Part shown: positions 1 through 64,000 of the stretch, piece after piece | How the letters are laid out: each line of letters begins with the position of its first letter | Position numbering within the stretch: position 1 is the first letter of the stretch | Source: a virus | Taxonomy: Duplodnaviria; Caudoviricetes | Reading direction: 5' to 3' (one strand) | IMG/VR virus record: IMGVR_UViG_3300009031_000221 | Location: 224,001 to 288,000 of that record | DNA length: 64,000 bases | Notes under the pieces: model-generated | Told to the model about the DNA's origin: nothing | The model's database searches: none | The model's input: only the letters and a program-made list of their open reading frames with translations | Translations under genes and position numbers: made by a program

Positions 1-1
1 T

Positions 2-481
2 GTCCGGGTTGCCCCAGGACGTGAAGATGTCGCCACCGGGCAAGGACTTCGGCACGATGGGCTGCGTACGCAGCGTCATCCGTGCCTGCTCCGGCGTGCG
101 ATCCTTCTTCTTCTGGTTGCAGGGCATGCAGCATACAACGATGTTCGTCCAAACCGTCTTGCCACCTTGTGCCTGGGGCACAACATGGTCATAGGTGAAC
201 TCCGACATGGACACCTTCAGACCGCAGTACTGGCAAGTACCATGGTCACGGAGCCAAACGGACTTCCGATTGAACTTCACTCCACGCTTGAAGAATCCGG
301 CAACCTTGCGTACGAAACGGATGACCGATGGCATCTGGAATACTTCGGATACCGTGTGAATCACACGATCCTCATACTCTTCGACGACTTCGACGCGACC
401 CGTAAGTACCCACGTCATGGCCTTCTGCCACGAAACGCGAGTGATGGGCTGGTAGGATTGGGAGAGAACAAGCGTGTCCAT
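2..481 (-). CDS. HNH endonuclease (3' end runs off the window)
   Basis: Manual translation from ATG at 481: MDTLVLSQSYQP...RDHGTCQYCG...TYDHVVPQAQGGKTVWTNIVVCCMPCNQKK, a McrA-type HNH. Absent from the ORF track because there is no stop. Confidence 0.88.
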   Translation of the reverse strand, partial: MDTLVLSQSYQPITRVSWQKAMTWVLTGRVEVVEEYEDRVIHTVSEVFQMPSVIRFVRKVAGFFKRGVKFNRKSVWLRDHGTCQYCGLKVSMSEFTYDHVVPQAQGGKTVWTNIVVCCMPCNQKKKDRTPEQARMTLRTQPIVPKSLPGGDIFTSWGNPD

Positions 482-558
482 GATAAGCCTCGTTACTGTC
501 TGTGTCTCAAGGGAGATCTCCTGCTAAAAAGAATGAGCATTGCGAACCAACTAGAACC

Positions 559-632
559 GGTCGGGGTGGAGGGATTTGAACCCCCGACATCTTGCTCCCA
601 AAGCAAGCGCGCTACCCCTGCGCTACACCCCG
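559..632 (-). tRNA. tRNA-Pro(TGG)
   Basis: Cloverleaf; loop TT-TGG-GA. Confidence 0.92.
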
Positions 633-670
633 AACTACTAGGAGAACGATAACACGTTCTCCGTCTATTA

Positions 671-698
671 TCTACGCTGTTGATGGGGAAAGTAAGTC
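671..698 (-). promoter_or_regulatory. Phage promoter motif CTTAC-N15-CGTAG, copy 1
   Basis: Matches the 25-copy bipartite motif; intergenic. Confidence 0.75.
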
Positions 699-703
699 TC
701 TAG

Positions 704-775
704 CACCCCTGGCAGGACTCGAACCTGCATAAACTGGTTCCGAAGACCAGCGCCCTTCCATTGGGCGTCAGGGGC
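704..775 (-). tRNA. tRNA-Arg(TCG)
   Basis: Loop CT-TCG-GA; ends G73-CTA. Confidence 0.9.
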
Positions 776-776
776 A

Positions 777-854
777 TGGTGACCTTGGGGGGATTTGAAC
801 CCCACGTTCTCAGCTTGAAAGGCTGGTGTCCTAACCGGATTAGACGACAAGGCC
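777..854 (-). tRNA. tRNA-Glu(TTC)
   Basis: Loop CT-TTC-AA; CCA encoded. Confidence 0.92.
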
Positions 855-869
855 GGTGCTATGACGGCT

Positions 870-1139
870 TCATGCCGCCTTGATATGTTCCCGTTGGGCA
901 AGAATCGCCTTGAGGCGATCCTGGTAATCCCTGAAGGGGGTCATCAGTGCCGTGAACTCATCCGGAGTTCCCTGAATGTATTCTCCGCAGCAGTCGCAGA
1001 CGAGGTGCGCCCGGTAGCGGCAGGTCCACCGACGGGACACCTTCATGATGTGAAGCAAGTTCTTGGTATTCCGCTTCACCAACATCTCATCGGGGAGGAT
1101 GGTCAAGCTACCTGGGAAAGGTTGTACTGTTCTTGGCAT
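870..1139 (-). CDS. Hypothetical protein, 89 aa (CDCC motif)
   Basis: ORF fills the gap between RNA genes on the coding strand. Confidence 0.45.
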   Translation of the reverse strand: MPRTVQPFPGSLTILPDEMLVKRNTKNLLHIMKVSRRWTCRYRAHLVCDCCGEYIQGTPDEFTALMTPFRDYQDRLKAILAQREHIKAA

Positions 1140-1167
1140 GACCCCTCCTGTTCACAAGTATCGTTAG

Positions 1168-1305
1168 TGCCGCCCCTTGGATTCGAACCAAGATGTGCAG
1201 GTTCACCGAATCGCCAGTTGTCACACGGCAAAGCCGTGAAGGAAGTGGTGTAACTTACCGAACTAGACGGTTCCCCACAACCCTTACCGTTAGGGCGAAA
1301 GCGAC
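1168..1305 (-). ncRNA. tRNA-like RNA with the anticodon loop replaced by a ~75-nt irregular hairpin
   Basis: Acceptor GTCGCTT/GGGCGGC, D arm GCCC-TAACGGTAA-GGGT, T arm CTTGG-TTCGAAT-CCAAG; insert between the anticodon-stem halves. Confidence 0.65.
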
Positions 1306-1315
1306 ATTGACCTAG

Positions 1316-1388
1316 CGTGCCTAGCAGGACTCGAACCTGCAATCTCTTCCTTCGGAGGGAAGTGCCTTATCCATTGGGCTATAAGCAC
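1316..1388 (-). tRNA. tRNA-Arg(CCG)
   Basis: Loop CT-CCG-AA; ends G73-CTA. Confidence 0.9.
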
Positions 1389-1707
1389 ATTTGACCGGAA
1401 TAGTGTTGCCAATTCCCAATGTCACCATCAGGAGTCACCGGTCGATGAGGGTATTACACGCGGTGTGGGTTATAGCCAAGTCCCTAGACTGGATGTACCA
1501 CTCGGGTCCTCTTTATTAGGTTTGTCATCCCCTTTCGGGTTTAGCCTACAATGACAGCTACATTGAACGGATTTGATCCCACTTTACTTTTCCTATGATA
1601 TTGCACATCTGAAAAGGTGGGTCGGATACCGTTTTTCCCGCTGTGTCTATCCTAGACCAATCTTGCGATCGGCTTTACGGAATACCCTTCAGCGCGAAGC
1701 TGAAGGA

Positions 1708-1781
1708 TGGTGGCCCCTGAGGGAATCGAACCCCCGAAAGCAGCGTGTAAAGCTACCGTCTTACCACTAAACGAAAGAGCC
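1708..1781 (-). tRNA. tRNA-Val(TAC)
   Basis: Loop TT-TAC-AC; CCA encoded. Confidence 0.88.
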
Positions 1782-1790
1782 ATAACCTTA

Positions 1791-2190
1791 GGTGGATCCG
1801 GCGGGAGTCGAACCCGCGTCCGAAGACACATCAACAAGCCTTCTACGTGCGTAGCCTCTATAATTTACCCCGCTCCCGAAGGGTTGGGCTGACTCTGAAA
1901 TCCCCAGATAGAGACACGGGTAAATCAGAACAGGATCTTTGCTATCTGTCAACTTCATGATCCTACCCCGCTAGCACGGGCAAGCCATTATTCCATCCTG
2001 TTTCAGCCTTGCCACCCAATGGTCACTGGTGGGACTGTCACTAACGCTGTGTATTAAGCAGCGGCGGCGAAAGAAGTGAATTCAACGTTGTCGTTGGCAT
2101 TTACTTTTGTGCTTACTTGTTAACCCGGCCAACAAGCTCCGGGGCACGCAAACTCACCTCAGTTGCCCCCGTCGAAACCGGGACGGACCC
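1791..2190 (-). ncRNA. ssrA: tmRNA, tag (A)ANDNVEFTSFAAAA*
   Basis: 5' GGGTCCG...TTCGACGGGG; 3' GCGGGTTCGACTCCCGCCGGATCCACC; G3:U70 alanine pair; resume context AAGTAAAT-GCC AAC GAC AAC...GCT GCT TAA. Confidence 0.95.
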
Positions 2191-2236
2191 AAGGACGGTC
2201 AATGACCCGGGACGCACCCGGAATGACCAAAGACAC

Positions 2237-2310
2237 TGGAGCGGAATACGGGACTCGAACCCGTTTAGCCAGCTTGGAAGGCTGGAGCCCAACCCATGGG
2301 CCAATTCCGC
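2237..2310 (-). tRNA. tRNA-Gly(TCC)
   Basis: Loop CT-TCC-AA; CCA encoded. Confidence 0.9.
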
Positions 2311-2620
2311 ATACGATTTCAAGGACATCACAAAGGTGTGCTATTACGCCAAATGCTCTACGGGTCTTGCCAGACATTGTACCTATCCTATCCCATACTT
2401 TCAGAACTTAGTTCCTGGGCTGCGCCCCCGAAACGTATCTGGCAAACTGTACTTGTCCTTCCCCGAACGATATCGCCTAGTCCCTGGGCGGGTAGTAAAT
2501 CTATCGTTTTGCAACTCATTATAGGATGGCTGCCGCTAGGCCCACCTCCCTATGTGATTGTCCTTACTGCAGCAACGCGAAGTCCCTGCATGTTCAGCCA
2601 GTCGCAACCAGCTTCATCCT

Positions 2621-2648
2621 ATCTACGCACTATCGAGGAAAAGTAAGT
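2621..2648 (-). promoter_or_regulatory. Promoter motif copy 2
   Basis: CTTAC-N15-CGTAG. Confidence 0.75.
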
Positions 2649-2656
2649 CCCCCGAG

Positions 2657-2731
2657 GGTAGGCTTGATGGGATTTGAACCCATGACATCTACTATGTGAA
2701 AGTAGCGCTCTAACCGCTGAACTACAAGCCT
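2657..2731 (-). tRNA. tRNA-Val(CAC)
   Basis: Loop TT-CAC-AT. Confidence 0.9.
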
Positions 2732-2735
2732 ATCG

Positions 2736-2805
2736 GGAGGCGCCTGTGAGAATCGAACTCACCTACCAAGTTTTGCAGACTTGGGCCTTCCCAGAAGAAA
2801 GCGCC
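2736..2805 (-). tRNA. tRNA-Cys(GCA), short D arm
   Basis: Loop CT-GCA-AA; U73. Confidence 0.85.
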
Positions 2806-2811
2806 ATTTTC

Positions 2812-2907
2812 GGTACGCCGTGTGGGGATCGAACCCACCTGAACCATCTACCCTTTCGACCGTTTATAAGACGGAGGGGATACCAGCGCATTTGGTATCC
2901 CGGGTAT
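2812..2907 (-). tRNA. Atypical tRNA, anticodon TAT (Ile), 7-bp D stem and long extra region
   Basis: CCGT-CTTATAA-ACGG arm; GATACCA/TGGTATC D stem; T arm GTGGG-TTCGATC-CCCAC; bulged acceptor. Confidence 0.6.
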
Positions 2908-2937
2908 GTCTGTATGAACCATTCACATTCTCCTCTC

Positions 2938-3012
2938 GGTAGGGGCGGAGGGATTTGAACCCCCGACCAGACCGTTATGAGCGGCCAGCTCTAACCGCTG
3001 AGCTACACCCCC
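2938..3012 (-). tRNA. tRNA(CAT), Ile2-like or Met
   Basis: Loop CT-CAT-AA; body resembles lysidine tRNA-Ile2. Confidence 0.85.
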
Positions 3013-3020
3013 AATTTTCA

Positions 3021-3093
3021 GTTGCTGTGGGCGGGATCGAACCGCCGACAACCAGGATATGAATCTGGCGCTCTACCAACTGAGCTACACAGC
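3021..3093 (-). tRNA. tRNA-Met(CAT), elongator-like
   Basis: Loop TT-CAT-AT. Confidence 0.85.
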
Positions 3094-3309
3094 AAACGTG
3101 CCCCACGGGGCATTGTCTCACCTTTCCGTATAGGATGCAACCCCTATATCATACCCATCTTTGTTTTGTGTGCCTTATCGCACTACATCGTGGGCAATGT
3201 CCAATTCCGTGAACGGTATTCTCCTTGACTCGATTTGGGATTGCGTATACCACTTGTTGAGGTTTCCGATGAAACCCCAAGATGCACATCACCTTTCCCA
3301 AATCCCACT

Positions 3310-3663
3310 TCATACCTGTGAGGGATACTTCCGTTGAAGTACCCGCAGTTGTTCTCGTTCCAAATCTTCGGCCCGTTTGCGTCGGGCTTCCGTATCCTTC
3401 GCAAGCTTGGCACCCTTGGCGTCTTTGACTTCTTGTACTAGGACTGCCAAGTCCGTAACAATTTTCTCAACCATTTCGAATTCTACAATTTCCGCATCCG
3501 CATAATTCGCGTAATGGTGTGACGAAGGCCACATTCCCGCCAAGTGCGTTTTGATGTGCCCCAAGGATGACCATGTCTTCCCACGGGTTGTCCATCGGGG
3601 CATTGGTCCACCTGACGAAAACAGGTTCGTAGTGCCTTTCTTGCGGATCTTGTAAACCTTCAT
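3310..3663 (-). CDS. Hypothetical protein, 117 aa
   Basis: ORF with RBS (GGAG) and a coiled-coil C-terminus. Confidence 0.7.
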   Translation of the reverse strand: MKVYKIRKKGTTNLFSSGGPMPRWTTRGKTWSSLGHIKTHLAGMWPSSHHYANYADAEIVEFEMVEKIVTDLAVLVQEVKDAKGAKLAKDTEARRKRAEDLEREQLRVLQRKYPSQV

Positions 3664-3681
3664 CGAACATCTCCTACAAAC

Positions 3682-3756
3682 GGCTGGGGTGGAAGGAGTC
3701 GAACCTTCAAATCCCTGGGTCAGAACCAGGTGCGGTTGCCATTTTGCTACACCCCA
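3682..3756 (-). tRNA. tRNA-Gln(CTG)
   Basis: Loop TT-CTG-AC. Confidence 0.88.
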
Positions 3757-3772
3757 ATCAGGAGCAATTTCA

Positions 3773-3846
3773 TGGTAGGGGTGGAAGGATTCGAACCTTC
3801 ATAGCGGGGACCAAAATCCCGCGTCCTGCCTTTGGACGACACCCCC
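3773..3846 (-). tRNA. tRNA-Gln(TTG)
   Basis: Loop TT-TTG-GT; CCA encoded. Confidence 0.85.
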
Positions 3847-3895
3847 GTCATAAGTGTTCAAGAACACCTATTTAGTGAACAAAGCTCCTACCTAG

Positions 3896-3968
3896 TGCGC
3901 CGGGAGGGGCTCGAACCCTCGACCAATAGATTAAAAGTCTACTGCTCTACCAACTGAGCTACCAGCAC
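3896..3968 (-). tRNA. tRNA-Lys(TTT)
   Basis: Loop CT-TTT-AA; ends A73-CTA. Confidence 0.92.
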
Positions 3969-4483
3969 TTCTCTACTTCATCGTATTCATACAAGGTATC
4001 GCTGTCAATCCCTGCCTTCTCTTCCCCTTGCGGTTCCCTCGCCTTGTCCATACGCCTACCGCAAACGATTAGCGTATTCCTCCTGTCTGCTTCGTAGGCG
4101 AGAAGCTCACGTTGTAGCAGATGTTGGAAGAATCCAGGTGTACCACAAGCCGTGCCCCCCGTGTTGCACCCAACGTATGCAACCACACTCGCCCGCTCGA
4201 GGATCTCGACAAGACCGTCGATGGCACGACTGTTTGTTGGCCATGCAACGAAGGCCACATCCACCGAGTCCATGAAATCCGCGAAGTACCCATGGATCAC
4301 CTCGATTTGTGGATGCTTCCGCATCCGTGATATTTCCTTGTCCAAAGCCACCGCACGAGTAGCCCCAAGGGAAATGATGTATCGAGACCATTCTCCCGAC
4401 CCGGCACCTAAGTCTGTCACGACCCGGTTCCGAATGAATGGGATCAAGGTTTCCTTTTGCTTGTCGGTTAACCCACCAAACAC
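3959..4483 (-). CDS. SAM-dependent methyltransferase-like protein
   Basis: VTDLGAGSG motif I followed by AVALD. Confidence 0.65.
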   Translation of the reverse strand: MFGGLTDKQKETLIPFIRNRVVTDLGAGSGEWSRYIISLGATRAVALDKEISRMRKHPQIEVIHGYFADFMDSVDVAFVAWPTNSRAIDGLVEILERASVVAYVGCNTGGTACGTPGFFQHLLQRELLAYEADRRNTLIVCGRRMDKAREPQGEEKAGIDSDTLYEYDEVEKCW

Positions 4484-4502
4484 AGATCACCTCATCCGAG
4501 TG

Positions 4503-4530
4503 ATCTACGCACTTGCTGCCAGAAGTAAGT
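4503..4530 (-). promoter_or_regulatory. Promoter motif copy 3
   Basis: CTTAC-N15-CGTAG. Confidence 0.75.
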
Positions 4531-4534
4531 CTGG

Positions 4535-5286
4535 CTAGATGATTCGGAGGACGATGGCAGTGATATTGTCGTTCCCGCCATTCGTATTTGCCTGTCGAAT
4601 CAATTCGTAGACCGCCTGCTTGGGATCGGGATTCGATTCCATGATTCGCAGGATCTCATCGTCTTCGACTTCCCCAGACAAGCCATCCGAACACAGCAAG
4701 TACATGTCCCCAGACTGGGCATCGATCGTCATGATCGGCACCTTGACGGAATCACTCAACCCACAGGCCTGTGTGATGATGTTCTTATGCGGGCACGTGG
4801 CTACCTGTTCCTTGGTGATATACCCTGCATCGAGGTAATGCTGTACTGCCGAATCTTGGTCAACTGATCCAATGACCCGTCCCGCAGTCGATAGATACGG
4901 CTATCCCCCACATGGCCAACCGTGACGTTGTCTTCCCCAACCATCAAGGCAACAACGGTCGTGCCCATGCGATTGACGCGAACATTCCCCTCTGACATGT
5001 TCTTGGAGAAGATCTCAAAGTTCGCCCAATGAATGCACCCATGGATCAGGTTCTCATTGGGGGTCAAGCCCGATTGAACTGACCAAGGGGCTACGGCTTC
5101 CGGATCCGCCAATGCACTTAGAGTCCGTTGGAACGTATCGACAAGCATCTGAGAGGCCACTTCCCCGTCGATATGTCCGCCCATCCCATCCGCGACAACA
5201 AACACCCTATCGGCAATGAGAAGATTGTCCTCATTGTGAGGGCGCCTTTTACCTACATCCGTTTGACCGGCAACTTCGTACTTCAT
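4535..5286 (-). pseudogene. PP2C-family Ser/Thr phosphatase, frameshifted near 4855
   Basis: N-half TDVGKRRPHNED, VADGMGGH, HVGDSR; C-half LLCSDGL, GGNDNIT. Frame changes where QLTKDHS is expected. Confidence 0.85.
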
Positions 5287-5322
5287 GTGAGGCCTCCGAT
5301 ACTTGAGCGGATAGGGGATCTA

Positions 5323-5790
5323 TCAGACGGGCATGAGTTCGCGAACCAGGGTTAAGGTTTCGCCCAACCAGTTCGTCCCCTGCCACCGACTGCGATCCTC
5401 TGCACGGGGATCGTCACGGGGCAAACCAATTCCCCAGACTTTGTCGTAAGGGCTAGCCTCAACCAGGGTCGTACCCTTGGTTGCCAACAGGAGAACCTTC
5501 AGGTCAGGGTTTTGCGCGTACTTCGCCATGCTGGCACGGAATACAACATCCTTGGCGACACTGTTCCACTTGTCCGCATTGAACCCTTTGACGGAACGCC
5601 CAAGGCGCTTCATCTCCTTGGGATCCGAGGTTGCCATGATCATGAGGGCGGCGTCCTTGTCATCAAAGAGCCTTGCCTTCTCAACCATCATGTATTGTTC
5701 AGCACACGTGTAGTGGTATCCGTCAATCTTGAATCTTGACGGATACCACTGGCTGAAAGGTCCGTCCCAGAAGAATGTGAACTTTTCCAT
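5323..5790 (-). CDS. NADAR family protein
   Basis: FSQWYPS, CAEQYMM.KA.LF.D, KRLGR.V.GF, LVEASPYDKVWGIG, G.NWLG. Confidence 0.92.
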   Translation of the reverse strand: MEKFTFFWDGPFSQWYPSRFKIDGYHYTCAEQYMMVEKARLFDDKDAALMIMATSDPKEMKRLGRSVKGFNADKWNSVAKDVVFRASMAKYAQNPDLKVLLLATKGTTLVEASPYDKVWGIGLPRDDPRAEDRSRWQGTNWLGETLTLVRELMPV

Positions 5791-5797
5791 GCTTTCC

Positions 5798-6622
5798 TTA
5801 GATGATCCGCACGAGGGGTCGGATCCTGTCCGGCCATGCCGCACCGTTGATTGCCTCATGAATGTCCGACTCGCGGTACCGGGCAGAGAAGTGCGTCAGC
5901 ACCAATGCCTGGGTGTCGAAGATCTCCGCACGATCCACCAGTTCCTGCAAATGCGTGTGACCACGCTCATCTGCATGAGCCGGAGTTCTATCCCCGGCTG
6001 AATAGGTCGCCTCAGTGATAATCACCTGAGCGTGACGGATGTCCTCAACCCGATCCCACACCGAGACTCGAGTGTCCCCCGTGTAAACCAACCGGGTCAC
6101 GGGATTTACCGTGGAAACTTCCACGCCCTGCGAACGCAATCGGGCAATCTCATCGCCCGGCATCCCAAGGTATTCCGCTTTCAGCTTCTTGCGAGTCTCG
6201 ATGATTCGGTATCCCTGCGACTCGATCCGATGGTCGGTGATGAACGGACGAACGGACAACCCCTTGCCCAGGTCATACGTGACCTCAGGAGGCAGCGGAA
6301 CGATGGTGCAAGGGATTTGCTCGCCGTTTTTCGCACCCTCCAGGGCACCCCAAACCTTGAACAGGGACTGCAGGCTAGGAGCGAGACCGGGAGGAACGAT
6401 GAACACGGAAGGGGTCATCCCCAGCAGGGCACGCCTCGCCGCATGCATGGTGATAGCACCGATATGATCCATATGACCGTGCGTGATCAGTACGGTTTGG
6501 CAGTTGACGGCATCAACCGTCATCATGCCAATGTCCAAGGCAATGCCCATCTGCGGCAACGTGATGCACGTTTCCATACCGCTAACGGAGACACCTTGCA
6601 TTTGGATTCCCGCACAAATCAT
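5798..6622 (-). CDS. rnz: RNase Z (tRNase Z, metallo-beta-lactamase fold)
   Basis: THGHMDH, DHRIESQGY, exosite KKLKAEYLGMPG, YTGDT, EATY, HTH, LTHFSARY. Confidence 0.85.
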   Translation of the reverse strand: MICAGIQMQGVSVSGMETCITLPQMGIALDIGMMTVDAVNCQTVLITHGHMDHIGAITMHAARRALLGMTPSVFIVPPGLAPSLQSLFKVWGALEGAKNGEQIPCTIVPLPPEVTYDLGKGLSVRPFITDHRIESQGYRIIETRKKLKAEYLGMPGDEIARLRSQGVEVSTVNPVTRLVYTGDTRVSVWDRVEDIRHAQVIITEATYSAGDRTPAHADERGHTHLQELVDRAEIFDTQALVLTHFSARYRESDIHEAINGAAWPDRIRPLVRII

Positions 6623-6658
6623 CGAAAGTTCCTAGTAGACATGATGTCCGCTATAGGA

Positions 6659-6686
6659 TCTACGCTAAACTGATAAGAAGTAAGTG
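6659..6686 (-). promoter_or_regulatory. Promoter motif copy 4
   Basis: CTTAC-N15-CGTAG. Confidence 0.75.
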
Positions 6687-6841
6687 GCCGACACAAGAAG
6701 ATTAGTCCGCACGAAGTCTCGTAACTGCTTAATGCAGTCCGTTAGCACTAGTGACAACCCCATTTAGAGTGTTGCCCCCATCCCATTCGCGGTTGCCCGG
6801 TTAGGTACCTTAGCGACGATAGTAAATCTTCCTGGCCGGCC

Positions 6842-6915
6842 GGTGGATCCTGCGGGAGTCGAACCCGCGACTCTGCAATGCGAATGCAGTGTTTTCCCAA
6901 CTGAACTAAGGACCC
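6842..6915 (-). tRNA. tRNA-Ala(CGC)
   Basis: Loop TT-CGC-AT; G3:U70. Confidence 0.92.
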
Positions 6916-7142
6916 GTATGTTCACACTTCTCCATATTGAATCTACCTGGATAGTGCAACTGCTTCCACAAAGGCAAATCTCCATCACAGTTGTAATGAA
7001 TTGCCCAGTTACCTACGAAACATGCGAAGTGCGGGGATCGATAGGGCGATCGGATATACCCATTGATTCCCGTCATGGTGCCGATTCTACCATTAGGCCA
7101 GTAGTACAACCATGCTAATGCTGCACCGGTCAAGCAGTTCAT
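6906..7142 (-). CDS. Hypothetical protein, 78 aa
   Basis: ATGA coupling with the upstream ORF. Confidence 0.4.
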   Translation of the reverse strand: MNCLTGAALAWLYYWPNGRIGTMTGINGYIRSPYRSPHFACFVGNWAIHYNCDGDLPLWKQLHYPGRFNMEKCEHTGP

Positions 7143-7432
7143 CGGGGGAACACAAGGATGGTGAACCCATCCAACGTTCCATCAGGGAACGTTGCCGCAA
7201 TCTTGGCCTTGAATGATTCAACATCACCTTGCCGAAGAATGACTTCCAGCTTGTTTGACCGCAATAGATCCGTTGAATACTTGAATTCTTTGCCCGGTTT
7301 CAACATCGTGCGGAACTTGATCCGCGTTGAGTACTTTTCCGGGTGCCGAACCATTTCTTCAAATGTGGCTTGGCTTGGACTACGGCTGGGGGCACAATCG
7401 TTTGGTTCGCGAATGAAGCGATTCTTTCCCAT
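7139..7432 (-). CDS. Hypothetical protein, 97 aa
   Basis: ORF following the cytochrome gene. Confidence 0.55.
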   Translation of the reverse strand: MGKNRFIREPNDCAPSRSPSQATFEEMVRHPEKYSTRIKFRTMLKPGKEFKYSTDLLRSNKLEVILRQGDVESFKAKIAATFPDGTLDGFTILVFPR

Positions 7433-7450
7433 GTGCCCCCAGTCCCGTAA

Positions 7451-8068
7451 TTACTTCGTGTGGCACGCCAAGCAAAGGCTGCTGCCGGTATTGAGCATGC
7501 GGAGGAACTTGCCCTTCGAGTTGTCATGCACGCTATGGCATGTCGCACACTGCAACTGGGCGCTGAACAGCGGGAGCATCGAAGCTGCATCCACGAACTT
7601 GTCGTTGACCGGAGTCTTCAATCCACCATCTGCCGTTGCCAAAGCCGCATCGTAGACGAACGAAATTGGATGGTCATTGGTCAAATCGGTACCAACCTTC
7701 GCACCCCCCGGATCCATCATGTGCGAACCCGAGTTGTTCGCGTAGGAATCCACTGCAACCGTGCCGTCATGGCAGGACAGGCACAGTTTGGAATTGCCCG
7801 TAGGTTGCCCCAAGACCGCATTCAATGTGCTGCTGCTGTACGTGCTGAACGTAGCCATGGTCACGGCATGGTTCCACAGCGGAGCGCCCGGAACGGCTGC
7901 CGCATTGTGAGGCGTATGGCAGAAGATGCAAACCTGGGTCGTGCCCCAGCCCTTGGACGACAGGTCGTGAGGAGTGCCCACGATCCCTGCGAATGCCGGG
8001 GACTTCCACTCCGGAAGAGCCAACAAACCCAACAATACAACGAGAACGAACAATGATTTACGGAACAT
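7451..8068 (-). CDS. Secreted tetraheme c-type cytochrome, OmcE-like
   Basis: Signal peptide; four CxxCH (CIFCH, CLSCH, CATCH, CLACH); HDLS, HTPHN, PLWN, GTDLTNDHP, LPLF, VHDN, FLR motifs; RBS GGGAGG. Confidence 0.92.
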   Translation of the reverse strand: MFRKSLFVLVVLLGLLALPEWKSPAFAGIVGTPHDLSSKGWGTTQVCIFCHTPHNAAAVPGAPLWNHAVTMATFSTYSSSTLNAVLGQPTGNSKLCLSCHDGTVAVDSYANNSGSHMMDPGGAKVGTDLTNDHPISFVYDAALATADGGLKTPVNDKFVDAASMLPLFSAQLQCATCHSVHDNSKGKFLRMLNTGSSLCLACHTK

Positions 8069-8145
8069 GCTGCCTCCCTATTGGGGCTTATTTGTTCATG
8101 CCCCGTGATTTACCCTAATGATAGGCGGAATACCACCCTACAACG

Positions 8146-8173
8146 TCTACGCATTTCTATGAAGAAGTAAGCC
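8146..8173 (-). promoter_or_regulatory. Promoter motif copy 5 (directly upstream of the cytochrome)
   Basis: CTTAC-N15-CGTAG. Confidence 0.75.
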
Positions 8174-8175
8174 TA

Positions 8176-8409
8176 TCAGATGTCGCTTTGTTGACGCTGA
8201 TGTGCCCAATCCCGCTGGCGTTCAATGCAAAGGTCGGATTCCATGACGGCACCGGCGGAAAGAACCAGCCAACCATCCGTCCATTCTCCATCTTCTTCCT
8301 TGAGCTTCGTGTACTTGCCGACGACGGCCTTGCCCGTAGGAATCCAAGCCGTCTGCTTGGTGCTTTCGCGTTGAAGTTCGCATTGGGTATGTGTCGTATG
8401 CTTTGCCAT
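8176..8409 (-). CDS. Hypothetical protein
   Basis: RBS AGGAG before MAKHTT. Confidence 0.6.
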   Translation of the reverse strand: MAKHTTHTQCELQRESTKQTAWIPTGKAVVGKYTKLKEEDGEWTDGWLVLSAGAVMESDLCIERQRDWAHQRQQSDI

Positions 8410-8685
8410 CGGATGCTCCTGAGGTGAATTTGCCATGTTCGGGGGGTTTAAAGACTGTTACGTTTCGCGGTCTCCCAGGCATGGGAACTATTCCGCCGTC
8501 GATCCCCGAACTACTTGCCCCCGAAATCGCCCCGATCCCTGCCGTTTCTATTGCTAGATTTTGACAGGGCGTGGCTTCGTGGAGGGCTACACGTTTTGAT
8601 ATATCATTCGTTTGTGGAATAAGCGGGCATTGCCGCAAACCCCGATAGTTCCACTATACCCCAGTATGAGTTAGGAGGTCAACAA

Positions 8686-9204
8686 ATGGCGACAATCAAT
8701 AAGACATGTGAGAACTGCACGAAAGAATTCCAGGCCGAAATACGGGAAGTTAACCGAGGCTTTGGTAGATTCTGTACTAGGGCTTGCTCAGGTGCTTTTT
8801 GGGCGACAAGGCGATCCCGGACGACGGCTACTTCGGTTGTTTGCGCTTACTGCAAACAGGATTTCCTGAAGACACCTTCCAAAATGAAGAATGCTAAGAG
8901 TGGCATGTATTTTTGTTGTCGTGAACACAAGGATCTGGCACAACGCCTTGGAGGCATTGTCGCCATACATCCAGAACATTACGGAGATGGCCATGCAGAG
9001 TATCGGAATGTTGCATTCCGTAATTACCCTTCGATTTGCAATCGATGCGGCTATCAACGATTCCCTGATGTTCTCGTCGTTCACCATAAGGATCGAAACA
9101 GGAACAACATTTCCATTAGCAATTTGGAGATTCTTTGCCCCAATTGTCACGGGGAAGAGCACTTTGTTGCCAAGGATGGAATCTGGAGAAATCAAATAAA
9201 GTAG
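8686..9204 (+). CDS. HNH endonuclease, antisense to the tRNA array
   Basis: Zn-finger repeats; CNRCG...VHHKDRNRNN...NLEILCPNCH; RBS AGGAGG. Confidence 0.87.
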   Translation: MATINKTCENCTKEFQAEIREVNRGFGRFCTRACSGAFWATRRSRTTATSVVCAYCKQDFLKTPSKMKNAKSGMYFCCREHKDLAQRLGGIVAIHPEHYGDGHAEYRNVAFRNYPSICNRCGYQRFPDVLVVHHKDRNRNNISISNLEILCPNCHGEEHFVAKDGIWRNQIK

Positions 9205-9277
9205 TGGAGTTGACAGGGATCGAACCTGCGACATTCGGCTTGCAAAGCCGACGCTCTCCCAACTGAGCTACAACCCC
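9205..9277 (-). tRNA. tRNA-Ala(TGC)
   Basis: Loop TT-TGC-AA; G3:U70. Confidence 0.93.
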
Positions 9278-9527
9278 AAAATGATATACCGGGAAACATT
9301 AATGATAACGGTACGGGCGGAAATGAGGGTTCCCCCGTACCTGTAACATGTCTGCCCCTCATACATACACGGTTCAGAGTGGCGAATCCCCGTGCTAGCA
9401 CCATTTCCTTCTTATGCCACCATCATGTTCCTTTCAGGCGGACAAGATCCTCTTTGCATCATTCCCCCTAGAAAGGAACTTAGCCTCACCTCCAAACCGG
9501 TCGACTCGGCGGTGGGCAAGGCACAAA

Positions 9528-9601
9528 GGAGCGGGCGATGGGATTTGAACCCACGACTTTCGGCTTGGGAAGCCGTTACTCTACCGCTGAGTTACGCCCG
9601 C
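9528..9601 (-). tRNA. tRNA-Gly(CCC)
   Basis: Loop TT-CCC-AA. Confidence 0.92.
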
Positions 9602-9787
9602 ACAGTACAGGGCCGTATTGGTGAAGACCAACCGTTTATTCGCACCCTGCAAGGCCGTGTTATATCACCACTAGGGCCTCACCGGCATAGCCCTAGTTGA
9701 ACTGGTGCGTGTCCCTATCTATCAGGTTGTCGTTCAATTGGGATACACGCGAAACCCAATTGACACTTAGGCAACCTAACAGGTTCT

Positions 9788-10015
9788 CTACACTCGTCGA
9801 ACTACAACACCGTCTTTTACCGAGGGTCGCCCTTGAGCTTCCCAGGCACGCTTGCATGTGCGGCATTCGCATTTACATACATGCGGCAATGTAATGTTCC
9901 GATCTGCGTCGGAACCAAGCACAAGATCATCTAATGTGGTCACAACCACTGGACAATCCATGTGATCACGTTCCCATTCATCTAACGAACCCCAAACAGC
10001 ACACTTGTTATCCAT
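9788..10015 (-). CDS. Hypothetical Cys-rich protein, 75 aa
   Basis: CKCECRTC; RBS AAGG. Confidence 0.5.
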   Translation of the reverse strand: MDNKCAVWGSLDEWERDHMDCPVVVTTLDDLVLGSDADRNITLPHVCKCECRTCKRAWEAQGRPSVKDGVVVRRV

Positions 10016-10227
10016 TTACCTTTGCCTTCTTCGAATTTGCTACCGAACTACACCCTTCGTGGGGACAAAGGACACAGCATATGCTCGGTAGCCACACATA
10101 GGGCCTAGACGGTCTACTTCCCAACACAGGAACTCGACTCTATAAGCCTCCACCACTGGATTTAACTCGCCACCCACTTTCGCAGATGCCCTGTCCTACA
10201 AATCCAGAAAGGACTTCCTTCTACGGA

Positions 10228-10302
10228 GGTGGAGTAGATGGGACTTGAACCCATTACCTCCTGCATGCCATGCAGGCGCTCTCCCAGGTGAGCTACTACC
10301 CC
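10228..10302 (-). tRNA. tRNA-Ala(GGC)
   Basis: Loop AT-GGC-AT; G3:U70. Confidence 0.9.
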
Positions 10303-10460
10303 ATTCCCCAGTGGACTAAATTATTTCCACTGGGTTGCTCTTGACCTACCAAAGCAGAAGGCCGTTGTGTTCATTGACCAAGGTGTACGGTCACCCCGTG
10401 GTATAGGTTTACCGCCCATACCATAACCGGGTCAGCGGTAAACCAACCCGAAGTCTATTT

Positions 10461-10476
10461 TTCAGTTGTCAAAGAC
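10461..10476 (-). promoter_or_regulatory. rrn-type boxA antiterminator-like element
   Basis: GTCTTTGACAACTGAA on the coding strand; recurs at 29717-29730 and 35458-35474. Confidence 0.6.
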
Positions 10477-10478
10477 AC

Positions 10479-10556
10479 GGTTGCGGAGGCTGGATTTGAA
10501 CCAGCGATTTTGAGGTTATGAGTCTCATGAGGACGGCCTGACTCCTCTACCCCGCA
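10479..10556 (-). tRNA. tRNA-Met(CAT), fMet-like body
   Basis: Loop CT-CAT-AA; GCGGGGTAGAGGAG start. Confidence 0.85.
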
Positions 10557-10584
10557 AACTTGGAACTCCATTATCAAAGAATTC

Positions 10585-10659
10585 GGTGGGCCTGGGTGGA
10601 ATCGAACCACCGACAACACGCTTATCAGGCGTGGATTCTAACCGCTGAACTACAGGCCC
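10585..10659 (-). tRNA. tRNA-Ile(GAT)
   Basis: Loop CT-GAT-AA. Confidence 0.93.
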
Positions 10660-10740
10660 TTCCTGAGAGGTGCACTACTTTATGCTACCTAGATGCTCCG
10701 CACCCAGGACAGGTAGCGAACCTGTATCTCCCCTCATCCT

Positions 10741-10769
10741 ATCTACGCATTACCGGCCAGAAGTAAGTC
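10741..10769 (-). promoter_or_regulatory. Promoter motif copy 6
   Basis: CTTAC-N15-CGTAG. Confidence 0.75.
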
Positions 10770-10772
10770 TAC

Positions 10773-12179
10773 CTACGCTTTGAAAGTCAAGATAGGCCTC
10801 ATCTTTGCCACCTTCGACAATATACCCGCCGTTACCTGGGATTGTATCACGGGACCAATGTCCTTGTACGCGGCGGGCGCTTCCTCGATTTTACGCTCAT
10901 ACCGCAATGAAATGCAATCCACACCGTCTAACCCAAGGTTGCCTTCGCGTTTCATGTCCACTCGGGATTGACTTCGACCCGCACCGTGACTTGCCGACAG
11001 CAAGTGTTCTTCCGAACCCAACCCCTTGCAAACATACGATGCTGACCCCATGGACCCAGGAATGAGAAGCCAATCTCCCAGGTTCGCCGGGCAAGCCCCC
11101 TTGCGTTGAATCCATGTCCCCGAATGTTCCAAAGTGATGTTGTGCGGAATGTCTGTAATCATCGGGCACTCCAGGTCGTCCCCGAACACTTGTCGCATTC
11201 TCAATCGGGCAATCTCGGCAATCAACATGCGATTGACCCAGGCATAGTTGACAGCCGTAGCTTCTGCCGTCAAGTAATCCAGTTGACCTTCATCCTCCAG
11301 CAATGGAAACATGTGGCTAGTAGGGAATGGACGCTTGGTTGCTTCCCAGGCCTTACGTGCCCGAGTTTGAGCGTTCTGCCCAACATACAACCCGACGAAT
11401 CGGGAACCCGTATGCGCCATGAACCCGACTTGCCCTACCTTGATTCCCAGGGCATACGCCGCATGCCTATCTAGGATTTCTTCTACGACCTGGAATTCTA
11501 CGAAGTGGTTGCCCCCTCCAATAGTTCCCAACCCGTCATCCCGAATGATCTTGGATCCTATGCCGTCTACCAAGCCTTGAGGGGCGTACTTAACATCTCC
11601 ACGGGCAATGTTTGTGTACTGAACTCGATCACACTCCTCGTGCAACTGCTCAATGCGGGAAGCCTGCGTCATGCCATGCTTCCAACCATCATTGTCCTGG
11701 GCCTCGAGCCACCCAAGTAATCCGTCCGTGAACATCGCCTTTTGGACGCTTACGGTTTGTGCCACATCTCGAGTGCCAAAGAAGTAATCCCCCTTCAGCA
11801 ATTCGACCAAGGCGTCCCGCTTTGCCAGGAACTGATCAATGGTCAAATCCGTGAGGTGCAATCTCATGCCACAGTTGATGTCCGTACCAATGGCTGCCGG
11901 AATCAGAAACTGTGTTTGAACTACGGAACCAATGGCAACGCCCGCATCTCCAGGATGGAAATCCGGTGTGGCACAACATCGAGTGACGCCTTCCAAAGAA
12001 GCCAGATTGGCTAGCTGTAGAAGGGCTTTGTTCTCAACCGGCAATTCGTCTGGAAGCAATACATCCGCATAGGGAAGGTGGTCATGATTGGCAATACGAA
12101 CTTGCCAACCGCCATCGACCTTACGAACATCGAGGCCTTCTTTGACTAGAGCCTTTAGAAGGCGATCGTGATTTGCCAT
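10773..12179 (-). CDS. rtcB: RtcB RNA 2',3'-cyclic phosphate/5'-OH ligase
   Basis: PDFHPG, GTDINCGMRL, GGGNHFVE, HTGSR, PHN, RKGA, PGSMG, SHGAGR, EEAPAAYK. Confidence 0.96.
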   Translation of the reverse strand: MANHDRLLKALVKEGLDVRKVDGGWQVRIANHDHLPYADVLLPDELPVENKALLQLANLASLEGVTRCCATPDFHPGDAGVAIGSVVQTQFLIPAAIGTDINCGMRLHLTDLTIDQFLAKRDALVELLKGDYFFGTRDVAQTVSVQKAMFTDGLLGWLEAQDNDGWKHGMTQASRIEQLHEECDRVQYTNIARGDVKYAPQGLVDGIGSKIIRDDGLGTIGGGNHFVEFQVVEEILDRHAAYALGIKVGQVGFMAHTGSRFVGLYVGQNAQTRARKAWEATKRPFPTSHMFPLLEDEGQLDYLTAEATAVNYAWVNRMLIAEIARLRMRQVFGDDLECPMITDIPHNITLEHSGTWIQRKGACPANLGDWLLIPGSMGSASYVCKGLGSEEHLLSASHGAGRSQSRVDMKREGNLGLDGVDCISLRYERKIEEAPAAYKDIGPVIQSQVTAGILSKVAKMRPILTFKA

Positions 12180-12180
12180 G

Positions 12181-12762
12181 TCATGCCAGCCGTGTCACCG
12201 TCAACGGTGTGATTTGAAGGCTGCGCTTGGTGCCCTTGCGGAGGAACTGCTGGACAACGATCGCCATCTGCGATGCCGCGAGTCCGTGGAAGGGCAGGTT
12301 CTCCCCGTCCTCACACGTTGCTTGTCCAGGTGCCCCTTCCTCATCTGGAACGAAGTGCTCATCCCAAACAACCCGGGCAAACGTACCATCCGCCGACAAA
12401 GCGCCATGCAAACATGGGATGCCATTGGGCTGAACGAACCCTTGGATGATGCGGCGTGCCTCTGCATTGTCCGTGCAGTCAATGACTAGCCCTGCGCCTC
12501 CCAGGATGACCTGTACGTTGTCCTTGGTCAGTTGGTGCGGGGTAGCATCGATCTTGATGCCGAACAGCCCTGCCATCGCTTGCTGAAGCCCCAGTGCCTT
12601 GTTGCGTGCCTTGCTCAGCCCCGTGTGGAACTGAGACATGATGTTCTTCTGCTCGACGCGATCGAAGTCAACAACCTTCAGCCCTTGCTTCCAGTTGCGA
12701 CCGAAGAGAACCAGGTGAGAACCCAATGCCCCTACGCCAACGATTACGATTTGTCCCGCCAT
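12181..12762 (-). CDS. ThiF/E1-like adenylyltransferase
   Basis: IVGVGALGS, VDFDRVEQKN, VIDCTDN, C-terminal ATCE cysteine; abuts rtcB. Confidence 0.9.
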   Translation of the reverse strand: MAGQIVIVGVGALGSHLVLFGRNWKQGLKVVDFDRVEQKNIMSQFHTGLSKARNKALGLQQAMAGLFGIKIDATPHQLTKDNVQVILGGAGLVIDCTDNAEARRIIQGFVQPNGIPCLHGALSADGTFARVVWDEHFVPDEEGAPGQATCEDGENLPFHGLAASQMAIVVQQFLRKGTKRSLQITPLTVTRLA

Positions 12763-12822
12763 GATTGATACCTCAGTTGGGCGCATAGGCACCATGAATC
12801 AGGTCATCCGTGACCTTGCATC

Positions 12823-12851
12823 ATCTACGCGGAATCATCAGGAAGTAAGCC
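12823..12851 (-). promoter_or_regulatory. Promoter motif copy 7
   Basis: CTTAC-N15-CGTAG. Confidence 0.75.
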
Positions 12852-13091
12852 TTAGACTACTGAACATGCGTACAATACGACGCACCCCAAGATTCCGCAT
12901 GCAATCCCGCCTGCGAATACCGCAAGACGGCGCTTGCCACTATTAGTGGCCTTCAGGGCATCTCGTTCTACCGTCAACTTCTTATTATCGAGTTTCAACT
13001 TCTCGATTTCTTGCAAAGCCTCCCGGTACAGAAGCTGCCAAGCGGCATCCATGTTGATTCCCGAGTGCGGCGTACAACCTGAGCAAATCAT
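12852..13091 (-). CDS. Coiled-coil protein with C-terminal membrane anchor
   Basis: Hydrophobic tail LAVFAGGIACGILGCVVLY. Confidence 0.5.
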   Translation of the reverse strand: MICSGCTPHSGINMDAAWQLLYREALQEIEKLKLDNKKLTVERDALKATNSGKRRLAVFAGGIACGILGCVVLYACSVV

Positions 13092-13100
13092 TGTGTCCCC

Positions 13101-13451
13101 TTAGCAGTAATCTTTCAGTGATTCTACAGTTAGATAGCCCGCTTTGCGTAAACGAATGCGAACTTCGACGTACATATGTCCCGTCAATGGGCAATCACTA
13201 TTCCATCCGCCCCGTGAATCATGGCCGTCATTGATCTCAACCATTTCGATTTCACAATCATCAGGGTTGTCAATGTCGCCGTCCGTGACGAATCCTCGAA
13301 CATCGAAACAATCATTAGACCCAACGGCATGCATTTCCAATGCGGTGGAATCAACATCTCCTCCAGGTTGAAGGAGCTTGATTGTCCATCGGGGGTCGGA
13401 CAACAACTTGATGATGTCTTCCGTTTTCCAATGCGTGTTGGTGATATCCAT
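13101..13451 (-). CDS. Hypothetical acidic protein
   Basis: TGATG coupling; RBS GAGGA. Confidence 0.6.
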   Translation of the reverse strand: MDITNTHWKTEDIIKLLSDPRWTIKLLQPGGDVDSTALEMHAVGSNDCFDVRGFVTDGDIDNPDDCEIEMVEINDGHDSRGGWNSDCPLTGHMYVEVRIRLRKAGYLTVESLKDYC

Positions 13452-13759
13452 CAGCGGTTCCTCGATTTGCCTTGACCCCGATTTGCCTTGGCTGCCTTTT
13501 GGCGTTCGATCTTGCCTTCCAACTTGCCGGGAATATGCGGACGAGTTGCAAGTTCGACCCGCAATTCTTCCATGCGATTCAAGTCTTTGGCACGGTATGC
13601 CCGCCACAAGGCATCTTCCGCCGGGGATAGATCCCACGGAGGGGTTTCGCATACCACTCGAAGATCATGCAATTCGTTCAACAGATCTCGCGTATGCCGT
13701 TTGCTATCAGGCAAATGCGGAGGTACGGTGCCTCGTGGGGTTAGGTCATTCATTTTCAT
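13451..13759 (-). CDS. Hypothetical protein, 102 aa
   Basis: Coupled ORF in the operon. Confidence 0.6.
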   Translation of the reverse strand: MKMNDLTPRGTVPPHLPDSKRHTRDLLNELHDLRVVCETPPWDLSPAEDALWRAYRAKDLNRMEELRVELATRPHIPGKLEGKIERQKAAKANRGQGKSRNR

Positions 13760-13763
13760 GTAA

Positions 13764-14492
13764 CTAGCGACTCCGAATCTTCTGACGCGGGATCAAGTGC
13801 AGCGTATCCGCAACCTTCTCGTTGGCCTGCTGTGCGAACCCGATGAGGTTGCGGCTGACCTTGAGGTAGTAGGGATGCTTCAACCATTCCTTGTAGGGCA
13901 AGTTGCTACGAGTCTTGTTGCACTTGCGGCAAGCTGCCACGAGGTTGTCCGGAGTAGAAGGCCCGCCTTCTTCCCAGCAAACCAGGTGGTCAACCGTCAG
14001 AGGAACGTCATCCAGACCACAGTAGCGGCAACGGTAGCCGTCACGCTTGTAGACCTTCCATGAAGTGCCCTGGTCGATTTGACGTTGCGACTTCCGCACG
14101 ACAGTCTTGACGATCTTGCCGTCTTCGCCCGGTGCCAGCATCTCCACGTCAAGGTGGTCCGTTTGCTGGATGAACATCAACCATTCGGCATGATTCATGT
14201 TCAATGCCACGGTAGGCTTGTCAACGGCATCGTGCTCGTCCGGGAACATGACCAAGTAGGTCTTGTCCCGATCGGAGTACACCATCCCAGACATTTGGAT
14301 ATCGGTGCCGATGCGAAGGATGTTGAGGTCGGACAATGGAATGCGTGGCGTAGTCATGTGAAGTTCCTTCATTTCTTGTGCGGTATTCCATATGCGGGAT
14401 GTGATTTCGGCGCTTGACTCTTTAGGGCGATTGTCCCAATCACGATACAAGCGGCGAACTTCTTCATTGAACTCAGGATCAACGATGGACAT
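13764..14492 (-). CDS. HNH endonuclease with N-terminal extension
   Basis: RDGYRCRYCG...TVDHLV..EEGG...DNLVAACRKCN. Confidence 0.87.
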   Translation of the reverse strand: MSIVDPEFNEEVRRLYRDWDNRPKESSAEITSRIWNTAQEMKELHMTTPRIPLSDLNILRIGTDIQMSGMVYSDRDKTYLVMFPDEHDAVDKPTVALNMNHAEWLMFIQQTDHLDVEMLAPGEDGKIVKTVVRKSQRQIDQGTSWKVYKRDGYRCRYCGLDDVPLTVDHLVCWEEGGPSTPDNLVAACRKCNKTRSNLPYKEWLKHPYYLKVSRNLIGFAQQANEKVADTLHLIPRQKIRSR

Positions 14493-14498
14493 GAATTC

Positions 14499-14786
14499 CT
14501 ACTTGGCGTTCTTGACCATATCTGCGGGATTCAATGCCTGAAGCTTGAGCAAGCTCTTGGCGATTGCCTTTTCCTTCTTGGCGATCTTCTTGGTGATCTG
14601 GACTACTGCTTCAGCTTCCGTGATAGCATAATCACCCTCAAAGATAAGTCCCCCATACCACTTGGGGCCACGAAAGCACTTCTTGGATTTCCCGACAATA
14701 GACGAGACTTCCTCTCCTGCGATCTTGGTCACACCCGTTGTCAGGGCATACTTGGTCACAAACACTTCGCCAACGTGCATTGTCAT
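14499..14786 (-). CDS. Hypothetical protein
   Basis: RBS AAGGG before MTMHVG. Confidence 0.6.
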   Translation of the reverse strand: MTMHVGEVFVTKYALTTGVTKIAGEEVSSIVGKSKKCFRGPKWYGGLIFEGDYAITEAEAVVQITKKIAKKEKAIAKSLLKLQALNPADMVKNAK

Positions 14787-14790
14787 GTTA

Positions 14791-15048
14791 TCACCCTTCC
14801 TGGTCGTATGCGTCGTAGTGACTGAAGTCATGCGGGATGTCCCCCGCCTGGAGTTCCACGAACGTACGGCACTGGCAGTACTTGCATCCGATTGGAGACA
14901 TGTTCTCGTAGGTATCGAAGTGCCGTTCGTAGTTATGCCCACACTTACAGATCCGTTCGTCACCATATTTCGGATTGTATTCCCGAACTTCGACGATGAC
15001 GATTCGTTTCTTCTTGATGATGTATGGGGGTTCAGGTTTCGTTTTCAT
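14791..15048 (-). CDS. Hypothetical Zn-finger protein
   Basis: CKCGH...H...CKYCQC. Confidence 0.55.
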   Translation of the reverse strand: MKTKPEPPYIIKKKRIVIVEVREYNPKYGDERICKCGHNYERHFDTYENMSPIGCKYCQCRTFVELQAGDIPHDFSHYDAYDQEG

Positions 15049-15052
15049 GGTA

Positions 15053-15081
15053 CATCTACGCATTACGCCCTGAAAGTAAGT
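15053..15081 (-). promoter_or_regulatory. Promoter motif copy 8
   Basis: CTTAC-N15-CGTAG. Confidence 0.75.
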
Positions 15082-15164
15082 TAGATGCCAAAGCGCCTGT
15101 GGGATCACGTAGGATCCCACAGGCGCCCGGGAAAGTCACTTCCGCCGAACGGATTTCGTGGTCC

Positions 15165-15461
15165 TCACCCGAAGGCTAGATCACAACCAAACGGCGTCTT
15201 GGGGCGCAGGAAGATGCGGTTGTCCGGAACTTCATCGTTGGACGGGAAGCGATCCACAACGAAGTCCGCGAAGTTCGCGTTCTGGTCGGCGGGAATACCC
15301 GGGATGCCGTTCTGCACAGCCTCCTGAGCGAGGCGGCGAAGATCATCCGCGCCAAGGTCGAAGGGAACAGCCTCAACGAGATCTCCGTTGTTGCCTGCCC
15401 AAGTGATGTTGAAACGTGCCTCGTTCTGAGCAAAAAGACGGTCTGCCATATTGTCCTCCAT
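15165..15461 (-). CDS. Ubiquitin-like (beta-grasp) protein ending ...RPKTPFG-CDLAFG
   Basis: Small, beta-rich, Gly-terminated protein directly downstream of JAB; ARFNITWAG.NGDL and FVVDRF pattern. Confidence 0.72.
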   Translation of the reverse strand: MEDNMADRLFAQNEARFNITWAGNNGDLVEAVPFDLGADDLRRLAQEAVQNGIPGIPADQNANFADFVVDRFPSNDEVPDNRIFLRPKTPFGCDLAFG

Positions 15462-15465
15462 CTAT

Positions 15466-15870
15466 CTAGCGGGAAATCGCCCGCAGTTCTTCTAGGTCTT
15501 CCAGAATCAGTTCTCGCGGAAACCCCATGGCTTCCCCGTTGCATGTATCCAAGGCCCCATAGCCTTGGTGTTCTTCGTCGTAGTACATGAAGACGAACGT
15601 CTTCACATCTGTGAAAGTTGCGATAGGCCACATCAGGTTTCGCCCGAGGCCTAGTTCAATCGCACGGAACGTAGTCACGTCCGTATATGAACACCAGGAC
15701 TCCCCATCCCACGGATGAGTATGAGCCACCCCGCCAAGGTTATGGCGATTATCCCAGATGATTTCCCACAGGTTGCGGGAGTCCGGAATAGCTCCGCCGG
15801 TCCGACCCTTTGGCACATGCCAATGGAGGGTCTTACCTGCCTTGTCGAATACCAATGCGTTCTCCATCAT
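15466..15870 (-). CDS. JAB/JAMM metalloprotease
   Basis: N-terminal E, then HTHP-x6-CS-xx-D (HTHPWDGESWCSYTD). Confidence 0.85.
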   Translation of the reverse strand: MMENALVFDKAGKTLHWHVPKGRTGGAIPDSRNLWEIIWDNRHNLGGVAHTHPWDGESWCSYTDVTTFRAIELGLGRNLMWPIATFTDVKTFVFMYYDEEHQGYGALDTCNGEAMGFPRELILEDLEELRAISR

Positions 15871-15879
15871 ATCGGAACC

Positions 15880-16162
15880 TCGTTACAGTGACGTTGCATG
15901 CCCCCATGCATTACCCGCAGGCCGGAGTATCATATTTCACTCCAGGATCCCCACAAACGTATGGGTTTCGAACCCTCCGTCACGTTCATTCGCCCTTTCG
16001 GGGCTCGAATCATATGCACGGTTAGATACCACCCTATCCGTGCAAATCCAGTGAGGGGGCTCTTGGTAAAGTCCCCCCAACCCTGGTAACTCCCTATGTT
16101 ATTGGGGCCGGTTCGGGTTCCGGCACTTCACTGCAGCTAACCGCAGCGCCCAAATTCGATTG
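15880..16162 (-). ncRNA. Structured ncRNA candidate C2
   Basis: No ORF; ~70-nt core at 16085-16153 is paralogous to 16492-16565. Confidence 0.55.
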
Positions 16163-16164
16163 TG

Positions 16165-16572
16165 GGGCTATCACGGCTTACCCACCAACGCACTCCATCC
16201 GTTCTTGTGTGAGTTCTCCCACAGAAGTACCGATTTGAGGCTGGGTTCCGGTTATCCCGGTCACACTCATGGAAGGCGTTCCATGCCAGCTTAGGCCCGA
16301 TCCCGGCCATACGTGCAGCGTGTAGGTTCGGTCAACCCCACGTTTCAATGAGCGCTGGTAGCTTAGGTCTCTACGTTGCAGTCACGCTGCAATCCGCCTA
16401 CCAGTCTTACCTAGACCTTAGACCCCATCGTATTTTGGACACGGTTTCCCGTGTCACACACTTCGTCCACACCTATTGAGCTAGGATAGAAGCTAACTCC
16501 CGATGTTATTGGGGACGGTACGGGTTCCGTGATTTCGCTGAGGGGTTTAGCCTGCAACGCCCAATATTGTTG
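16165..16572 (-). ncRNA. Structured ncRNA candidate C1
   Basis: 5' core shared with C2, with a compensatory stem change (ACGG/CCGT vs CCGG/CCGG). Confidence 0.55.
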
Positions 16573-16579
16573 ACAGGAC

Positions 16580-17700
16580 GTACCCATCATCGTATTTGCC
16601 CCCTGTTTGAGCTTATGTCATCCGGGGGCGCAATGACGTAATTTGCTCTTTACCTATACCCAGTTGTCTCCCGTAGGAGATCGTATTTATGGCTGTCCCG
16701 AATGTAAAACTAGGACTATCGCCAGCCACATGCGACCCTTTTTCCCACCCACTACGGTGAGTTCACCTCGTCAGAAGGGCTCCGACTAGGGGCAGTGAAC
16801 CCCTGGTATGTTGCCTCATACGTTATGAGGTCGTTCTGGATGGAGGCTAGGGATCACACCCCCCTAGCATGTCCCGCCCACGTTCGACGGGTCTATTCAA
16901 CGGCGGTCGCCGTGCCCCAACCCTAGTAGACAACCCCGCTCGAGGGTGTCGTCGATTGTTCATATGAATCGGACTGCCAGCCCTGTTCGGCTCCGCAAAG
17001 GGGTGCCTACTAGGGGCCAGTGATCCCGACCCATATGTCCCCGACTGGGAGCTACCCAGCCGGATGGCTTATGCATGCCTGCATTCGCCAAAGTTCTATC
17101 GTGTTGGGCACTGACCGGGATGGACGGGCCTCACACCCGCAACCACCCCGTCTTGCCGACGGGTCCTCTGCAAATCTCTTTTCCCTCCAGGTAGCCTCAC
17201 CTTCGGTACTAAGAAATCCGGGATCCTCCTGAACGGGCCTTGGCCAAGGTTTGCCGTTAATTCGGATTGCCTACTTGCAGCTACACGCCGGGTCAATGCC
17301 CAACAGTTCAAGGCAGAACAGGATCCAGAAGCAACCGGTTTGCCCTCCGGAGGATCCTCACAGTGTTACTCTCTAGCGGGGGTTCGATCTTTTGGACGGG
17401 CAAGTCCTCAACCGCCGTACCGCCTCGGACAAAGTGGGGCTTTCAGTTCAGGGCACATTTTCAGCCCCTACCCTATCTTCCGCACCCTGTTCTGCCGTGA
17501 ACATGTTCTGCCGAGAGTGAAATGAGGGAGCTTTACGGCATCCACACGGTATTGGCTCCTTTTACAGGGAGCACGAATAGGGCACTGCAGACCCTTTGAC
17601 ACCGCAGTAAAAAGCATCTCCCGTCTGCCACGACCCCTTGCGGGCCACTTCACTCTCGGCAGAACTTCTAGAGCCTGAGGCGGTTCGCAACCGCCCTCTT
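16580..17700 (-). ncRNA. Large ornate ncRNA B (~1.1 kb, GOLLD-like?)
   Basis: Starts at a promoter motif; no ORF; 17-bp inverted repeat 17504-17520/17649-17665; shares CCCGTCGAACGTGG and a GTATAGGTAAAG...GCAAATACG 3' domain with RNA A. Confidence 0.65.
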
Positions 17701-17705
17701 GTTCC

Positions 17706-17734
17706 ATCTACGCGGCAGCCCCTGAAGGTAAGCC
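17706..17734 (-). promoter_or_regulatory. Promoter motif copy 9
   Basis: CTTAC-N15-CGTAG. Confidence 0.75.
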
Positions 17735-17737
17735 CCG

Positions 17738-18480
17738 CCACGGTCGTATTTGCCTCCCTGAGTGGGCTTCCAGCATCCGGGAGGCATGATGGATAGAAAA
17801 CGCCCTTTACCTATACACGGTAATGCCCCACGTCTGCGGCATCGTTCTGCTGTGGCACTAGGGCTGCGTCCCTAGCATGGCTCGCGTCCACGTTCGACGG
17901 GCCACTACAGCAAGAGTGCTGTAACCACGGCTTGGTTGACCATCCCCGTGCGGGGGATATCAGTCGTATTTGCGTGGCAACGGGTTGGCTACCGTATCAA
18001 TCCTGGCCATTGCAGACCCGAATCCCGCCATCGCAATTACCCCCACCACATGGGCGACGGCTGCGATACGGTGCCTCGGTTTAACGCCGAGGCTCGATCC
18101 ACACACTGTTTAGGGCTTGTGTCCGCACAGGACGGCCCTTCGTTCTTTGACCAGCCCAGGGTTCGTCCTGAACCTCCGCCCTGTTGGGCGGCGTGCTTCT
18201 TACACCATCTGATCGCAACTAGGCATCTTCGGGTAGCGAGCCAGAAGATGTAGGTGCTGGTTTCGAACCCAACACCTTGTTCCCCATCGTTCGGGGGGAA
18301 GGGGCCGAAGCCCCCGCCCCAAGTCCTTGGATTTGCCCAACCCCCATTACACTGCTTCAGCTACCAAAGCCCGCTTTGCAGTCCCGACCTTCAAGGGTGT
18401 CGTCCCCTAACATCCTTTACGCGATTTGGCATGGACACAGAGTCGAACCCTGTTCGGAAAGCTCGCAGCCTCCCGTCCAT
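17738..18480 (-). ncRNA. Large ornate ncRNA A (~740 nt, GOLLD-like?)
   Basis: Bracketed by two promoter motifs; dense hairpins; 3' domain covaries with RNA B. Confidence 0.65.
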
Positions 18481-18485
18481 GATCC

Positions 18486-18514
18486 ATCTACGCATGAACC
18501 ACCTGAAGTAAGCC
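18486..18514 (-). promoter_or_regulatory. Promoter motif copy 10
   Basis: CTTAC-N15-CGTAG. Confidence 0.75.
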
Positions 18515-18531
18515 CAGGGTTCAGATCTTTT

Positions 18532-18650
18532 TCAGTCGTCGTCATCCCAGTCATCCCGGTCGTCCCGATCAACGCCCCAGTCGGGGTTCGCACCAGGACC
18601 AGGGTCGCCCGCAACGTGACGCCACACAACCAGTTTGCCACCACGTTGGA
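18532..18650 (-). pseudogene. Orphan 3' end of the 21122-22120 gene
   Basis: Encodes GGKLVVWRHVAGDPG...DWDDDD*, versus EGKLVVWRHVAGDPG...DWED*. Confidence 0.7.
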
Positions 18651-18668
18651 CATCCAACTTTCGGATAT

Positions 18669-19919
18669 TTACAGGCTTTCCCGAACCAATGGATCCCCGC
18701 CGCAGACTTTGCATGGCACCAGCGTCTTCAAGGATTCTTCGGTGACGGTGACGTTTTGTTTGGTGCCTATGGTTGCCACGTATCGGCATTCAGGAGCGTG
18801 AACAACCGTGGAATGCGATGATTTTACCACTAGATTTCCGATGATGTCAGCCAAGGTCAAGCGGGCTTCCACTTTTACCAAGTTGGTGATCTGACGATCT
18901 TCATCATCCAACCCAAGGATCTCATTGATCAGATCTGTGCTTCGCGGGTGGCCGTACCTAGCAGCTTTGCGTTGTTGGATTTCATTCAAGTCTTTCCACA
19001 TGCCCATGCCGGATGCTTTTGCCGATGCTTCTAGTCTGTTGTAAGTGTCCAGCACGAAAGGTTCGATTGGGAACACGTCTAAGACTTCTGCACACCCTTC
19101 TTCCAGAAGGGTTTCACCCATCAATCTTCCATCCACTAGGATGTGGGCGGTCAAGCGTCCATACCGATCGTAGACCCATCCTTGTTGAACTTGTTCGGCA
19201 TCCAAGCGGATGGAAATGTTGGTGGCTTGACGAAGGATGCGTTCCGCCATGTGGGTTGCCTGCAATCCGTAGTGCCCAATGGATTTGGTTGGGTGGCACG
19301 TCTCCGGGCAGTCAAAACCAACAAGGCGAACCTTGAAGTTTTCACCCGTGGATGGGATAGCCACCCGAACCGTATCGCCGTCAATGATGTCCGTCAAAGA
19401 ACAGGGGACGGCCTTTGTTCCAAATTTCGGGGAAGGCCATTTGTTCTGGGTCACAAGCCCCAAACATTCCTGCTTGTACTTGGCAGTCCGCTCTTGAACT
19501 TGTGCATCCCGATCTTTTCCGATGTCGTCCCCAAACATGGTGGCTACCGTAGCCACTAGTGGTTTCTGTGCAAACAGCTCTGCCCTACGGACCTGGTTTT
19601 CCCGCATCTTGGTTAGGTACTTGCGAGCCCTCGATGAATTTCCGTTTGTGATTGCTTGGATTTGACGCGATGTGTTGTTACCCAACAATGGTTCTAGATC
19701 GTCCCGTGCAATACCAAGACCTGCAAGTACGGTTTGTGTCGCTCGTTCTTGCTGTTGCAGTTGCCGACCAAAGGCTTTCAGGTCTTCCCCTTTGGCTTTC
19801 AGGTCTTCTTCCACACCACGCATTCGCTTCCCCCATGTTGTGAACGGGATCAGGTGTGGCAAAACCAAAAGCACAAGGATCCCAAGCCAAGCTAGTGTTC
19901 CCCATGTTGCGTATTCCAT
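18669..19919 (-). CDS. Thermonuclease (SNase) with N-terminal membrane anchor and coiled coil
   Basis: IIDGDTV, VRLVGFDCPE, DRYGRLTAHI, ETLLEEGCA, AK..GMGMW; C-terminal Ada-like H..ECR...C..C. Confidence 0.87.
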   Translation of the reverse strand: MEYATWGTLAWLGILVLLVLPHLIPFTTWGKRMRGVEEDLKAKGEDLKAFGRQLQQQERATQTVLAGLGIARDDLEPLLGNNTSRQIQAITNGNSSRARKYLTKMRENQVRRAELFAQKPLVATVATMFGDDIGKDRDAQVQERTAKYKQECLGLVTQNKWPSPKFGTKAVPCSLTDIIDGDTVRVAIPSTGENFKVRLVGFDCPETCHPTKSIGHYGLQATHMAERILRQATNISIRLDAEQVQQGWVYDRYGRLTAHILVDGRLMGETLLEEGCAEVLDVFPIEPFVLDTYNRLEASAKASGMGMWKDLNEIQQRKAARYGHPRSTDLINEILGLDDEDRQITNLVKVEARLTLADIIGNLVVKSSHSTVVHAPECRYVATIGTKQNVTVTEESLKTLVPCKVCGGDPLVRESL

Positions 19920-19959
19920 GACATTCGTCCTTGCGGGGCATCATCCGTGCCCATGTCTT

Positions 19960-19988
19960 ATCTACGCGGGGCGGACAGAAAGTAAGCC
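19960..19988 (-). promoter_or_regulatory. Promoter motif copy 11
   Basis: CTTAC-N15-CGTAG; its TAG is the stop codon of the upstream HNH gene. Confidence 0.75.
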
Positions 19989-21125
19989 TTTGGCATCAAC
20001 TTTCCGTGAAGTTAACGCTTCCTCGGGTGCCATACCTCGTGCTAGACGACTTCGTATCCAAGCAGCACTTAGGTCCACTTCCTCGATCCAGGCTGCCAAG
20101 CACTGAGTCCTACCCCATGCCTTGATCATCAGGTTATCGTTTCGGTTACGCATCTGTTCCTGATTTGTGGCCCAACGAACATTCCCTGGGTGATACCCCT
20201 TATCGTTGTCTATTCGGTCAAGAGTGTGTTTCGCAGATGGGGCATGTCCAACGTGTTCCAGGAAAGATGCAAAGCCGCCTGGGGATTTCCACCCTTCATG
20301 TAGGGTTCGTTTTCCATCACGGCATCTCCGCACCATCTGATACCAATGTTTGTATTCCTTGGATGCCGATGGAGTATGTGCCCGTGAATCTCTACCTTGT
20401 ATGGATTCAGGCGTAGGGTCTCTACGAAGATTCGGGGTGGACACAATTTGTTCTGGAGTCCAGCCAAGGGCCAACCTTGCAGCCAAAGTGTTCGTTTTGA
20501 TGCCGATCTCTTCGGCCCATGCTGTCAGACTTTGCGTCCTCCCGAGGGCTTGTAGAAATCTGGTTTTGGATGTGTTTCTAGCCTGTTCTTTAGGGGATGC
20601 CCAACGGACATTCCCTGGCACATACCCCAAGTTATTGTCAATCCTATCCAGGGTGTTGTGCCCTTTTGGAGACACACCTACATGATCCAGAAAGGATACA
20701 AATCCGTCATGCCCAACCCACTCAGGGTGTACGACAACACCTTTGCCACCGTATTCTGGGTAGGCTGTAGAGGTGTGCCTGAGACATCGATCCAGCATGC
20801 CCTGCCAGGATTTGTATTCCGGGGTGTCTGACTTCCCATGTGTGCTTTCCCAACCGGCCGCCTGGAGTCTCTCAGGTGACCAGCAACCACATGAGGTGGT
20901 GTTCCCGGATTGAATGTGGTCCAAACGGGTTACGAATTGCCGTCCACAGTCGCATTGCACCGTGACTTCGTATCTCTTTGTCCCTGCTCTCCTGATGGAT
21001 TCACTCAGGACAAGAATCCTGCCAAATCGTTCGCCTTTCCATGATTTCTTGTTTCTCATGTGGACAAGGTAACACAATCTCCCTTTCGTGTCCAACATTC
21101 GCACAATCAAATATGTGGCGTTCAA
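19962..21125 (-). CDS. Phage homing endonuclease with tandem HNH-type domains (probable start 21059)
   Basis: GERFGR, CDCG...SCGC, and two copies of TLDRIDN..GY.PGNVRWA...Q.RN. Confidence 0.87.
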   Translation of the reverse strand: MNATYLIVRMLDTKGRLCYLVHMRNKKSWKGERFGRILVLSESIRRAGTKRYEVTVQCDCGRQFVTRLDHIQSGNTTSCGCWSPERLQAAGWESTHGKSDTPEYKSWQGMLDRCLRHTSTAYPEYGGKGVVVHPEWVGHDGFVSFLDHVGVSPKGHNTLDRIDNNLGYVPGNVRWASPKEQARNTSKTRFLQALGRTQSLTAWAEEIGIKTNTLAARLALGWTPEQIVSTPNLRRDPTPESIQGRDSRAHTPSASKEYKHWYQMVRRCRDGKRTLHEGWKSPGGFASFLEHVGHAPSAKHTLDRIDNDKGYHPGNVRWATNQEQMRNRNDNLMIKAWGRTQCLAAWIEEVDLSAAWIRSRLARGMAPEEALTSRKVDAKGLLSVRPA

Positions 21126-22120
21126 TCCTCCCAGTCATCTTGATCCCAATCACCACGTCCTCCTGGATCCCCTGCGACATGTCTCCAAACTACGAGTTTT
21201 CCTTCCCGCAGTGCCTCCTGAATTACCGCCGGGAGTGACTCAAGCGTCAGAAGGGTATCGCCTTTTTGCCCTGTGGCATGATCCGTCAAACACACCCCAG
21301 CATCCACGATGCGAAGGTTCATGTCGCATACGCATTCCAACCTACGGGTCATGAAACGGTACTGCACAACCATCTCACCCTTGTTGAAGGCCGGACGGCT
21401 ATCCAGCAATTCCGCACCCGACACTGCCAACGCAGCCCTTGCAGCCGCAGGAAAGTCATGTGCCGCCATTGCACGCCGGCCGGCCCCCGTGCCCATGTTC
21501 TTACGTGCCTCAACCATCTTCTCTTCGGCAATGCGCTTCTTCTCTGCTTCATCCCGAAGGCGCCGACATTCCTTTTCCCAGGCCTCCGCCTTGAGCCGTT
21601 GCGTGGTCAACCAACGGAAAGCAAGATCAAGTGCCGGTGTCACGGCTTGGATATGATCCAGGTTTTCCAATCGATCCTGATATGCCGCCGTGACTTCCAT
21701 CTCAGGCCCTTGCGGGAACTCCTGACGGATGTAACACAGGGCATTTGTTTGAGGGATACGAACCGCAACGGCACGGCTGAACCGATCCATGCCGGCTTCA
21801 ACGAGGAACACTGGAATGGTTTGCTCAATCAACTTGTCAGGGTTGGGATCAACGCGGGCTTGATCCGAGATCAATCGATCCCCTACAAGGTAGCCGCGCA
21901 CAACCTTGAGGCCTTGCTCGAAGTCTGGATCGGGATCAACCTGTGTACGTCCAACCAACGTAGCATCCCTGCCACCTGAGGTCTTGAACTTGTACCATCC
22001 GTGTTCCGGTGGGAGACGACCCTGAATATCCCACGTGCGGTCACGCCAGTAGACCTTGCGGCCCCCAGTCCATGGAAGCGTTCGCTCCGTGTCCGTTTCT
22101 AGTAGGTCTTGCCATCCCAT
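21122..22120 (-). CDS. Conserved hypothetical protein, 332 aa, linked to the Ubl/JAB/E1 genes
   Basis: Clean ORF with globular and coiled-coil parts; Cys motifs RLECVCD and DAGVCL. Confidence 0.8.
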   Translation of the reverse strand: MGWQDLLETDTERTLPWTGGRKVYWRDRTWDIQGRLPPEHGWYKFKTSGGRDATLVGRTQVDPDPDFEQGLKVVRGYLVGDRLISDQARVDPNPDKLIEQTIPVFLVEAGMDRFSRAVAVRIPQTNALCYIRQEFPQGPEMEVTAAYQDRLENLDHIQAVTPALDLAFRWLTTQRLKAEAWEKECRRLRDEAEKKRIAEEKMVEARKNMGTGAGRRAMAAHDFPAAARAALAVSGAELLDSRPAFNKGEMVVQYRFMTRRLECVCDMNLRIVDAGVCLTDHATGQKGDTLLTLESLPAVIQEALREGKLVVWRHVAGDPGGRGDWDQDDWED

Positions 22121-22437
22121 CAGATATCACCCAGCAATTTATGCATCCGTAAGGCTTCGGCTTGAAAAGCCGACTTCATTCTAATTGGGGAAAGGGTACC
22201 CCAATTGTGCCGATCCAAAGCCATTACCCACTTGGCACCTTCCAACGAACATGTCAAATTTCCTAGAGGCGTATCGCAAGCCCAGTACGCGAAATCTGTG
22301 CAATTGGCAAGCAACTCATTGCTCGAGAAATCACTTTCCGCCCACTGCCAATTCGCTCCAGGCAACGCCTTCAAGGCCTCTGCCAACCCCTTGGTCTTTT
22401 GATCTTTCGCTCGTTGTGCGGGTTTATTGTTCAACAT
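22120..22437 (-). CDS. Hypothetical protein, 105 aa
   Basis: TGATG coupling. Confidence 0.65.
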   Translation of the reverse strand: MLNNKPAQRAKDQKTKGLAEALKALPGANWQWAESDFSSNELLANCTDFAYWACDTPLGNLTCSLEGAKWVMALDRHNWGTLSPIRMKSAFQAEALRMHKLLGDI

Positions 22438-22999
22438 TCCAGTACTTCTTGATTTCAGGCAAGTGCCTGTTGATGGCCTCTTTCAAGGCCTTCTCCGCCA
22501 TCTTCGCATTCTCGACGTTCTTTTGTCCGTAGGGAACCTGCTTGATCTTCCGGAACCCCAAGTTGCCTTTGGGGGAGAGGCTGACCATAGATCCAACCGT
22601 GGCGTATGCCAGATGAAGATACATCCTACCAAACATCCCCCGGCTGTCCGAGTAGACCGGATCCACATTCAAGGACAACCTCACAGGGGCATCAAACTCA
22701 AACGTGTCCTCGGCTACAACCGTCAGCGGAACATTCTTGAGCCAGAAGTTCTGGACTTCGTTGAAGGTATCAGGCGGGGCATCCGACAGGGGTTGCCCAA
22801 TGGCTTCCCAGGAAGTGCCGTTGTTGATGAAGCTCAGGTTGAATGAATGCCGTGCCCAACCGACGAATACGGTGCACTGGGCTTGAACGCCTTCCTGCTT
22901 CGAGCCCTTATGAGGGAATCGATCCACACGCCACACCTTCAAGGTGTGTTTTTGGGGCGTGGTATCCTCCCATGAAGCCCATTTGCCGTTGTCGATCAT
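22424..22999 (-). CDS. Hypothetical protein, 191 aa
   Basis: Overlapping operon ORF. Confidence 0.7.
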   Translation of the reverse strand: MIDNGKWASWEDTTPQKHTLKVWRVDRFPHKGSKQEGVQAQCTVFVGWARHSFNLSFINNGTSWEAIGQPLSDAPPDTFNEVQNFWLKNVPLTVVAEDTFEFDAPVRLSLNVDPVYSDSRGMFGRMYLHLAYATVGSMVSLSPKGNLGFRKIKQVPYGQKNVENAKMAEKALKEAINRHLPEIKKYWNVEQ

Positions 23000-23002
23000 T
23001 GG

Positions 23003-23485
23003 TTAACCCCGCGTATGCTTGAATGGCCGCATCGGCATGACCGTACGATCGAGTTCCTCGTACAAGGCCTTGAGGCGGGTACGAAGGGCGCGTCCCTTCT
23101 TCGCCGCTGCCGGGCGGCTGATCTCGTTATCGCAGTGGAGATTCTCGGGGGAAAGGGCGGATAGGGTGATGTGAATTTCGCGAATGACCACTTCCCGGCT
23201 ACGCTTTGGGGTGGTGCCGTACACGATATCCCCAATGATCTTGTCAACCTTCGCCACATGATCCGCCGGCATTGGAAAGGGACTCAGCATCCCACGCACT
23301 ACCGGGGTCATAAGGGAAGCGGGGACATTCCACAAGGAACCCGCCTTGGACGTACTGCCACGGCTTTCCAACAGTTCCACCTTGCACTTTTTCGCATTGA
23401 CCTTGACGATCTTGCCCAGGGATTTCTCACCATGGGTAAGGCCAAACGTGACTTGGAGGCCAACCTTGCACTCGTAGTGTTCCAT
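23003..23485 (-). CDS. Hypothetical protein with an SH3/KOW-like N-terminus
   Basis: KVGLQVTF...GKIVKVN.KKCKVE...WNVPASLM. Confidence 0.65.
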   Translation of the reverse strand: MEHYECKVGLQVTFGLTHGEKSLGKIVKVNAKKCKVELLESRGSTSKAGSLWNVPASLMTPVVRGMLSPFPMPADHVAKVDKIIGDIVYGTTPKRSREVVIREIHITLSALSPENLHCDNEISRPAAAKKGRALRTRLKALYEELDRTVMPMRPFKHTRG

Positions 23486-23523
23486 CGTAGGTTCCTTAAG
23501 GCATCATCTGCGCCTCGTGTAAC

Positions 23524-23552
23524 ATCTACGCTACTAGGGACGAAAGTAAGTC
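23524..23552 (-). promoter_or_regulatory. Promoter motif copy 12
   Basis: CTTAC-N15-CGTAG. Confidence 0.75.
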
Positions 23553-23557
23553 CGGTA

Positions 23558-23869
23558 TCACCACTGCGGTACAACCCGCTTTTCCGTAGTGACCTGATCC
23601 GTCGAAACTACATGGCCGCAGACGGTGCAAGTCTTTGTCCACTTGGGCTTTTCCTGCCGAGGGACGAACACGTCAAGGAATTTCGGCCCTACATGGTAAT
23701 GACCGGGTGCCGTATATGCCTCAGTGATTTCGGGGGTATAGATCCCGTTCGGATTGTCCCATTGATGGACGCAATCACGACGGATGCTAGCTAGTTGGTT
23801 CTTCAGGCGTGTTGTTGCATACTCGGCATCTGCCACATCTCGTACTAGTTTTTCAATGTCGTATCGCAT
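23558..23869 (-). CDS. Hypothetical protein, 103 aa (CxH...CxxC)
   Basis: RBS AGGAG. Confidence 0.7.
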   Translation of the reverse strand: MRYDIEKLVRDVADAEYATTRLKNQLASIRRDCVHQWDNPNGIYTPEITEAYTAPGHYHVGPKFLDVFVPRQEKPKWTKTCTVCGHVVSTDQVTTEKRVVPQW

Positions 23870-23950
23870 CGTAGGGTTCCTCCTTGAAAGGGGAAATCAA
23901 TGCCCGGGGTGAGATGATGGACGGTCTCACCCCGGGCATTGACATTACTT

Positions 23951-31751: not shown

Positions 31752-31824
31752 TGGGTCTGACAGGAATCGAACCTGCAACACTCGGTGTAAAAGACCGCTA
31801 CGCTAGCCGTTACGTCACAGACCC
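31752..31824 (-). tRNA. tRNA-Lys(TTT), divergent body
   Basis: Loop CT-TTT-AC. Confidence 0.75.
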
Positions 31825-31912
31825 ATTGCGTTTGAAGGGATCTGCGGGCTGTTTATGTCGATGCACGGGAACCTCCTTCTTAGCAAGGGTTGTGAGTTAG
31901 GCACCAGACACA

Positions 31913-31987
31913 GGTGAACCGGAAAGGAGTTGAACCTTCAACATACTGATTAAGAGTCAGCTACTCTGCCAATTGAGTTACCGGTCC
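31913..31987 (-). tRNA. tRNA-Lys(CTT)
   Basis: Loop CT-CTT-AA. Confidence 0.9.
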
Positions 31988-31997
31988 ATTTACTTAC

Positions 31998-32070
31998 GGT
32001 GGACTAGGAGGGAATCGAACCCTCTGACAATCGGCTTGCAAAGCCAATCCGCTACCCCATAGCCAAGCCC
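31998..32070 (-). tRNA. tRNA-Ala(TGC), short D loop
   Basis: Loop TT-TGC-AA; G3:U70. Confidence 0.82.
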
Positions 32071-32074
32071 ATTG

Positions 32075-32151
32075 TGGCGACCCCTGTCGGACTTGAACCG
32101 ACGACCTCTTGCGTGACAGGCAAGCGTTCTAACCAACTGAACTAAGAGGCC
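32075..32151 (-). tRNA. tRNA-Asp(GTC)
   Basis: Loop CT-GTC-AC; CCA encoded. Confidence 0.93.
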
Positions 32152-32158
32152 ACAATAA

Positions 32159-32303
32159 GATCCCTGACTGGATTCGCACCAGCGACCTCCCACGCCATAG
32201 TGGGTGCTCCACGGTCTATTCCTTCCATGGGGGCACTTGGTTACCCTTCCGCGGTGGCAACCGAATACATTCCCATTTATTGAATGCCTTGAGCTACAAG
32301 GAT
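32159..32303 (-). ncRNA. tRNA-like RNA with a ~75-nt D-loop expansion
   Basis: Acceptor ATCCTTG/CAGGGAT; D stem GCTC/GAGC enclosing hairpins; CCCAC-TATGGC-GTGGG; T loop TGCGAAT. Confidence 0.6.
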
Positions 32304-32378
32304 GGCGGGACTGAAGGGAATCGAACCCTCCTACAGGACATAGACAGTGTCCTTGCGCCTCCAGGCGCATCCAATCCC
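32303..32378 (-). tRNA. tRNA-Asp(GTC), divergent
   Basis: Loop CT-GTC-TA; CCA encoded. Confidence 0.8.
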
Positions 32379-32528
32379 ATTAACGGACAAAGCTCATCGG
32401 CCAATGGCCTTGCTTCTACAGTAGCTTCACCGACTGGTTCCACTTTTCGTCTTGCAAATTTGCAACCTTGCAAGATACCCATCAAGGCACCGTCATGCCT
32501 TCTGAGTGACGGCGTCGTGTCGTCACCT

Positions 32529-32603
32529 TGGTGGGCTAGGTGGGAGTCGAACCCACAACCAACAGATTAAGAGTCTGCTGCGCTTCCATTGCGCCACTAG
32601 CCC
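32529..32603 (-). tRNA. tRNA-Lys(CTT)
   Basis: Loop CT-CTT-AA; CCA encoded. Confidence 0.92.
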
Positions 32604-32723
32604 GATTTGAGTAGCCTAGGTCCTCAGTTATTCCCCGGCAAGGAGGACTCCACGCACGCCGGGTCAGATGTTTCCATGTCAACTACTCTGGGAAACCCAC
32701 GCATCGTTCTCCCCTTGAGGAGA

Positions 32724-32800
32724 TGGTCGGGGTAGCCGGATTCGAACCGACGACCACTAGTCCCCCAGACTAGTGCGCTACCAGGCTGCGCTATACCCCG
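32724..32800 (-). tRNA. tRNA-Pro(GGG)
   Basis: Loop CT-GGG-GG; CCA encoded. Confidence 0.93.
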
Positions 32801-32938
32801 ATTTCCAGCTATCCCTCGTGTACTTTGAGATCAAGTTTATCATGGGAGGTCGGGCGTAAAGGCCTCTCCTCTTCGATTCACCCCCATGCACGGAAGCTTC
32901 AACCCATGACACCGCTCTGGATTAGCGGCTAGATCCTA

Positions 32939-32967
32939 TCTACGCACTTCTCGGGGAAAGTAAGTCC
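32939..32967 (-). promoter_or_regulatory. Promoter motif copy 15
   Basis: CTTAC-N15-CGTAG. Confidence 0.75.
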
Positions 32968-32982
32968 CCGGTTATCATTAAA

Positions 32983-33056
32983 GTCAGGGTAGAGAGACTC
33001 GAACTCTCAACCTCATGCTCCCAAAGCACGCGCTCTACCATTAGAGCTACACCCTG
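32983..33056 (-). tRNA. tRNA-Pro(TGG)
   Basis: Loop TT-TGG-GA. Confidence 0.92.
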
Positions 33057-33068
33057 ATTACTAGACAC

Positions 33069-33142
33069 GGCTGGGGATGAAGGGGTCGAACCTTCGTTGA
33101 CGGAGTCAGAGTCCGGTGTCCTGCCAATTAGACGAATCCCCA
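33069..33142 (-). tRNA. tRNA-Gln(CTG)
   Basis: Loop CT-CTG-AC. Confidence 0.9.
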
Positions 33143-33152
33143 ATTAACTTAG

Positions 33153-33227
33153 CGCCCACGGCAGGATTCGAACCTGCAACCTCTTCGTTCGTAGCGAAAC
33201 GCTCTATCCAAATTGAGCTACGCGGGC
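33153..33227 (-). tRNA. tRNA-Arg(ACG)
   Basis: Loop CT-ACG-AA. Confidence 0.92.
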
Positions 33228-33329
33228 ATATTTCCCGGCTTTCCATCGTGGCCCCGAAGGAAAGTGTGCTGTAAGTGGTCCCCGGCAATGACCGGTTCAA
33301 GACTTCAAGCATCGCCCCGGGTGGGCGAT

Positions 33330-33403
33330 TGGCTGGGGTACAAGGATTCGAACCTTGATAAGCAGCTTCAAAGGCTGCCGTCCTGCCGTTAGACGATACC
33401 CCA
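33330..33403 (-). tRNA. tRNA-Gln(TTG)
   Basis: Loop CT-TTG-AA; CCA encoded. Confidence 0.92.
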
Positions 33404-33410
33404 ATATCTA

Positions 33411-33484
33411 GGTACTCCCAGAAAGAATTGAACTTTCATCGCACGGATATCAGCCGTGTGCTCTAACCGTTGAGCTATGAGAGC
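33411..33484 (-). tRNA. tRNA-Ile(GAT)
   Basis: Loop CT-GAT-AT. Confidence 0.88.
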
Positions 33485-33485
33485 A

Positions 33486-33560
33486 TGGAGCGGACGACCG
33501 GATTCGAACCGGCGACGATTTGCTTGGCAAGCAAGAATTCTACCACTGAATTACGTCCGC
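33486..33560 (-). tRNA. tRNA-Gly(GCC)
   Basis: Loop TT-GCC-AA; CCA encoded. Confidence 0.92.
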
Positions 33561-33571
33561 ATAGACTAACC

Positions 33572-33647
33572 GGTCGGAATGACAGGATTTGAACCTGCGA
33601 CCCCTTGCTCCCGAAGCAAGTGCGCTACCAGGCTGCGCTACATTCCG
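33572..33647 (-). tRNA. tRNA-Pro(CGG)
   Basis: Loop TT-CGG-GA. Confidence 0.93.
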
Positions 33648-33708
33648 ATTACAGGTTCCGTACCCTCACGAGTATGGGTCGGGCTACCTGTGGAGCCCGT
33701 CACAACAA

Positions 33709-33784
33709 GGCTTACCCTGTGGGAATTGAACCCACGACATCCTGCTTAACAGGCAGGCACTCTGACCATCTGAGTTAAGGGCAA
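33709..33784 (-). tRNA. tRNA-Asn(GTT)
   Basis: Loop CT-GTT-AA. Confidence 0.88.
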
Positions 33785-33841
33785 GATCGCTAGGTATTTA
33801 TCAGGGTGTCTCAAACTGCCGAGATTCGATGGCAGGAGATA

Positions 33842-34504
33842 TTATCCGCGACGGTCACGATTGATGTCCGACCAGTTACTGGGGCCTGCCATTTCTTCTT
33901 CGTCTTTCTTCTTGATATTCCATTTCGCAGGTTCTTCTTTACGAGAAGGCGCTTTGACAGGTTCGTCCTTCTTAGCCCTATCCGCCCGTTCCTTCTTCAT
34001 CTTTTCTTCGTGTGCCTTGTCGCTCTGTTGCGCCTTGTCCTTCTCCGACCATTCCTTCACATCCGCATCTTCCTTCTCGCGTTGATTCTTGCGCTCGATC
34101 TTATCAACATGGTCCTTGGCGAGGTCTTGCGGGCTCTTCTTAGCAGGAGAACCTTTACCCTTTGCTTTGTCAATCAGACTCTGCGGGGGCTTCTTGGCAC
34201 CCGGATGATCCTTCCGATACTTCTCCCAAAGACCCTTCAAACCATCTAGCAGCCCGGCATCATGCCCGGCAGCGGCAAGCCGAAGTGCCGGGATGATCTC
34301 ACTACGTGACGCAGGGTTTTCGCTAGCTACCCTAAGCAGGGATTCACGGAGGAATGCAACCTTGTTGCCGTCATCATCCTTGTCATCTTCACCCTTGTCA
34401 TCTTCACCTGCCGCCTGACGGAGGATGGGGATTAGATGCTGGCGGATGCCGTCGGGATTGTTATGTGCTAGGCGTAACAACTTGTTATAAAGTGACATTT
34501 CCAA
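33842..34504 (-). CDS. Highly charged protein with two LLR(L/V)A..NP..R..(L/I)IP.LR repeats
   Basis: RBS GGAG; K/D/E-rich C-terminus. Confidence 0.75.
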   Translation of the reverse strand: MEMSLYNKLLRLAHNNPDGIRQHLIPILRQAAGEDDKGEDDKDDDGNKVAFLRESLLRVASENPASRSEIIPALRLAAAGHDAGLLDGLKGLWEKYRKDHPGAKKPPQSLIDKAKGKGSPAKKSPQDLAKDHVDKIERKNQREKEDADVKEWSEKDKAQQSDKAHEEKMKKERADRAKKDEPVKAPSRKEEPAKWNIKKKDEEEMAGPSNWSDINRDRRG

Positions 34505-34600
34505 ATCTCCGAATTAGGGGCATCCCCATAGCAATCATTGCTGACGGGCATGTTACCTACTGGATGTTTGGCTATAGAACCAATATTGATTCTAGGGAAA

Positions 34601-34676
34601 GGCTTACCGGGTGGGACTCGAACCCACGCACAACAAGGTAACAGCTTGTCGCTCTAAGCCGCTGAGCTACCGGTAA
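34601..34676 (-). tRNA. tRNA-Asn(GTT)
   Basis: Loop CT-GTT-AC. Confidence 0.88.
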
Positions 34677-34692
34677 AACGTAGGCTTAATGC

Positions 34693-35178
34693 CTACAAGG
34701 TGGTGTGCATGCCCGCATGTACCTCACGGTGACATCGACAGCATAGCAAGTCACATTTGTCTAGTTCCGGTTGGACGGTATCCCATTTGCGATAATGCCC
34801 GTCCCGGAGGGAGAATTCCTTGCCCGCCGGATCCCTATGATGGAAATCCAGGGCGTCCGCACACTTAGCATAACCACATATTGAACATTTCCCGCCTTTG
34901 TATGCTAGAGCCTTAGCCTTGATTCGTTTCCGTACTTCCATGACGGAACATGAATTGCACTTGGATCGGTGGTGTCCCGCTGTGCGATTATAGATGTAAT
35001 CTCGATCACATGTAAGGCAATGTCCAACCGTATCGTCATCCATAGGAATCCGTCTCGTATTGTGCATCCCGAAAGGTGAACACGTGAGGCAATACTTTCG
35101 ACTGCCCAGATTCTTGTGTTCGCCGTTAATGATGACTCGAGTTGAGAACTTCGAGTCGCATTTCTTACATACAGGCAT
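34693..35178 (-). CDS. HNH endonuclease
   Basis: YKGGKCSICGYAKCADALDFHHRDP...ELDKCDLLCCRCHREVH. Confidence 0.88.
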   Translation of the reverse strand: MPVCKKCDSKFSTRVIINGEHKNLGSRKYCLTCSPFGMHNTRRIPMDDDTVGHCLTCDRDYIYNRTAGHHRSKCNSCSVMEVRKRIKAKALAYKGGKCSICGYAKCADALDFHHRDPAGKEFSLRDGHYRKWDTVQPELDKCDLLCCRCHREVHAGMHTTL

Positions 35179-35237
35179 GATTGTAACCTAGTGCTATAGG
35201 TTAGCACACTCTAGCACTAGGCATAAACAATCTATTG

Positions 35238-35311
35238 GGCTCCCCGAGTAGGATTCGAACCTACGACTATCGCATTAACAGTGCGAAACTCTACCGCTGA
35301 GTTATCGGGGA
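35238..35311 (-). tRNA. tRNA-Asn(GTT)
   Basis: Loop CT-GTT-AA. Confidence 0.92.
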
Positions 35312-35317
35312 ATCTTA

Positions 35318-35394
35318 TGGGGTGAACGATGGGATTTGAACCCACGTAGACTTGCTTCACAGGCAAGCGCCTAAACCACTCGGCCACGTTCACC
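35318..35394 (-). tRNA. tRNA-His(GTG)
   Basis: Loop CT-GTG-AA; G-1 and CCA encoded. Confidence 0.93.
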
Positions 35395-35560
35395 ACCGGA
35401 GGCGATGACCGTTCCTGGCTTAATACCAGGATACAGGTCATCGCCTTCGCAATGCTCATTCAGTTGTCAAAGACCCTGTCCCGTTTCCGGTGGCAGAGCG
35501 TATTCAACCCCCGTAGAGATTGAATGACGGGGCGTTGCACAAAGCATTGCCCCAAAATGC

Positions 35561-35593
35561 AGAAGGCCGGGTCACCCTTCGGTGCCCGGCCTT
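35561..35593. terminator. Strong hairpin
   Basis: GAAGGCCGGG...CCCGGCCTTC. Confidence 0.4.
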
Positions 35594-35858
35594 CATCGCG
35601 TCCAGTTGTTCGGACGGTCAGAAGTCGGGCACCCCCTGCGGATCGCGGCCATTACCTTCGCGGGCGGCGGCGACTGCATGTGGGGGATTGCTAATCCCTT
35701 CGGGCATGCAGGGGCAAGCAAGTACGACAATCGCTTTCGCGACGGTCGTTTGCTGCTTTTGCCTATGTCCGAAGAATACAAACACGTCCTACTCCTAAAT
35801 GTCCCACCGGCATTCCGGTGTTCAACATGACCCATGAAGCCAGTTCCCCGTGGGGATG

Positions 35859-36401
35859 TCAAGCGCTAATCGACGCTTCCGGCAAATAAAATCCCTTCGA
35901 TCGAATTTCGGTCAGAACTGAGTTGGGGACCATCCCCTCTACCTCATGAATCCTGCCACTTCGGATGGAGTCCCGTACCAAGGTGCTTCGCTCTGGCCCC
36001 TGATCGGGAACCACTAGCAACTCTACCATCTTGGTAATGTCATCCCATCGGCGCCATTTGCTGTGGCACTCCAGGTTGTCAGGCCCAATGATCATTACGA
36101 ACTGGGCGTGGGTGTAATTACGGACAAGGAATTCTACGAAGTCCACCGTATAGGTGATATCGAGCGCCTTCTCCATACTGTTCACCCTGACGGGCGAATG
36201 CATTCCGAATACCTGTTCGATTGCGAGTGTTGTCATTCGCAATCGATCTTCAAACGGAAGCATGTCCTTACCGAATGAGTGCTTCCACGCAGGATGCACC
36301 CACAGAGAATCGAGGTTCCCTACAGCCATGGCATGAGTCATGACCTTCAGGTGCCCAATGTGTGGGGGGTTGAACGCCCCTCCATACAATCCGATCCTCA
36401 T
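35859..36401 (-). CDS. nadD: Nicotinate-nucleotide adenylyltransferase
   Basis: IGLYGGAFNPPHIGH, YTVDFV, IIGPDNL...W. Confidence 0.9.
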   Translation of the reverse strand: MRIGLYGGAFNPPHIGHLKVMTHAMAVGNLDSLWVHPAWKHSFGKDMLPFEDRLRMTTLAIEQVFGMHSPVRVNSMEKALDITYTVDFVEFLVRNYTHAQFVMIIGPDNLECHSKWRRWDDITKMVELLVVPDQGPERSTLVRDSIRSGRIHEVEGMVPNSVLTEIRSKGFYLPEASISA

Positions 36402-36442
36402 TACATCGTCCTTGTGACCCCTCGCTCGGGGGCCACATTGGT

Positions 36443-36471
36443 ATCTACGCACTTCAGTCAGGAAGTAAGTC
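36443..36471 (-). promoter_or_regulatory. Promoter motif copy 16
   Basis: CTTAC-N15-CGTAG. Confidence 0.75.
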
Positions 36472-37160
36472 TACACCTCGAAATAAACCCCGACCTCAGT
36501 CAGACGGGCATATGCGTCACGGTCAAAGCTGTACATCTTCGCACCCTTACGTCCCGTAGCACTTGTCTCCCGAAGCACCCCGTAGTTCAGGATCTTGCGG
36601 CGAAAGTTCCGCCGATCGATGGGGCGTGCCAAGACAATCTCATAGAGGCGCTGCAATTCCAGCAACGTGAACTCCTTGGGCAGGAACTCGATGCCGATCG
36701 GATGCCACCGAATCTTGGCGCGGAGCCGCTTGATCCCCGTGGCGATGATCGCGGAATGGTCAAAAGCAAGGGGGGGAAGTTTATCTACCGACCACCACAC
36801 GGCTTCTTTCGCGTCGTCCGCACCTTTCACCGCAGCAGTCTTGATCAATGCCATGTATGCCATCGAGATGACACGACCGCGAGGGTCACGGTCGGGGTCA
36901 TCGAACAGTGCCAGTTGTTCCATATAGGAGGCAACGAGCCCTGTTTCCTCCCCAAGTTCCCGATGAACTGCGGCAAGGGAAGTCTCTTTCTTTCCGATAT
37001 CAACGAAGCCGCCGGGCAAAGCCCAGTGCCCGTAGAAGGGTTCCCCTTCCCGGCCACGGAGGATCAAGAGGATCTTCAGGGCGTGTTCGGCAAAGTCTAC
37101 GCCGAAGACAACGGCATCTACCGTGTGAGATGCTTGTTCATGTTTGTAAGTGAATGGCAT
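36471..37160 (-). CDS. nrtR: NrtR-like Nudix plus winged-HTH protein
   Basis: TVDAVVF, WALPGGFV, RELGEETG, DRDPRGRVIS, LAFDH, DRRNFRRK. Confidence 0.9.
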   Translation of the reverse strand: MPFTYKHEQASHTVDAVVFGVDFAEHALKILLILRGREGEPFYGHWALPGGFVDIGKKETSLAAVHRELGEETGLVASYMEQLALFDDPDRDPRGRVISMAYMALIKTAAVKGADDAKEAVWWSVDKLPPLAFDHSAIIATGIKRLRAKIRWHPIGIEFLPKEFTLLELQRLYEIVLARPIDRRNFRRKILNYGVLRETSATGRKGAKMYSFDRDAYARLTEVGVYFEV

Positions 37161-37169
37161 TGGGTATCC

Positions 37170-37742
37170 TTACAGGAGGTTGAGGGCTTTGAAGATTTCC
37201 ATGTACACGTGATACTCATGATCCGTGAACATGACGAAGGTGATCTCATCCATGTCCCATTCATCCGCAAGGCAAGCGCTTGCCGCCGCGAATGCCCCCG
37301 TCGTGATCGGGCATCCGTAGATGCCGCAGGAAATCGCGGGGAATGCAATGGTGTAGATGTCGTGTTGCTTGGCGGTCTTGAGGCAGTTGAGGTAGGTATT
37401 GACCAGGGCGACTTCAGGCATGATGTCATCGGGGAGAATCTCACCCGGGCGGCTTTTGCCTTGGCGCTCGAAAACGGGGCCAACCGTATGCAGGATGCGA
37501 TGCACATTGAGGTCATGCCCGCCGGTAACCTTCACGTCGCTGATTTCGCAACGAACTCCATTGGTGACGGGGAACTTCTCGCACTCTTCGCGGAGACCTG
37601 GGCCTGCAGCACGATGAATGGCACCATCCACGCCACCCCCGCCTAGCAGGCTCGGATTGGCGGCGTTGACCACGGCATCGCCAGTGAACTTGGTAATGTC
37701 CCCTTGGATGATTCGAATGTTTAGGCCCGGGTTCCGTTTCAT
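37170..37742 (-). CDS. Macro domain (ADP-ribose hydrolase, YmdB-like)
   Basis: GDIT...AVVNAANPSLLGGGGVDGAIH, HTVGP, AFPAISCGIYG. Confidence 0.95.
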   Translation of the reverse strand: MKRNPGLNIRIIQGDITKFTGDAVVNAANPSLLGGGGVDGAIHRAAGPGLREECEKFPVTNGVRCEISDVKVTGGHDLNVHRILHTVGPVFERQGKSRPGEILPDDIMPEVALVNTYLNCLKTAKQHDIYTIAFPAISCGIYGCPITTGAFAAASACLADEWDMDEITFVMFTDHEYHVYMEIFKALNLL

Positions 37743-37776
37743 GGTTGCTCCTGGGAGGCAGTGCCCCCAACGATAT

Positions 37777-37805
37777 GTCTACGCCGGTAGATCATAAAGT
37801 AAGCC
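37777..37805 (-). promoter_or_regulatory. Promoter motif copy 17
   Basis: CTTAC-N15-CGTAG. Confidence 0.75.
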
Positions 37806-38393
37806 TTCCCCGTAGGCTTTTGCCGGATGATGTTGAACGGCAATGCCAAGACTAGGCTGAATCGGGGTATCCTTGATTGGGCCTTCTTGCATGCCGTGCC
37901 GCCGATGCTGGAAGCAGTCGCTAGTAAGGCTGCCATGCGCCATGATGCCATAGGCACGGACACGCCCATGCCATCTACCGTTGACATTGACGCAGTGCCC
38001 TACGTCCCCTGACTCTCGTTTGAACCAACCACAGTCATTGCATGAACCATCGATTTCCTGCATCCATATGATGTGTTCCTTGTAGAGCGGGCGGCAACCC
38101 TTATGGATGAGGAACCACGTAGGCCACCAATATCCTGCAAGGATGTCCGCTTCGGACCTATCGGCAACGGGTTCACTGCACAGGTAGCATTGCGTGCCTG
38201 ACCAGACTGCCCAATTACGTTGACCTTGGATCCAAGCCAGGACATGGGGCTTCTTGCCGTCCTTCACCTCGAGTTCCCGGGCGACCTCAGAATCTTCAAC
38301 CCCACGACGTGCCATCTGGCGTTCGGTTTCAGGATCCGTGCCGTCAAAGACAAGGTTGAAGAATCTATCCCGGTCATTCTTGGTGTCTATCAT
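37779..38393 (-). CDS. Hypothetical Cys-containing protein
   Basis: ORF with RBS; stops at the TAG of the promoter motif. Confidence 0.6.
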   Translation of the reverse strand: MIDTKNDRDRFFNLVFDGTDPETERQMARRGVEDSEVARELEVKDGKKPHVLAWIQGQRNWAVWSGTQCYLCSEPVADRSEADILAGYWWPTWFLIHKGCRPLYKEHIIWMQEIDGSCNDCGWFKRESGDVGHCVNVNGRWHGRVRAYGIMAHGSLTSDCFQHRRHGMQEGPIKDTPIQPSLGIAVQHHPAKAYGEGLLYDLPA

Positions 38394-38401
38394 GGATTGG
38401 G

Positions 38402-38782
38402 TTACTCCTTGACAGGAACTGCCTTGATGGAACCATCCGTGTTTCGTGCAATAGCGACGTACACGACTTCCGCCGCAGTCACGGACACGGGAACGACCTC
38501 CCCATCCCGGCTGGATTCAACTTCCACCTTGACATGGATGGACGTAGTTCCAATCTTGATCAAGCTTGTCCAGAAGGTCACAACTTCCCCGACCTTGACG
38601 GGACTCTTGAACACGACCTCCTTGACTGCCATCGTGGCAACGTCATGCTTGGTGTGCAAGCGTGCCTCAACGGCTCCCGCCAAGTCAATCTCCGCCAGGA
38701 TTGCACCGCCGAAGATTTCCCCACGATGGTTCGTATCACGGGGAAGGAGGATACGCCTAATTGAAATGTTACGATTTTCCAT
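38402..38782 (-). CDS. Acyl-CoA thioesterase (hotdog fold, YciA-like)
   Basis: PRDTNHRGEIFGG, F..PVKVG, IGTTSIHV.VEV. Confidence 0.9.
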   Translation of the reverse strand: MENRNISIRRILLPRDTNHRGEIFGGAILAEIDLAGAVEARLHTKHDVATMAVKEVVFKSPVKVGEVVTFWTSLIKIGTTSIHVKVEVESSRDGEVVPVSVTAAEVVYVAIARNTDGSIKAVPVKE

Positions 38783-38972
38783 TGTTTCCTACCTTGGTTA
38801 CAGGTTTGCGTTCCGTGAGAACTCGATCCAGACACTGGCTGAAACGTCCCCAGGCGGGCTTATCATACTCGGGTGACTCATGGCAATGCCCCCATAGTAG
38901 ATGAAGCAGATGTCGGACTTCCGCATCCAATTCCACATCTTTCAATTCATTGACACTCTTGGGATCCGCCAC
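38769..38972 (-). CDS. Hypothetical protein, 67 aa
   Basis: Overlapping operon ORF. Confidence 0.5.
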   Translation of the reverse strand: MADPKSVNELKDVELDAEVRHLLHLLWGHCHESPEYDKPAWGRFSQCLDRVLTERKPVTKVGNNGKS

Positions 38973-38980
38973 AATTCCTC

Positions 38981-40726
38981 CTACTTCATCTTCAGTTTGA
39001 GCACCTTGTTGCCCTGGTATGCAACAAGGGATCCGGCATGCTTTGCCAGGATCATATCACTGGACAGGGCTTTGTCTTCCACCGTCTTGACGGACGGTGA
39101 CCCCTTACGTACGGAGAACATTTCGAGTTTGTCATCCTCGTTGAGGCAAATGCACACCCCGTTATCCAGTGTGACGAAGTTCAAGTCCATGAGGCTGCTA
39201 GGGACAACCCGCACGTCATAGGTGTCATCGGAATCGAACCGGAACACTTGACGATCGTACTTGCCTGCCTTTTCCGTAAGCACCATCAGGACGCCTTTGT
39301 CAAACTTGGCGTATACGATACGGAATCCGTCAAGTTCATTGACGCGAACCTGATGGGCGGATCCCGAATTCACGAACATGGAAACGTAAGTCGCCCCAAG
39401 CATGGATTGAATGGCCACGCCAGAGTACATATGCGTAGCGTGAGGCATGACATTTGCCACGGCCTTGGTAGATGCAATCACCTGTGCCCCAGCATCCGTC
39501 AGGATAACCTCATGGATCTGTTCATTCGTGCGGACGTAGATCCGACCGTCATAGGACATGGCATCTTTCACGTCCAAATCAAACGGGATTACCGCACGAT
39601 CGCTCAAGTTGTACAACATGAGCTTGGTTCCCTGTATCCCGCCAACCACCGCCCGATTGGCCTTATTGGTATGCCCACACACGGACACATGGCTAAATGG
39701 AACCGGGACAAGGCCATTGCCCAGATACACCTGGGTCGTTGTCGTCATGACGGGATTGCCCCCAGGAATCGTGCTGCCATACAACCCCGTAACAGGGAAC
39801 GGCAAGTCCCACAATTCCGAGATGTCGATGAGCGCTCCCATAATCGCTTTGACCGTCGGGACGAACATGATAACGCCCGTCATTCCCGCAGTGTGTGGGG
39901 GGATGCACCGCTTGCCCTGGACAAACATCGCTTCGTACCATTGCAGGTATTCACGGGGGATAGCGGTCAAGGGATAGGCGGAAGTTGGAACCCCAACTTC
40001 CGGATGCATGACTGAGATGTTCCCCTTCATGCGGCGCCGGGTGACGGCAAACGCATCATCATCCGGGTCTGTAGGAAGCTTGCCCCGGAATTCCGCTTTT
40101 GATCCGTGGTACTTGCCACGGTATGGATGGATGCCCATGAACATCTGGAAGGACAGGATGCCAAAGGAATACCAGTCCGACAGGGTCGTCCATTGGTGTC
40201 CCTGAACGGACCAATCCCGAATGGATTCCATGATTGCTTGTGTGGGGTAGCCCTTTGTCTGGTAGCTATCCACGTCGATGAAGAACACGTCATCGAACTT
40301 CTTGGGAACCATGAAGTTCATTTCGTTCAGGTCAACGATCAATGTGCCAGTTTGGTGAATGCCGTTGATGCTTTCCTGCATCTTGGCAACCAACTCAAGC
40401 ATCATGTCCTGGGTGATACCTTCCCGGTCACGGAAGGCACGCGGGAACAACTGGCATAGAGGATAACCCCCATCGATGAAACGCATCGTGTAGCCCACGA
40501 CAGCGCCCTTGGCGTCTACCAGCATGTCCTGTGGACGAATGACCCGGGGATCTTTGATGGCAGCAAGCTCATGGAACTTGCCAAGAGGGATCATCTTGGA
40601 AGGGTCGTGGTAGATCTTGTATGCCGTATGGCCCTTGACATAAACGGAACCTTCTCCCCCTTGGGCGAGGTAATCCTTTTGTGTCAAGTCAACGGTAATG
40701 CCTGACCCTTTGATGAATACCTTCAT
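38981..40726 (-). CDS. Protein kinase-like protein (TerY-triad type)
   Basis: AQGGEGSVY, AYKIY, IVDLNEMN, FIDVDS, DWYSFGIL.FQMF.GIHPY. Confidence 0.88.
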   Translation of the reverse strand: MKVFIKGSGITVDLTQKDYLAQGGEGSVYVKGHTAYKIYHDPSKMIPLGKFHELAAIKDPRVIRPQDMLVDAKGAVVGYTMRFIDGGYPLCQLFPRAFRDREGITQDMMLELVAKMQESINGIHQTGTLIVDLNEMNFMVPKKFDDVFFIDVDSYQTKGYPTQAIMESIRDWSVQGHQWTTLSDWYSFGILSFQMFMGIHPYRGKYHGSKAEFRGKLPTDPDDDAFAVTRRRMKGNISVMHPEVGVPTSAYPLTAIPREYLQWYEAMFVQGKRCIPPHTAGMTGVIMFVPTVKAIMGALIDISELWDLPFPVTGLYGSTIPGGNPVMTTTTQVYLGNGLVPVPFSHVSVCGHTNKANRAVVGGIQGTKLMLYNLSDRAVIPFDLDVKDAMSYDGRIYVRTNEQIHEVILTDAGAQVIASTKAVANVMPHATHMYSGVAIQSMLGATYVSMFVNSGSAHQVRVNELDGFRIVYAKFDKGVLMVLTEKAGKYDRQVFRFDSDDTYDVRVVPSSLMDLNFVTLDNGVCICLNEDDKLEMFSVRKGSPSVKTVEDKALSSDMILAKHAGSLVAYQGNKVLKLKMK

Positions 40727-40729
40727 GAT

Positions 40730-40966
40730 CTACTCCTCCAAATCGCCATTAGGGTCTTGAAGAGGGACTACCTCATCAAGGGCTCCCGCAAATGGGAGGG
40801 TGAGTTGCTTCGTTGGGATGTAATAGGTTGATCCCTCGCCGTAGTAGATATCCCAATCCTGATTGTTCCATCGAATATGAGGAGGAATGGGATCCTCGAA
40901 ATCTGCCCACTTGAAGATTCCTTGGCTGGAATCGACGAAAGGGATGTTATGCACATGCCAAGACAT
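40730..40966 (-). CDS. Hypothetical protein
   Basis: Operon ORF (MSWHVH...). Confidence 0.5.
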   Translation of the reverse strand: MSWHVHNIPFVDSSQGIFKWADFEDPIPPHIRWNNQDWDIYYGEGSTYYIPTKQLTLPFAGALDEVVPLQDPNGDLEE

Positions 40967-41345
40967 GACCAGTCCTTTCGCCCCGAAGACGCAAGTAAGC
41001 ATTGCGCTCATCCTCGATCAATCCCGTATTCCAACCCTCGATACCCATGTTCCGATCGATGGTATCCTGTGCCGCCTTGGGCAGGGACTCATAGTTCAGA
41101 GGGCGGCGCAGGGCCAGTTCGAAACTCAGGTGGTACTTGGGCGGCTGTGCGAGCGGCAACGCATGCGTGATGGTGTCGTTGACGTTCATGCAAACCCCTT
41201 GGCCCATCGTCCCATTCTCGTTGACTTCCTGGGCAGACTCCGCACCGGTCTTGATCAGGGTAATCCAGGCAGGGTGATCATAGTTCGAGAAGACATCTCC
41301 CCAACCCTGAAACCAAGTGCCGATTGGAAGGTCTTTGAAATTCAT
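40947..41345 (-). CDS. Hypothetical protein
   Basis: ATGA coupling. Confidence 0.6.
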   Translation of the reverse strand: MNFKDLPIGTWFQGWGDVFSNYDHPAWITLIKTGAESAQEVNENGTMGQGVCMNVNDTITHALPLAQPPKYHLSFELALRRPLNYESLPKAAQDTIDRNMGIEGWNTGLIEDERNAYLRLRGERTGHVLACA

Positions 41346-41644
41346 GGCGTGACCCCTTGCTTGGATTTCCATTCATCTTTGGTAGGCAGTTGCGCCTTCA
41401 CATCATCCGTGAGTTCCCCGACAGATGTGATACGGTTGTAGCATGAAAATTCCGGCATTGGGTTTTCCGCTTCACATTCCGGGCATGTGAAGCATACCTC
41501 TCGCTTTTGCCATTTCCAGAAGAGGAACCCTCGCGGGGCCTGCACGACGTAGATGTCTTCAACAACCACTTCCAACAGGGAAGTGCAATGATGGCATAGC
41601 CATCGTTCTCGCCAAACCGTGTTTTTCCCGCCGATTACTCTCAT
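41342..41644 (-). CDS. Zn-ribbon protein
   Basis: CHHC...CPEC; ATGA coupling. Confidence 0.65.
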   Translation of the reverse strand: MRVIGGKNTVWRERWLCHHCTSLLEVVVEDIYVVQAPRGFLFWKWQKREVCFTCPECEAENPMPEFSCYNRITSVGELTDDVKAQLPTKDEWKSKQGVTP

Positions 41645-42429
41645 GGGGTTTCCTCCGTTTCAATAAGGATTGCCCCGACTGAGAAATCATCGTAATGATC
41701 CCAGCCTTGGTTTTTGCAGTAGGAACCCAGGAACCGTTTGGCACGGCGTACCATGAATTCCCCCGCGTTTGATTGCACGGCAATCACTTGGGCCACGATG
41801 TCCTGAACTGAAACAGGGTCATGACCCTTGCGGAAGCTAACCATCCCATCCGTAGAAAGGACGGCAAGGTCGTATTCCGACTTATACAGGGACAAGGACA
41901 AACCATCCCGCGGCCTGCCTCGCTCTGTTGCGCCATTGGCATAGGTGATGATGGGTTGGTAATTGTCCAACTGCATGAAGGAGGCTTCTCGATCCAAGTC
42001 AATCATGTAGTTCGGGTAGAAAGGCGCACCGTTGGGGTACTCAACCTGAACGATTTCAACTTCCCCCGTCCGCCGGCGGCAAGCCAGCACGCCATCCCCA
42101 TACATATGAACTTGGATAGTATTTCCGTCAAAATGCTCATAGGCTACCAGGAGCGTTGCATCCAAGCAGTAGGAGGGCATGAGCATTGCCCCCGCCCAGG
42201 TTCGGGCTTGAGCAATGATGGATTCGATGTGGAAGGGGATGCCTTGGATGATGAAGTATTCCGCAGCCCGTACGAGGAAACGTGCCCCGATGTCCGTATC
42301 CTTGGAGGACGAACAACCATCGGACACAATGGCATAGGCACGCCCATCCTTGGTCTTGCCGGTACGGACGTAGTCCTGGCAAACCGTATGGGAAGAACCA
42401 ATTGCGAAGTATCCGTCAGCGTGCGTCAT
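41641..42429 (-). CDS. PP2C-like phosphatase (TerY-triad type)
   Basis: HTVCQDY, IVSDGCSS, GDG, LSTDG, DDFS. Confidence 0.88.
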   Translation of the reverse strand: MTHADGYFAIGSSHTVCQDYVRTGKTKDGRAYAIVSDGCSSSKDTDIGARFLVRAAEYFIIQGIPFHIESIIAQARTWAGAMLMPSYCLDATLLVAYEHFDGNTIQVHMYGDGVLACRRRTGEVEIVQVEYPNGAPFYPNYMIDLDREASFMQLDNYQPIITYANGATERGRPRDGLSLSLYKSEYDLAVLSTDGMVSFRKGHDPVSVQDIVAQVIAVQSNAGEFMVRRAKRFLGSYCKNQGWDHYDDFSVGAILIETEETP

Positions 42430-42604
42430 GATTATCCCCCTGCTTCTTTGCCTTCTCTTCATCGTAACGTTTCCGCAAATCCCTTGCATGTTGGCAATAT
42501 GGGCGTGCCCCGAAGGAATCGGTTTCCGGTTTCACATTGAAGTGCTGGCAAAGTTCCAGGTATTCTTCGGTATCATCTTCTACTACGGCTTGCCCACATG
42601 ACAT
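42416..42604 (-). CDS. Hypothetical protein, 62 aa
   Basis: Short operon ORF. Confidence 0.45.
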   Translation of the reverse strand: MSCGQAVVEDDTEEYLELCQHFNVKPETDSFGARPYCQHARDLRKRYDEEKAKKQGDNHDAR

Positions 42605-42616
42605 GATGTTTTCCTA

Positions 42617-43339
42617 TTAGTCTGTGCCTTGGAACCCATGGCGAATCCGCCGCCGATCCCGGCTATTCCACTTAGCGATGTCGTTCAAAGCATCTTGGGC
42701 GCTTGCCATGTCCGCGAACAATGCTTCTTCGGCACCGTCATCGTTCCCGTCAATTCGGACTTTGACGGGCTGCTCAACCGATGGGTACAAGGACACGTCG
42801 ATCTTGTACAAGGACTGCTCATACTTGGATCGCTCAAAGGGCGTCATTTCAGACAACGCCTCCGTCAGCATTTCCTCGGTCAATTGTGACCCTTGGCACA
42901 CTGTATCGCCGATCTTGCACAGGAGGCGTGCCTTGTACTTCTCGCCGATCCGGTACGGCAAGTTGTAGAACGACGTTCGATTCCGTGCTACCGTATGCTG
43001 GATGTTTTGAGCGGTCGTGGGCAGGTCATACGGCACAAGGTCGTCCATCCCATCCCAGTCTTCGTAGTCGGTATGCCCTTCCGCGATGGTAATCTCCCGA
43101 CGACCTTTACGAACTGTGTACGTGCTGTAGTCGGTGATGCTGACGCGACCATAGTTGCCCGGCCAAGCCCCACCCGGAACCCATTCGCCTTCGGGGAACT
43201 GCAGCATCAGTATTGTGTCGCTATCCCTTTCGGTCTGACGATCGAGGTATTCCAGCAGCTTCCCATCCGTGAGTTCCTGGAGGAACTTCTCACGGTATGC
43301 CTGGGGGGTCATTAGGCGGTCATTTGGAAGGTTTCGCAT
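42617..43339 (-). CDS. Hypothetical protein, 240 aa
   Basis: Long clean ORF. Confidence 0.7.
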   Translation of the reverse strand: MRNLPNDRLMTPQAYREKFLQELTDGKLLEYLDRQTERDSDTILMLQFPEGEWVPGGAWPGNYGRVSITDYSTYTVRKGRREITIAEGHTDYEDWDGMDDLVPYDLPTTAQNIQHTVARNRTSFYNLPYRIGEKYKARLLCKIGDTVCQGSQLTEEMLTEALSEMTPFERSKYEQSLYKIDVSLYPSVEQPVKVRIDGNDDGAEEALFADMASAQDALNDIAKWNSRDRRRIRHGFQGTD

Positions 43340-43340
43340 G

Positions 43341-43652
43341 CTAGGCCCCCTGAGTCACGCTGCCGACGATAGCGGGACGCCACTCAAGCAACTGCTCGCG
43401 GGTCAGCGAAACCGTCTTGCGATTCAGGCTGCCCACGCCAATGGTGACGATGAGCGGAGCCCGGTTGTTGTGGAGGTGCTTGTTGTCCGCACAAGCACGC
43501 TTGCGCTTCACGTCTCGTTCCTTGACGACGCCGCAGCGATGTCCGGTCTCCTTGGTCTGATAGCGGACGATATCGCCAGCCTTGATGTCCCGGAATTCCG
43601 TTTCGGACACGGGGAGCACTTTCTCAGTTGCGATGACGATACGGGCGTTCAT
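43341..43652 (-). CDS. Hypothetical protein (SH3-like)
   Basis: IKAGDIVRY; RBS GGAG. Confidence 0.65.
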   Translation of the reverse strand: MNARIVIATEKVLPVSETEFRDIKAGDIVRYQTKETGHRCGVVKERDVKRKRACADNKHLHNNRAPLIVTIGVGSLNRKTVSLTREQLLEWRPAIVGSVTQGA

Positions 43653-43696
43653 GGGATTCTCCAGGCAGGGATGTCGTTTGCCCCCTGCACACCCTA

Positions 43697-43724
43697 TCTA
43701 CGCTAGACTTTAGGAAAGTAAGTT
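43697..43724 (-). promoter_or_regulatory. Promoter motif copy 18
   Basis: CTTAC-N15-CGTAG. Confidence 0.75.
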
Positions 43725-44063
43725 CTAGGTCCAATGAATGACTGGGATGCCGTGAGTCCACTGTCCCACATTCGTATGATCCTTCTGGGTTGCTGTCCCG
43801 TCTACCACCCTATTGAACAATTCCTTCACCGGAGTGGGCGGGTCTACTACCACGTACTTGTTGGTGTTCGTAGCCGTTACCGTGGATACCGATGCAGTAG
43901 CTACCTGCTTGGTATAGACCACCCGGAGGCGTTGCAACTTCAGCTTTGGGCTAATTGCGAGTACGCGGTATAGAATCATTCCGTATTCAGCGGCAGTGTT
44001 GCCCTTGCCACCCGTAGCTACCCAGCTACCAGGATAGATCCCTTGTCCGATGAAGTCTTGCAT
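43725..44063 (-). CDS. Hypothetical protein, 112 aa
   Basis: RBS GGAG. Confidence 0.7.
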   Translation of the reverse strand: MQDFIGQGIYPGSWVATGGKGNTAAEYGMILYRVLAISPKLKLQRLRVVYTKQVATASVSTVTATNTNKYVVVDPPTPVKELFNRVVDGTATQKDHTNVGQWTHGIPVIHWT

Positions 44064-44080
44064 GGGATCTCCTCAGTATC

Positions 44081-44119
44081 TCCCATGGGGAGGCTCATGG
44101 CTGAGCCTCCCCATGGGGA
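44081..44119. terminator. Perfect 17-bp hairpin
   Basis: TCCCATGGGGAGGCTCA-TGGC-TGAGCCTCCCCATGGGA-type inverted repeat. Confidence 0.55.
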
Positions 44120-44123
44120 AGTG

Positions 44124-44870
44124 CTAGAAGGTCAGGGACTGCGATCCGCCGCCAGTGCCCAGAGCCTTCGACTGGCTGCTCATGCTGAGCGAGATGAATC
44201 CGCCGACCTTGGCGAGGGTCTTCTCATCCGCGTCACCAATGGCAACGTACTGCTGGAATCCCGCCTCATCCTTGAAGGCCTGGAGGTAGGAGTTCAGGGA
44301 ACCCGTAGCGCCAACGCCGATGAGGACGGACATCAAGGACTCGAGGGCCTCCGAGTGCGTGGCCTCCGCGAATGCATCCTTGCACATCTTCGCCGTAGAC
44401 CGGGACATGTTGTCCTCGCCGTCCGTGATAACGAAGATGGCGGCATTCACGGTGTAATCGTGGGACGACAACTGCTTGCCGTACTCGATGCAGGAATGCA
44501 CCGCCTCGTAAACCGCATCGTACAGGCACGTGTACCCGCCGGGGACGCAGGAATCCACGTAGTCCAACTCGTTGCAGTTCGGCAACGGCTTGAACCCGTG
44601 ATACTCCTTGAGTTGCGTATCGAACGTCACAACGCGAAGCATCATGCTATCGGCACGCGGGTTGAGGCGGCACGCCTTCACGATCTCGGCGAGGGCGGAT
44701 TCCATCTGCTTGCGGTAGCCTGCAGTGGAACCGGAAACGTCCACAACCACAACGCCAAGGGTGTACATCTCCGCGCCAAGTGCTTTGATATCCGCAGCAG
44801 TGAACGCGAAGGTCGAACCCCCGATATTGTGTGTTGCCATTGCAACACTGTCATCAACAAACTTGGGCAT
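44124..44870 (-). CDS. vWA domain protein (TerY-like)
   Basis: VVDVSGST, TCLYDA, ITDGEDN. Confidence 0.9.
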   Translation of the reverse strand: MPKFVDDSVAMATHNIGGSTFAFTAADIKALGAEMYTLGVVVVDVSGSTAGYRKQMESALAEIVKACRLNPRADSMMLRVVTFDTQLKEYHGFKPLPNCNELDYVDSCVPGGYTCLYDAVYEAVHSCIEYGKQLSSHDYTVNAAIFVITDGEDNMSRSTAKMCKDAFAEATHSEALESLMSVLIGVGATGSLNSYLQAFKDEAGFQQYVAIGDADEKTLAKVGGFISLSMSSQSKALGTGGGSQSLTF

Positions 44871-44941
44871 CTCTATTCTCCTTTCAATCATGTCCATAAG
44901 GCTTGGGGCAGAGCCTATCCCTACCCCAAGCCCTAGGAGAA

Positions 44942-45853
44942 CTAGGCCAGGAATTCAACCGTGGTGCTGGTCTTCATGCCCTTCTTGAGCATGTCCTGAA
45001 CGAACGCATCGCCGAGGAAATCGAACCCGCCCACGTTGGAAGTCGCATCCGTGAGGAGGACGAGCTTCTCAACGTACTTCGGGTTGCTGAAGCAGCTTGC
45101 GATGTCGCGGCCCGTGTTGGCAACGCAGTGCGAAAGCGCCTCGCCGCCCAAGGCGATGATGTCGGCCTCTTCCAGCGACGTGATCAGGTTGGTGTTGACC
45201 TGGGTCGAAGGGTCATTCGGATCAGGGACTTCCGCCTTGACTCCCGAAAAATGCTCCGTCCAGGGGTTGTTCCCCTTGACAACGTAGTTCACGCGGGCGA
45301 ACTGCTGGATCTCCCATTCGCACAGAGCCTTGGACAGTTCATCCACGATGCTCCAGCCCCAGGTACCGACAACGCAGTGGATCGGCCAAATGACGTGAGG
45401 GTAACGGCCCTTGAGCGCCAGCGCCTCCAGGTAGCCGAAGCTGCCCGTGCCCTTGTCCGAACCCGCCTTGCGAGCCGGGCCACCGCTATGCAGCATGGAC
45501 GGCAGGAAGGTCGTGTACTCCTCATCGGTGTAGACCGGGGCGCCCGTGCTGAAGTCGATCTTCACGATCCGCTTGCCGTCCGGGTGAATGCCCAAGGCGG
45601 TGAAGGGGGTCGGGAGGGCGCCATCACCCACGCGCTTCCACCAATTCGGGCGCTCGATGCCGATCGACTGGTGGGAGTCCAACGTGACGGTGATGTCATC
45701 GATGCGGGAGCCGAGGCGATTGATCATGGTGGCGAAGCGAGCGCAGTCCGCCGCAGCACCGGGAACAACCAAGGTTCCCTTGTTGCCATGACCGTCGTCA
45801 GCCACAACGAAATCCTTCTGAGGGTCAACGATAAAAACGTGCGTCTTCAACAT
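44942..45853 (-). CDS. pncA: Nicotinamidase (isochorismatase family)
   Basis: IVDPQKDF, TLDSH, IWP.HC..GTWG, KG.NP..EHFS, GEALSHCV, DATS. Confidence 0.88.
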   Translation of the reverse strand: MLKTHVFIVDPQKDFVVADDGHGNKGTLVVPGAAADCARFATMINRLGSRIDDITVTLDSHQSIGIERPNWWKRVGDGALPTPFTALGIHPDGKRIVKIDFSTGAPVYTDEEYTTFLPSMLHSGGPARKAGSDKGTGSFGYLEALALKGRYPHVIWPIHCVVGTWGWSIVDELSKALCEWEIQQFARVNYVVKGNNPWTEHFSGVKAEVPDPNDPSTQVNTNLITSLEEADIIALGGEALSHCVANTGRDIASCFSNPKYVEKLVLLTDATSNVGGFDFLGDAFVQDMLKKGMKTSTTVEFLA

Positions 45854-45904
45854 GGTATTTGTCCTTCTATCTATGTCCCCCGGAGGGGACTGTTGCTACC
45901 TGCT

Positions 45905-45933
45905 ATCTACGAGGATGTCCCGTAAAGTAAGCC
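45905..45933 (-). promoter_or_regulatory. Promoter motif copy 19
   Basis: CTTAC-N15-CGTAG. Confidence 0.7.
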
Positions 45934-45937
45934 TTGC

Positions 45938-47029
45938 CTAGATGCCGTAATCGGCGAAGTTGTCCGACAGGATGCCCTTCATAACCAGATCCGTACGGCA
46001 ACCCAACTGCGGGATGTTGGGATTGAGCTTGTGGCGGGTCTGCTTCTCGGCTTTGCGGGCACCCTTGAGCAGTGCCTCGAGTTGATCGTAGCCCAGCCCC
46101 GCATCCTTGAAAGCGTCACTGAAGACCGCACGACCCAACAAGTCCCGCATATCCTCCTGCGACAGGGTATCCCCGAACAGGACATCCTCGTTGGTCTTGC
46201 AATCCAGGATGATGTTCGAAACATTCTCATCCAGGAACCGGGCCACCCGCTCGATGGTGCCGATCTTGTAGACCTTGCCGGTGTCAGGATCGAGCTTGCC
46301 GTACGTGAACGCAGCGCCTGTCCAGTTCTTGATCTCCGACTCATCGTTGTGGGTGTCACCATTGCCCCACAGGTCCGCCGAAGGGATGGCACCGATGGTT
46401 TCCGCATAGGCAGCCTTGGCGCCCGTGTTGCCATTGTAGCCCTCAAGGGTTTCGCCCAGCTCGAAGCACAACTGGTAGACCTCGGCCTTCGAGAGCATCG
46501 CAATGGGGTTCGAATCCACTTCCCCATCGCCACCCTTCTGGTAGAAACGCAGGAAGCGATCCTCGCACTCGTTGCCCGTACCGTGACGAATGCCGCCACC
46601 CGTAATGCGGTTGTAGCCACGGCCAAGCGGGGCACGCAGGCACGAACGAACGCTACCCAGGATGGTCGGGTCGGCAGCGAGGCGGGCTTCAATCTCCGCC
46701 ATGTCGAATCCCGCCGCCTGCAAGGTGCGCTTGATCTCCGCAAGGATCGTGTTGTAGGACTCCGTGAAGTCGCCAACCGCCAACTTGCAACCCAAGGCAT
46801 TCGCAAGGCGAATCGCCCGGGCGGTCTGGACGGGATTGGAGTTGATGGCGAGGTGCGCCAACGTGACGTTCTCGGCACCCTGTGCAATCACGAGAAGTCC
46901 CGCCAAGGCAGCGGAATCGATGCCGCCGGACAAGTCCAACTCGGCACGCAAGATGCCCGCATCGGCATGCATCTTGCGAATGGCATGAACACGATTTTGC
47001 AATAGGGCTTTGGGATTCAAAACTGGCAT
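45938..47029 (-). CDS. nadE: NH3-dependent NAD+ synthetase
   Basis: LSGGIDSA, GTGNECE, FYQKGGDG, L.KAEVY, PSADLW...DE. Confidence 0.92.
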   Translation of the reverse strand: MPVLNPKALLQNRVHAIRKMHADAGILRAELDLSGGIDSAALAGLLVIAQGAENVTLAHLAINSNPVQTARAIRLANALGCKLAVGDFTESYNTILAEIKRTLQAAGFDMAEIEARLAADPTILGSVRSCLRAPLGRGYNRITGGGIRHGTGNECEDRFLRFYQKGGDGEVDSNPIAMLSKAEVYQLCFELGETLEGYNGNTGAKAAYAETIGAIPSADLWGNGDTHNDESEIKNWTGAAFTYGKLDPDTGKVYKIGTIERVARFLDENVSNIILDCKTNEDVLFGDTLSQEDMRDLLGRAVFSDAFKDAGLGYDQLEALLKGARKAEKQTRHKLNPNIPQLGCRTDLVMKGILSDNFADYGI

Positions 47030-47069
47030 GGGGCAATCTCCTTTTGTGTGGCGGTATTCGCCTTGTGTT

Positions 47070-47098
47070 AGCTACGCAGGCACTGGGAAAAGTAAGTC
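47070..47098 (-). promoter_or_regulatory. Promoter motif copy 20
   Basis: CTTAC-N15-CGTAG. Confidence 0.75.
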
Positions 47099-47990
47099 AC
47101 ATAGGGTGTAATGTTTTCACCTGAATCAGGGCAGGAGCCAACTCCGCAGCTTTACGGGCATTCGGATGGCTATCGGTAACGATGATCTGGTCAATGCATG
47201 ACTTGCGGAATTTTTCAACCGCATTCCCTACGAAGACCCCGTGAGTTGCGGCGCACCTAACAGTCAAGGCACCGCGATCCTTGAAGGCCTGGGCTGCTTT
47301 GATCATCGATCCACCCGTAGCAATCATGTCATCAAAGATGACCACATTGCATCCATTTACGTTATCGCCAAGGACGTTCAGGATTTTGGTTTCCGAACCG
47401 GACAGGCGCTTCTTCTCGATGTGTGCAAATCCAACGCATGCAGCATCCGCCAACTTCTTGGCCTCATACACACCGCCATCGTCTACCGTGGCATATACGA
47501 GAGGGTGGACAGGCTGATCCATCCGGGTACTGCGAATCGCACGCTCGAGTAATGGACGGTAGATCAGGTTCTTCGTGACAACCGGGCCTTCAAAGTAGTG
47601 GAGGACGAGATCCTTGTGGAGTTCCACGAAGTACAACCGGACGCCAGGGAATACATTGCCCAGGCCCGACCATTGACGGGCTTGGAACTTCGCCAGTGCC
47701 GCAAATTCGCCGTCTACCCGTTCGGAACGGGCATGGCGGAAGTAGGTGTTGATCACAGAGAAACGATGTGGCCCTTGGCTGGCAATCTCATACGCCGCTG
47801 CCAAGAACAGTTCCGATGCTGCAGCCGAAGAACATTCGCCAATCAAGCAGATTTCGTCGTCAGGGGAGATCATCGGAATGGATACCGCATTCTCCCCATC
47901 CGGGAAGGTCTTGATGACAACCCGGTTGTCGTAGCCAATGTTAGCCCCATAAGGGATCGAATCCGGCATGTAGATATTACGCAGTGCCAT
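47097..47990 (-). CDS. prs: Ribose-phosphate pyrophosphokinase (Prs or Adps-like)
   Basis: FPDGE, YF.HARSER, D.GG, EKKR, FDDMIATGGS, ATHGVF, TDSH. Confidence 0.9.
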   Translation of the reverse strand: MALRNIYMPDSIPYGANIGYDNRVVIKTFPDGENAVSIPMISPDDEICLIGECSSAAASELFLAAAYEIASQGPHRFSVINTYFRHARSERVDGEFAALAKFQARQWSGLGNVFPGVRLYFVELHKDLVLHYFEGPVVTKNLIYRPLLERAIRSTRMDQPVHPLVYATVDDGGVYEAKKLADAACVGFAHIEKKRLSGSETKILNVLGDNVNGCNVVIFDDMIATGGSMIKAAQAFKDRGALTVRCAATHGVFVGNAVEKFRKSCIDQIIVTDSHPNARKAAELAPALIQVKTLHPM

Positions 47991-48002
47991 GACGGTAGCT
48001 CC

Positions 48003-49493
48003 TTATCCCAGGTTGGCCTGGATTTGGTCCTCAATGGCCTGTGTCATCGGGGAGAGGGATGTAATGATGTTGCGGGGTTCATCGAAGTCGTAGCAACTGA
48101 TGGGGTGGTAATTCTCCACGGTCTCGCCTTCCTGAGCGATGAGGTGAATCAAGTCCCCGCCGAAGCCATAGATCTCCAGGATGACCGGTTTGCCGGTGAT
48201 GCTCTTCTTACCCTTCGATCCCGAGAACTTCTGCTTGGGATCCCCCGCCGACATCGCCAACTTGTACGCCGCCGAAGCCACGTCCCGGTTGTAAGGGGTC
48301 AAAGCCGGTTGCGACGTGAAGAATCCACCGTAGCCGTACAACCGCTTCTCCCGAGGCCAACCGTGGGAATCGCAGAAGGCTTCGTTCTTGGCGGTCTTTT
48401 CCGCATTGTAGCTATCCTCGAAGGGCAGCATGGGGTAGATACCCAGCTTGTCGCAGCCCTCTTTGATCAGCAAGAACTGTTGATCCTGATCCCCCGAATC
48501 GAATCGCATCGAACATGGACGATCCGGGTCTTCCGCCATGACTTCCAGGGCAGCGGGGATACCCTTGTTCATGGGGTCGGTTGTATCGAACAGGTAGGAT
48601 GGAGGCTCCGGCCGCATGTCACGGATAGCACGGTAGCCATGACGGTCATCCGCATTCTTGCCCCCCCACCGCATTTGGTGCTCATGCCCCGTCGTACCGA
48701 CCGGAATCATGTACAACTTCCATGCTCCGAAGACGTTGGAAGTCTTGCGAATGCCGAGGTTCTCGCACAACTGCAACACCATCAGGTGCTGCTGCATGCA
48801 GGTTGCCGCCCGAAGGCCAACCTCAAATGCCCGATGTGCGTCACCCTTCAGAGCAGCGATGACCGCCTGAATGTTGGTCTTCACACGGGCAAGGTATCCT
48901 TCCGTATCCATGGTGATATGGATCTCGATATCCCGACCCAGCATAGCGGCGACCGCATCGCGAGAGGCCAGAACGATATCCGCTTCATCTTGGCAAGTTA
49001 CCGTGAATTCGGTTTCCCCCTTCTTGATTGCCGTGGCAATCTGGATGGGGTACTGCAGCATGATCATCTTGTCTTCCAACCAGGACACCAAGAAGGATGC
49101 GCCACGGTTGGTCAGGACGGGTTCGCCCTTGCCAATCCATGCACCCTTGGGCGGGCACACGACATGAACAGGGCGCTGCAATGCCATATCCATTGCCGTG
49201 GTCATGGGGTAGCCATTCGCCGTCAGGAACCCCGCCTCTTTGGTGGATGGCAGGGACGGAAGCATGAACTGCACGATGGCATTCAGGTCGAAGGGATTGT
49301 AGAACGGCCCGCCCCTACGGAAGCAAAGGGCGAAGATTTCCTCCCGGAGCGGGAACCCTGCCTGTGCCATGGCAAGCTTGTAGGCATCCACCATCAAGGC
49401 AGACGCCTTCTCCTGGCCTAGGATTGCTTTGGCGATTCGATATTCGATGGACTCCACTCCGCACCTCCTGGTATGTGTGTATACAGGACACAC
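48003..49493 (-). CDS. pncB: Nicotinate phosphoribosyltransferase-like protein
   Basis: DAYK, FEVGLRAA, TSN, GTTGHE, LFDT, RFDSGD, YGYGG, YKL. Confidence 0.85.
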   Translation of the reverse strand: MCPVYTHTRRCGVESIEYRIAKAILGQEKASALMVDAYKLAMAQAGFPLREEIFALCFRRGGPFYNPFDLNAIVQFMLPSLPSTKEAGFLTANGYPMTTAMDMALQRPVHVVCPPKGAWIGKGEPVLTNRGASFLVSWLEDKMIMLQYPIQIATAIKKGETEFTVTCQDEADIVLASRDAVAAMLGRDIEIHITMDTEGYLARVKTNIQAVIAALKGDAHRAFEVGLRAATCMQQHLMVLQLCENLGIRKTSNVFGAWKLYMIPVGTTGHEHQMRWGGKNADDRHGYRAIRDMRPEPPSYLFDTTDPMNKGIPAALEVMAEDPDRPCSMRFDSGDQDQQFLLIKEGCDKLGIYPMLPFEDSYNAEKTAKNEAFCDSHGWPREKRLYGYGGFFTSQPALTPYNRDVASAAYKLAMSAGDPKQKFSGSKGKKSITGKPVILEIYGFGGDLIHLIAQEGETVENYHPISCYDFDEPRNIITSLSPMTQAIEDQIQANLG

Positions 49494-49535
49494 TGTATCG
49501 TGTCAAGCGGACACACCAACAAATCATCCTAGGAC

Positions 49536-49564
49536 ATCTACGCAGACGGTGTGAAAAGTAAGTG
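49536..49564 (-). promoter_or_regulatory. Promoter motif copy 21 (leftward of a divergent pair)
   Basis: CTTAC-N15-CGTAG. Confidence 0.75.
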
Positions 49565-49575
49565 TGGCCTTGTCA

Positions 49576-49604
49576 GGCTTACTATTCGAAAGTTCAGCGT
49601 AGAT
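49576..49604 (+). promoter_or_regulatory. Promoter motif copy 22 (rightward of a divergent pair)
   Basis: GGCTTAC-TATTCGAAAGTTCAG-CGTAGAT. Confidence 0.75.
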
Positions 49605-49639
49605 GATATGTGGCACGGATGATGCCGAGGAGACGGACG

Positions 49640-50560
49640 ATGGCAACGAAAACATTCGAGAAGCGTGACCATTACGCAACGGTCACGGATCAGATCGTGG
49701 CAGCCCTGGAAAAGGGTGTGGCGCCGTGGGTGTGCCCGTGGGACAAATCGCAAGGGATGCCGCACAATGGCTCCAATGGCCATCAGTACCAGGGCATCAA
49801 CGTGTGGCTGTGCTGGGCATCTGGTTTTGCCGATGCCCGCTGGTATACGTTCAACCAAGTTCGCGAGTTCGGCGAGTCATGCGTCCGCAAGGGCGAGAAG
49901 GGCACGCACATCGTCAAGTGGCTGTTCCTGGACAAGGACGAGACGAATGCGGATGGCAATGCCGTCAAGCGGCACATCCCCATGCTCCGCACCTTCGTGA
50001 TCTTCAATCACGCCCAAATCGATTGGGAGGCGGGCAAGGAGCCCAAGCTGCCGGAAGCAAAGCTGGAATTCGACCCGGCTACGGTGTGTGCGGGTGCCGC
50101 ATCGCTGTTGGGGAAATCGGGTGCCAAGGTTGAGCATGGCGGGGCACGGGCTTACTACAGCCCGAGTCAGGACAGCATCACCTTGCCGGTGACTTCGACC
50201 TTCAATACGCCGGAAGGCTATTGGGCAACTATGCTGCATGAGTTGACTCATTGGACGGGTCACGAAAGCCGTTGTGATCGCAACCTGTCTGGCCGGTTTG
50301 GCAGCCACATGTATGCCGCTGAGGAACTCGTGGCGGAAATGGGTTCGGCGTTCCTGTGTGCAGAACTGAAGATTCAGGGCGGGTTGCAACACCCCGAGTA
50401 CATCGCTTCCTGGATCAAGTGCCTCCAGGGTGACAAGTACGCCATCTTCACGGCGGCTCGCCTGGCAAAGGAAGCGGCGGAGTTCCTCAAGGGCGCCAAT
50501 GCCGAGGATGATACGGCGGAACCGGAAGCAGGCGTTACGGAAATGGACCAAGTCGCCTAA
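49640..50560 (+). CDS. ardC: ArdC-like anti-restriction protein (ssDNA binding plus zincin)
   Basis: YQGIN, W.TFNQ, VRKGEKG, HELTHWTGH, YAAEELVAE. Confidence 0.92.
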   Translation: MATKTFEKRDHYATVTDQIVAALEKGVAPWVCPWDKSQGMPHNGSNGHQYQGINVWLCWASGFADARWYTFNQVREFGESCVRKGEKGTHIVKWLFLDKDETNADGNAVKRHIPMLRTFVIFNHAQIDWEAGKEPKLPEAKLEFDPATVCAGAASLLGKSGAKVEHGGARAYYSPSQDSITLPVTSTFNTPEGYWATMLHELTHWTGHESRCDRNLSGRFGSHMYAAEELVAEMGSAFLCAELKIQGGLQHPEYIASWIKCLQGDKYAIFTAARLAKEAAEFLKGANAEDDTAEPEAGVTEMDQVA

Positions 50561-50564
50561 TAGA

Positions 50565-50593
50565 GACTTACTTTCCCCTGCGACAGCGTAGAT
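50565..50593 (+). promoter_or_regulatory. Promoter motif copy 23
   Basis: CTTAC-N15-CGTAG. Confidence 0.75.
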
Positions 50594-50629
50594 GATACGT
50601 GCCCCGCATGGGGTTAATGAAGGTCGCAG

Positions 50630-50899
50630 ATGAGCAACATTGGATGGCCCGCAGCACGCGAACCGAACAATCCCGCACACGTATTCTACATGTACGGAAT
50701 TGCGGGCAACCCTAACGGCGAATGGGAACTTGTTGAGAACAAGCGGGAATGGACGGCAAACGGAAGCCGCAGCCTGTCCGATCGCTTCATGGGCACAGTC
50801 TACGGCAATGGCAAGAAAGGCTGGCAGAAGGCCAATGCCGCCCTGTCAACGATGAACAAGGACATCAAGCGTCCTGCTACTTGTCCTGCGGATCACTGA
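50630..50899 (+). CDS. Hypothetical protein, 89 aa
   Basis: RBS AAGG. Confidence 0.6.
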   Translation: MSNIGWPAAREPNNPAHVFYMYGIAGNPNGEWELVENKREWTANGSRSLSDRFMGTVYGNGKKGWQKANAALSTMNKDIKRPATCPADH

Positions 50900-50929
50900 T
50901 CCGTGAACAAATGTAAATAGAGGTCAATC

Positions 50930-51502
50930 ATGCGTGGATCATCCGCACACATTTCGTTGCGTCAGCACCGCAACAACGCGCCCAATCTCCTATTGCCCGA
51001 ATTTCAGCGGGGCATCGTGTGGACTGCCGAACAGGTCATGTCCCTGATCGATTCCGCCGAACGGGGCTACCCCTTGGGGCAGTTGCTTGTGTGGGAGGTC
51101 TACGAGGGTTCTATCCGCCGGCAGTACGTACTGGACGGTCAGCAACGCCTGACCGCTCTGACGGGTCGCAAGGTCGGGGAAACCCAGGCAACTTGGGACG
51201 TGTGGTTTGACATGGATGCCAAGGGTTGGGTGCTGGGCAAGCCGAAGCGGGGTTTCCCGCTGTGGCCTATGGACAACCCCATGGATGATTTGCACGTCAT
51301 GGAGGAGGCCGGGATATTCACCGATCCCTATGGGAAGCAAGCGTGCCAACGTCGGGATGACCTGAACTACTGCACCAACTTCCCGGCCTTTGTGGTCGAA
51401 GGTGGGACGACCCAGGATGTGTTGGAAATGTTCCTGCGGATCAATACGGGCGGAACTCCTTTGGATCCCAAGTTGGTTCAGTGGCTGAAGGAAAAGAAGT
51501 AG
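50930..51502 (+). CDS. Stand-alone DUF262 (ParB-like, GmrS N-terminal) domain
   Basis: PEFQR..VW, GYPLG, VLDGQQRLT, FLRINTGG.PL. Confidence 0.9.
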   Translation: MRGSSAHISLRQHRNNAPNLLLPEFQRGIVWTAEQVMSLIDSAERGYPLGQLLVWEVYEGSIRRQYVLDGQQRLTALTGRKVGETQATWDVWFDMDAKGWVLGKPKRGFPLWPMDNPMDDLHVMEEAGIFTDPYGKQACQRRDDLNYCTNFPAFVVEGGTTQDVLEMFLRINTGGTPLDPKLVQWLKEKK

Positions 51503-51530
51503 ACTTACTTCCCCGTTTAGCAGCGTAGCT
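51502..51530 (+). promoter_or_regulatory. Promoter motif copy 24
   Basis: CTTAC-N15-CGTAG. Confidence 0.75.
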
Positions 51531-51568
51531 ATGATGCGGGCACGGACGATGCCCTAAAGGAATCAACG

Positions 51569-51865
51569 ATGGGAAGGCATAACAACACCGGACTTCATCA
51601 ACTGCGGGTGGCATTCCCCAAGGAAGCCGGTTGGGTGGTGCGAGGCATCGGCAGCCAAGCTGCGGAAGTGTGGCACCCTTTGGATTACGTCGGCCTGATC
51701 AGTCAGGACAAGACGACGGGCAAGTGGGCGTGTACGCACAATGCTTGCATGAACGATGGGGATGAGCGCTTCCGCTTCGATTCCCCCAAGGCTGCGGCGT
51801 ATGGCTACTACAGCCGCTTCCCGGACATCGCCAAGCCCGGAACGTTGGCGGCGCTTCAATCATGA
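51569..51865 (+). CDS. Hypothetical protein, 98 aa
   Basis: RBS AAGGA. Confidence 0.6.
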   Translation: MGRHNNTGLHQLRVAFPKEAGWVVRGIGSQAAEVWHPLDYVGLISQDKTTGKWACTHNACMNDGDERFRFDSPKAAAYGYYSRFPDIAKPGTLAALQS

Positions 51866-52134
51866 GCATCTTCCGCCGTCTATGGCCTAGGCCAGATCCA
51901 GGCCCATTCACTCGGCCTCCCTTGGTAGATCGGGTAACTCGCTTGGATACTGCCTTGGCGAAAATCGCGGAGGAGGAATTCCACGGGAAGGTGAAGCAAG
52001 TTTACTTCGGGCATCCCATGTTGGGCGTACAAAGCCGGATCCTATTCGGATTCAATGGTGAATGGCTGGCGGAACTCCGGGAAGATACGGATGGTTCATT
52101 TTTCCGAGTTCGGTTGGAATCACACGAAGGATAA
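51862..52134 (+). CDS. Hypothetical protein, 90 aa
   Basis: ATGA coupling. Confidence 0.6.
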   Translation: MSIFRRLWPRPDPGPFTRPPLVDRVTRLDTALAKIAEEEFHGKVKQVYFGHPMLGVQSRILFGFNGEWLAELREDTDGSFFRVRLESHEG

Positions 52135-52137
52135 TCT

Positions 52138-53157
52138 ATGCGAACTGCTTCTGCTGTAGCTGTCATCGTTCAAGATGAAAAGGTACTTCTCCTCGAGCGT
52201 GCCCCAGGAGATTACGCATTCCCAGGTTGGTGTCTGCCAGGTGGTCACATCGAATCTGGAGAAACCCCCGAGGAGGCATGCCTCCGGGAACTCGGGGAAG
52301 AGACGGGACTGACGGGCAAAATCATTGGCACGTTGCCGGATCGGTTGGCGCATTCCAAGAATGGATCCTATGACATCAAGGTGTTCCGCGTCGAACTGGA
52401 TGACCCCAAAGCAAAGGTCGTTCTGTCGCATGAACATTCCCGGTACCAGTGGCTGGAATTCGTGGATGCGTTGACGAATTGGCAACTAGCCGGGAACGCA
52501 ACGCGATCCATTGTCACGGAACTGCGGATCCCTCGCCATGTTCTCTACTGGCCTTTGCTGGGATATCAGCCCATGTTCCCGGATGAGATCGGCATGTTCG
52601 GGGTTGAACGTCGACATGAACATCATTCCGGCATTGACCTTTACTGTGAACTGGGCACAAAGATCATCGCCGTCGAAGATGGGGAGGTCATCGCCATCGA
52701 ACATTTCACGGGACCTTTGTCTACTCCCACTTCCCCTTGGTGGAATCCGACGCAAGCCGTCCTTGTCAAGGGCAAGAATGGTGTGGCGGTCTATGGGGAA
52801 ATCACTGCCCTGGTAGAAGTCGGGCAGAAGGTTCGCGGGGGTGAGGTCATCGGCATCGTGAACAAACCCGTACTGCGTCACTTCAAGGGACGCCCCACGG
52901 TGATGATGCACTTTGAGTGGCTGGAAATCTGGGCAACCAAGTCCGAAACGTGGCCCTTGAACGAACTGTGCCCGGATACGCTCCTGAGCCCTGGGATGAT
53001 CTTGTGCCTTGCGGCAGGTTGCGTGGCGCCTTCAAAGTTCGATTTGTCCAAGTATGACGGCAAGAAGTTCAACGATCCCACGTCCCTTCACAAGGCTAGC
53101 CCTTGGTGGGCCGTTTGGGGTGGAGCACCTGACTTACTTCTAATGCTTGATGCGTAG
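52138..53157 (+). CDS. Nudix hydrolase fused to an M23 peptidase-like domain
   Basis: Nudix box GGHIESGETPEEACLRELGEETGL; HSGIDL...AVEDGEV...MHFE. Confidence 0.85.
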   Translation: MRTASAVAVIVQDEKVLLLERAPGDYAFPGWCLPGGHIESGETPEEACLRELGEETGLTGKIIGTLPDRLAHSKNGSYDIKVFRVELDDPKAKVVLSHEHSRYQWLEFVDALTNWQLAGNATRSIVTELRIPRHVLYWPLLGYQPMFPDEIGMFGVERRHEHHSGIDLYCELGTKIIAVEDGEVIAIEHFTGPLSTPTSPWWNPTQAVLVKGKNGVAVYGEITALVEVGQKVRGGEVIGIVNKPVLRHFKGRPTVMMHFEWLEIWATKSETWPLNELCPDTLLSPGMILCLAAGCVAPSKFDLSKYDGKKFNDPTSLHKASPWWAVWGGAPDLLLMLDA

Positions 53158-53158
53158 C
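53130..53158 (+). promoter_or_regulatory. Promoter motif copy 25
   Basis: CTTAC-N15-CGTAG. Confidence 0.75.
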
Positions 53159-53211
53159 TAGCCTGACTCCCATCATCAACCGGGTAGAAGTACCTGGAGG
53201 ACAATATACAC

Positions 53212-55704
53212 ATGGCAAATTACATTCACGTCAATTCCCCATCGTACACGCAACGGGGGAATGATCGGCACGCTCACAATACGAAGAGCGAGAATATCCA
53301 TCTGTTCCTGAAGGAACACTACCCGGACGTGAATCGGCAAGGTGGCGTTGTGTATACCGGAAAGGCACAGTTGCCGAAAGTGGATCTGTCTGAGGATTAC
53401 GCCTACGCTGTTTTTGATGGGACTGTGGATTGCCATCTTTTCGGCGAACATATCTTCATTGGCGCATGGGATACCTATCTCCGTGAGGAAGGCCCGTTGG
53501 ACAAGAAGGGTCGTCCGACCTTTCTCCCTCAGCCCCGTTATGAACGGGTGGATACGGTTCCTGTTACGATTGAAGTGATTGGTGAAGCCTTCACGAAAGA
53601 AATCCTGCATGAGGAATGGAATGAAGTGAACCGGAAGTGGGTGCAAAGTACTTCCCTGCATACCTATAACCTGACGGACGATGAAGGAAATGCCACGATC
53701 CAGGTGCCAATGGCATATCTGAACCTGCGCTTCTCGGCTGCGGCTGCGGAATCGCAGGATGGGACGTTTGCTTTCTGTCAGCCTTGGAGCGGCGTTGCCG
53801 TGTTGGATCCTGATGGAGGCCCCGAAGTCACGGTCACATCGAATTTCTACGGGATGACGCGGACTTGGAAGGAGTCATTGCTGTTCAAGGTGGTAATAAC
53901 TCGGACGCTACGTCCGACCTCACCGTACAGTTACTATGGGAACAATCCAAGCTACTACGATTTGAAGTCAGTCCATGATCCCATGCCTTCTATGCAACGG
54001 CACCTGAAGAAGAGCATCCTTACGGATGGCAAGGATGCATGGTGGGATCGGTTCTTCAAGATCAATCCCGATCTCGCCAATCTGGCAGTGGATCCTGACA
54101 AGGGACTTGCAGCGATTTTCAAGAAGAAGGACATCAAGGCAAATATGGAACGCCTTGCCGCAGATGACCCTACGGGGTTCGCATTCTTCCAGTGGCTCCG
54201 TGACGGGCGTACCAAGGAAAAGCGGTGCAACAACAACCTGTTGGTTGCGATGCTGAACACGGTCGGTACGGATTTCGACAAGCTGAAGGCGGCTCTTCGT
54301 GATGCACGCAACGAGGCATTCACGGAAGATGGGATCGATGGTGTGTCATCGTATAGGGCTTCGGAGAATTGGCAGGCGGACAAGTCAAACAGCCAGGATT
54401 TCTGGTTTGGCACCCGCCGGCGGATTTGCTTGTCCTTGCCTGGTTCCAAGGAACGGAATGACGATCTTGCCGCAAAGGCGGATTGGTCCAAGCAGAAGGA
54501 TTTGGGCAAGCAGGCGGATGGTCTTGGCGTTGATGAGGGCAAGTTCCCGCTTCTCCGCAAGGCAATCGTGGAGGGCAAGATCCCCACGGCGATCTTCCGG
54601 CAGCCCAACATGTCCCCTGTCAACATGGAGTTCCCCATCTGGGAGAAGTCCTTGGCACGTCCTGGATGGGACAAAGTGATCTATGAAATCACTGCTGACG
54701 CAGGTCGGCGTGGTACGTACGATCGCGATGTCACGCCTTACTTGGCGTTCCTGTTCCGCATTGAAAAGTACCTGGATCGCCACGCTCCCGGTTCCAACAA
54801 GAAGAGTTGGAAGGCGATGCCTACGTATGTTGAGTCGCAGTGGGCTCTTGAGATGGATGATGATGCCGGTACCGGCACCATCAAGCGCCGGTCGGCATTC
54901 ACCCCTGTTGCGGATAATGACACCCTCGTTATCACGGTGCCTTACGTTGCCGTGTGCGTTTCGGGTGTGCGTACGCAGTGGTGCTATTCTCAGTACTACC
55001 ACGTCTTCGAGGAAGGCATGACCGACCCGGAGAGCGGCGGCATTGTGGTCAATGATTATGAGGAGAAGCTGAACGGGCGGGATGACTACGGTCTGTGCTA
55101 CTACACCTTGACGGGAACGGATACCGCACGGGGTTATCCGACCCTCCTCATCATCTTCGAGCGGTTGCGTAGCCATGTCGAGATCCAGCCGCAAGCTGGG
55201 ACCAAGAAGGTCCCGGGTCTTGTGGGCTATGGTATCCAGGAGAAGACCCGCGTTCACTTCCACCGGGTTCGTCCGTGTCGTTCCAAGGATGGCATCATCA
55301 CCCCGGCATGCAAGTTGGTGGAGGCGTGCTATCAGTTCATGGCTGGCAACGTTCCCGCAACGGATATCGCTGCACAGCAGGGTGACCTCATGTTCATCCA
55401 ATGCACCAATGATCCCATCAAGGCGGGGGCAAAGGTTGCGGCGGAAGTTCAGGAAGGTCGGGCACTGGAATTCGAGTCCCACAAGTTCCTGCCCTTGGGC
55501 GAGAACGGCTTCATGAGGCTCTACGAAAGCGAGGCCAAGCAGCCTGCCAATCGGTTGGGATTTTTGTGGGCGCCGAATGGCTTGAAGGTTGAACACCCGG
55601 AGCATGAGAACATCCCCGCCTTGGCGGAAGGGTGGTGGGAAATCCGCCGGGCTAAGTCATGGGAAGCAAACCCGAAGGCCATTTGGAGCCGCACGATCGA
55701 TTAA
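53212..55704 (+). CDS. Large hypothetical protein, 830 aa
   Basis: RBS GGAGG; C-terminal QGD...H...HPEH..L..G.WEIRR module. Confidence 0.85.
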   Translation: MANYIHVNSPSYTQRGNDRHAHNTKSENIHLFLKEHYPDVNRQGGVVYTGKAQLPKVDLSEDYAYAVFDGTVDCHLFGEHIFIGAWDTYLREEGPLDKKGRPTFLPQPRYERVDTVPVTIEVIGEAFTKEILHEEWNEVNRKWVQSTSLHTYNLTDDEGNATIQVPMAYLNLRFSAAAAESQDGTFAFCQPWSGVAVLDPDGGPEVTVTSNFYGMTRTWKESLLFKVVITRTLRPTSPYSYYGNNPSYYDLKSVHDPMPSMQRHLKKSILTDGKDAWWDRFFKINPDLANLAVDPDKGLAAIFKKKDIKANMERLAADDPTGFAFFQWLRDGRTKEKRCNNNLLVAMLNTVGTDFDKLKAALRDARNEAFTEDGIDGVSSYRASENWQADKSNSQDFWFGTRRRICLSLPGSKERNDDLAAKADWSKQKDLGKQADGLGVDEGKFPLLRKAIVEGKIPTAIFRQPNMSPVNMEFPIWEKSLARPGWDKVIYEITADAGRRGTYDRDVTPYLAFLFRIEKYLDRHAPGSNKKSWKAMPTYVESQWALEMDDDAGTGTIKRRSAFTPVADNDTLVITVPYVAVCVSGVRTQWCYSQYYHVFEEGMTDPESGGIVVNDYEEKLNGRDDYGLCYYTLTGTDTARGYPTLLIIFERLRSHVEIQPQAGTKKVPGLVGYGIQEKTRVHFHRVRPCRSKDGIITPACKLVEACYQFMAGNVPATDIAAQQGDLMFIQCTNDPIKAGAKVAAEVQEGRALEFESHKFLPLGENGFMRLYESEAKQPANRLGFLWAPNGLKVEHPEHENIPALAEGWWEIRRAKSWEANPKAIWSRTID

Positions 55705-55746
55705 CAAACCCCAGGCCAGGGTAACAACAGGCCAATAAAGGAAGCA

Positions 55747-56388
55747 ATGGACGCGAATCGTACTTTCATCAGTGTTGTTCTTGACCGCTCCGGTTCTATG
55801 GCATCTACGCAAAAGGACACCATCGGAGGTTTCAACACCTTCGTGGCTGCACAAAAGGCTGTGCCGGGCAAGGCGGATCTGTTCCTCGTTCTGTTCGATC
55901 ATGAATACAACATTCTGTACGACATGGTTCCGTTGGATCAAGTCGAGGATCTCACGGTGGCAACCTATGTGCCTCGTGGAGGCACCGCCCTCTTGGACGC
56001 CATTGGTCGTACCCTGATGGATTTGCGTGCTAGGATTGCGGCGCTTCCGGAGGATGAACGCCCGGGCAAGGTCATCGTTGCCATCATCACGGATGGCGAA
56101 GAGAATTCGTCCAAGGAATTTAACCATCCTCAGGTTCTGGCCATGCTCAATGCATGCCAGCAGGCGCCTGATTCCTGGGAGGTTGTGTACTTCGGCGCCA
56201 ATCAGGATGCGATTCAGGTCGGGGCTTCCTACGGGGTGAAGGCTGCAAATGCCGTCCACTACGTAGCGGATGCGGAGGGGACTCAGCGTTCCTACGGGGA
56301 TCTGTCCTTGCGGGTTACCCGGTCACGGACTTGCATGTTCCCTGACGGCATTGGCGGCAGTGACAAAAAGGAAGAAGGAACCTTCTAG
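55747..56388 (+). CDS. vWA domain protein
   Basis: VLDRSGSM, TALLDA, ITDGEEN. Confidence 0.92.
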   Translation: MDANRTFISVVLDRSGSMASTQKDTIGGFNTFVAAQKAVPGKADLFLVLFDHEYNILYDMVPLDQVEDLTVATYVPRGGTALLDAIGRTLMDLRARIAALPEDERPGKVIVAIITDGEENSSKEFNHPQVLAMLNACQQAPDSWEVVYFGANQDAIQVGASYGVKAANAVHYVADAEGTQRSYGDLSLRVTRSRTCMFPDGIGGSDKKEEGTF

Positions 56389-56397
56389 GAGTACCCC

Positions 56398-57129
56398 ATG
56401 TCATCGATCATCATTGGTAAATTCGGGCCTTCTGCCTGTCAAATCCTGGAAGCCGCTATTGCGGTGGCTTCTCGTCCAGACACCAAGTTGGTTGTCAAGT
56501 CCATGCCTGAAGGTTCCACCGTATTGGGCGGGGCTGAATGGGGCGGTCGGCGCAAGAAGGACTACGAGCGTGGTCTTGGCTACCTGCATGAGTTGTCCGA
56601 ACGGATGAACCTGAAGAATCAGGTATTCCTGGGTGGTGCGTGTGGTGTGCCTTGGCGTGAAGATGCCATCAAGGAATTGGATGCCCGGGGTTGTAGTTAT
56701 TACAACCCTGAGGTTGCCGACTGGGATATCCAGGATGCGGCCTTGAAGGCGAACGGATTGAAGGGCGGCATTATGGAACTGGAGGCGATTCACAAGACGT
56801 CATCCTATGTCCTGCTGTTCGTCTTCGATCCCGGTACCCGTGCCCTTGCCACCTTGAACGAGTGCGTCGAGTTCATGATGGCGGGGAAGCAAAAGATGGT
56901 CATCGTTGAGGCCTACGTAGCGCCTGGAACGATTATCGGTGGTCAACTCGTGACCCTTGAGGAAGCCACTGACATCAACGAGGCCCGGGAGCGGTTGTTT
57001 GCCTTGGCGGACAATCATGGCATTGCCGTCCTGTCAACGGTGGCAGACGCAATCAATGAATGCGTCGATTTGCTTCAGGAAATGGCCGAAGATGTCGAGA
57101 TTGAAGAAGCAGAGGATGTTGCAGCATGA
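56398..57129 (+). CDS. Nucleoside 2-deoxyribosyltransferase-like protein
   Basis: VFLGGACG..WRE, YYNP.V.DW, TLNE. Confidence 0.75.
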   Translation: MSSIIIGKFGPSACQILEAAIAVASRPDTKLVVKSMPEGSTVLGGAEWGGRRKKDYERGLGYLHELSERMNLKNQVFLGGACGVPWREDAIKELDARGCSYYNPEVADWDIQDAALKANGLKGGIMELEAIHKTSSYVLLFVFDPGTRALATLNECVEFMMAGKQKMVIVEAYVAPGTIIGGQLVTLEEATDINEARERLFALADNHGIAVLSTVADAINECVDLLQEMAEDVEIEEAEDVAA

Positions 57130-57557
57130 GCATTGGACCTCCCCGCCCTCACCTGGGCATCAACACGGATACCGTTCACTTGATGGCCTTGGATGATCAA
57201 CTCCGGCAGTTGAATCTATGGGTAACTGCGGCACGCACAACTGTCCAGGTTCTGCTGGCTAAGCGTGCCCCTGAACCACAGCCTGAACCTATCATGACTT
57301 CGCATCCGTTTTCGCCTCCTCAGTTATTGGACGCGGATCCGCCCGAATATTCCCGTGTACAGGAACCTACCAAGGCAGCCTTGATGGAACAAGGGCTTGC
57401 CCTTGATATCCCTGAAAGCGTTCTCCGGGATCCCAAGTACTTGAATGGGACTTCCCGTCCTTCCAAGGAAGGGTTGAAGGCCACGCAAGTATTCCTCGGG
57501 CAAGTCAAGGCATTGAAGGCTGCAGGGCAGGATCCATCTCCCCTGTGGGAGGCCTGA
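57126..57557 (+). CDS. Hypothetical protein, 143 aa
   Basis: ATGA coupling. Confidence 0.65.
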   Translation: MSIGPPRPHLGINTDTVHLMALDDQLRQLNLWVTAARTTVQVLLAKRAPEPQPEPIMTSHPFSPPQLLDADPPEYSRVQEPTKAALMEQGLALDIPESVLRDPKYLNGTSRPSKEGLKATQVFLGQVKALKAAGQDPSPLWEA

Positions 57558-57596
57558 GGATTTTCGGTATCTATCCGATAGAACCCTAGTGGTGGA

Positions 57597-58217
57597 ATGA
57601 TTGAACCCATTCCTATTCCACCACTAGGAGCCCATCAAATGTCAGCTACCAAAATATGTAAGTGCTGCGGTATCGATAAACCGGTGTCTGACATGACACC
57701 TAGGAAAAAGAACGGTAGAACGTATTTTACAAACCATTGCAAGAAGTGTGAAAGCCTGCGAACGCAGGGGTGGCAAAAAGGTAATCCTGAAAAGTACCAA
57801 GCACTTCAAGAAAGCACCAAACTTCTACATAAACATATCCGGGTTCACCAACGGGATAGGGCTATCCTATTTGATAGCCGACACACAGACAAAAAGTCGG
57901 GTTTAATCAACGATCTCGACAGGAAATTCATCCAGGGGGAAATCCTAAAAGGGTGCTATTATTGTGGGGATACGCAGATTCAGATGACTCTTGATCGAAT
58001 AGACAATACGGTGGGACATTTGAAAACTAATGTTATGCCATGTTGCATCCGTTGCAATGTCACCCGCAGAAACATGCCCTATGAAGCCTGGTTGGTTGTT
58101 GCTAAAGGAATGCGGGAAGCACGGCAAAGGGGCCTATTTGGGAACTGGGCTGGATCATCTACAAAAGCAAACCCTGAGGAGCTTACTTTTGATACATCGG
58201 GCGTAGATCCTACATAG
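57597..58217 (+). CDS. HNH-like endonuclease
   Basis: CYYCG...TLDRIDN..GH...NVMPCC.RCN; lower GC than neighbours. Confidence 0.85.
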   Translation: MIEPIPIPPLGAHQMSATKICKCCGIDKPVSDMTPRKKNGRTYFTNHCKKCESLRTQGWQKGNPEKYQALQESTKLLHKHIRVHQRDRAILFDSRHTDKKSGLINDLDRKFIQGEILKGCYYCGDTQIQMTLDRIDNTVGHLKTNVMPCCIRCNVTRRNMPYEAWLVVAKGMREARQRGLFGNWAGSSTKANPEELTFDTSGVDPT

Positions 58218-58241
58218 GGCACAGTGCCCGGAGGTTCTTCG

Positions 58242-58904
58242 ATGAATACCCCAGCGCAAGATGTTGTACAACGGCACATCAAACAACTGGCAGTTATGCG
58301 TGGGTGGCTCGATGGTCGAGGATACTTCAAAGCAGCGGACGCCCTGGAATTTGTAAGGGGTTTGGAACAAGGGACAAGAAAAGATAATTTGACTCCTAAG
58401 TTTCACCACCAGTTGAGCATTGCCCGGTTGGTTGCGACCCTGGCGCCGCACCTTGCCATGCCGGAAGAGACGCTGGCGGCTGCGTTCCTGCATGACGTAC
58501 TGGAAGACCACAGTGACAAGGTCACCCGTGGAGACCTGGAAGCCCGCTTTGGCAAGGTCATCGCTGACGCCGTGTGGAAGCTCAGCAAGAAGTGCGGCGG
58601 ACTGGTCAAGACCTACGACCTCTACTTCGCGGAGATGGCTACATGCCCCATCGCAAGCATCGTGAAAATCGCTGACCGGGCGCATAACGTGCAGACCATG
58701 GTCGGCGTGTTCACGATTGCCAAGCAGAAGGAATACTTGGCGGAAGTGGACACCTACTTCTTCCCCCTGATTCGCCAAGGTCGCCGCAACTTCCCTCGCC
58801 AGTACGGCGCCTACGAGAACATCAAGATCCTGTTGCGGAGTCAGGCCCGCCTGATTCGCCAAATCCATGAGGCCATGCCGAAGGACGCCAGCCATGAATG
58901 TTGA
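58242..58904 (+). CDS. HD-domain hydrolase, SpoT/MESH1-like
   Basis: R.D..TP..HH, AAFLHDVLED, L+K, VKIADRAHN. Confidence 0.9.
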   Translation: MNTPAQDVVQRHIKQLAVMRGWLDGRGYFKAADALEFVRGLEQGTRKDNLTPKFHHQLSIARLVATLAPHLAMPEETLAAAFLHDVLEDHSDKVTRGDLEARFGKVIADAVWKLSKKCGGLVKTYDLYFAEMATCPIASIVKIADRAHNVQTMVGVFTIAKQKEYLAEVDTYFFPLIRQGRRNFPRQYGAYENIKILLRSQARLIRQIHEAMPKDASHEC

Positions 58905-59292
58905 TGCTATGATCAATCTTGCCAAACCCCTTGTTCCTAGGATGAGGGCTCAAGAGGCACAGCTAGCGGATCAAAGAGTGGCAGCCGCAAAGGCTTTCGA
59001 ACAAGATGTCATTTCCGCGATTCCGATAGTTGAAAAGATCCTTCAAAAAGCGTTGGAGGAATCCGCTAAAACGGGGGGTCTAGTCGACATATCGTTTATG
59101 CACGAGAGTGATGATCTTAGATGCCACCTCGTCTACCAGGATCTTTTTGCAGTAAAGGAAGCCGTGCGTCGAGTATTGGTGGAAACCAATGATAAGGTGC
59201 GCCCACAGGGATTTTCAATTCATATCGACACGTTGTCCACCGCCCGGGGGGAAACCCGAGTCCGGCTTAAGCCATCCTGGGTACGCCGCTAG
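58894..59292 (+). CDS. Hypothetical protein
   Basis: Overlapping operon ORF. Confidence 0.6.
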   Translation: MNVDAMINLAKPLVPRMRAQEAQLADQRVAAAKAFEQDVISAIPIVEKILQKALEESAKTGGLVDISFMHESDDLRCHLVYQDLFAVKEAVRRVLVETNDKVRPQGFSIHIDTLSTARGETRVRLKPSWVRR

Positions 59293-59302
59293 GAGGATCG
59301 CC

Positions 59303-59722
59303 ATGAATGCTGAACCCCTTGTCCCACTCACCCTGACCTCCGATGAGGTGCGGTGGCTGAACTTGCCCGCCATCAACCTGACCCAGTTCTACCGTGACGA
59401 ACACGGCATGGATTGGAATGCTTGGCACTACTTCCCCAGTTCGGGAAGGGCTATGGATCCCGACTTCTACCCAGGGCAATTCTCCGATGGGCATAGCCAT
59501 GGGGATTGCCACATGGAAGGGCCGCATGAGGGTTGGACTCTCATCAACAAGTCTGAAATTAAGATGTTTACCATCAAATACATCGTGGCCATGAAGCGGG
59601 AACTGGAAGCGGTGCAATTGGAATTGCACAAGGCGGCACGTTCGAAGAAGCAGGTAGACCGGCAGAAGGCTGCTGGAATGCTGAGTGCCCGGTTGAACGA
59701 TGTCATCCAGATGCTTAGGTAG
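59303..59722 (+). CDS. Hypothetical protein
   Basis: RBS AGGAGG. Confidence 0.7.
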   Translation: MNAEPLVPLTLTSDEVRWLNLPAINLTQFYRDEHGMDWNAWHYFPSSGRAMDPDFYPGQFSDGHSHGDCHMEGPHEGWTLINKSEIKMFTIKYIVAMKRELEAVQLELHKAARSKKQVDRQKAAGMLSARLNDVIQMLR

Positions 59723-59774
59723 GTACGATATCTGTCCCGATAGGGTAACGGAATAAACCTGTGAGGAACCGAAA

Positions 59775-60275
59775 ATGACGTATTGGAAGTTTGTGCGACG
59801 TAACGTAATGATGTTCGTGATGAGCATGGTGATCTTCGCCCTGATCCTCGGAATTTTCTCCAACATTTCGAAGCTGGCGGAAACCATTGCAACCCGTATT
59901 GGAATCGCCAATACCTACCACGGCAGCTTCTACGTAACCATGGCGCTGTTGGCGATTGGCATCATTATCGGCATTGCCCTTGCACCCTTCACCGCCAAGC
60001 GGCTATTCAATCACGACCTGTTGGCGCCGAAGACTCCTCCGGTTATATCAGGCACTCGTATTGTTCCCCGTTGCCCAAACAGGGCCTCCCGTTGGAAGCA
60101 CGTCAAGCGTGGAACCTACTACATCGTGGATTTCCTTGCGGAGGGCAAAGGTGAAGGGATGGATGGTAAGCATTATGTCATCTATCACGCTGTGGTAGGA
60201 TATGGTTCCTATGCACGAGAACTCGCGGAGTTCATGGACGGGCGCTTTGTGCAAGAGGAACTTCCGAATGTTTGA
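59775..60275 (+). CDS. Membrane protein with a DUF1653-like C-terminal domain
   Basis: Two TM helices, then WKHVKRG.YY...VIY...YAR..EFMDGRF. Confidence 0.7.
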   Translation: MTYWKFVRRNVMMFVMSMVIFALILGIFSNISKLAETIATRIGIANTYHGSFYVTMALLAIGIIIGIALAPFTAKRLFNHDLLAPKTPPVISGTRIVPRCPNRASRWKHVKRGTYYIVDFLAEGKGEGMDGKHYVIYHAVVGYGSYARELAEFMDGRFVQEELPNV

Positions 60276-60900
60276 ACTGAACTGCACCACCGATCGCTAC
60301 GATGACATCTACGCGCCCTGGTTGGCCCGTGAATCGAATCTATTGAAGCTGTCCGGTTATCGACCGGGTGACGCCTTCCTAGACCTCTGCGGAGGCTCTG
60401 GAGGCGTTGCCAAGGAAGCGATCAAAATGGCTTCCTACGGAGAAGTAGATCTCCTGGATCTGAACCCCCGCTGCGACAACAAGTTTGTTCGATGCCACAA
60501 AGGGCGGGCGGAAGACGCCTATCAGATATTCAATCCCGGACAGTTCGACGTGGTCATTTGCCGTCAAGGCCTAGGATACCTGCAGTTGGAACCTACCTGT
60601 TATGCCATGGCGCAGATCATCAAGCCGGGCGGCAAGTTCGTGTTCAACACGTTCAAGAAGCCCACTCGGTTTGGTGTCAAGAACTACCAGTTCGACGGAT
60701 GCGTCTACGATGAGGTTCACCTGTATCTGTTCGGGCGTATCATCCATCTTCAGCACAAGCAGGATAATGCTAGCGATGTTACGATGTTCCGCTACCACAG
60801 CCCTGAGGAAATCCTTGATGCGGTATCCCCTTGGTTCAACGTGGAATTAGTGACATCGAAATCATCATTGCGTTGGGTTTGCACAAGGAAACCGAAATGA
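60268..60900 (+). CDS. Class I SAM-dependent methyltransferase
   Basis: FLDLCGGSG, LLDLN, FDVVIC, IKPGGKF. Confidence 0.88.
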   Translation: MFELNCTTDRYDDIYAPWLARESNLLKLSGYRPGDAFLDLCGGSGGVAKEAIKMASYGEVDLLDLNPRCDNKFVRCHKGRAEDAYQIFNPGQFDVVICRQGLGYLQLEPTCYAMAQIIKPGGKFVFNTFKKPTRFGVKNYQFDGCVYDEVHLYLFGRIIHLQHKQDNASDVTMFRYHSPEEILDAVSPWFNVELVTSKSSLRWVCTRKPK

Positions 60901-61586
60901 AAGTCTACAAGCTGACGGATCCCAAGATGTGTACCTACGGGAGATGCCAATGGCACATTGACATCCCTCGGGTTACATCTGGGGAAAGGGGCTTGTGTGG
61001 CGGGGGTTGGCTCCACTGGTATACGGATCCCAAGTTGGCGTTGTTCTTGAATTCCATTCACGGGCAATTCGAACGGGAATACCTCAGGCTGTTTGAGGCG
61101 GAAGCCGAGGGCCGAATCTTGCATGACAAGCCCTTCAAGGGAGGGTCAACCAAACTGACCCTCACAAGGGAAATCACGGATTTCCAACGCCCCACGGATG
61201 AACAATTCATCTACTTTGGCATCCTTTGTGCCAAGCACGTCTACAAGGACGTGGAATGGAATGCTTGGGCGGATAGGTGGATTTGTGGAGATCGCTCCAT
61301 GAATATGTCCTGGGAGGCTGAGAAGGTATCGTATGTTGCCAACTGTGCATATGAGTATCGAAAGGATTATGCCGCGAAATCAGCATTCTTGGCTGCAAGG
61401 GCAGCGTTGTCTCACTTCGATGGAAGGGTGCATATCTACCACGCATCAAGGGCTGCTGACTATGCTGTCAAGTCGTACGGGTTTCGGAAATTGTCAATGT
61501 TCATGACTTCCTTGAAGTGCGCGAATTTCATCAATCTGAAATCCATTGCGGATCGGGCATTGGAATACGACATCAACAAACTGTAA
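60897..61586 (+). CDS. Hypothetical phage protein
   Basis: ATGA coupling; KVYKLTD..M.TYG..QW. Confidence 0.7.
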   Translation: MKVYKLTDPKMCTYGRCQWHIDIPRVTSGERGLCGGGWLHWYTDPKLALFLNSIHGQFEREYLRLFEAEAEGRILHDKPFKGGSTKLTLTREITDFQRPTDEQFIYFGILCAKHVYKDVEWNAWADRWICGDRSMNMSWEAEKVSYVANCAYEYRKDYAAKSAFLAARAALSHFDGRVHIYHASRAADYAVKSYGFRKLSMFMTSLKCANFINLKSIADRALEYDINKL

Positions 61587-61595
61587 GGGGCAATC

Positions 61596-62132
61596 ATGGA
61601 TTTCGATACCTACTTCAAGTTGCACCCCGAAGCCCTCATCCCTTACGGGGATTGGATTCGACCATCCGAGAAATACCAGGCCATTCGGGCGGGTGTCCTT
61701 CAGTTCAATGATGACACCGCGTGCTGCTGGGGGGGCCCTTTCCCTGGCAATGTCGCAGGCTTTAGCCTCTACGATGTTCGGGTTGCGTATCCCAGTTACA
61801 AGGGCAAACCCCTTGCGGAAGCCCATGCCACGGCCTTGGTGCAAGTCGCAAAACTGAAAGAATCGGATATGCGGTATGAACACCAGCCGTATTGGGCAGA
61901 ATTGTTTGCTCGAGTCCAAGCAGGAGATGCCGCCGCAATCCATGTCATCAATGAGTGGGGAACCCTGGAGCATCCGTTCACGCTTCACGTATTCGGTAAT
62001 GATGACTGCAGCTACTCCAAATGGTTCGCAACGCAGGCTGAAGCCGAAGCTGTGTTGGACCTGCTTGAGGCAGGGCAACCCCTAGATATGTTCAAGGACT
62101 TCCACCCATTCTATTTTGTGTTCACCAACTGA
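61596..62132 (+). CDS. Hypothetical protein, 178 aa
   Basis: RBS AAGGGG. Confidence 0.7.
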   Translation: MDFDTYFKLHPEALIPYGDWIRPSEKYQAIRAGVLQFNDDTACCWGGPFPGNVAGFSLYDVRVAYPSYKGKPLAEAHATALVQVAKLKESDMRYEHQPYWAELFARVQAGDAAAIHVINEWGTLEHPFTLHVFGNDDCSYSKWFATQAEAEAVLDLLEAGQPLDMFKDFHPFYFVFTN

Positions 62133-62138
62133 GGCACC

Positions 62139-63296
62139 ATGAAAGTCTTGATTACCGCCGGCCCCGTCTATGGGAGGCTTGACGACAACAAGTTGGTCAG
62201 CAACCGCTCCCGTGGCATATGGGCAGAGAAGTACGCGGAACGCCTATGTGATCAAGGGCACGACGTTACGCTATTGGTTGCGGATACCTACCCTGAGCCC
62301 ATGTGGCACGGAATCCTTCATCGTATCGGGGATCCCGTGCCAAAGGTCCTTCGGCAAACGGGGTTTGATGACTACCGTGCCCAGTGCATGGCGTTGGCGC
62401 CGGAGATGGATGTTGCCATTATGGCAAGCGCTGTCGTCAACTGGATCCCGGCGGAACCCATCAAGGGCAAGATGACCACCAAGGGCTACAAGCCCGGTGA
62501 CCGGGTCAACATTCCGTTCTACTTGGCCCCGCATGTCATTGACGAGATGAAGAAGCTGAATCCCCGTATAACATTGGTCGGTTGCAAGATGACTTCGGGG
62601 GCTGAATACCAAGACATGATTGATGCCGCCTACGATGTCATCCTGCACGCCAAGGCGAATGTTGTCGTAGCCAATGACCTGACGCACGGTCTCAAGGATA
62701 AGTTCCTCGTCTACCAGGACAAGACCGTCGTCCCTTACCGAAAGGACTTCAAGGGTTTATTCCGTGACCTGGATGCCGTATTGGCAGATGAACATTACCA
62801 TACGAAGGTGACTTCACCCGGGTCTTTCACAAAGGTTGAGGGCGGATCCACCTTTGACCGTATCGTGGCCAAGTACTGGGATCGGTTCATCCATCGTTCT
62901 GCTACGGATAACATGGTGCTCGGATCGATTTGTGTTCCACAGGGCGATAATGAAACGTGGCACACATGGCTCCTGTCCCCACGGGAGAAGGGCGGAAAGT
63001 CCTTTATTAGCTATGATGCGTCAATCGTAGTAGACATCGATGGCAGGGAAATCAAAACCGATGGATGCAAGGCAACCTTGAATGCCCCACTTCTCACCCG
63101 TGTTTGCGGCAAATACCCCACGGCAACCGCTATCCTGCATTTGCACGAACAACTGCCGAATGTCCCGACTGTCCCCTATGCCCCACCGGGTACTGTAAGG
63201 GACAATGACCGGGAGATCCCTGGGCCGATATTCAACATCGAAGGGCATGGATTTATTGCATGCTTGGATGATAACCTGGAAATCTGGAGAGTTTGA
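62139..63296 (+). CDS. coaB: Phosphopantothenate-cysteine ligase (CoaB)-like protein with a C-terminal class II aldolase-like domain
   Basis: VLITAGP..G.LDD...VSNRSRG, MASAV.NW.P...KG, VG.K, VVANDL; C-terminal HLHE and GHG. Confidence 0.8.
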   Translation: MKVLITAGPVYGRLDDNKLVSNRSRGIWAEKYAERLCDQGHDVTLLVADTYPEPMWHGILHRIGDPVPKVLRQTGFDDYRAQCMALAPEMDVAIMASAVVNWIPAEPIKGKMTTKGYKPGDRVNIPFYLAPHVIDEMKKLNPRITLVGCKMTSGAEYQDMIDAAYDVILHAKANVVVANDLTHGLKDKFLVYQDKTVVPYRKDFKGLFRDLDAVLADEHYHTKVTSPGSFTKVEGGSTFDRIVAKYWDRFIHRSATDNMVLGSICVPQGDNETWHTWLLSPREKGGKSFISYDASIVVDIDGREIKTDGCKATLNAPLLTRVCGKYPTATAILHLHEQLPNVPTVPYAPPGTVRDNDREIPGPIFNIEGHGFIACLDDNLEIWRV

Positions 63297-63301
63297 ACAC
63301 C

Positions 63302-63466
63302 ATGAAAGAGTACCTGATTCGCTGTGCCCTGAATGACCTCTTTTCTTGCCGCCCTTTAGATCCCAGCAACCCGTGGGATGCGTTCTTGCTCAAGTGCCGC
63401 GATGATATAGATGAAATCGTCCTGAATGATTTTAATAGGATTTGTGCTGAAATATCTGGGAGGTAG
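63302..63466 (+). CDS. Hypothetical protein, 54 aa
   Basis: Fills the coaB-coaD gap (MKEYLIRC...). Confidence 0.45.
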   Translation: MKEYLIRCALNDLFSCRPLDPSNPWDAFLLKCRDDIDEIVLNDFNRICAEISGR

Positions 63467-63469
63467 CCA

Positions 63470-64000
63470 ATGCGAGTTGCAGTCTATGCCGGTAGCTTTG
63501 ATCCCCCGACCCTTGGGCATATGGATATCATTCGTCGGGCTGGGGAGCAATTCGATAATGTTGTCATCCTTGTGGCATGCAATCCCGCCAAGAAAACGGG
63601 AATGTTCAACCAGATGGAACGAATGAACCTTCTGTATAGCCTCCTCATGGAGGAGTTGGGGGATGCGGGCACGCATCTTATCTGGCGGCACTCGAATGAC
63701 CCTATCCTGGAATCGGAGCCCAAGTACATGATTCGGGCTATCGGTGAAGATGTGGCAACGGTTAATGTTGCACGGGAGATGGGGGCGCATACCGTCATCC
63801 GGGGTTTGCGATCCATGATGGACTTCGAGAAAGAATTCGGGATGGCACTGGTCAATCGCAAACTGGCGCCAACGGTTGACACGGTATTCCTCATGACGGC
63901 ACATGAACACATGTTCACGTCATCATCAACCGCAAAGGAAGTTGCCTTCCTGAAGGGCGACTTGACATCGTTCGTTCATCCGTGGGTTGCACAGCAAATG
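63470..64000 (+). CDS. coaD: Phosphopantetheine adenylyltransferase (runs off the window)
   Basis: Manual translation: MRVAVYAGSFDPPTLGHMDII...IRGLRSMMDFEKE..MALVNRKL...TVFL...SSS..KEVA. Confidence 0.95.
   Translation, partial: MRVAVYAGSFDPPTLGHMDIIRRAGEQFDNVVILVACNPAKKTGMFNQMERMNLLYSLLMEELGDAGTHLIWRHSNDPILESEPKYMIRAIGEDVATVNVAREMGAHTVIRGLRSMMDFEKEFGMALVNRKLAPTVDTVFLMTAHEHMFTSSSTAKEVAFLKGDLTSFVHPWVAQQM

Follow-up and report, generated by a model that had tools for sequence, protein, structure and literature searches.

A groundwater phage of 536 kb carries an intact gene of the OmcE nanowire cytochrome family behind a phage promoter-like motif

A tetrahaem cytochrome gene in the phage window

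The window analysed here, a stretch of 64,000 nucleotides corresponding to bases 224001-288000 of a 536,053-bp IMG/VR record, contains an open reading frame on the minus strand that encodes a 205-aa precursor of an OmcE-family tetrahaem c-type cytochrome (P0001; Table 1). The N-terminus looks like a Sec signal peptide when read by eye, with a basic MFRK start, a hydrophobic core and A-F-A before G28, and the mature start GI.GT.HDLS is conserved across homologs while the leaders are not. The four CxxCH motifs are invariant in alignments of 36 and 132 sequences, and all of the 120 nearest homologs have exactly four of them. The four further histidines, which the earlier note had named as candidate distal haem ligands, are conserved in 99–100% of 119 homologs (H34 100%, H133 99%); H34, H54 and H181 are invariant in both alignments, and H133 is invariant in the first and at least 90% conserved in the second. 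The observation made in the earlier note, including the export leader, the haem motifs, the promoter motif and the strong RBS, is therefore correct in every detail. The neighbouring orphan ORFs of 97 and 86 aa have no homologs in any of the loci compared, and the former, which is probably co-transcribed with the cytochrome gene, also gave no Pfam hit.

Table 1. Features of the cytochrome locus, in window coordinates
Feature	Coordinates	Strand	Residues	Remark
CDS, OmcE-family tetrahaem c-type cytochrome precursor (P0001)	7451..8068	-	1-205	ATG at 8068
Predicted Sec signal peptide	7988..8068	-	1-27	Cleavage after A-F-A
H34 (PHDLS), conserved non-CxxCH histidine	7967..7969	-	34	Near the mature N-terminus
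CxxCH haem site 1	7916..7930	-	47-51	
Distal His H54 (TPHN)	7907..7909	-	54	Follows haem site 1
CxxCH haem site 2	7769..7783	-	96-100	
H133 (NDHP), conserved non-CxxCH histidine	7670..7672	-	133	
CxxCH haem site 3	7535..7549	-	174-178	
Distal His H181 (SVHD)	7526..7528	-	181	
CxxCH haem site 4	7460..7474	-	199-203	
Ribosome-binding site	8073..8078	-		GGGAGG, 4 nt before the ATG
5'-UTR hairpin	8083..8104	-		GGGGC, 12-nt loop, GCCCC; between promoter and RBS
Bipartite promoter-like motif	8145..8173	-		GGCTTACTT-N12-GCGTAGAC; 3' end 77 nt before the ATG
Orphan ORF	7139..7432	-	1-97	Starts 18 nt after the cytochrome stop codon

Affiliation with the OmcE family

Pfam recognized only generic multihaem signatures (Paired_CXXCH_1, E 2e-10) and NCBIfam had no specific model for the protein. 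In contrast, a phmmer search against all PDB sequences gave two significant hits, both of full length: 7tfs_A (E 1.8e-31; query 23-205 to chain 20-232), the OmcE nanowire of Geobacter sulfurreducens (PMC12954529), and 9yuq_N (E 6e-25; query 16-205 to chain 9-218), the OmcE nanowire bundle of Desulfuromonas soudanensis WTL (PMC13712944). The HMMER alignment to 7tfs_A bears out, residue by residue, the motif order that the earlier note had given for OmcE, with H34 aligned to the His of tkHDLSS in 7tfs_A and H133 aligned to NDHP of both OmcE structures. An AlphaFold2 model based on the 36-sequence alignment was unusable (pLDDT 44), whereas that based on 132 homologs was confident (pLDDT 84.5, pTM 0.77; haems not modelled), and its only significant Foldseek match in the PDB was 7TFS (E 1.2e-9, TM 0.63/0.64, 39% identity over 203 columns), consistent with the mostly-coil fold of OmcE. 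The protein belongs to a very large branch of compact OmcE-like tetrahaems, for which more than 7300 hits were found, the top 120 being 188-261 aa long; it keeps the consensus residue at all 67 columns that are at least 90% conserved among 119 homologs.

Compared with the G. sulfurreducens protein (GSU0618), the phage protein is about 25 residues shorter, lacks the longer Geobacter loops, and is encoded without the barrel, propeller, multihaem or glycosylation genes that flank omcE. It is similar in size to the D. soudanensis protein (205 vs 218 aa), which likewise has none of the long loops that PMC13712944 links to putative glycosylation in the Geobacter protein, although the D. soudanensis gene is chromosomal and lies in the minimal OmcE cluster. 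The phage protein has His instead of Arg after PLWN in the G. sulfurreducens protein. The reading that this ninth conserved His (H67, PLWNH) marks a self-satisfied 'anchor' or monomeric form, as discussed in PMC13712944, is unsupported, because the position alternates H/R/K across the family.

Viral origin of the genomic context

The IMG/VR record is rated 100% complete by CheckV and represents a genuine tailed phage. Pfam Terminase_6N did not match it, but a large terminase (phrog_2, E 1.6e-27) was found through PHROGs, together with a head maturation protease and a clamp loader, about 70-85 kb upstream of the window. The window itself holds 46 tRNA genes and a tmRNA. The cytochrome gene is located 231 kb into the record, between tRNA-Ala genes, and its neighbours encode a PP2C phosphatase, a NADAR protein, an MBL-fold hydrolase, HNH endonucleases, RtcB and a ThiF-like protein. 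Four groundwater metagenome runs hold the stretch completely, and in each of them a single contig spans 4000-10285, crossing both gene junctions, with no differences and even depth; however, these runs come from one study and may include the source sample, and thus show reproducibility rather than full independence. Phage tRNA genes and phage-motif promoters lie on both sides of the gene, and the nucleotide identity to the nearest cellular copy is only 76%, which rules out a simple mis-join with host DNA. An assembly or binning artefact, for which no evidence was found, is accordingly very unlikely.

A phage-specific promoter-like motif

The 9-mer GGCTTACTT occurs 32 times in the genome and is almost always followed 12 nt later by GCGTAGA(T), and then by a short hairpin, an RBS and a start codon. 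The phage-specific motif G(A/G)CTTACTT-N12-GCGTAGAT occurs 115 times in the genome and never in shuffles; in the generalised form G(A/G)CTTACTT-N12-GCGTAGA it accounts for 115 of the 158 GCGTAGA sites, and its strict form has 28 copies, against 0.0 in 20 shuffles. The copies are dense between 200 and 540 kb and almost absent from the 40-200 kb region that holds the head and packaging genes, which looks like the promoter class of non-structural genes, with early or middle timing being an inference. The copy in front of the cytochrome gene is a perfect one, which ties its expression to the phage programme, although no transcript evidence was found and only the promoter motif and RBS argue for expression.

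Origin and selection

The nearest cellular homologs are two copies in a high-GC uncultured Myxococcales MAG (CAIXAA01; 79 and 82% identity) and P0002 (83%) on a 65% GC metagenome contig, with identities of 79-84% overall and the same length and conserved residues. On the P0002 contig, the gene follows a haem-sensor kinase and sigma-54 regulator pair and precedes an NHL propeller, a multihaem cytochrome, a ~680-aa protein, further cytochromes and a second NHL protein. The ~680-aa protein is conserved in the Myxococcales MAG and is distantly related to the ~700-aa proteins that flank OmcE-like genes in Planctomycetota loci, which matches the OmcE cluster composition described in PMC13712944. A maximum-likelihood tree placed the phage protein with these cellular copies in a clade with 98/94 support. 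The host is inferred only from this gene tree, and the phage has 52% GC while the putative donor has 65-68%.

Against the cellular copies, dN/dS is 0.06-0.09 with saturated synonymous sites, and the GC3 of the phage gene (0.71) lies between the phage mean (0.58 ± 0.08) and the cellular copies (0.77-0.91); it has partly drifted towards phage base composition, and the signal peptide also differs from those of the cellular copies. The gene is therefore an old, host-derived acquisition kept under purifying selection. Alternatively, it could be a neutral passenger recently captured from a host, given that huge phages carry many host-like genes and that its GC3 is still above the phage mean. This is improbable, because the protein is still 83-84% identical to the nearest cellular copies over the mature region in spite of saturated synonymous sites, the gene has a perfect phage promoter and a strong RBS, and similar genes were repeatedly acquired by large phages, as shown below.

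Recurrence in other large phages

Interestingly, OmcE-like genes were also found in three other large phage genomes. A single-sequence scan of IMG/VR found nothing, whereas an alignment-based scan found seven loci, of which four small contigs (L062-L065), all of low estimated completeness where it was checked, and the two fragmentary matches (L065, L066) were not used as evidence. The first phage, a ~190-kb contig with 40% GC, encodes a protein (P0004) with 72% identity to P0001 between a gp32-type SSB and a UvsX-like recombinase, near a DNA polymerase and a T4 endonuclease V homolog; its phage nature rests on the flanking SSB, recombinase and DNA polymerase genes, its cytochrome gene is fully ameliorated to 40% GC, and this exact protein is on record on 47 contigs. 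The second, a 304-kb IMG/VR phage (L060) with a terminase, has a copy with 49% identity beside a tmRNA and a tRNA array. The third, a 166-kb IMG/VR contig (L061), has a copy with 42% identity and a phage-type primase and DnaB helicase nearby. The flanks of these loci share essentially nothing with the 536-kb phage. In the tree, L061 pairs with a Betaproteobacteria copy (97/93), L060 groups with another set of metagenome proteins (100/96), and P0004 may be sister to P0001 with weak support (71/66). A single origin of all four was rejected (AU p 2.5e-13), and at least three independent captures have occurred, showing that this is not a one-off. A tblastn search against 50,697 GenBank phage records gave no match.

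Possible roles during infection

The phage carries only the subunit. It has no other gene with three or more CxxCH motifs, no homolog of the cluster genes found around the cellular copies, and no CcmF/CcsA-family maturation gene, of which the Myxococcales MAG has four. The product must therefore use host Sec, host haem attachment and, if it polymerises, the barrel and propeller machinery of the host. In OmcE filaments, one haem per subunit is completed by a histidine of the neighbouring subunit (PMC9473688, PMC12954529, PMC13712944), and all eight ligand histidines are retained here. The most economical reading, which we consider about as likely as not, is that of an auxiliary respiratory gene, in line with the inference of the earlier note that it could sustain or alter extracellular electron transfer; polymerisation of this protein, or of any member of its compact branch, has not been shown. 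It would be transcribed with the non-structural, probably early or middle, gene set, which includes the tRNA islands and NAD genes, and the exported and haem-loaded subunit would enter the OmcE-type outer-membrane barrel, propeller and multihaem machinery of the host and be added to the extracellular filaments. This would keep or enlarge the electron outlet to Fe(III)/Mn(IV) minerals or partner cells, so that respiration and ATP supply could continue through the long infection cycle of a very large phage after host gene expression declines, possibly following the logic of cyanophage psbA. Nevertheless, the physiological need for cytochrome filaments is itself disputed in Geobacter (PMC11077965).

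On the other hand, the protein could be a non-polymerising tetrahaem electron carrier, acting as a soluble periplasmic or loosely surface-bound shuttle or electron store that buffers the redox state of the host during infection. OmcE-like tetrahaem genes are very widespread and only two members are solved as filaments; one close cellular relative (P0008, 70%) also stands alone, next to peptidyl-prolyl isomerases; and PMC13712944 accepts OmcE homologs as nanowire candidates only when the barrel and propeller genes lie nearby, a criterion that the phage gene fails in cis. However, both solved relatives are filaments and no monomeric structure of the family is in the PDB, the conserved ligand His include the set that leaves one haem to be completed by the next subunit in OmcE, and the nearest cellular copies do sit in OmcE-type clusters. 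We thus regard this alternative as possible but unlikely.

Surface remodelling, also raised in the earlier note as modification of a surface receptor, is likewise doubtful. In this scenario, the phage-made subunit would be incorporated into, or cap, host filaments to change a structure used as receptor by this or competing phages (superinfection exclusion), or to change biofilm or aggregate architecture in favour of phage spread. Filaments such as pili and flagella appear to be common phage receptors, OmcE bundles are proposed to shape biofilms (PMC13712944), the gene lies behind the non-structural promoter class, and the phage copy differs from cellular copies at 16-17% of mature residues. 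Yet the low dN/dS and the retention of every conserved column argue for an unchanged biochemical role rather than an altered or dominant-negative subunit, and no evidence linking any phage to cytochrome filaments as receptors was found in the literature searched.

Cytochrome nanowires are viewed as a chromosomal speciality of Geobacter-like bacteria, and their assembly, turnover and physiological necessity are still debated. A phage that carries only the filament subunit, under its own promoter and strong purifying selection, implies that the subunit is probably the limiting or fast-consumed part of the system and that it can probably be fed in trans to an existing export and assembly machine. 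More tentatively, large phages of mineral-respiring anaerobes may have repeatedly captured the subunit gene of the conductive cytochrome filament of their hosts, with phage-made subunits co-polymerising into host nanowires during infection, so that viruses would directly control the capacity of extracellular electron transfer, and with it Fe/Mn reduction or interspecies electron exchange, in aquifers and anoxic lakes. This would be a new class of auxiliary metabolic gene acting outside the cell, and would add iron and manganese cycling and syntrophy in groundwater and anoxic lake water to the processes that viruses reprogramme.

Comparison with other virus- and element-borne cytochromes

No report of a phage-encoded nanowire-family cytochrome was found in the literature searched. 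The interpretation in the earlier note, of a phage-borne OmcE-like auxiliary metabolic gene, is supported in every checkable part, with one correction: it described multihaem cytochromes as very unusual phage cargo, but on large mobile elements they are rare rather than unprecedented. The amoC-phages carry a NapC/NirT multihaem cytochrome (bioRxiv 10.64898/2026.06.18.733297), and the pmoC- and amoC-phages, and probably cyanophages with psbA/D1, are comparable in that a single host-derived subunit of a host energy-conserving machine is carried by a large phage and depends on the rest of the host apparatus; the gene product here would differ in being an extracellular, polymerising electron-transfer component. 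Borgs and jumbo extrachromosomal elements of Methanoperedens (PMC9605863, PMC13444090) are also large mobile elements of anaerobes that carry extracellular-electron-transfer cytochromes, but they are archaeal, non-viral elements with different cytochrome families, whereas the present genome is that of a tailed bacteriophage carrying an OmcE-family gene.

Probable translation and tRNA-repair region of the phage

The two islands of the window together hold 46 tRNA genes and a tmRNA, the latter with the tag ANDNVEFTSFAAAA. HNH endonucleases, RtcB, a ThiF-like protein, a NADAR protein, a PP2C phosphatase and an MBL-fold hydrolase are interspersed, and the whole looks like a large translation and tRNA-repair region of a huge phage. 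The only other ORFs in the phage with two CxxCH motifs are one in the window and one elsewhere in the complete phage genome (G000); the former has no Pfam match, and both are probably zinc-binding proteins rather than cytochromes.

Phage-specific motif and 5′-UTR hairpin

The phage-specific bipartite motif G(A/G)CTTACTT-N12-GCGTAGAT was found in 115 copies across the whole phage genome, 22 of which lie in the window. It is nearly absent from 40-200 kb, the head and packaging region, and is dense at 200-540 kb. It does not resemble a sigma-70 -35/-10 pair well, so a phage-encoded sigma factor or RNA polymerase may read it. Downstream of many motif copies, a short GC-rich hairpin, often with a GGAT/ACGA-containing loop, lies between the promoter motif and the RBS, and it may be a shared 5′-UTR element for stability or for a phage RNA-binding regulator.

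OmcE-like genes in other large phages and a cellular homolog

A second, unrelated jumbo phage (L002, an ENA contig of about 190 kb with 40% GC) has its OmcE-like gene inserted between the gp32-type SSB and UvsX-like recombinase genes of a T4-like replication module. The GC3 of this gene (0.38) is fully ameliorated, and the exact protein is on record on 47 contigs. A third large phage (L060, a 304-kb IMG/VR phage with genome handle G001) also places an OmcE-like gene next to a tmRNA and a tRNA array. Its terminase match is split in two pieces with one in-frame TAG, which could be an intron or intein, or stop-codon recoding. On the metagenome contig L004, the closest cellular homolog is preceded by a 1030-aa sensor kinase that itself carries CxxCH motifs, and by a sigma-54 response regulator.

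A ninth histidine (PLWNH), at residue 67 of the OmcE-family protein encoded in the window (P0001), is conserved in 99% of the compact branch; however, it is Arg in both solved OmcE filaments and alternates H/R/K across the family. It is probably a basic contact to a haem propionate rather than an axial ligand.

Coordinates of the features in the phage window, the phage genome and the other loci
Sequence	Feature	Position	Strand
Window	tRNA and tmRNA region with interspersed genes	1-35400	-
Window	tmRNA	1791-2190	
Window	HNH endonuclease	8686-9204	
Window	HNH endonuclease	13764-14492	
Window	RtcB	10773-12179	
Window	Bipartite motif, example copies	12830, 18493, 19967, 37784	-
Window	GC-rich hairpin, example	8104-8083	
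Window	Codon of P0001 residue 67	7868-7870	
Window	ORF with two CxxCH motifs	25794-26555	-
G000	ORF with two CxxCH motifs	526181-527137	+
L002	OmcE-like gene	10001-10603	
L060	OmcE-like gene	9791-10549	
L060	tmRNA	6651-7031	
L060	tRNAs	11055-19565	
G001	Terminase match in two pieces with one in-frame TAG	G001:C1:26865-29005	
L004	Sensor kinase and sigma-54 response regulator preceding the closest cellular homolog	862-5644

What the first reader, a model, noticed from the sequence alone, without database searches (positions are those of the whole stretch)
16580..18480. Two tandem giant ornate ncRNAs (~740 and ~1120 nt), each with its own promoter and a covarying pseudoknotted 3' domain
Seen: ORF-free DNA, with each unit starting right after a promoter motif. 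Shared blocks are CCCGTCGAACGTGG..CATGCTAGGG-loop-CCCTAG (17855-17903 and 16846-16892) and GTATAGGTAAAG...GCAAATACG (17745-17817 and 16589-16660). Paired changes: GGC/GCC vs AGC/GCT, CAT/ATG vs GTCAT/ATGAC, CTCCC/GGGAG vs CCCCC/GGGGG (crossing, so a pseudoknot). Established: GOLLD and ROOL RNAs are 0.6-0.9 kb phage RNAs found near tRNA clusters that self-assemble into cages. Inference: these are GOLLD-class or a new class. Two divergent paralogs inside the Ubl/RtcB locus is unusual and could allow heteromeric assemblies.
Basis: partly seen in the sequence, partly recalled or inferred. Interest (0 to 1): 0.75.

Follow-up and report, generated by a model that had tools for sequence, protein, structure and literature searches.

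The report
Mosaic structured RNA operon in megaphage
A 536-kb groundwater phage carries, inside its RNA-repair gene island, two promoter-driven non-coding units (about 0.74 and 1.1 kb) built from conserved, base-pair-covarying RNA modules that match no known RNA family and recur in different combinations in a handful of related phages.

Summary
On the minus strand, 15871-18531 has no credible ORF. Two copies of the phage's own promoter motif (18513-18486, 17733-17706) open two units. Both end in the same roughly 215-nt cassette: a four-way-junction module ("M_X") plus a hairpin/pseudoknot block ("Y"). Rfam gave no hit even at E<=10, so these are not GOLLD, ROOL, OLE, HEARO, RNase P or introns.

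Syntenic relatives, found through the conserved 332-aa upstream gene, carry promoter-led non-coding blocks in the same slot. M_X has six copies in five phage lineages (94% paired, 8 pairs changed on both sides). The 200-nt domain B has three copies (19 of 65 pairs changed on both sides). Wobble pairs and model scores favour the minus strand.

The two units are paralogous only in the promoter and the 3' cassette. Their 5' bodies belong to two different families, each with its own orthologues. Modules are gained, lost and reshuffled between phages. No sense-strand terminator was found, and no further promoter lies before the downstream genes.

My best reading is a new, narrowly distributed set of modular structured RNAs, probably made as long precursors. 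I have no evidence for single cage-forming giants. Expression and RNA ends are untested.

The parts
18486..18513 (-). Phage promoter motif opening unit 1 (GGCTTACTTC-N11-GCGTAGATG)
   Evidence: It belongs to a motif with 139 sites at the exact 16-nt spacing, which follows gene orientation. The same motif opens the RNA blocks of L010, L013, L014, L089, L091, L101 and L102.
17744..18479 (-). Unit 1 (u1), about 736 nt from the inferred start to the end of block Y. The order is a 5' body, then M_X, then Y.
   Evidence: It has no credible ORF. The fold z-score is -2.95 on the minus strand and -2.27 on the plus strand. The 5' body is collinear with L101/L102, L014 and L091. Both ends are inferred, not shown.
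18330..18410 (-). Conserved 5' elements of the u1 family: the GGGGACGACRCCC hairpin and the GCGGACTTTGGTAGCCGAA element (M_a)
   Evidence: They are conserved in L101, L102, L014 and L091 just after their promoters.
18108..18147 (-). M_b hairpin (AAGGGCCGUCCUGUGCGGACACAAGCCC)
   Evidence: It is nearly invariant in L014, L087 (two copies), L091 and L101/L102.
17835..17977 (-). M_X copy 1: hairpin P0 plus a four-way junction. P3 has the invariant loop GAACGUG and P4 the invariant stem CUAGGG/CCCUAG.
   Evidence: Model R1 scores 129.6 bits. The six-copy alignment is 94% paired, with 8 pairs changed on both sides against 2.9+-1.3 in shuffles.
17744..17821 (-). Block Y copy 1: closing helix GUAU/AUAC, hairpin GCCUCCC/GGGAGGC, and a candidate pseudoknot between the loop and the upstream strand
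   Evidence: It is 72% identical to copy 2. 32 of 33 cells are paired in the two-copy alignment, against 25-47% when the partners are slid. No copy was found outside this genome.
17706..17733 (-). Phage promoter motif opening unit 2. It begins about 10 nt after block Y of unit 1.
   Evidence: It is 76% identical to the unit 1 promoter region.
16586..17699 (-). Unit 2 (u2), about 1114 nt from the inferred start to the end of block Y
   Evidence: The 5' part (16960-17692) folds with z = -6.69 on the minus strand and -2.84 on the plus strand. The order B, M_c, M_X is collinear with L013. Both ends are inferred.
17505..17665 (-). Domain A, an end-paired domain closed by a 20-bp helix
   Evidence: Inverted repeat I2 is 20 nt and 95% complementary. 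It appears in both the minimum-energy and centroid folds. No homologue was found.
17300..17506 (-). Domain B, an end-paired, multi-branched domain of about 200 nt closed by a helix of about 26 bp
   Evidence: It is homologous to L010 11562-11770 and L013 11198-11400. 19 of 65 pairs change on both sides against 6.8+-2.0 in shuffles, and 90% of cells are paired. Model R2 scores 171 bits on the sense strand and 25 on the antisense strand.
17102..17305 (-). Domain C, an end-paired domain closed by an 18-bp helix
   Evidence: Inverted repeat I3 is 18 nt and 89% complementary. See also the fold. No homologue was found.
16973..17080 (-). M_c module (two hairpins plus a third helix)
   Evidence: It is 71% identical to L013 11763-11874, with 3 compensatory pairs in one hairpin.
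16824..16962 (-). M_X copy 2
   Evidence: Model R1 scores 128.7 bits. It is the most divergent of the six copies.
16665..16823 (-). Insertion of about 160 nt between M_X and Y, specific to unit 2. It includes a diverged repeat of the M_c core.
   Evidence: In unit 1 the two blocks are about 20 nt apart. The repeat is D3.
16586..16664 (-). Block Y copy 2
15871..16585 (-). Context: the rest of the same ORF-free block. It holds two units of about 400 nt (TTGGGCG...CCCCAAUAACAU) and runs into the 134-aa JAMM-motif gene, with no promoter motif in between.
   Evidence: Repeat D1. The units are conserved in L010 (two copies), L013, L014 and L087. There is no promoter motif between 17706 and 15081.

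Best explanation
The stretch is a non-coding, phage-promoter-driven part of the phage's Ro60-like / ThiF / RtcB gene island. It encodes autonomous structured RNA modules of about 80-200 nt each.

Two promoters start two long primary transcripts. Unit 1 runs promoter, u1-family body (M_a, M_b), M_X, Y. Unit 2 runs promoter, end-paired domains A, B and C, M_c, M_X, an insertion, Y.

I found no sense-strand terminator and no further promoter. The transcripts therefore probably continue into the lower RNA units and the downstream 134-aa JAMM-motif and 98-aa genes. This would resemble the Salmonella rsr-yrlBA-rtcBA operon, where Y RNAs and mRNAs share one transcript.

The 18-26-bp helices that close domains A-C look like double-strand-specific (RNase III-type) excision stems. 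The stable products may therefore be several mid-sized RNAs with paired ends, not two giants.

Their role is inferred from position only. In a sister phage the same slot holds a promoter-led tRNA-like RNA. They are therefore most likely RNA partners, scaffolds or decoys for the island's RNA-handling proteins.

Shown: absence of coding, the promoters, conserved and covarying structure, strand, mosaic evolution, and no match to any Rfam family.

Inferred: transcript extent, processing and function.
For: - Non-coding. Homologous modules also differ by 1-2-nt indels.
- Promoter family, and its conservation at the head of every relative's block.
- Structure: u2 5' part has z = -6.69 (sense) against -2.84 (antisense). 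M_X has six copies, 94% paired, 8 pairs changed on both sides, and 0 of 500 shuffles reach that. The un-fitted four-copy alignment gives the same 8 pairs with 2 of 500. Domain B has 19 of 65 pairs changed on both sides, 0 of 500.
- Strand: G-U pairs in M_X. R2 scores 171-230 bits on the sense strand and 25-45 on the antisense strand.
- Mosaic, autonomous modules: all-against-all comparison of the blocks. M_X is absent from L010 and L014. Domain B is absent from L014, L087 and L101. Block Y occurs only here.
- Beads-on-a-string layout: adjacent closing helices of 20, 26 and 18 bp.
- Read-through: no terminator-like site on the minus strand in 15400-19000, and no promoter motif between 17706 and 15081.
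- RNA slot: most of 72 relatives have the 332-aa gene abutting the 134-aa gene. L089 has a promoter plus a 143-nt tRNA-like RNA in that position.
Against: - There are no expression data.
- Terminators of a non-canonical type would be missed by the simple scan. If they exist, the two units could be discrete RNAs ending at block Y. Block Y closes both units and stops 10 nt before the next promoter, which suggests a defined 3' end.
- The conserved order of modules (M_b before M_X in the window, L087 and L101; B, M_c, M_X in the window and L013) is also what one long functional RNA would show.
- GOLLD likewise has a conserved 3' region and a variable 5' region (bioRxiv 10.1101/2024.12.08.627333).
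- RNase III processing and any link to the Ro60-like or RtcB proteins are inferences from helix length and gene neighbourhood only.
- Covariation rests on 3-6 related sequences.
Confidence: 0.5

Rival explanations
1. Each unit is one intact large structured RNA of about 0.74 or 1.1 kb. It works as a whole, in the manner of GOLLD or ROOL, and may oligomerise. The shared M_X+Y cassette is the conserved functional core and the 5' bodies are variable accessory regions.
For: - Each unit has its own promoter and the same 3' cassette.
- Module order is collinear with orthologues over 0.6-1.6 kb.
- Block Y ends each unit.
- The units lie in a tRNA-rich region. GOLLD and ROOL are also found near tRNA islands, and GOLLD has a conserved 3' and variable 5' region (bioRxiv 10.1101/2024.12.08.627333).
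Against: - No Rfam large-RNA family matches.
- Modules come and go independently. M_X is missing from the L014 and L010 blocks, and block Y is missing from all relatives.
- Unit 2 folds as separate closed domains with no supported long-range pairing.
- I found no conserved palindromic loop that could make kissing contacts.
- No terminator was found after block Y.
Confidence: 0.2
2. The block is mainly a long structured 5' leader that controls expression of the downstream 134-aa JAMM-motif and 98-aa genes. The alternative pairings would act as a switch.
For: - There is no promoter motif between 17706 and the gene start at 15870, and no sense-strand terminator.
- The closing helices of domains A and B share the 8-bp helix GGCAGAAC/GUUCUGCC in opposite orientations, so alternative pairings are possible (I5 and I7).
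Against: - A leader of 1.8-2.6 kb would be extraordinary.
- Most relatives express the same gene with a gap of 10-100 nt and no such leader.
- In L087 the modules occur next to unrelated genes.
- Two promoters in tandem and duplicated cassettes are not expected of a leader.
Confidence: 0.12
3. The block is debris, or selfish mobile RNA-gene fragments (decayed tRNA-like or other RNA genes) that have collected in a permissive intergenic slot and no longer serve the phage.
For: - Presence among close relatives is patchy and mosaic.
- T-arm fragments lie in the relatives' blocks.
- A homing-endonuclease/nuclease insertion lies immediately upstream in this phage.
Against: - Compensatory changes preserve helices across lineages that are only 61-80% identical.
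- Loops and stems in M_X and M_b are invariant.
- Promoters are conserved at the head of each block.
- The fold energy is strongly biased towards the sense strand.
Confidence: 0.1
4. The stretch encodes small proteins, or uses another genetic code.
For: Several minus-strand ORFs of 43-79 aa exist.
Against: - None matches Pfam or PHROGs.
- No stop-codon reassignment opens a long minus-strand frame.
- Flanking genes read normally in table 11.
- Homologous modules differ by indels that are not multiples of three.
Confidence: 0.03

Closest known systems
GOLLD RNA (Rfam RF01998) and ROOL RNA (Rfam RF03087), large phage and prophage RNAs that form RNA-only nanocages (bioRxiv 10.1101/2024.12.08.627333)
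   Same: - Phage-encoded, in a tRNA-rich region, and several hundred nucleotides long.
- Multi-helix junctions with a possible pseudoknot.
- A conserved 3' part with a variable 5' part, as in GOLLD.
- Function unknown.
   Different: - No sequence or structure match at E<=10.
- Different junction architecture.
- Modules are shuffled independently between relatives.
- No evidence of oligomerisation.
- Known only from about six phage lineages.
Bacterial and phage Y RNAs (YrlA/YrlB) co-transcribed with rsr and rtcBA (Chen et al. 2014, PMC4201824; PMC7790460)
   Same: - Non-coding RNAs embedded in an operon with RtcB and a Ro60-type protein.
- RNAs whose two ends pair in a long stem (domains A-C).
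- tRNA-like pieces in the relatives' blocks.
- Probably co-transcribed with mRNAs.
   Different: - No YrlA hit.
- The handle motif of this phage's own tRNA-like Y-type RNAs (..GAACTYACACG) is absent from u1 and u2.
- The domains are 160-200 nt or part of much longer units.
- Binding to the Ro60-like protein is untested.
rRNA-operon and phage T7 early-transcript processing stems cut by RNase III (my own knowledge, not tested here)
   Same: Consecutive domains are each closed by 18-26 bp of near-perfect duplex formed by their own flanks, inside one long transcript.
   Different: The resemblance is in shape only. No cleavage data exist, and the host and its RNase III are unknown.

Membership tests
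GOLLD (RF01998) | Match to the Rfam covariance model (conserved 3' domain) | tested here: not met
   cmscan of 15800-19000, both strands, at E<=10 with permissive filters gave no GOLLD hit. A whole-window search at gathering scores found only tRNAs and a tmRNA. The relatives' blocks also gave no hit.
ROOL (RF03087) | Match to the Rfam covariance model | tested here: not met
GOLLD / ROOL | Homo-oligomeric nanocage assembly | not testable with these tools
   This needs in-vitro transcripts examined by mass photometry or cryo-EM.
OLE, HEARO, raiA, RNase P RNA, 6S RNA, group I and II introns, tmRNA | Match to any of the Rfam 15 covariance models | tested here: not met
   The only hits at E<=10 in 15800-19000 were chance-level: CRISPR-DR37 21.9 bits against a 40-bit cut-off, mir-890, and IRES_Bip.
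tRNA / tRNA-like | Cloverleaf detected by ARAGORN or the Rfam tRNA model | tested here: not met
   No tRNA gene was found in 15400-19000. No strict T-arm occurs in the window's block, although relatives have them.
Y RNA (YrlA type) and this phage clade's tRNA-like RNAs with a conserved handle | YrlA model match, or the conserved handle motif (CAGTTC...ACTCG ... GAACTYACACG) | tested here: not met
   No YrlA hit. The handle was derived from 11 tRNA-like RNAs. The motif is absent from 16586-18480. The nearest 1-mismatch sites are at 16206-16214 and 16319-16327, in the lower block.
Y RNA | Binding by a Ro60 protein | not testable with these tools
   The 668-aa Ro60-like candidate (23951-25957) has only a weak VWA_2 hit. 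There are no binding data.
CRISPR array / solitary repeat unit | Repeat matching a cas-associated array, with cas genes or an array in the genome | tested here: not met
   The P0 hairpin of u1 resembles the L087 type I-E repeat. However, P0 stems covary among copies. This genome has no Cas6e and no array-like repeated k-mers.
New family: M_X junction module | Conserved, covarying secondary structure in independent lineages | tested here: met
   There are six copies in the window (two), L013, L087, L101 and L102, scoring 109-137 bits. Covariation is shown.
New family: domain B | Conserved, covarying secondary structure in independent lineages | tested here: met
   Three lineages share it, with 19 of 65 pairs changed on both sides. 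Scores are strand-specific.

The most novel reading that the evidence does not exclude
Units 1 and 2 are full-length RNAs of about 0.7-1.1 kb from a previously unseen class. They would use the shared M_X+Y cassette as an assembly or docking core. That could mean an RNA-only multimer (possibly a u1/u2 heteromer), or a scaffold that recruits the island's Ro60-like ring, RtcB ligase and ubiquitin-like conjugation enzymes onto RNA during infection.
Probability: 0.12. Interest if true: 0.9.

Novelty: new variant of a known kind. Interest (0 to 1): 0.6.

Why it matters
Large structured non-coding RNAs are rare. Each class solved so far (GOLLD, ROOL, OLE, raiA) has shown unexpected architecture.

This locus adds at least two families with covariation support (M_X and domain B), plus further conserved modules, to the RNA repertoire of huge phages. 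The modules sit inside a gene island (Ro60-like protein, ThiF-type E1, JAMM-motif protein, RtcB) whose RNA partners and purpose are open questions.

The mosaic pattern across relatives amounts to a natural domain-swap experiment. It shows which pieces are autonomous. It also points to concrete constructs for structure probing, protein pull-downs and oligomerisation tests.

Tried and rejected
- Rfam at gathering scores and at E<=10 found no family in the block.
- BLAST of the block against 50,697 phage records found no match.
- Exact-pattern scans of IMG/VR for M_X, block Y, the lower-unit core and M_b all gave 0 hits.
- The pattern for the domain B closing helix gave 4 hits with no homology to the block, so I treat them as chance.
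- Scans of GTDB genomes for M_X and M_b gave 0 hits.
- The JGI metagenome scan for M_X found one phage, present on two contigs (L087 and L088).
- Models R1 and R2 found nothing beyond the known copies in 73 loci or in 48 complete or partial IMG/VR huge-phage records that carry the 332-aa gene.
- Relatives of the adjacent SNase gene are not syntenic. That gene is part of an insertion specific to this phage.
- RtcB gave no close relative in IMG/VR.
- Sequencing runs: no RNA holder was listed. Two other freshwater runs hold only near-identical low-depth fragments, so they add no diverged homologue.
- Sliding 200-nt fold z-scores did not discriminate. Whole-unit folds did.
- The idea of a CRISPR-like solitary repeat for hairpin P0 was rejected.
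- Domains A and C are not detectable paralogues of domain B.
- Small-ORF and alternative-code readings were rejected.

Full report
**Setting.** The window is bases 224001-288000 of a 536-kb IMG/VR virus record. The same sequence occurs in groundwater metagenome runs. Genes in this part run on the minus strand. The window holds 48 tRNA or tRNA-like hits and a tmRNA. The finding lies between a 134-aa gene (15466-15870) and a nuclease gene. The 134-aa gene carries an HTH...S..D JAMM-type motif that I read directly from the sequence, with no Pfam or NCBIfam hit. The nuclease gene is SNase-domain, at 18669-19919. RtcB (10773-12179) and a ThiF-type E1 (12181-12795) lie downstream. A 668-aa protein with a weak VWA hit, which earlier notes call Ro60-like, lies upstream.

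The minus strand of 15871-18531 has no ORF longer than 79 aa. None of the small ORFs on either strand matches Pfam or PHROGs. No stop-codon reassignment opens a long minus-strand frame. BLAST between the units aligns three parts: the promoter regions (76%), a 119-nt block (64%) and a 78-nt block (72%).

**The promoters are real members of a phage motif.** A scan of the whole genome found G[AG]CTTACTT[TC]-N11-GCGTAGAT[AG], with exactly 16 nt between ACTTAC and GTAGAT, at 139 sites. Other spacings gave 3-8 sites each. In the window the sites follow gene orientation and precede the tRNA arrays. Two sites lie at 18513-18486 and 17733-17706. The next minus-strand site downstream is at 15081-15054. 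The 134-aa and 98-aa genes therefore have no promoter motif of their own. The simple terminator scan found no candidate on the minus strand anywhere in 15400-19000.

**No known family matches.** Rfam 15 gave nothing for GOLLD, ROOL, OLE, HEARO, raiA, RNase P, 6S, introns, Y RNA or tRNA at E<=10. ARAGORN found no tRNA. GOLLD has a conserved 3' and a variable 5' region (bioRxiv 10.1101/2024.12.08.627333).

**Folding.** The 5' 733 nt of unit 2 fold with z = -6.69 on the minus strand and -2.84 on the plus strand. They form consecutive closed domains A (17665-17505), B (17502-17306) and C (17305-17102). Their closing helices are 20, 26 and 18 bp (I2, I1, I3). Unit 1 is less extreme, at -2.95 against -2.27.

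**Relatives.**
- The SNase gene's relatives are not syntenic.
- The 332-aa gene upstream (21122-22120) has more than 1,100 homologues.
- In most of 72 IMG/VR huge-phage loci it abuts the 134-aa gene, with a gap of 10-100 nt.
- A small clade of phages closest to this one has a promoter-led ORF-free block in that slot instead: L010 (1.4 kb, a 520-kb phage), L013 (2.7 kb), L014 (about 1.3 kb), L091 (at least 0.78 kb) and L101/L102 (about 1.1 kb).
- L089 has a promoter plus a 143-nt tRNA-like RNA in the same slot.
- In this phage the slot also received an HNH plus SNase insertion. It left a duplicated 3' end of the 332-aa gene at 18532-18645.

**The blocks are mosaics.**

| Element | Window | Other phages |
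|---|---|---|
| Junction module M_X | twice | L013, L101/L102, L087 (a contig with no copy of the 332-aa or 134-aa gene) |
| M_b hairpin | once | L014, L087 (twice), L091, L101/L102 |
| Domain B | once | L010, L013 |
| M_c | once | L013 |
| Block Y | twice | none found |

- The unit 1 body is collinear with L101/L102, L014 and L091.
- The unit 2 order B, M_c, M_X is collinear with L013.
- The two units are therefore paralogous only in the promoter and the M_X+Y cassette. Their bodies are two different families.

**Covariation.**
- M_X, four copies aligned by MAFFT: 93% of cells paired, 8 pairs changed on both sides against 3.3+-1.4 in shuffles and 1-2 when partners are slid.
- M_X, six copies fitted to the model, which leans towards the structure: 94% paired, 8 pairs and 11 cells changed on both sides, and 0 of 500 shuffles reach that. 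Helices P0, P1 and P2 covary. P3, with its GAACGUG loop, and P4 (CUAGGG/CCCUAG) are invariant, which points to sequence-specific recognition.
- Domain B, three lineages: 90% paired, 19 of 65 pairs changed on both sides against 6.8+-2.0, 0 of 500. This includes a hairpin in which all four pairs changed.
- M_c: three compensatory pairs between two sequences.
- Block Y: 32 of 33 cells paired, including a six-pair pseudoknot with one compensatory change and a matched indel in the hairpin. Two sequences give no statistical weight.
- Strand: recurrent G-U pairs in M_X, and R2 scores of 171-230 bits (sense) against 25-45 bits (antisense), fix the RNA on the minus strand.

**Distribution is narrow.** Models R1 and R2 found no further copies in 73 loci or in 48 huge-phage records. 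Pattern scans of IMG/VR, JGI metagenomes and GTDB genomes added only L087/L088.

**Interpretation.** The evidence establishes real, structured, sense-strand non-coding RNA elements of new families under phage promoters. It does not establish two discrete giant RNAs.
- Arguing for long precursors of separable RNAs: modules evolve independently, unit 2 is a string of end-paired domains, and nothing that looks like a terminator separates unit 1, unit 2, the lower RNA units and the downstream genes.
- Arguing for the rival reading of two integrated RNAs: the repeated promoter-body-M_X-Y layout, with block Y ending 10 nt before the next promoter, and the conserved module order.
- I put 0.5 on the modular-precursor reading and 0.2 on intact giant RNAs. 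The remainder goes to a leader, debris or coding.
- Function is inferred only from the slot the block occupies in the Ro60-like / ThiF / RtcB island.

Noticed in passing
window 16428-17972, minus strand: The 8-mer AAAUACGA occurs five times on the RNA-sense strand (16428, 16590, 16681, 17744, 17964), mostly at module boundaries. The whole 536-kb genome has 26 sites on both strands, so about 0.03 would be expected in this stretch. In L013 and L014 the only copy in the locus lies in the RNA block; L010 has one copy in its block and a second outside it (18485). It could be a processing or protein-binding signal.
   Followed up: partly
L087:822-5744: A related phage contig carries type I-E cas7, cas5 and cas6e genes and a 15-repeat CRISPR array (3454-4355). 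It also has an orphan copy of the repeat at 5712-5744 inside its RNA block, about 180 nt upstream of its M_X module. The phage's Cas6e might therefore process this RNA.
   Followed up: partly
L101:3279-3306: In L101 the M_X module is followed by a canonical T-arm, a 7-nt acceptor 3' strand and ACCA. There is a weak match to the tmRNA 3' end (E = 4e-4). The contig ends 5 nt later. Canonical T-arms also lie in the RNA blocks of L010, L013 (three) and L091, but none in the window's block.
   Followed up: partly
L089:2037-2240: A sister phage has a promoter motif plus a 143-nt tRNA-like RNA with a large insert in the same slot between the 332-aa and 134-aa genes. This suggests the slot is a general site for RNA genes of this island.
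   Followed up: partly
window 15871-16585, minus strand: The rest of the ORF-free block holds two units of about 400 nt that share TTGGGCG...CCGGAACCCGAACCGGCCCCAAUAACAU. This is the most widely conserved element of the blocks (L010 twice, L013, L014, L087). One-mismatch matches to the tRNA-like handle motif lie at 16206-16214 and 16319-16327.
   Followed up: partly
window 17306-17665, minus strand: Domains A and B are closed by the same 8-bp helix, GGCAGAAC/GUUCUGCC, in opposite orientations, and the two GGCAGAAC copies are 16 nt apart. Alternative pairings between the domains are therefore possible (D13, I5, I7). I have no explanation for this.
   Followed up: no
window 16761-16793 and 16985-17017: A diverged 33-nt repeat of the M_c core flanks M_X copy 2 on both sides (D3).
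   Followed up: no
window 18532-21125: A gene of 387 aa, the SNase-domain gene and an orphan copy of the 3' end of the 332-aa gene lie between that gene and unit 1. The orphan end aligns with the true gene end in L010. The arrangement looks like an insertion specific to this phage. Pfam gave it no hit here.
   Followed up: partly
whole genome G000: The phage promoter-type motif G[AG]CTTACTT[TC]-N11-GCGTAGAT[AG] occurs at 139 sites with fixed spacing. It is also conserved in related phages at 60-74% protein identity.
   Followed up: partly
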